A stretch of DNA of 20,000 bases from an uncultured virus (IMG/VR IMGVR_UViG_3300044731_002410) (lineage: Duplodnaviria; Heunggongvirae; Uroviricota; Caudoviricetes): the IMG/VR virus record IMGVR_UViG_3300044731_002410; one strand, given 5' to 3'. Numbering within the stretch: position 1 is the first letter of the stretch; every line of letters starts with the position of its first letter. Below are positions 1 to 20,000 of this stretch, one piece after another. The position numbers were made by a program, and so were the translations under genes. The notes under the pieces were generated by a model. It did not search any database, was not told the origin of the DNA, and saw nothing but the letters and a program-made list of their open reading frames with translations.

Positions 1-229
1 TCACAGTCTTTGGGTTTGAGCGTGTGCTCTTGGCAATAACGCTGAGTCGATACCATCTTGTTGGGTTATCGGCTAAAAGCTCAATCACTTTGGCGGTGGT
101 TGAGCCCTTTAAGACGCGACCCGTGGGCGGTGCTCTATGCGTGTTGCGCCCAAACGCAAGAGGCGCACATTCACTGCGGCGCTTTGATGTGTGTTTGATC
201 AACTGCATCGCCATCCAGTGCGTACTCAT
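1..229 (-). CDS. Partial hypothetical protein, possible winged-helix DNA-binding domain (runs off the window)
   Basis: Not in the ORF track. ATG at 229 overlaps the RuvC-like stop (ATGA). Open frame MSTHWMAMQL...GSTTAKVIELLADNPTRWYRLSVIAKSTRSNPKTV continues to the window edge. Confidence 0.6.
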   Translation of the reverse strand, partial: MSTHWMAMQLIKHTSKRRSECAPLAFGRNTHRAPPTGRVLKGSTTAKVIELLADNPTRWYRLSVIAKSTRSNPKTV

Positions 230-765
230 ATGAGATCACCCTCGGCAAGCGCCCATTGCAAAAGGGCAAGTGCATCGGCTTCATTGTCATCTGACGGATC
301 AAAGCCTAATGCGCACATGGCATCGATCACGGCTTGCTTGCCTGCGTAGCCAATGCCTGTGGCGTGCTTTTTAATCGTACCGACTGCAACACCTTGCACA
401 GGGATATCGCGGCCTGCACACCAACTCAAAAGCTGCCCTTCAAATGCTCCGTACTTGTGAGCAGCAATTGTCCCTTTGTGGGCAAAGACCGCTTCGTAGT
501 ACACCGCATCGAAGCCTTGCACTTGCTCTTCAAGCTCGGTGAGCCAGCGCGCAAAGCGCCAAAAGGCAAGCCCTGGTGCTTCGTCTCGCGCAAGCTTAAA
601 GCTGCGTGATCCCGAGCGTATCGAACCAAAACCTGAAACGATTGCCCAACCGGTTTGTGTGCCCAGATCGATCGCTAAGATGTTGGGTGCGTGCAAGCCC
701 CAACTGAGGATCTGGCACTTAGGTGGGTTCGTGGATTGCGCACTTGCGCTCTCAAGGCATGACAT
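226..765 (-). CDS. RuvC-like Holliday junction resolvase (phage type)
   Basis: Motifs ILAIDLGTQTGWA, VYYEAV, GTIKKHATG and DDNEADALALL. Start placed at ATG 765 (GGAG upstream); the ORF is open to 912. Confidence 0.85.
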   Translation of the reverse strand: MSCLESASAQSTNPPKCQILSWGLHAPNILAIDLGTQTGWAIVSGFGSIRSGSRSFKLARDEAPGLAFWRFARWLTELEEQVQGFDAVYYEAVFAHKGTIAAHKYGAFEGQLLSWCAGRDIPVQGVAVGTIKKHATGIGYAGKQAVIDAMCALGFDPSDDNEADALALLQWALAEGDLI

Positions 766-922
766 GGGCTCCGCTCCATTCGCAGCTATTGCGACTTGGA
801 GGGGCACACGCTGCAAAGCGGCTTTGGCTTTGCGCTCACGCTGGCCCTTCAAATCAAAGACAGGATTTAAAACTTCCGCCTCAATTATCACGAACTGGCG
901 CATGCTTGCCAAGCGCGGACTT

Positions 923-1114
923 ATTTCAATACTTCATTCAAATCTCGCGAGTCACCCCTAGTGGATAGTTAATTCAATATTTCAATATTTAAACATCATA
1001 CTTAGAGAGGGATACACGCGTGTTGGCCTCTACCCTCTCAGGTTGAAGTATTGAATTATTGAATTAAGTACTTTGGGGGATGGGGTTGAAAGATTGAAGT
1101 ATTGAATTAAGTAC
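923..1114. repeat. Inverted/direct iteron-like repeat array (TTGAAnTATTGAATTAA) around a central palindrome; putative replication origin
   Basis: ttaattcaatatttcaa (969-985) is inverted relative to ttgaattattgaattaa (1051-1067) and ttgaagtattgaattaa (1094-1110). attgaattaagtac repeats at 1058 and 1101. Palindrome acacgcgtgt at 1014-1023. AT-rich and directly downstream of the primase gene. Confidence 0.65.
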
Positions 1115-1157
1115 CGCTTTCACCTTCAACCGCCGCTCAAGGCACTTACTTGAGCCT

Positions 1158-1212
1158 TAAGCACACCCAAGCGCTGTAAGCACCGCTAAGCGCTTAAAGC
1201 ACTCCCACAAGC
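1158..1212. repeat. Degenerate ~19-bp tandem repeat (alternating AAGCAC/AAGCGC)
   Basis: AAGC at 1159, 1169, 1178, 1188, 1197 and 1209. Confidence 0.5.
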
Positions 1213-1260
1213 TGTAAACCCGATCTTGAGCTTAAAGCCTGTGTCCCTACACTACCCGCA

Positions 1261-3618
1261 CTAAGTGAGTGCGCGCAGCCACACCGTCGGTCGTCCGACG
1301 GTTTGTCTTGATGTCAGCTCGATCTGACCCGATTCCACAAGCGCCTGAATCAGCGCATCGCGCTGGCGCAACTCCATAAACTGCGTCTTTCTGCAAAACT
1401 CCGAGCGCCTCATGCCGGCATCGCCTGCATCGCGCAAAAGCTTGAGCGCTCGTTTATGAAGCGATTCGGTCGCATTTTCAGACACACGCTCAGAGACTTC
1501 TCTGATCGTTTGCTCAGCACAGTGCCTTGTGAGCGCCACAGCCCAAAGCGCATCTTCCTCTTCAATGATCGGATCATCTGAGTCATTTGAAACTGCACGA
1601 ATCAGTGCAAGCTTTTGGGCATTTTCTTCAATGCGCGCAAGAATCGATGCATAGCCACTTTGCTTGGCCGCTCTAAGCTCTTGCACGATCTCAGTCTCAA
1701 GCAAATCAAAGACCGCTTGTGCAGCGCTTGATGCCGGCACCACATAAGGGTTTGGGGCAAGGTCTGAGGCATTGAGCATGCCGCATAGATTGGCATGCTT
1801 GGCAACGCCCTGGTTCATACGTTGTAAATCAGCAATCAGTGAGCCAGGCGCAATCACGTCGCCAAACGCTGGATTTGCATTGGGAAAGTCTTCTTCGCTT
1901 CGCAAGACCATGAATCGGGCAAGCGAGCCATCGCTCACATTGGCAGCTTGCAGTGCCTGCCAAAAATGCAGCGGTGTGGTCGTACCATAGACGCACACAC
2001 AAGGCTGATGGACTACCTTTTGTACATCGCGTGCAGCGCCACTTGCATATTCAATCCCAAAGTGCACAGAGCCCGAACTTGTGTAGAGCTCAGTGAGTTG
2101 GTCCACAATCTCTGTGAGATAGCGCGGTGAACGTTTGCGATCGGCAGCAGCTGCTAAGAACATCCCAAACTCATCAAGCTGAAAAAGCACTGAGGGCTGC
2201 CTTTGGACTGCTGCGATAAGACCAGAGCCTGAAGCGATCTTATTGCCACCCATGAGTGGTAGAAGACTGGCTTGCGTAAAAAGCTGCGTGATGACCGAGC
2301 GGCTATGGTTCTTGCCAGCACCACTTTCAGCAATACCGACGATATAAAGATTTGAGCGCGCGTTGGTTTTTGTCCGGTACTTGCGCCCCATAATGGCACC
2401 TAGTGCGCAAAGGCTTGCCCCAAGTGCAAGCACAGGCTGTGGGCGCTTAGCCGTTTTGGTCATGAGCGCCATCATTGCGCCAAGCACCCCACCCACTTGA
2501 TCCCAGCCTTTTGGCAGTGGCTTTGCAGGTGGCAGACCCGGCACATCATCGCGCACAAAGGAAGGCTCTGAGGTAATCCGATCAATCAAGGCCTTTGCAG
2601 GATGTAAACTTTGATCATCACCGCAAAGTGCAAGTGATTCATTAGGTACCCAACCGCGCTCGCGTGCAAGCTTATAGATCGTTCCAGCACCGATACGCGC
2701 TGGCCGCAATCCCTCCCAGGTGGTTTGGCTTGTGAGTTCATCGTGCTTTTGTGATTGCGCAGACCACGCCATAAAGATTGGATAGCCTTCACCATTCAGT
2801 GCACCCTTAATGGCAAGCCCCACCCTCACCCAACTGTCATAGTCAAGATCGTCATTGGGTAGGTGCAAAAGTGCACTTGATATCGCTTCAACGGTGCCGC
2901 GAAGCGATTGCGTCGATACGACTTGCGATGACACTACGGCATCAGCCGTTTGTGTCTCAGCGATCTGTGCAGCATCCAGTGATAAAGCAAGCGTCTTAGG
3001 CTTAAATGATGGCGGAAGACTCCCATAGGCTTCATCAAGAAAGCGGCGCGCCTGAGCCTCAGTGATCGCTGGCAGTGAGCTAAGCGCTAACTCGCTTAAA
3101 TCGTCGACAGGCCACTGATAAGGCGCACCAGTATCAGGGTGAATGCCATAAGCCACAAATTGCTGGCCAAGCCCTAAAACTTCGATAGGCTGGCGCTTAA
3201 AGCCTGCAAAAGGTATGTCTGCTCGATAAAGTAAAAGCCGCTTTGGCGCTCTTCCGATACGAATCGCATTCGTCACACCCAGGCGCTCAAAAGCAAGCGT
3301 TTGAATGCCCTTTGCAAGCGCCTCATCGGGCACATCAATATCAATAGCAATCACGTTACCCGTTGCAACGCCAATGGCAGCATCGGGCCATGTCGCCCAA
3401 ACATCAAGCTCATAGGCTGTCGTTTCGCGCATACCGTGGCGAGACCACTGCGGATAGTCAAACCACTGACCTTGTCGCATCATGCCTGGCTTTTTGGTGC
3501 CTGGCTGAATGGGCAAGATCCGATAGCCTGCATCAAGAAGCGCCTCACCGTAGCGGGCCATAAACTGAATGCTCATCGGCATTTTGTTGGGGGCGAGTAC
3601 TTCGGTGGTCACCATCAA
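1261..3618 (-). CDS. Bifunctional primase/polymerase (Prim-Pol) with PriCT-like domain and C-terminal P-loop (DUF3987-like) domain
   Basis: N-terminal GYRILPIQPGTKKP, IAIDID and QFVAYGIHPDTG. Middle DYDSWVRVGLAIK...WSAQSQK...GAGTIYKLARERGW (PriCT_2-like). Walker A/B-like AESGAGKN and LDEFG. Confidence 0.88.
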   Translation of the reverse strand: MMVTTEVLAPNKMPMSIQFMARYGEALLDAGYRILPIQPGTKKPGMMRQGQWFDYPQWSRHGMRETTAYELDVWATWPDAAIGVATGNVIAIDIDVPDEALAKGIQTLAFERLGVTNAIRIGRAPKRLLLYRADIPFAGFKRQPIEVLGLGQQFVAYGIHPDTGAPYQWPVDDLSELALSSLPAITEAQARRFLDEAYGSLPPSFKPKTLALSLDAAQIAETQTADAVVSSQVVSTQSLRGTVEAISSALLHLPNDDLDYDSWVRVGLAIKGALNGEGYPIFMAWSAQSQKHDELTSQTTWEGLRPARIGAGTIYKLARERGWVPNESLALCGDDQSLHPAKALIDRITSEPSFVRDDVPGLPPAKPLPKGWDQVGGVLGAMMALMTKTAKRPQPVLALGASLCALGAIMGRKYRTKTNARSNLYIVGIAESGAGKNHSRSVITQLFTQASLLPLMGGNKIASGSGLIAAVQRQPSVLFQLDEFGMFLAAAADRKRSPRYLTEIVDQLTELYTSSGSVHFGIEYASGAARDVQKVVHQPCVCVYGTTTPLHFWQALQAANVSDGSLARFMVLRSEEDFPNANPAFGDVIAPGSLIADLQRMNQGVAKHANLCGMLNASDLAPNPYVVPASSAAQAVFDLLETEIVQELRAAKQSGYASILARIEENAQKLALIRAVSNDSDDPIIEEEDALWAVALTRHCAEQTIREVSERVSENATESLHKRALKLLRDAGDAGMRRSEFCRKTQFMELRQRDALIQALVESGQIELTSRQTVGRPTVWLRALT

Positions 3619-4094
3619 AGCGCAGCCTTTAGGTCGTTGTGCTTTGATTGGGATGCTGCGTGCTGTTCGTTGCGCAACCCATCAGTAAAGCCTGTAACAA
3701 TCACATCAATCAAGGTGCACCACTCATCAAAGCTGTAGTGCTGAAGATCGGTCTTTTGGATCGACTCGATATATTGGCCAGCTTGCAAGCTCGCATGGCG
3801 AAGCGCAGCTTGCTCAAAACGGTTGGGATCAATCATGCCTTTTTCCTTTGCAGCAAGGTCCATACAGGTCATGGAGCAAAGCGCAAGGACCGGTGTGTCA
3901 AGCTCAGCGCTCGATGACATTGCAGGCGTATAGCCAAAGCCTCGTGCGAAGCGTCTGCAAATGGCGCATAGCTTTGACTTCTTGGGTGCTCGTCTGATGC
4001 GTGCCTCGCTCGCTTGAGCCTGGGCGAGTAAAAGATCGAGCTGCGATGCAAAAGCTTTTGTCTCCATCACTGACATATACGGGTCGAGACACAC
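3615..4094 (-). CDS. Conserved phage hypothetical protein (DUF6511-like, with Cys motifs)
   Basis: CAICRRFARGFG...CSMTC followed by MIDPNRFEQAAL...GQYIESIQKTDL...EW. Stop overlaps the primase start (ATGA-type). True start uncertain. Confidence 0.65.
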   Translation of the reverse strand: MCLDPYMSVMETKAFASQLDLLLAQAQASEARIRRAPKKSKLCAICRRFARGFGYTPAMSSSAELDTPVLALCSMTCMDLAAKEKGMIDPNRFEQAALRHASLQAGQYIESIQKTDLQHYSFDEWCTLIDVIVTGFTDGLRNEQHAASQSKHNDLKAAL

Positions 4095-4161
4095 AAAATG
4101 CTCAGGTTACTGAAAAGCATTGAAGCGTTTTAGCCCACAAACAATAGGCAGCGCTTCACTT

Positions 4162-4183
4162 CTATAGTACTTAGTGATACAGT
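4162..4183 (+). promoter_or_regulatory. Putative TA operator overlapping an extended -10 element
   Basis: Imperfect palindrome ctatagtacttagtgatacag containing TG-a-TACAGT (4175-4183), ending 5 nt before the toxin ATG. No Shine-Dalgarno. Confidence 0.45.
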
Positions 4184-4188
4184 AATCC

Positions 4189-4575
4189 ATGGAGCGTAGC
4201 TTTAAAGTCAAGACCTTCGAGCGTTGGATGCGCAAGGCAGGCCTTACCGATGCCATGCTTAGAGTTGCCGTTGAGGAGATGTCTAGAGGGCTTATTGACG
4301 CAAGCCTTGGTGGTCATCTTGTGAAAAAGCGTGTCGCAAGAACCGGTTATGGCAAACGCGGCGGTTACCGGACCATCGTGGCAAAGAAGGCAGGTCAACA
4401 CTGGTTTTTTCTATTTGGATTTCAGAAAAACGATCGCTCTAATATCGATCAATTAGAGCTTAGAGTGTTGCAAGAGATCGGCGAGACATTCCTTGCCTTT
4501 ACAGACGCTGAGCTTAAGCATGCACTACAACGTGGTGAGCTACTGGAGATCATTAATGACAACCAAAAAGACTAA
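4189..4575 (+). CDS. Type II toxin, RelE/HigB family
   Basis: FKVKTFERW...GLIDASLGGHLVKKRVAR..GKRGGYRTI...WFFLFGFQKNDRSNI. Toxin-first arrangement overlapping an HTH gene. Confidence 0.88.
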   Translation: MERSFKVKTFERWMRKAGLTDAMLRVAVEEMSRGLIDASLGGHLVKKRVARTGYGKRGGYRTIVAKKAGQHWFFLFGFQKNDRSNIDQLELRVLQEIGETFLAFTDAELKHALQRGELLEIINDNQKD

Positions 4576-4876
4576 GAGCAGGATCTTGCAAGAGATGCAC
4601 GAAACTGCAACGGGACTTGCGCAATCAGGCCTCATCACTAAGCGCCGTCTAGCTGAACTCGAAGCGCTTTGTCAGATCGATGTAGGCGAGATGTCAGCAC
4701 AACAAATCAAGTCACTTCGTGAATCCGTTCAGGTAAGCCAGGCGGTACTTGCGGCGATTTTGAATACGAGCGTATCGACGGTTCAAAAGTGGGAAATTGG
4801 GGATAAACGCCCAAGTGGTCCTTCACTTAAGCTCTTACACCTCATCGAACGCAAAGGCATTGAAGCTGTTTTGTAG
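4556..4876 (+). CDS. HigA-like antitoxin, XRE-family HTH
   Basis: IKSLRE..VSQAVLAAILNTSVSTVQKWEIGDKRPSGPSLKLL. ATG 4556 has GGAG upstream and overlaps the toxin 3' end. Confidence 0.88.
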   Translation: MTTKKTKSRILQEMHETATGLAQSGLITKRRLAELEALCQIDVGEMSAQQIKSLRESVQVSQAVLAAILNTSVSTVQKWEIGDKRPSGPSLKLLHLIERKGIEAVL

Positions 4877-4878
4877 CG

Positions 4879-5775
4879 TTAATGCTCAAGCGCTAATTGC
4901 TGCGTAAAACCATCTGCTAGCCTGTATGCTCCACAGCACTCACGTTGTGCTGCGCTGCTCAGTGGCTCGTCATGGGCAAGACAGTGCCAGCCGCCATCGA
5001 TGGGTTTAACATGTTCACAGCTTCGGCAAGAACGCTCTGGCGCTTGATGGCCGTGACAAATCTCGCGGTGATCACACCACTTACACTGATACCAGCTTGG
5101 GTCGTTGCTTAAGCGCTCAGGGGGGCTCGGTGCAAAGATCACACGCTTTGCCTTATCAAGAAGGCCCTTTGCAATGGCAGCGTCGTATCGAACACGTTCG
5201 ATATAAATATCATCTGTGTCTTTGTTAACGCCCACGTAGAGCGCATCTTGAAGTGCCATCAAATGCATGTAAATTTGCATTTGTGCAAAGTGCATGGGTT
5301 TTGAGATACGCACACCCTTGGCAAGAAGCTCACGAAAGCTTGATGCGCTATGGGTTTTAAATTCCAGCACATGCCAGTGCTCGGGATCTTCAATAAGGCC
5401 TAGGCCCAGCGCATCAAGCGACCCACCAAAGTGCCCCCCAATCGCACTGACCCGGTACTGCCTGCCAGTTTCTGGATCAACATCCAACACGGTTGCGCCC
5501 GTAGCACGCAAATTTTGAACAAGGCGCGCCTCTTCTCGCATCCCCGTCTCAAATAAGCGAAGCACCCTACCCTGATGGAGCGTTCGCTTTGCCCAGCGAA
5601 AGTCATACCAAAGCGCACGTTCACAATCTTTGCCAATGATCGATGCACCAAGATGCGCTCGAAAACCATGATCGGCTTGCCGCTCATAGGCTTGAAAGAT
5701 CGCCTCACGCGTTGATGCTGGTGACTTTACCCAGTGGATGGGCTTTTCTTGAATGGATGTATCGCTTGCTTCCAT
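4879..5775 (-). CDS. PD-(D/E)XK exonuclease, Cas4/AddB-like with Fe-S-type cysteines
   Basis: LGASIIGKDCERALWY, GSLD...LEFKT, QMQIYM and CKWCDHREIC. Confidence 0.82.
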   Translation of the reverse strand: MEASDTSIQEKPIHWVKSPASTREAIFQAYERQADHGFRAHLGASIIGKDCERALWYDFRWAKRTLHQGRVLRLFETGMREEARLVQNLRATGATVLDVDPETGRQYRVSAIGGHFGGSLDALGLGLIEDPEHWHVLEFKTHSASSFRELLAKGVRISKPMHFAQMQIYMHLMALQDALYVGVNKDTDDIYIERVRYDAAIAKGLLDKAKRVIFAPSPPERLSNDPSWYQCKWCDHREICHGHQAPERSCRSCEHVKPIDGGWHCLAHDEPLSSAAQRECCGAYRLADGFTQQLALEH

Positions 5776-6159
5776 TTAGATGAGCTCCTTTTGACGCTGA
5801 TCAGCCTTTTCATCAACGGCTTGCATCACATCGCGCCAAACCTCATCACCCACCTCACGCCTTAATGCTGAAAAAAGTGCCTTAAGGTATGAGGGGTGAG
5901 GCTCAAGTGATCGAAGCCTGGCAAGCTCAAGGCTTACCTCGGTCACTTCGCGCTGTTTAGCGCGAAGTGCCGTTTTGGCTCGATGAAAGCGGTCAGGATC
6001 TACACCAAGTCGTAGCGACTGCCTTCGTATATCGTTTGTAGCTAAGCGCAGTTTGATCGAAGCAATCTCATCGCGCAGCACAGCAAGGCGCTTGCGACAG
6101 GCCTCGGTCGTCTTTGGAAGTGCGCGGCTTTGGGGTCCCGTTAAGCTGTAATTTTCCAT
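5776..6159 (-). CDS. Hypothetical helical/coiled-coil phage protein
   Basis: 127-aa ORF tightly packed in the operon, overlapping the upstream gene and abutting the downstream gene. Confidence 0.65.
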   Translation of the reverse strand: MENYSLTGPQSRALPKTTEACRKRLAVLRDEIASIKLRLATNDIRRQSLRLGVDPDRFHRAKTALRAKQREVTEVSLELARLRSLEPHPSYLKALFSALRREVGDEVWRDVMQAVDEKADQRQKELI

Positions 6160-6713
6160 GGCATTGGATTGGCAGATTGGGGTTGATGGGCTTGAGCAGA
6201 TGCGGCTTGAGAAGCTGAGGCCTGAGCGCCAGCTACCGAGACCTCTTGAGCCACGCTTGCATGTGAAGCACTCAGTGGTGCTACCACTTGTTGGACCATC
6301 AGTGATCGGGGCACGACTGGCGCGGATCTTGCGAAATAGCGAAGCGTGTTGGTCTCGCCAAAGCCCGCTTGGGATTTAATCCCAACATCCAAAATAAAGG
6401 GGATGTTGTGCAGCTCACTGGTTTCACCAACACCAGCTCTACCCGTTGCTCGGCAAATCGAAGCAAGTGAGCGGTTTGCCATCTCAACGGCTTGAGGGCT
6501 GCGGTTAACAATATTGAGCCGATCAAAGATCTTGCGGCCTTGTTGTGGGCCATCAAGTACGAGCATCTCAAAAAGAATGTATTGACCCGAGCCTTCTTTG
6601 GTGGGCAATAAATCGCTGCTTACGATCTGTACGTTATAGCGCCCAGCGGGCACAAGCGATGTCGATGCACCAGGTGCAGTGGCTGGATCAAAGTACTGGG
6701 GTAACAGTGCCAT
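6141..6713 (-). CDS. DUF669-like protein (putative phage ssDNA-binding protein)
   Basis: VPAGRYNVQI..S...TKEGSGQY...GRKIFDRLN...AVEMA...LASICRA, with a low-complexity tail ending PMPWK. Follows an AAA ATPase. Confidence 0.75.
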   Translation of the reverse strand: MALLPQYFDPATAPGASTSLVPAGRYNVQIVSSDLLPTKEGSGQYILFEMLVLDGPQQGRKIFDRLNIVNRSPQAVEMANRSLASICRATGRAGVGETSELHNIPFILDVGIKSQAGFGETNTLRYFARSAPVVPRSLMVQQVVAPLSASHASVAQEVSVAGAQASASQAASAQAHQPQSANPMPWKITA

Positions 6714-6753
6714 GGTGAGTGTCCTTTACAAGTGTTTTAGAAATGAGTATGGG

Positions 6754-7659
6754 TTAAGCCATTGCAGCTGCGCGTGGTGCGACAGCTTTTGGGATAGGCA
6801 TTGATTTAGGCGCAGCAGTTGCACTTGCGGCCTGAGCACTCTGAGTTCTTGAACCGATACTTCCAAGCTCAATGGGTTGGCTATCAAGCTCGCTCTCATC
6901 GGCAAGCATTGCGCGTAAGCTTTGAGGCATGGCTTGCGCAAACGCATGCCAGGCAAGCGGGAGCTCAGCAGGCAAGTTATAGCGGTTCTTCGCTAAGTAA
7001 GCAGGCCTTTCACTGGTATGCATGCGCCGCTCGCCCGTGCCGACTGCACGCGTTGCCTTTTTATTAAAGCCCGCATCGGCTTTGGTGGTTGTGATGTGAT
7101 AGTTAGCAAATAGCACGACATCCGAGTGCTCTTGCAAAAGCGCTGCAGCCCTTGCATGAAGCTTCACTTGATAGCGATCGTAGGGATCGTGCTCGGGGCT
7201 TTCGAACCGCTTAATGTCGGTGTGACCAATCTGTACGATCGTCATGCCTAAATCATTGCGAAGTGCATTAATGCCTTCGACATACTCACGCCAAAGATTT
7301 AAGGCAACCACATAGCCTTTGCCGTAGCCTGGGTCTTCAATCGTATTCCAACCATTATCACGACAGGCTTTCGACCAAATCAGTGGCTCAAGCCAATCCA
7401 CCGAATCAATCACAAGCGTGCGAAAGTCATGAGGCTGTGAGTAAAGCGTGGCAAGCGCATCCATCACTTGCTCAAAGGTCTTAGCAAGCGGAAAGTGCGA
7501 AAACTGAAGCGTTCCCATGCCGTCCTCGGTGATGATGAACACGGGCTTGAGTGACTCTGCAGCAAAGGTCGTCTTTCCCACACCGGCCACGCCATGAATC
7601 AAAATGCGCGGTGCTTTGGGCGATTCGTTATGGATGATGTTTGCAATCGATAAGGCCAT
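6754..7659 (-). CDS. AAA-family ATPase (AAA_24/Sak4-like phage recombination protein)
   Basis: Walker A HGVAGVGKTT, Walker B TLVIDS, GYGKGY and LAKNRY. GAGGAG upstream of ATG 7659. Confidence 0.85.
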   Translation of the reverse strand: MALSIANIIHNESPKAPRILIHGVAGVGKTTFAAESLKPVFIITEDGMGTLQFSHFPLAKTFEQVMDALATLYSQPHDFRTLVIDSVDWLEPLIWSKACRDNGWNTIEDPGYGKGYVVALNLWREYVEGINALRNDLGMTIVQIGHTDIKRFESPEHDPYDRYQVKLHARAAALLQEHSDVVLFANYHITTTKADAGFNKKATRAVGTGERRMHTSERPAYLAKNRYNLPAELPLAWHAFAQAMPQSLRAMLADESELDSQPIELGSIGSRTQSAQAASATAAPKSMPIPKAVAPRAAAMA

Positions 7660-7666
7660 GATCGGT

Positions 7667-8248
7667 TTACTCCTCAATGTGATGGGTTAGCGTGTGGTGG
7701 TCATTACTTGCAAGCGATTGGGTTGCCCCAATGGGTTCAATCTCGTAGGTGGGCTTTGCCGCTTTCACCGTGCGTGCAGGCTCAAAGAGCTTTTTGATCG
7801 CAGGTGGCCAGGCCTGATAGCGGTGCTCTGGAATTTGATACGCCACATCAACAAAGTGCGTTGGGTCCTCGCCTTGAGCAAGCAGTTGCGCCACCGCATC
7901 TTTAAGTTTGGCCTGGTCATAGCTTGGCCGCTTGGCGAGCGTTGCAATCACGACATGATCGCCTTCAGTAAGACGCACCGTACCGGTGGTTTTTCCTGCG
8001 GCGATCCGCAATGCTTGTGCACGCAGCGCAAAGCGCTGATCCATGGCGCGATGAAGGATCCCTTCGTAGTGAGTAATAGAGCGCTTAATATGTGCGATGC
8101 GGTCACAAAGCGTTGCAAGATTTGCCATTGAAAGCGCACTCAGATCGGCTTGGGTTAAATCACCGATCCAATCAAGTAACTCACCTGGCATGGTGTGCAT
8201 GACCGCGCCTGGTGTAGCTTCAGAAACTACGGGTTTTGTATCGAACAT
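7667..8248 (-). CDS. Conserved phage hypothetical protein
   Basis: 193-aa ORF in the operon with GKTTGTVRL...YDQAKL...YQAWPPAIKKLFEPART, a pattern typical of genes preceding AAA_24 ATPases. Confidence 0.7.
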   Translation of the reverse strand: MFDTKPVVSEATPGAVMHTMPGELLDWIGDLTQADLSALSMANLATLCDRIAHIKRSITHYEGILHRAMDQRFALRAQALRIAAGKTTGTVRLTEGDHVVIATLAKRPSYDQAKLKDAVAQLLAQGEDPTHFVDVAYQIPEHRYQAWPPAIKKLFEPARTVKAAKPTYEIEPIGATQSLASNDHHTLTHHIEE

Positions 8249-8267
8249 GGTGCAGGTCTCCCGGGAT

Positions 8268-8660
8268 TCAGTGGATCGATTCCAAGGGGGTACGAGGTTC
8301 CGCTTCTCGTACCCGAATCAACAAGCCAGGAGCTTTCACGGACTGGACTGATCGAACTGCGATGTACTGATAGCGATTTATCGCATGCCGGTGGCTCAAG
8401 AGGTGAGCCAGTCCCAACTCCATGGCGATCCAGGCACGCTTGGCCACAGCATCCAGTGCTTGGCGTTGCGCTTTTGGCAACATTGAAAAGCTCTCTGAGC
8501 GGTCCACGAGCAGATGACCCTCGTGGTATTGGATCTGATCGCCAATGCAGGCCTCAGCAATCCAATCGCAAAAGGCAGCTTCAGTAAGCGGCTTAGGTGG
8601 GACCCAAATAGGGCCAAGAGGCATTGAGCGCATCAGTGCGCCTTCAACGAGAGCATTCAC
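8268..8660 (-). CDS. Conserved phage hypothetical protein (first gene of the replication operon)
   Basis: 130-aa ORF, GTG start with TAGGAG upstream; FCDWIAEA..GDQIQYHEGHLLVDR. Confidence 0.7.
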   Translation of the reverse strand: MNALVEGALMRSMPLGPIWVPPKPLTEAAFCDWIAEACIGDQIQYHEGHLLVDRSESFSMLPKAQRQALDAVAKRAWIAMELGLAHLLSHRHAINRYQYIAVRSVQSVKAPGLLIRVREAEPRTPLESIH

Positions 8661-8694
8661 TTTTTGGTTTCTCCTACAACATGGGGCTTTGATG

Positions 8695-8728
8695 ACATAT
8701 AGGGGTTTTGCGTTGGAAATGACTCAGG
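8695..8728 (-). promoter_or_regulatory. Bipartite promoter-like motif, copy B (CCTGAGTCA-N12-AACCCCTATATGT)
   Basis: Minus strand reads cctgagtca-tttccaacgcaa-aacccctatatgt. Its TGA is the sigma-like gene's stop codon. It points into the replication operon. Confidence 0.75.
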
Positions 8729-9311
8729 AGACTCGAATGCCAAACATGCGCATGTGCATCTTCAATGCGTCAAAGCGTCGAGTGAAACTTACGCGGTGAA
8801 GACCCAAGGCGTCCTTTGCTGCACTTTTGCTTTGGTGTGTGAGAAGGTGCGCTGCAAGCTCGGAAAGCTCCGCAGGCAGTGATTGGCTTGCGCGCTCCCA
8901 GTCAAGACCAAGCGCAGTCAGGGCCTCATCGTCTTCCTGGTATGGGCACTGCGTGCCACCAAGCATTGCGCCATCATTGTTGGCTGCGACCCGATGATCA
9001 AAGGGAAGAAAGTGCATCTCATGCCGTCTGATCCCTTTGAGAAGCTCCCCAATGCTTTGACGGCAAATAATCTCCGCAAAGGTACGCGCCGATGCACGTG
9101 AGCAATCAAACTTGTGCTCTTGCACAAGCACTAAAACCACCATGTCTTGTTCTAAATCTTCGCAATCGGCAATACTGAGCGCATATTGCTTGCGAGCCAT
9201 TAAGGCATGAAAGCGCGCCGTTGCTTTGGCAGCTAGCGCATACTGAGGATCAGGTCTCACTTGGTCTGCGCACTTGGCAGTTTGCGTTGTGGGGGTCTGA
9301 GGGGTTGTCAT
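8724..9311 (-). CDS. ECF/sigma-70-like RNA polymerase sigma factor (phage-encoded)
   Basis: Region-2-like ADCEDLEQDMVV...FDCSRASARTFAEII and region-4-like SLPAELSELA...SKSAAKDALGLHRVSFTRR. Start uncertain (9311 or 9326; ORF open to 9458). Confidence 0.7.
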   Translation of the reverse strand: MTTPQTPTTQTAKCADQVRPDPQYALAAKATARFHALMARKQYALSIADCEDLEQDMVVLVLVQEHKFDCSRASARTFAEIICRQSIGELLKGIRRHEMHFLPFDHRVAANNDGAMLGGTQCPYQEDDEALTALGLDWERASQSLPAELSELAAHLLTHQSKSAAKDALGLHRVSFTRRFDALKMHMRMFGIRVS

Positions 9312-9374
9312 GGGCTTAAAGGGCATTTGTGAAAGATCAACAAAATTAGGTAAATACTTAATCTTTATGGGCTT

Positions 9375-9395
9375 AAAAAGGCACCCGCAGGTGCC
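9375..9395 (-). terminator. Putative intrinsic terminator after the immA-like gene
   Basis: Minus strand ggcacc-tgcg-ggtgcc followed by TTTTT, about 35 nt downstream of the stop at 9431. Confidence 0.55.
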
Positions 9396-9430
9396 GTTAT
9401 CTGAACTACAATTTTCTTTTGCTCTAAAAT

Positions 9431-10225
9431 CTAAATCGCCTTCGCGCTGCTTTCCCATAAGCCATAGCGGGCAAACCTCGTACGGATAAAGCTTGGGCTC
9501 ACACCAAAGATGAGCGATAAGTGACCGATCAAATCAAAGAAGTGCCCTTCAACGTCATGGCGCTCACAAACGATGTTTGGCTCACCGGCACCAGGGCCCT
9601 CAAGTAACATGTCTTCAAAGTCCAATCGAAAGCCGTGCTTAGGGGCAAGCTCTTCGATCATGTGCATTAAAAGATTGCGTGGGACTAGCAAGCACCCCAT
9701 GAATTGGTTGGCTCGCCACTCGGATCGCAACTCTGCATCGCTAAGCCCACTTAAGGACTTGGTGCACTCGCCCTCTGTAACGCGATAAGCCATAACAGGC
9801 TCGGCGCAACCCAAGGCTCGCTGCGCCTGGCGCGAGCCGATCAGCACTGGCCCATCAAAGACAGCGTGACCGAGCTCATGGGCAAAAGTTGAAAGCACGG
9901 TCTCTGGGGTGAAGGTTTCGTCAACGGGCGACACGCGCACATTGACTGCGTCTTCTTCAATCTCAGGGATGAACTCAAAGATCCCAGATACCTTCTCGCC
10001 TTGCGAATCAAAAAGCGTTCGGGACAGATCACTCCAAATCTCATAGCTAACACCATTGACGCAAAGCGCTTCGACGCGCGAAAGATCACGCACACTGAGT
10101 GCCACCCTGCCCTCTAAGCCCAGTTCAACGCGAAAGGCGTTGGCCACTTGCTCGATATCGCGATTGGTCGTGCGTGCAAACGGTGCAAGGTCTTGGTGCC
10201 GGTAGCTGATCGTTGCGGTAGTCAT
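9431..10225 (-). CDS. ImmA/IrrE-family metallopeptidase (anti-repressor)
   Basis: TFAHELGH (HExxH) and EWRANQFMGCLLVP. Adjacent to an XRE repressor. Confidence 0.88.
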   Translation of the reverse strand: MTTATISYRHQDLAPFARTTNRDIEQVANAFRVELGLEGRVALSVRDLSRVEALCVNGVSYEIWSDLSRTLFDSQGEKVSGIFEFIPEIEEDAVNVRVSPVDETFTPETVLSTFAHELGHAVFDGPVLIGSRQAQRALGCAEPVMAYRVTEGECTKSLSGLSDAELRSEWRANQFMGCLLVPRNLLMHMIEELAPKHGFRLDFEDMLLEGPGAGEPNIVCERHDVEGHFFDLIGHLSLIFGVSPSFIRTRFARYGLWESSAKAI

Positions 10226-10270
10226 GATGCTTTTGCGTCTACAGTAGGTTTACGTCTTTAGGTTTAAATC

Positions 10271-10618
10271 TCAGGCCTTATCTTTTCGGTGCTGCCGTCG
10301 GTAGTAGCGAATGACGGTTTCAAGTGTCTTGGGGTCAGCCATATCAGGTGGCAAACGGTTGGCTCTTATGAAGTAGTCATCGGCGTTCTCACCGAGCACT
10401 TGCGCAGCACGCTCAATCAGCTCACTCACCGGTGGCTTTTCTTTGTTCGTTTCGACGCACGACCAGTAAGCCGGGCTGACATCGATGCGTTTGGCGAAAT
10501 CCTTCAAGCTGATCTGCGCAGCAAGCCGCTTGGTACGCACGAAATCGCCAAAGCTGCCCTCATCTGCAAGCACTGCTTCGGTCAGCAATAATTTGGCGTT
10601 TGGTGAACGGTTAACCAT
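10271..10618 (-). CDS. XRE-family HTH repressor
   Basis: FGDFVRTKRLAAQISLKDFAKRIDVSPAYWSCVETNKEKPP. Confidence 0.85.
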   Translation of the reverse strand: MVNRSPNAKLLLTEAVLADEGSFGDFVRTKRLAAQISLKDFAKRIDVSPAYWSCVETNKEKPPVSELIERAAQVLGENADDYFIRANRLPPDMADPKTLETVIRYYRRQHRKDKA

Positions 10619-10749
10619 ACTGAGCCTCGTTCGGGCTAAAGGTTTACAAACAAGGCAAATGGGATAGAAAAACAGCGGAAAGATTCGTTACTGGTGATTT
10701 ATACAGTACTTCGTAAAACTCCGCAAGTTAGCTCTTACCGTTTGAGTAG

Positions 10750-10783
10750 CCTGAGTCAAATGGCAATCAAAACCCCTATATGT
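10750..10783 (+). promoter_or_regulatory. Bipartite promoter-like motif, copy A (CCTGAGTCA-N12-AACCCCTATATGT)
   Basis: cctgagtca-aatggcaatcaa-aacccctatatgt, about 30 nt upstream of the excisionase start. Confidence 0.75.
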
Positions 10784-10814
10784 GCTCTATCGGAACACTT
10801 TGTAGGGGCGCTAC

Positions 10815-11036
10815 ATGACCACAAACAACACCACATTCCTTGATCTCGATGAGCTACGTTGGCTAACAGGCTGGGCTCAAAAATCAAAGCAAATCGCGCA
10901 GCTACGACGCATGGGCATTCCCTTTCATGTGAATGGCCTTGGACTACCGATCGTCGCCCGGAGCGTCATTGAAGGCACACGCACAAAGAATCAAGAGCCC
11001 AATACACGCTGGAGGTCAGCAATCGATGGGACGTAG
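10815..11036 (+). CDS. Excisionase-like protein (DUF4224 type)
   Basis: FLDLDELRWLTGWAQKSKQIAQLRRMGIPFHVNGLGLPIVAR. Overlaps the integrase start. Confidence 0.8.
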   Translation: MTTNNTTFLDLDELRWLTGWAQKSKQIAQLRRMGIPFHVNGLGLPIVARSVIEGTRTKNQEPNTRWRSAIDGT

Positions 11037-12078
11037 CCGAACTAAAAACTTAAATCTCCCGATGCACATGAAGGCTCGGGAGCGCGCAAGCGGAACCTAT
11101 TACTACTACTGCATCGACGGTAAGGAGTATCCGCTCGGTAAAGACCTTGTTGAAGCGGTCATGCGATGGGCGGATCTCTCCAGCGGTAAGATTCCAGTGG
11201 AGTCCAAGTCGCATATCACCTTTCGTTACGTAGCCGAGCGTTATGCGCAGCAAGTCATTACTAAGAAACAATATCGCACTCAAAAAGATAACTTATATGA
11301 ACTTGAATACCTCTATAAGTTTTTTGATAATCCACCAGCGCCACTCGATCAGATTGAACCGCATCACATTGCGCGCTACCGTGACTGGCGTGTCGTAACA
11401 AGCAGCACCAAAGAGATTGCACTACTGAGTCATATTTGGAATTGGGCTCGCGAACAGGGCTTCACACGCATGCCAAACCCTTGCGTTGGCGTGCGTCGAA
11501 ATCGAAGTAAAGGCAGAAACGTATACATTACCGATGAGATGTTTGAGCGGGTCTATGCATGCGCAGATGAGCCCACCCGAGACGCTATGGATATTGCATA
11601 CCTTGCGGGTCAACGCCCTGCTGACTGCCTTCGATTTACTGAGCACCACATCAAAGATGGCGCCTTGTGGGTAACGCAGCGCAAGACCGGTACAAGACTT
11701 AGAATACAAATTGTTGGCAAACTCAAAGACGTCATTGATCGCATTATGGCCCGTAAACAAGCTATCGATCGTGGTGAGACAGGAACGATTCGCGGGCGGC
11801 GTAAAACACTTGTGAGAAGTCTTTCTTTGATCGTCAATGAGTACGGTCAAGCACTCAGTGCGGCTTCGCTTGATAACCGATTTGAGAAAGCGAGAATCGC
11901 CGCTGGCGTTGATCCAAAGGTCTTTCAGTTTAGAGATTTGAGAGCAAAGGCTGCTACAGATATTGAAGCACTTGAGGGGATGGAACGTGCGCAACGCCTC
12001 TTGGGTCATGCTGATGCATCCATGACAAAACTTTATGTACGCAATCGACTTGGTAAGCTTGTGATGCCTACCAAATAA
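11026..12078 (+). CDS. int: Tyrosine recombinase/integrase of element 1
   Basis: GQRPAD (R), QRKTG (K), FRDLRAKA, LLGH and TKLY (Y). ATG 11026 has GGAGG upstream. Confidence 0.93.
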   Translation: MGRSRTKNLNLPMHMKARERASGTYYYYCIDGKEYPLGKDLVEAVMRWADLSSGKIPVESKSHITFRYVAERYAQQVITKKQYRTQKDNLYELEYLYKFFDNPPAPLDQIEPHHIARYRDWRVVTSSTKEIALLSHIWNWAREQGFTRMPNPCVGVRRNRSKGRNVYITDEMFERVYACADEPTRDAMDIAYLAGQRPADCLRFTEHHIKDGALWVTQRKTGTRLRIQIVGKLKDVIDRIMARKQAIDRGETGTIRGRRKTLVRSLSLIVNEYGQALSAASLDNRFEKARIAAGVDPKVFQFRDLRAKAATDIEALEGMERAQRLLGHADASMTKLYVRNRLGKLVMPTK

Positions 12079-12153
12079 CAAAATATCGTGATATTGTTTG
12101 AAATATTGAGAAAAAGTTAAAAATAAGGGAAATTAAAGGAATTATATAACTCA

Positions 12154-12166
12154 CAACATCCTGATT
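12154..12166 (-). promoter_or_regulatory. IHF-like binding site in the left att arm
   Basis: Minus strand AATCAGGATGTTG fits WATCARN4TTR, in an AT-rich stretch beside the att core. Confidence 0.45.
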
Positions 12167-12186
12167 TATATATTTTTGATAGTGCC

Positions 12187-12231
12187 CTGTTAATCCGTAG
12201 GTCCCTGGTTCGAGCCCAGGTCGGGGAGCCA
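12187..12231 (+). tRNA. 3' half of tRNA-Asn(GTT); att-site duplication, not an intact gene
   Basis: CTGTTAA anticodon loop, T arm CCTGG-TTCGAGC-CCAGG and end GGGGAGCCA. Upstream bases (gtgcc) cannot pair with tccgt, and no D arm or 5' acceptor strand is present. Confidence 0.9.
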
Positions 12232-12235
12232 ATAA

Positions 12236-12248
12236 AATCAATGACTTA
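12236..12248 (+). promoter_or_regulatory. IHF consensus site in the right att arm
   Basis: AATCAATGACTTA matches WATCAAN4TTR. Confidence 0.55.
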
Positions 12249-12279
12249 CACGATTTTTTGTAGGTCTCTGAGTGCGGTC

Positions 12280-12355
12280 CTGTGTAATTTCTGTGTAATC
12301 GCGTCAGGACATGTAGAGAACTATCGGGAGCTTTGTGTAATTCCAGATTACACAA
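12280..12355. repeat. TGTGTAAT repeats; probable integrase arm-type sites
   Basis: ctgtgtaat at 12280 and 12291 (11-bp period), ttgtgtaat at 12333, and an inverted attacacaa at 12347. Confidence 0.65.
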
Positions 12356-12382
12356 AAACACTTCGGAAGCCCCGGTTCAAGT

Positions 12383-13642
12383 TTACGCAGCGTACTTTTG
12401 CTCGGGTTCTCTCGCGCTTCGATTGCGCTCCCCATCAGCTTCGTCAGACTCTCGATTAGCGCCACCACCGTACCGATCCGCAAGCTTTGACATGGCCGCT
12501 TGGATGTGCGCGCCGTTTTGATGGCTATACCGCTCGACCATCGACAAGTTCTTGTGGCCACTGATACGCTTAACTGTAGGCAAGTCCACGCCAGCCTGAA
12601 CCAGGTGCGTGATTGCGGTGTGACGTAATGTGTGTCGCAGCACTTGCTTGGGGTCTAAACCGGCTTCGATCACACAGCGCTTAAAAGGCTTATCAAGGTT
12701 TACCGTTCGCCCATCTTTTGCCCCATGCGACGCAAATAGCCATGGCGACTCATGCGAAAGCGATCCCATGTAAGTTTTCAAATACTCTCCGAGCCCGACC
12801 GTGATGGGCTGCTGGCGCGCGCCAGCCTTAGCCTTTGGAATATGGATGATTAAGCGCTCTAAATCGATATGCTCACGTTTGATGGTGAGGATTTCGGTCT
12901 TTCTCATGGACGTTTCCAGCGCTATCCGAATGAACGGATAAATCTGCCGGCTCTGATCCCTGCCTGCAGCCTCAAGCAAGGCCGCAACCTGTTCGACGGT
13001 CAGGTACATGATGCGGCCATTATCTTCGCGTAAGCGCTTGATGACCGCTGGCCGATGATCGATCCAACCCCACTCAATGCCCATGGTGAAAAGGTGCGAG
13101 AGTGCAGCAAGCTCGCGGTTAATCGTCGCAGGCTTGGTCTGACCCGAATAGATGGGTTTGCCTCCAGGTCCATTGGGGCGTTTAACCTTGGCAGTACTTC
13201 GAAAGGCTTTGTAGCGCTCAACATCATGGGTTGTAATTTTTGAGAGCGGCGTTGCCCCAAAAAACGGCACAAGGTGATCCCGGAATCGATAGGCCTTCAT
13301 CTGCCGATCCTTTCCGCCAGTTTCAGCCATCCGCTTTAGATATTCCTGCGCTGCTTCAGCCAAACTCATTGCTACTTTTCGCCCCGCAGGCAGGTTAAGA
13401 CGCTGCGCCTTGGCATCCTGGCGCAAGGTCTCGATGATTTCCTCAGCCTGCGTTCGCGTTGTCCCTTCAGACTCTCGCCCAACGATGCGATGAATCCGCT
13501 GCCGATCAACCATCACGTTGATCGAAAAGACGCCATCGCCTGAAGGCTCGCGAGTAAACGTGATGCCATGTTCAGTGATGGACTGGCCACGTTCGAGCTT
13601 TCGCATCTCATGACGAGATAACTTTAAAAATGATTTGCTCAT
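12383..13642 (-). CDS. int: Tyrosine recombinase/integrase of element 2
   Basis: TSMRKTEIL (R), KAKAG (K), HTLRH, SGHK and VERY (Y). AAGGAG 7 nt before ATG 13642. Confidence 0.93.
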   Translation of the reverse strand: MSKSFLKLSRHEMRKLERGQSITEHGITFTREPSGDGVFSINVMVDRQRIHRIVGRESEGTTRTQAEEIIETLRQDAKAQRLNLPAGRKVAMSLAEAAQEYLKRMAETGGKDRQMKAYRFRDHLVPFFGATPLSKITTHDVERYKAFRSTAKVKRPNGPGGKPIYSGQTKPATINRELAALSHLFTMGIEWGWIDHRPAVIKRLREDNGRIMYLTVEQVAALLEAAGRDQSRQIYPFIRIALETSMRKTEILTIKREHIDLERLIIHIPKAKAGARQQPITVGLGEYLKTYMGSLSHESPWLFASHGAKDGRTVNLDKPFKRCVIEAGLDPKQVLRHTLRHTAITHLVQAGVDLPTVKRISGHKNLSMVERYSHQNGAHIQAAMSKLADRYGGGANRESDEADGERNRSAREPEQKYAA

Positions 13643-13654
13643 GATCAATCTCCT

Positions 13655-14140
13655 TCAGTAGGGAATCTCACACCACTTTTGCATCGCACTATTGAGTGCC
13701 TGCCTTGCGTCGAGCTCACCTGCGGCCATCGCATTGATTTCGTTCCAACAGTTTCTGACAAGCGGGAAATTGACTTCGTTGTCTTTCAAAAATGTGATTC
13801 GCCATCCCTCTTCCGCCTCAAAGGAATGCTCCTCGATGATTCGCATGATGACCTGCTCTTCGTAGGTCAGAAGATCGGGGTAGTTTCTTGACAGGATCAC
13901 GAGTCGATCGGGGGGCTCCAGGGCCCACAGCCGCTGCGATTGTGAGAGCACGCTCTCTCCCATGCCAATTTTGGTTTCATCTAATGCTCTTTCCACTGCC
14001 CATTCGATGAAGTTTGCGAGCGATCGTCGCTGCTTTCGCGCCGCGATTTCGCTCAGATACTTCATACGCGGATCCATACGGAATGCGAAGACTTCCGTTC
14101 GGCTGCCCCCAGGCTTTGCCTTGCGTCTCGGTTCACTCAT
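13655..14140 (-). CDS. Putative ribbon-helix-helix-like regulator
   Basis: TEVFAFRMDPRMKYLSEIAARKQRRSLANFIEWAVERAL (strand-helix-helix pattern). AGAGGA upstream of ATG 14140/14143. Divergent from the AlpA-like gene. Confidence 0.65.
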   Translation of the reverse strand: MSEPRRKAKPGGSRTEVFAFRMDPRMKYLSEIAARKQRRSLANFIEWAVERALDETKIGMGESVLSQSQRLWALEPPDRLVILSRNYPDLLTYEEQVIMRIIEEHSFEAEEGWRITFLKDNEVNFPLVRNCWNEINAMAAGELDARQALNSAMQKWCEIPY

Positions 14141-14201
14141 CATGTCCTCTTTATCAAAACATCTGAAAACGTCGAGAAAATTCTCGCACATCGTCGATGT
14201 T

Positions 14202-14250
14202 TTGACAACAAGCATGCGTTCTCTTAACGTCAATACTATTCTCTTAACGT
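14202..14250 (+). promoter_or_regulatory. Sigma70-type promoter overlapped by direct-repeat operators
   Basis: TTGACA (14202)-N17-TAACGT (14225). ttctcttaacgt repeats at 14219 and 14239. Confidence 0.65.
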
Positions 14251-14266
14251 ATTGAGGTTGCTGGCG

Positions 14267-14638
14267 ATGGATCTGCAAATCACTATCCCCACCATTCAGA
14301 TGTATCCAGATGGACGCCTGGACGCGGCCAATGCGGCACGCTACGCAGGGCTGGCACCTAAGACCTTGGCGATGATGCGCTGCAGCGGCACAGGACCGAA
14401 GTTTGTAAAGCGCGGCCGCATCTTCTATTTCAAAGAAGACCTTGACCAGTGGCTCGGTGAGCATCGCACCGTGAGCACAGCTCAGGCGCAGCAAAGTAGG
14501 GCCTCAAAGGTAGCCGCCGTGTCGTGCAACCAACGGTCGAGAGTCAAACCCCAAACCCACACAACAGAGCAACTCCACGAAATTGCTCAGGCATACAAGA
14601 CCTCGATGCTTACTGCTGAACGTCGCCGTGAGCCGTAG
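14267..14638 (+). CDS. AlpA/excisionase-like HTH DNA-binding protein
   Basis: LDAANAARYAGLAPKTLAMMRCSGTGPKFVKRGRIFYFKEDLDQWL. GAGG upstream of ATG 14267. Confidence 0.82.
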   Translation: MDLQITIPTIQMYPDGRLDAANAARYAGLAPKTLAMMRCSGTGPKFVKRGRIFYFKEDLDQWLGEHRTVSTAQAQQSRASKVAAVSCNQRSRVKPQTHTTEQLHEIAQAYKTSMLTAERRREP

Positions 14639-14669
14639 GAAACCTTGTTCAGGCTGCTCGCCACACCTC

Positions 14670-14703
14670 CCTGAGTCAAATTGGTTCGTGAACCCGTATA
14701 TGT
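14670..14703 (+). promoter_or_regulatory. Bipartite promoter-like motif, copy C (CCTGAGTCA-N12-AACCCGTATATGT)
   Basis: cctgagtca-aattggttcgtg-aacccgtatatgt, intergenic and upstream of element 2's replication genes. Confidence 0.75.
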
Positions 14704-14745
14704 GCAGTACGAACCTGCGTTTTAACTGAACCTGGAGCTGCCACG

Positions 14746-14970
14746 ATGTGCAAAACGACCGGATGCTTTACTCAACAAACTTCAAGGATGCTGCCTGGCG
14801 CAATCGACGTCGACAGATATCAGCCCGATGCGCTACGTGAATCGGTACGCAAGCTTCACAGCGACCGATGGCCCCAATACATTGCCATAGCCCCCATCGA
14901 TGGATATCGACGGCACCTGCCGGCCACTGTACACGGCCAAAATTTCATTGCAGGGGGCGCTATGAACTAA
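14746..14970 (+). CDS. Small hypothetical protein
   Basis: 74-aa ORF with GGAG 8 nt upstream, first ORF after motif copy C. No family recognised. Confidence 0.4.
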   Translation: MCKTTGCFTQQTSRMLPGAIDVDRYQPDALRESVRKLHSDRWPQYIAIAPIDGYRRHLPATVHGQNFIAGGAMN

Positions 14971-15035
14971 CGATTTAACTTTTAAACCTGCCTCCCTACG
15001 CAACATCGTTTTCCACCCTCTCAAAAGGAACTCTC

Positions 15036-15686
15036 ATGACGGGATTTCAATCTTCCATAGCAAGTAGCCCGGCGCAACGACCTGCCATACCATCGGCAAA
15101 TACGTCGCAATTCAATCCTGAGCGCATCGACCCGATTGAGGTTCGTGCTGTGATTGCCTACCCATTTATTACGGAACCCGACCCCAATTCGGGAGGCAAA
15201 TATGGCGCTTTGTTCCTCATTACCGAAGCTGAAGACAAGGCTCAACTCGTGACGCTTCGCGATCAAGTTGCCGAGCACACGTTTCGATCACGCCAGCTAC
15301 CCGCTGGTGCACACGATCCGCTTCGCCGTGCCGATGAGCGCGCTCCAAATGGCGACTTTGCGTTCAGACACCCAGCCTTTCGCATCCCTGATGCAATGGT
15401 AATTAGGGCTAAATCAGGCTATCGACCTAACTGTGTCTGGGGTCCTCAAGAGGCACCGATTGAGCCCTCGGAAATTCATGGCGGCGATCATGTCGTCGTT
15501 GAAATTGCCGCTTATGGTTATAACAATCAGAGCCGTGGTGTGGGTTTGAGTTTGGGCCGTATCTGGCTCATTCGCCGAGGCGACATTCGGATCGAGCGGG
15601 GTGCCAACGCCGCTGCGAGCGTTCGACGTCTGGACCGCTCAAAGCTTCATTTTGGCGCAATGGATCACGAATCCGATGCAGCGTGA
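15036..15686 (+). CDS. ssDNA-binding protein, T7 gp2.5/DUF2815-like
   Basis: IAYPFITEP...KYGALFLI...DPLR..D...IRAKS..RP...EIHGG...AYGYNNQSRGVGLSL. AAGGA RBS. Confidence 0.78.
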   Translation: MTGFQSSIASSPAQRPAIPSANTSQFNPERIDPIEVRAVIAYPFITEPDPNSGGKYGALFLITEAEDKAQLVTLRDQVAEHTFRSRQLPAGAHDPLRRADERAPNGDFAFRHPAFRIPDAMVIRAKSGYRPNCVWGPQEAPIEPSEIHGGDHVVVEIAAYGYNNQSRGVGLSLGRIWLIRRGDIRIERGANAAASVRRLDRSKLHFGAMDHESDAA

Positions 15687-15717
15687 TGGTAAGGGTCCCT
15701 CGATGGCCCTTGCCATC
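15685..15717 (+). other. Stem-loop after the SSB gene (mRNA-stabilising or attenuating hairpin)
   Basis: gatggtaagggtc ... ggcccttgccatc forms a 13-bp stem with two G-U pairs. No U tract follows. Confidence 0.45.
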
Positions 15718-15824
15718 GGGGGATCTTTCGCCCTAGCCACTGACTCATCTCGATACCTAACTGGCATGCTCAGCTATTGATTTGGCTTACTCAGCTATCG
15801 ATTCGCCACTTTTTATAACCTATC

Positions 15825-16397
15825 ATGACCTCTGAACTGCAAGCCAGAAGCTGCCGCACAAAGCTCCGCTCCTGGCAAGAATACGCAGCGGCAAGGCTTC
15901 TGATACATCCCTATTTGCTTTTAGGTGCTCAGCCAGGTGCAGGCAAAACCATCACGACCCTGACTGCACTTGCCGATGCGCCAAAGCGCACCTTACTCGT
16001 TGCGCCTGAGGTGATTCTCGATACCGTGTGGTCGCAAGAAGCTGCGCGCTGGCAGCACACGGCCCATTTGCACTTTGCGATGGCGCACACCCTTAGCGGC
16101 CACAAACGCGAGGCGACTTGGTTTTCCAAGATGGGTGATCTCGTAACTTGTACGCCAGACACCTTGGTTCGATTTCTTGAATCGGTCTCTAAACACGAAC
16201 GACTTCCTGTGGCAAGGCTTGTGATTGATGAGTCGCAGCTCTTTAAAAACCCTGCTGCCACCCGCACGCAGGCTTTGCTTGCGCTCTCAGAGCACCTTCC
16301 CACCTGGCTCTTATCAGGCACACCCACACCGAACGGTGTACTTGATGCCTGGGCACCAGGCTATCTCTTATCCCAAGGAGAAGCGTTTTGGCACTAA
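15825..16397 (+). CDS. SNF2-family helicase, N-terminal ATPase part
   Basis: Walker A PGAGKT, LLVAP, Walker B LVIDES and motif III LSGTP. Ends prematurely at TAA 16397. Confidence 0.8.
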   Translation: MTSELQARSCRTKLRSWQEYAAARLLIHPYLLLGAQPGAGKTITTLTALADAPKRTLLVAPEVILDTVWSQEAARWQHTAHLHFAMAHTLSGHKREATWFSKMGDLVTCTPDTLVRFLESVSKHERLPVARLVIDESQLFKNPAATRTQALLALSEHLPTWLLSGTPTPNGVLDAWAPGYLLSQGEAFWH

Positions 16398-17323
16398 GTG
16401 TTATTGCTGACTTTTATAACTGGCGCAAGCGGCACTTTGTTGCGATCAATGAGCATCGGTGGCTTGCAAGGGATGCAGGCACTGAAGCGCTGATCCGCAA
16501 GCAGCTTGCCCGCTATGCCTTTGCCATCGAACTGGATCAGAGCGGTGCTTCAATCCCTGAGCCCCTTTATCAGCGTCTTCACTTTCGCTGGGATAAAGCA
16601 CATCGTGAGCGCCTGCAAGGCTTACTTTCCGATGGGGCATTCACCCTGCCCCAAGGCGCACGTATGGCGCCACAAAGTGATGGGGCAAGGCTTTCCATGC
16701 TTCGCCAACTAAGCTCGGGGTTTATCTATGAGCATGCATCGCAACCTGAGCAAGGAAACGAGCATGGGGCTGAGCAGGAAGCATTGGCAGAGCGATCAGA
16801 TGCCTGTCAGTGGCTGTCGCAAGCTCGAATCCGAGCACTTTCAGACTGTGTGGATGGCGCTCAGGGTCCAGTGCTTGTGGCTGCATTTTTTCGTGCGGAA
16901 GTTTCAGCCCTTCTTAGCCACTTCGGTGCGAGGGCAAAAGCCATCAGTGGTCAGACGCAAGCCGCTGAGCGCTCAAAGCTTATTGATGCCTGGAATCGCG
17001 ATGAGATTAAAGTCCTCATCGGCGTTCCCGCTGCCATGGGTCATGGCATTAATTTACAGCTCGGTTCGTGTCGCACCCTCGTTTGGTTCACCCATAGTTT
17101 TGACTGGGCGCAGCGCGCTCAAATGAATGCCCGCTTAATCCGTTCCGGGCAAACCAAAGCGGTCTCGATCATCGATATGGTTGCCGATTGCGGCATTGAT
17201 GCTCCGGTGTTGCGTGCCCTTGAACAAAAGCAAGCTGGGGAAGCTGCCATGTTTGAAGCGATTGAGGCAGCGCAAGGGGTAACACATCAGTTATCCGCTC
17301 TTGGTACTGGAGCGCTGGCATGA
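16388..17323 (+). CDS. SNF2-family helicase, C-terminal part (-1 frame relative to the N-part)
   Basis: IDAWNRDEIKVL, GHGINLQ and QMNARLIRSGQ (motifs V/VI). TTG start with AAGGAG 7 nt upstream. Stop overlaps the polymerase start (ATGA). Confidence 0.8.
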   Translation: MALSVIADFYNWRKRHFVAINEHRWLARDAGTEALIRKQLARYAFAIELDQSGASIPEPLYQRLHFRWDKAHRERLQGLLSDGAFTLPQGARMAPQSDGARLSMLRQLSSGFIYEHASQPEQGNEHGAEQEALAERSDACQWLSQARIRALSDCVDGAQGPVLVAAFFRAEVSALLSHFGARAKAISGQTQAAERSKLIDAWNRDEIKVLIGVPAAMGHGINLQLGSCRTLVWFTHSFDWAQRAQMNARLIRSGQTKAVSIIDMVADCGIDAPVLRALEQKQAGEAAMFEAIEAAQGVTHQLSALGTGALA

Positions 17324-18588
17324 GGACGCGCTGCTGCTATGACTTTGAGATCGCACCAAATGTGGCTTTGTTGGGGATCAAAGCACAAGGTGAACCTGCC
17401 GAGCACTTGGTTATAACTGAGCCCATAACGGCTGAGATTGCCACTGAGATCGATGCACGATTAAGTGATCGTGAAGTCACAGGTTATAACAATCTAGGCT
17501 TTGATACCTACTTATTGGATCGATTGTTGCATGGCGCAGGCCCTCAGACACTCTTTGAGCTATCGAGTGCCATCATTCAAGCTAAGGGGCCTGCCTGGAT
17601 GGTGGCTCGTGAGCATGGCGCACAGTCAAGTGGTTTTGATGAGCTTGACCTTATGCACTACACCCCGCGCGGCAGACTTAAGCAATACGAAGCGCGTCTG
17701 GGGCTTGCCATTGAAGATTTGCCCTTTGATCCCACCCAAGCGCTTGACTCATCGCAGCTACCCACCCTTGTCGCCTATTTAGAACATGATCTGCTTGCCA
17801 CAGAGACGCTGCGCGAGGCGGTTGATAGTGACGTAAAGGCTCGAGAGATTCTAGCCTCACTTTTTGGCGTGGAAGGTTTGCGGCGAAAAACCGCAGCCAA
17901 TGTGGCAGCAAGCATTATTGTGAGCGAGTACCTGCTTGAGCGACCGGACTTAATGCTTTCCGATGTGCGGCATGCCGCAGCTGCCATGCGCAACACGCAC
18001 TTTGCCTTTGAAGTACCCCCTTGGGTACTCGATGGTATCGCCGGCACCCTTGCCTTTGATATCGCTCAATCGATTGAAGGTACCGTCTTTGAAGTGATCG
18101 ATGGTGTGCGCCAGGCGCCTGATCGAGCCTGGCCTAAGGATATCGTGCTTGATGCATCCGATGGGTTAATGGCAAGTTTTGGGCTTGGTGGGATTCACAC
18201 TCAAGATAGTGCTTCTCGGTATAGCGGTCTAAGTTTTGATGTCGCATCGCTTTACCCCAACATCATCATGCATCCAGCCTGTACGCCTGCGCATTTGGAT
18301 GAATCACACTTTCATGCGGTTTATAAGCGACTCATTGATCGGCGCATGCAGGCTAAGCGCAGTGGCGATAAGGCAACCTCCGATGCCTTAAAGCTTGTGC
18401 TTAACGCTTGCTTTGGTGCTTTTAACTATCCCTACTCGCTGCTCTATAGCCCTCAAGCGTTTTTAACCATCACCGTAAGCGGCCAACTCTGCTTACTTGC
18501 CCTTGCTGATCGTATTCAGCGGCTTGGGCGCGATGAAAGAGCAGGCAAAGAAGCTCTCGCCGGTAAAGGATTCGTTCATGAGCCATGA
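17320..18588 (+). CDS. Family-B DNA polymerase, N-terminal part (3'-5' exonuclease plus motifs A and B)
   Basis: ExoI YDFE, ExoII YNNLGFD, ExoIII YLEHD, motif A FDVASLYP and motif B KLVLNACFG. Motif C is absent from this ORF. Confidence 0.85.
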   Translation: MRTRCCYDFEIAPNVALLGIKAQGEPAEHLVITEPITAEIATEIDARLSDREVTGYNNLGFDTYLLDRLLHGAGPQTLFELSSAIIQAKGPAWMVAREHGAQSSGFDELDLMHYTPRGRLKQYEARLGLAIEDLPFDPTQALDSSQLPTLVAYLEHDLLATETLREAVDSDVKAREILASLFGVEGLRRKTAANVAASIIVSEYLLERPDLMLSDVRHAAAAMRNTHFAFEVPPWVLDGIAGTLAFDIAQSIEGTVFEVIDGVRQAPDRAWPKDIVLDASDGLMASFGLGGIHTQDSASRYSGLSFDVASLYPNIIMHPACTPAHLDESHFHAVYKRLIDRRMQAKRSGDKATSDALKLVLNACFGAFNYPYSLLYSPQAFLTITVSGQLCLLALADRIQRLGRDERAGKEALAGKGFVHEP

Positions 18589-20000
18589 CCGCACACGTGT
18601 TGTGTCACTTAATACGGATTCGGTCACGCTTCAAGTTGCAAGGGGTGATGAGCAAGCGGTCAACGAGATCATTGCCGCATGGGAGGCGCAGTTTGGCTTT
18701 CAGATGGAGCGCACCGAGTTACTCGATCATCGTGCACTGAATATCAATAACTATATCGAGCTATCCCAAGAAGATGGCAAGGCGGCACAAATCAAAAGCA
18801 AAGGTGCACTTGCTCATGCACCAGGTATTGCCGCCGATCACGACCGCTTAATTGTGGCCCAGGCCGTTGGGGCCTGGATGCGTGAAGGCACACCGATTGA
18901 GCAAACCATTCGTTCAGCCATTGATGCGCGGGAGATCTTGCGCTTTACCGAGATGCGATCGGCACCCTCGGGTGCTCTTTTGTTGGATGCCAAGCCCATT
19001 GGGCGAATCTGTCGTGTGTATCGATCAACCCGCATCGATTTACCGGTACTTACCCGTGCAGCGACAGCGAAAGCTTCAGCACAGACCCTGGAAGCTGGCT
19101 TTGCCGTGCTCAAAGGTACACATTGGCCAGAGGCGGATGATCTTGATGAAGCCTGGTATGTCAACCAGGCCAAGCTTTTGATCGCTCAAACAAGTATTGC
19201 TTATAACCCTTTCATGAATGCCAAAGCGAAGGAGCTTGAATCGTTGGGGCTTCGTGTGATGGCTCGGGGCGGTGCGGCGACAAGAGCAGGATCTGATGGC
19301 GAACTTGATGCTCATCACTGGGTTCAGGCGGTCGGCCGCAATGTATCGGGTGATGAAGCACTTGGCGTGCGATTGACGACTGGCAAAGGCTCAGCAGTAG
19401 GCAAAGCCTTCATTGCAGTCATAGGACCACTTCACCATCCCGACTCGAAGGTACTTACCGTGACAGGTCCGCATGGTGAGCACCTTGAGATTCACGCGCT
19501 CAGTCCCTCGCAGGCTAAAGCCATCGCGCAAGGCAACCCCGACTCAGTAGGCATTGAGCTTCAAAGCTCAGGTGTGGTCGAAGTACTCAATCCCAGCACA
19601 GGCACTCACTTTGCCCTCGATGGAAACATCACGCCAAGGTTTGAAGCGCTGATAGAGGCAGAGGTGACACCAACACAGCGGACGGCCTCTCATGATGACT
19701 CAAGCCTTGATAACGATCAGTTTCTTCAAGTGATGTTTGGTGACGATTTACCGTTTGCCTTTGTGTGCTCGCATCAGATCCCACCCGATCACCCTGATGA
19801 GAGCAAGCGCTTAGGGATCTGGCAAGGCGGACCGTTGCAATACGCCAAAGGTTTATATCAATTAGCAGAGCGCCAAAACTACACCTGTGTAAGCGCCTTC
19901 ACACCGGATGATGAAGGTATCTACAGGCGTCAACAGTCGCATTTCTTAGGACTCTACTTTGTTGTACTTGATGACATCGGTACCAAGGTAGCTATCGACC
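18578..20000 (+). CDS. PolB C-terminal part (motif C, thumb) fused to a primase-like domain; partial, runs off the window
   Basis: Not in the ORF track because it has no stop. Manual translation: MSHDRTRVVSLNTDS...NINNYI...IKSKG...DLDEAWYVNQA, then NDQFLQVMFG...NYTCVSAF.PD..G.YRRQ..HF..LYFVVLDDIGTKV. AAAGGA 7 nt before ATG 18578. Confidence 0.82.
   Translation, partial: MSHDRTRVVSLNTDSVTLQVARGDEQAVNEIIAAWEAQFGFQMERTELLDHRALNINNYIELSQEDGKAAQIKSKGALAHAPGIAADHDRLIVAQAVGAWMREGTPIEQTIRSAIDAREILRFTEMRSAPSGALLLDAKPIGRICRVYRSTRIDLPVLTRAATAKASAQTLEAGFAVLKGTHWPEADDLDEAWYVNQAKLLIAQTSIAYNPFMNAKAKELESLGLRVMARGGAATRAGSDGELDAHHWVQAVGRNVSGDEALGVRLTTGKGSAVGKAFIAVIGPLHHPDSKVLTVTGPHGEHLEIHALSPSQAKAIAQGNPDSVGIELQSSGVVEVLNPSTGTHFALDGNITPRFEALIEAEVTPTQRTASHDDSSLDNDQFLQVMFGDDLPFAFVCSHQIPPDHPDESKRLGIWQGGPLQYAKGLYQLAERQNYTCVSAFTPDDEGIYRRQQSHFLGLYFVVLDDIGTKVAID

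Follow-up and report, generated by a model that had tools for sequence, protein, structure and literature searches.

Known two-part and fused replicases

Split family B DNA polymerases (PolBs) and helicase-primase-PolB fusions are each already known. For example, the 'four-in-one' replicase GP55 of Lactococcus phage 1706 is described as a single 1317-aa chain in which helicase, PriS-like AEP, alpha-helix domain and PolB follow one another, and as performing de novo DNA synthesis (PMC12205980; PMC4889955), and Pas55 of Actinoplanes phage phiAsp2 as an SF3 helicase with a DnaG primase and a family A polymerase (PMC4889955). In PhiKZ, DNAP-N and DNAP-C form a stable 1:1 complex with motif A and motif C on separate proteins; the preprint places the cut, which gives gp82 and gp50, inside a large palm insertion before the fingers, and depicts neither protein as fused to a primase or helicase (PMC13648687). 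In addition, the split gp43 of the T4-related phages 25 and 44RR yields 43A and 43B, which co-purify and are active, and the published accounts tie the splits of gp43 and of Methanobacteriales PolB3 to inserted untranslated sequence, a homing endonuclease or intein loss (PMC2988022; PMC4104785).

The window, a stretch of 20,000 nucleotides from an uncultured virus (IMG/VR IMGVR_UViG_3300044731_002410), carries from position 17320 two overlapping genes that are best explained, with good confidence, as a PolB made of two polypeptides, the C-terminal piece being fused to a primase-helicase. Like GP55, this putative phage replicase physically joins a helicase, an AEP primase and a family B polymerase with exonuclease; unlike GP55 as published, its order is PolB, AEP-like domain, RepB'-like AEP, zinc module and helicase, and its polymerase lies in two genes, so that it joins the same activities in reversed order and is set apart from the GP55 type by architecture. 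As in the PhiKZ enzyme, motifs A and C of a phage PolB are divided between two proteins. Three features distinguish the present enzyme from the PhiKZ split described in the preprint: the position of the cut, which follows the fingers (motif B) and precedes the motif C strand by 6-10 residues, the overlap of its genes, and the primase-helicase attached to its C-piece. It shares with 43A/43B and PolB3 the natural two-gene arrangement, but has just about 25 variable residues at the break and no insertion remnant, and those enzymes are described without a fusion. Pas55 is likewise a polymerase-primase-helicase fusion, with a helicase part 30.6% identical to residues 899-1188 of the family of the second gene (ORF2); where Pas55 is reported to have DnaG and a family A polymerase, ORF2 has an AEP primase and a family B polymerase part. 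We found this combination, order and split site together neither in print nor in deposited phages.

Phage context of the locus

The element is a temperate tailed phage (prophage) of freshwater betaproteobacteria, and the region from 17320 on is part of its replication module. An earlier reading made from the sequence alone had spoken of an integrative element; terminase genes lie downstream in relatives, and the description is corrected to a tailed prophage. Three features precede the polymerase genes:

12383..13648, minus strand: tyrosine integrase, at the left end of the prophage; the same gene stands at the start of L003 and L004
15036..15686, plus strand: Enc34/gp2.5-like single-strand DNA-binding protein (PF10991, E 1.4e-9; phrog_112)
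15825..17323, plus strand: SNF2-type helicase in two overlapping genes (N-lobe 15825-16397; C-lobe 16388-17323)

The stretch was present in 20 runs of 17 studies. Seven loci were compared, namely the window, L003, L004, L008, L009, L036 (from a Comamonadaceae MAG) and L037 (from Limnohabitans radicicola JUR4), and the split of the SNF2 helicase is kept in all of them.

A family B polymerase divided between two overlapping genes

The break in the polymerase is defined by the following features:

17320..18588, plus strand: ORF1, the PolB N-subunit gene, 422 aa (ORF call; phrog_1252 match)
18565..18570, plus strand: Shine-Dalgarno-like AAAGGA, 7 nt before the ORF2 start codon
18578..18588, plus strand: 11-nt overlap of ORF1 and ORF2, from the ORF2 ATG (18578-18580) to the ORF1 TGA (18586-18588)
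18578..19220, plus strand: PolB C-part of ORF2, residues 1 to about 214, with motif C, KSKG and thumb (phrog_1252)

ORF1 begins with a 4-nt overlap between its ATG and the stop of the preceding SNF2 C-piece, and its product runs from a 3'-5' exonuclease through palm motif A and fingers motif B to a variable 19-residue tail after ...ADRIQRLG. ORF2 lies in the +1 frame relative to ORF1 and is free of stops to base 19999, through NY..VSAF..YRR..LYFVVLDDIGTKV. The sequence-only reading had located the motifs, the two frames, the AAAGGA site and the 11-nt overlap correctly, and its second frame is indeed open from 18479, after a stop at 18476-18478. The roughly 20 extra codons that it saw at the break correspond to 19 tail and 6 head residues between segments that adjoin on the unsplit polymerase of Pseudomonas phage JG054, where the alignment of ORF1 ends at residue 464 and that of ORF2 begins at residue 467. 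We propose that the overlap at 18578-18588 is a site of translational coupling. In the subgroup of the window, further in-frame starts occur upstream of 18578 (an ATG at 18533, and others), and such starts were picked by gene callers in some records (P0003, P0006).

Similarity searches with the phrog_1252 'DNA polymerase' profile placed ORF1 at positions 52-446 (E 2.5e-67) and ORF2, thumb included, at positions 449-651 (E 2.2e-30), a predicted polymerase match far beyond chance. The Pfam models PF00136 and PF03175 scored below their cut-offs on ORF1 (18.8 against 23 bits and 18.0 against 25.8 bits) and had no match on ORF2. Family B exonucleases are defined by the motifs Exo I (DxE), Exo II (Nx2-3[FY]D) and Exo III (Yx3D), and for the polymerase we used motif A as DxxSLYP, motif B as Kx3N[SA]x[YF]G and motif C as DTDS with its catalytic aspartate, followed by the thumb. 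In ORF1, D8/E10 (Exo I), N57...F61 D62 (Exo II) and Y153...D157 (Exo III) are invariant in all seven N-pieces, as are D307 and Y312 of motif A (D307 VASLYP) and K358, N362 and G366 of motif B (K358 LVLNACFG). In ORF2, motif C reads NTDS at 18611-18622 (residues 12-15), with SLNTDS (residues 10-15) invariant at the seven loci, and is followed by NINNY (55-59), KSKG (73-76) and, at the end of the thumb, DDLDEAWY (187-194). Judged by motif content, the pair thus has the exonuclease, motifs A, B and C and thumb expected of a family B DNA polymerase. The tblastn comparison set consisted of 907 phage records annotated as DNA polymerase, and the closest named polymerase family is the unsplit PolB of Queuovirinae and relatives, such as JG054 (phrog_1252). 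The JG054 enzyme shares 32-33% identity, the NTD of motif C and a C-terminal D-x-D-x-x-WY with the window's pieces; unlike them, it is a single 726-aa chain without primase or helicase, on which the two pieces abut within 2 residues.

Domains of ORF2 beyond the polymerase

Two further features of ORF2 fall within the window:

19190..19711, plus strand: linker domain 'X', ORF2 residues about 205-378, conserved in the family
19712..19999, plus strand: start of the AEP primase domain, ORF2 residues 379-474, its first 96 residues, to motif I DD at 19970-19975

The end of the window cuts ORF2 inside the primase domain, and the remainder is deduced from relatives that are 67-86% identical (L003 at 86%, and L004). 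In relatives, ORF2 has 1223-1280 aa in the order PolB C-part, weakly AEP-like domain, RepB'/PrimPol-like AEP primase, zinc module and putative DUF5906-type helicase. The fusion is longer than the sequence-only reading had supposed, with a helicase past the end of the window and an extra domain between polymerase and primase; the joining of polymerase and primase that it described is kept, no relative having a stop between the two parts.

For domain X, no sequence relatives outside its own family and no Foldseek match at E <= 0.001 were found. Its AlphaFold2 model (pLDDT 83) had AEPs as all of its top eight structural matches, with Z of 4.8-6.3, suggesting a weakly AEP-like fold, and it showed no profile similarity to the true AEP domain of ORF2.

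The primase domain had been recognised from its sequence as RepB'-like, an assignment supported by fold and, less firmly, by profile. PF16793 (RepB_primase) matched 29 of 42 family members at E <= 1; when five were rescanned, P0019 (25.8 bits) and P0044 (25.6 bits) exceeded the curated cut-off of 24.3, and P0008, P0021 and P0036 fell below it at 20.7-23.8 bits, and a Pfam scan of P0001 gave no hit, so that membership is borderline. The AlphaFold2 model of the domain from L003 (pLDDT 86) matched the cyanophage S-2L PrimPol AEP (6zp9_A) in Foldseek with E 1.2e-7 and RepB' of plasmid RSF1010 with E of about 1e-4; in VIA-align, Z was 15.2 to 6zp9 (rmsd 3.1, 175 aligned), and 11.8 and 11.2 to RepB' structures 3h25 and 3h20, respectively. 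On this model, the domain is predicted to have the AEP catalytic fold, which it shares with both enzymes at Z 11-15. The catalytic residues of RepB' are D77, D78, D134 and R145 (PMC8567376), and motif II of RepB'-like enzymes carries a Gln, according to the sources consulted (PMC5862659). Among 42 sequences of the family, D535, D536, D599 and the motif II Q565 are invariant and R607 is nearly so, giving the same DD...D acidic set, motif II Gln and following Arg; the order and spacing fit RepB', and because no sequence alignment to 3h20 was obtained, the likeness is one of arrangement rather than of residue-by-residue equivalence. RepB' is a plasmid primase that stands alone and has a helix bundle behind it; the ORF2 primase instead comes after half a polymerase and before a helicase, from which it is separated by an element resembling a zinc module (Z 4.3-4.8 to primase zinc domains). 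The helicase part, seen in relatives beyond the window, matched DUF5906 in 27 of 42 members at 19-19.6 bits (cut-off 27.6), as well as phrog_19930 (E 1.9e-26) and phrog_29234, and its consensus has the Walker A sequence MAGSGKT and the Walker B sequence VVVFDN.

Conservation of the split and alternative explanations

We found that the +1 offset and the ATG overlapping the ORF1 stop are present at all seven loci, with an overlap of 11 nt in three and 8 nt in four. Six of them have a clear purine-rich Shine-Dalgarno-like site upstream of the ATG, at a distance of 5-9 nt as counted on the printed sequences, and L037 has only a weak GAAAG, 9 nt upstream. The linker at the break varies among loci in sequence and length, the length always in multiples of three. 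More widely, we recovered 51 clusters of N-pieces of 404-432 aa at 50-91% identity; beyond these, identity drops to 27-29% and the relatives are unsplit. An overlapping ATGTT has left its imprint, a terminal [HYND]V, on 36 of the 51 clusters. Among C-piece representatives, 33 of 34 start 6-22 residues before motif C, and 22 start with MF. In one lineage, both genes are re-fused in frame into a single chain of 1666 aa, so the fused product works. Values of dN/dS were 0.07-0.12 for ORF1 and 0.10-0.15 in four of five comparisons for ORF2 (dS up to 1.6), the fifth being the closest pair, the window and L003, at 0.32 with a dS of only 0.16; across both pieces, seven of eight comparisons gave 0.07-0.15. 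By these substitution rates, both genes are judged to be under purifying selection. In addition, the exact ORF1 protein was found on seven contigs, and contigs of two other runs (X1 and X2) span the junction at 18423-18649 with no differences. The split is real, old and selected.

Of the two options that the sequence-only reading had offered, a heterodimeric PolB tethered to a primase is favoured by the conserved break and start codon, the selection and the identical contigs, and the same observations rule against a fusion gene broken by an indel. A programmed +1 frameshift at the end of ORF1 might instead join polymerase, primase and helicase in one chain of about 1700 aa, made either by itself or together with the separate products. 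Such a shift would also give the uniform +1 offset of the seven loci, it would cost only two or three residues, since the ORF1 stop lies within the first three or four codons of ORF2, and the 1666-aa form is a natural in-frame counterpart. However, the loci share no slippery sequence, the codons before and at the stop being CCA TGA, ACA TGA, GTT TAA or GTT TGA depending on the locus. A prfB-type shift needs a closely spaced upstream Shine-Dalgarno sequence, whereas the spacing of the purine-rich site here suits a start at the ATG, so that no prfB-like frameshift gene is recognised. The ATG itself is kept at all seven loci and leaves its mark in the tails of most N-piece clusters, and in L009 the ORF2 frame is open for just three codons upstream of it. 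We consider a programmed shift unlikely.

It is still less probable that the polymerase part of ORF2 is a docking remnant for ORF1, or that the AEP domain itself synthesises as a primase-polymerase. The NTDS of motif C, with Asn in place of the first Asp of DTDS, and the fact that the AEP domain is structurally closest to a PrimPol point in this direction, but the unsplit JG054 polymerase also has Asn there (SANTDG) and the NTD is therefore a trait of the polymerase family; moreover, the remaining catalytic residues of both pieces are invariant and both are under strong purifying selection. A split intein was also considered; inteins are far larger than the stretch at the break, where 9-28 variable residues of the ORF1 tail and 6-10 of the ORF2 head are too short to hold one. 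Finally, an error of sequencing or assembly, or a recent mutation leaving a pseudogene, which a single-base frame change in the middle of an enzyme from an otherwise single-chain family might bring to mind, can hardly be the cause, being refuted by the same break at loci down to about 55% identity and in the 51 N-piece clusters, by dN/dS around 0.1 at dS around 1 in both pieces, and by the matching contigs from other runs.

A model for a proposed two-protein replicase

In the two-polypeptide PolB that we favour, subunit N (ORF1, 422 aa) would supply the proofreading exonuclease, palm motif A and the fingers, and subunit C (ORF2, about 1270 aa in relatives) the motif C palm strand and thumb, the AEP-like linker, the AEP primase, the zinc module and a DUF5906-type (SF3-like) helicase, so that most of a replication machine is probably carried on two proteins. 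Translation of ORF2 would start from its own ATG and would probably be taken up by ribosomes coming from termination on ORF1, and the two pieces may then associate, each supplying part of a single palm sheet. When ORF1 was modelled with ORF2 residues 1-221, the predicted complex scored 0.83, compared with 0.00 for the best of three controls. Of 157 solved complexes, 116 reached this mark, as did 2 of 215 mismatched pairs, although the alignments were made for this analysis and shallow (seven rows each) and the score may simply recall solved single-chain PolBs. Three runs shared at least 91% of contacts with partner pLDDT of at least 88, and put the motif A strand (residues 291-312) alongside the motif C hairpin (residues 5-21). 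By analogy with SF3 helicases, the helicase part may form a ring; the single assembly could then unwind DNA, lay primers and pass them to the polymerase on the same chain, and the polymerase-primase pair may be self-priming.

A wider reading, in which the split is functional rather than an accident that was tolerated, the replisome is built in with exchangeable polymerase cores, coupling sets the stoichiometry, domain X is a decayed second primase and coupled half-genes are a lineage-wide feature, is speculative and on balance doubtful. If true, the helicase ring, with its six primase units and six 'half polymerases', would provide docking sites onto which free N-subunits, each with exonuclease, fingers and half a palm, would load and from which they would leave; domain X would pass the primer from the AEP site to the polymerase; and the split in the neighbouring SNF2 helicase would reflect a habit of the lineage of building replication enzymes from coupled half-genes.

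Implications

A polymerase active site spread over two polypeptides would here be natural and widely conserved, with a new cut point in the loop that connects the fingers helix to the motif C strand, and the re-fused lineage, as a natural control, would offer a clean system for finding what a split costs or buys. The locus would also represent a third layout among the few replicases that join helicase, primase and polymerase, in an order opposite to that described for GP55, and this layout is relevant to primer hand-over within a replisome. For primer-free amplification, a compact set of two proteins with the potential to unwind, prime and copy DNA has practical interest, and since the family of the split locus is common in lake and river metagenomes, it matters for the biology of freshwater phages.

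Two overlapping genes for one family-B polymerase

We found that the polymerase (PolB) of the window is laid out in two frames, as the sequence-only reading had described, with the following features:

17320-18588, + strand: ORF1, the PolB N-piece (422 aa ORF)
18479 to the window end, + strand: second open frame, containing ORF2
19190-19711: domain X of ORF2 (residues about 205-378), between polymerase and primase

The exonuclease and polymerase motifs listed by that reading were all found and were invariant among the relatives. On the PHROG profile phrog_1252 (phage DNA polymerase, 663 positions), ORF1 matched positions 52-446 (E 2.5e-67) and ORF2 positions 449-651 (E 2.2e-30); the two therefore represent consecutive pieces of one enzyme. 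The PolB of Pseudomonas phage JG054, in contrast, is unsplit (726 aa), ORF1 aligning with it as far as residue 464 and ORF2 from 467 onwards. Its motif C likewise reads NTD, indicating that the NTDS of ORF2 is a trait of the family and not a sign of decay. The ATG of ORF2, at 18578, follows AAAGGA by 7 nt and overlaps the TGA of ORF1 by 11 nt.

Seven loci, with relatives' DNA taken from viral contigs and genomes, were compared: the window, L003, L004, L008, L009, L036 (a Comamonadaceae MAG) and L037 (the isolate Limnohabitans radicicola JUR4), with identity to the window down to about 55-60%. The +1 offset is kept in all seven, as is an ORF2 ATG whose first codons overlap the ORF1 stop (8 or 11 nt), and a purine-rich site 5-9 nt before this ATG is clear in six, L037 having only a weak GAAAG. 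From the last conserved ORF1 residues to the ORF2 ATG, the segment is variable in sequence and differs in length by multiples of three. At the protein level there were 51 N-piece clusters (404-432 aa, 50-91% identity), the next relatives being unsplit polymerases at 27-29% identity. The ending [HYND]V in 36 of the 51 clusters is an imprint of the overlapping ATGTT; in 33/34 representatives the C-piece starts 6-22 residues ahead of the strand bearing motif C, and MF are the first residues in 22 of these 34.

Separate, coupled initiation of ORF2 is favoured because its ATG is conserved and, in six of seven loci, preceded by a purine-rich site, because the codons before the ORF1 stop vary by locus (CCA TGA, ACA TGA, GTT TAA and GTT TGA), and because in L009 the frame is open for only three codons upstream of the ATG. 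These same points make it improbable that programmed +1 frameshifting joins the two products, although a uniform +1 offset is also the outcome expected of such a shift, and one lineage has re-fused both polymerase genes. The latter comprises the proteins P0021, P0113, P0115 and P0117, each of 1666 aa, with an identical in-frame linker, ...ERVRPPQVQDKGVSVFVTAPSSETRVV..., and Val in place of the former start Met of ORF2. The proteins of this lineage share 81% identity with the split locus L036. They fall in a 90% cluster with 14 members, 10 of which are split N-pieces, and when relatives longer than ORF1 were searched for, no other fused cluster appeared.

Values of dN/dS were 0.07-0.12 for ORF1 and, in four of five comparisons, 0.10-0.15 for ORF2 (dS up to 1.6); the closest pair, the window and L003, gave 0.32 for ORF2 at a dS of only 0.16. 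The identical ORF1 protein occurs on 7 contigs, the stretch is present in 20 runs from 17 studies, all of freshwater or river samples, and contigs of two DNA runs spanning 18423-18649 and 18506-18649 showed 0 differences from the window. Since the break is kept across loci and clusters, dN/dS is low and contigs of other runs match, a sequencing or assembly error or a pseudogene is excluded; the alternative first entertained, that an indel had broken a single gene, fails against the seven loci, the 51 clusters, dN/dS and the contigs of other runs. Origin of the split from an intein or homing endonuclease was ruled out, there being neither room nor remnant at the break.

Some variation was seen among samples. 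The linker at 18535-18578 exists as two alleles in like samples, one of 42 nt (window) and one of 72 nt (as in L003), the latter, 30 nt longer, occurring both in run X2 (DNA) and, across the ORF1-ORF2 junction, in a contig from library X15 (RNA); such RNA-library contigs are sequence coverage and no proof of transcription. Within ORF1, the base at 18197 is missing from divergent contigs of runs X1, X15 and X16. These contigs differ at 7-8 further positions over about 140 nt; the missing base may mark a broken variant, or may have arisen in aligning a variable stretch.

Predicted fit of the pieces

When ORF1 was modelled together with ORF2 residues 1-221, the predicted complex scored 0.83; the highest-scoring of three controls had 0.00. 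Among solved complexes, 116 of 157 attain that mark, and among mismatched pairs 2 of 215. Contacts agreed between runs to at least 91%, and partner pLDDT was at least 88. On the ORF1 side, the predicted interface comprises the strand with motif A (291-312) and the helix that follows motif B (388-406); on the ORF2 side, it comprises the hairpin with motif C (5-21) and residues 31-56. Single-chain PolBs have this arrangement, and the pass, obtained from alignments of only 7 rows each, may therefore stem from known structures that the predictor has learnt. The prediction supports binding between ORF1 and the polymerase part of ORF2.

Probable primase, zinc module and helicase of ORF2

The window ends at ORF2 residue 474, inside a further domain. 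The remainder was read from relatives, as the nearest IMG/VR record, G001, spans only 1-13453 of the window; in L003 (86% identical) and L004 (67%), ORF2 continues to about 1240-1280 residues from the ATG, and 33 further representatives share its architecture. The domain following domain X is, by its modelled fold (pLDDT 86), a clear AEP, in support of the earlier recognition of a RepB'-type/AEP primase. It aligned with the AEP domain of S-2L PrimPol at Z 15.2 (rmsd 3.1, 175 aligned; Foldseek E 1.2e-7) and with RepB' at Z 11.8 and 11.2 (Foldseek E about 1e-4), and Pfam RepB_primase matched 29 of 42 members, two above the curated cut-off. Among the 42 sequences, DD, a later D and the Gln of motif II are invariant and the following R nearly so, in agreement with the DD, D, R and motif II Gln described for RepB' and RepB'-like enzymes (PMC8567376, PMC5862659). 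Searches of PDB sequences gave only chance matches, both for the ORF2-family profile (Plexin-D1, E 0.13) and for the AEP domain alone, and yielded no residue-level alignment to RepB'.

A Cys/His module after the AEP domain weakly resembles primase zinc-binding domains (Z 4.3-4.8). The last domain, read from relatives, is probably a P-loop helicase, with DUF5906 in 27 of 42 members (under cut-off) and matches to phrog_19930 and phrog_29234. Free-standing primase-helicases starting just before the AEP domain exist, e.g. P0036-P0047, and the fusion thus probably arose by joining the polymerase gene end plus domain X to such a downstream gene. In P0049 (1326 aa), a more distant member, the start at the split is retained along with the polymerase C-part, domain X and the AEP; a long repeat rich in His and Asp precedes the AEP, and another type of C-terminal half takes the place of the usual helicase region.

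Domain X is modelled as a confident fold (pLDDT 83), for which Foldseek gave nothing at E <= 0.001. AEP primase-polymerase domains take all of the first eight places among its VIA-align matches, at Z 4.8-6.3, within the chance range (1ro2_A: Z 6.3, rmsd 3.8, 119 aligned). Comparison with the family's own AEP profile by hhalign showed no profile similarity (probability 0.1%), and phmmer against 1.84 billion representatives found 2 repetitive, tail-fibre-like matches, a weak blank in that the family's own members were missed too. Conserved GGAA, RNxSGD and GEIH motifs are present and the canonical AEP acidic motif is absent. We tentatively regard domain X as AEP-like, perhaps the decayed remains of a second primase domain.

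Comparison with known systems

Split family-B polymerases are described for PhiKZ (DNAP-N/C, cut before the fingers; PMC13648687), phages 25 and 44RR (gp43A/B; PMC2988022) and Methanobacteriales (PolB3; PMC4104785), and helicase-primase-polymerase fusions for phages 1706 (GP55) and phiAsp2 (Pas55) (PMC12205980, PMC4889955); the helicase part of Pas55 is 30.6% identical to that of the ORF2 family. The combination of a PolB divided between motifs B and C, overlapping and putatively coupled genes, and a C-piece fused to AEP primase and helicase in the order polymerase-primase-helicase was not found in the article texts searched. The architecture search gave GP55, PhiKZ, gp43A/B and the archaeal splits, none with a C-piece fused to a primase-helicase, and the word PolB is absent from the text of PMC5862659, on bacterial AEP families. 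When 50,697 phage records were searched by tblastn with an ORF2-family protein over its whole length, none of 322 matching records covered at least 80% of it (best cover <=30%); megablast of 15000-20000 against deposited phages gave no match, and a first scan of genome contigs with ORF2 gave no relative. Split PolBs and helicase-primase-polymerase fusions are thus known, and what appears new is the split between motifs B and C with the C-piece fused to a primase-helicase.

Genomic context

The element carrying the split polymerase is a prophage, whose genes include an excisionase-like regulator and the following:

12383-13648, - strand: integrase
15036-15686: Enc34/gp2.5-like SSB
15825-16397: split SNF2-type helicase, N-lobe (SNF2 domain)
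16388-17323: split SNF2-type helicase, C-lobe (Helicase_C), directly upstream of PolB

Downstream in the relatives lie RusA and the small and large terminase, and related viral contigs measure 40-47 kb. In L004, an extra exonuclease gene (phrog_69, L004 2363-3139) separates the excisionase-like gene from the SSB; in the window and L003, no exonuclease gene was seen at this position among those ORFs that were listed or scanned. To the left, window 1-12078 holds a second phage-like module, with repressor-like genes, a Sak4-like annealing protein, an SSB, a Cas4-type exonuclease, a RuvC-like resolvase and:

1261-3618, - strand: primase (785 aa)
10933-12078, + strand: integrase

The two integrases are arranged back to back, and the region may thus comprise two elements integrated next to each other. 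G001 extends further left, and the window contains no tRNA genes.

The SNF2 helicase split, with a -1 offset in all seven loci and a junction formed by an ATGA overlap in four relatives and by a TTG start behind AAGGAG in the window's subgroup, adds another conserved gene fission to this replication module. The four replication ORFs overlap in a chain, by 10 nt between SNF2-N and SNF2-C, 4 nt between SNF2-C and PolB-N (ATGA at 17320-17323) and 11 nt between PolB-N and PolB-C, suggesting one coupled translation unit that sets subunit ratios.
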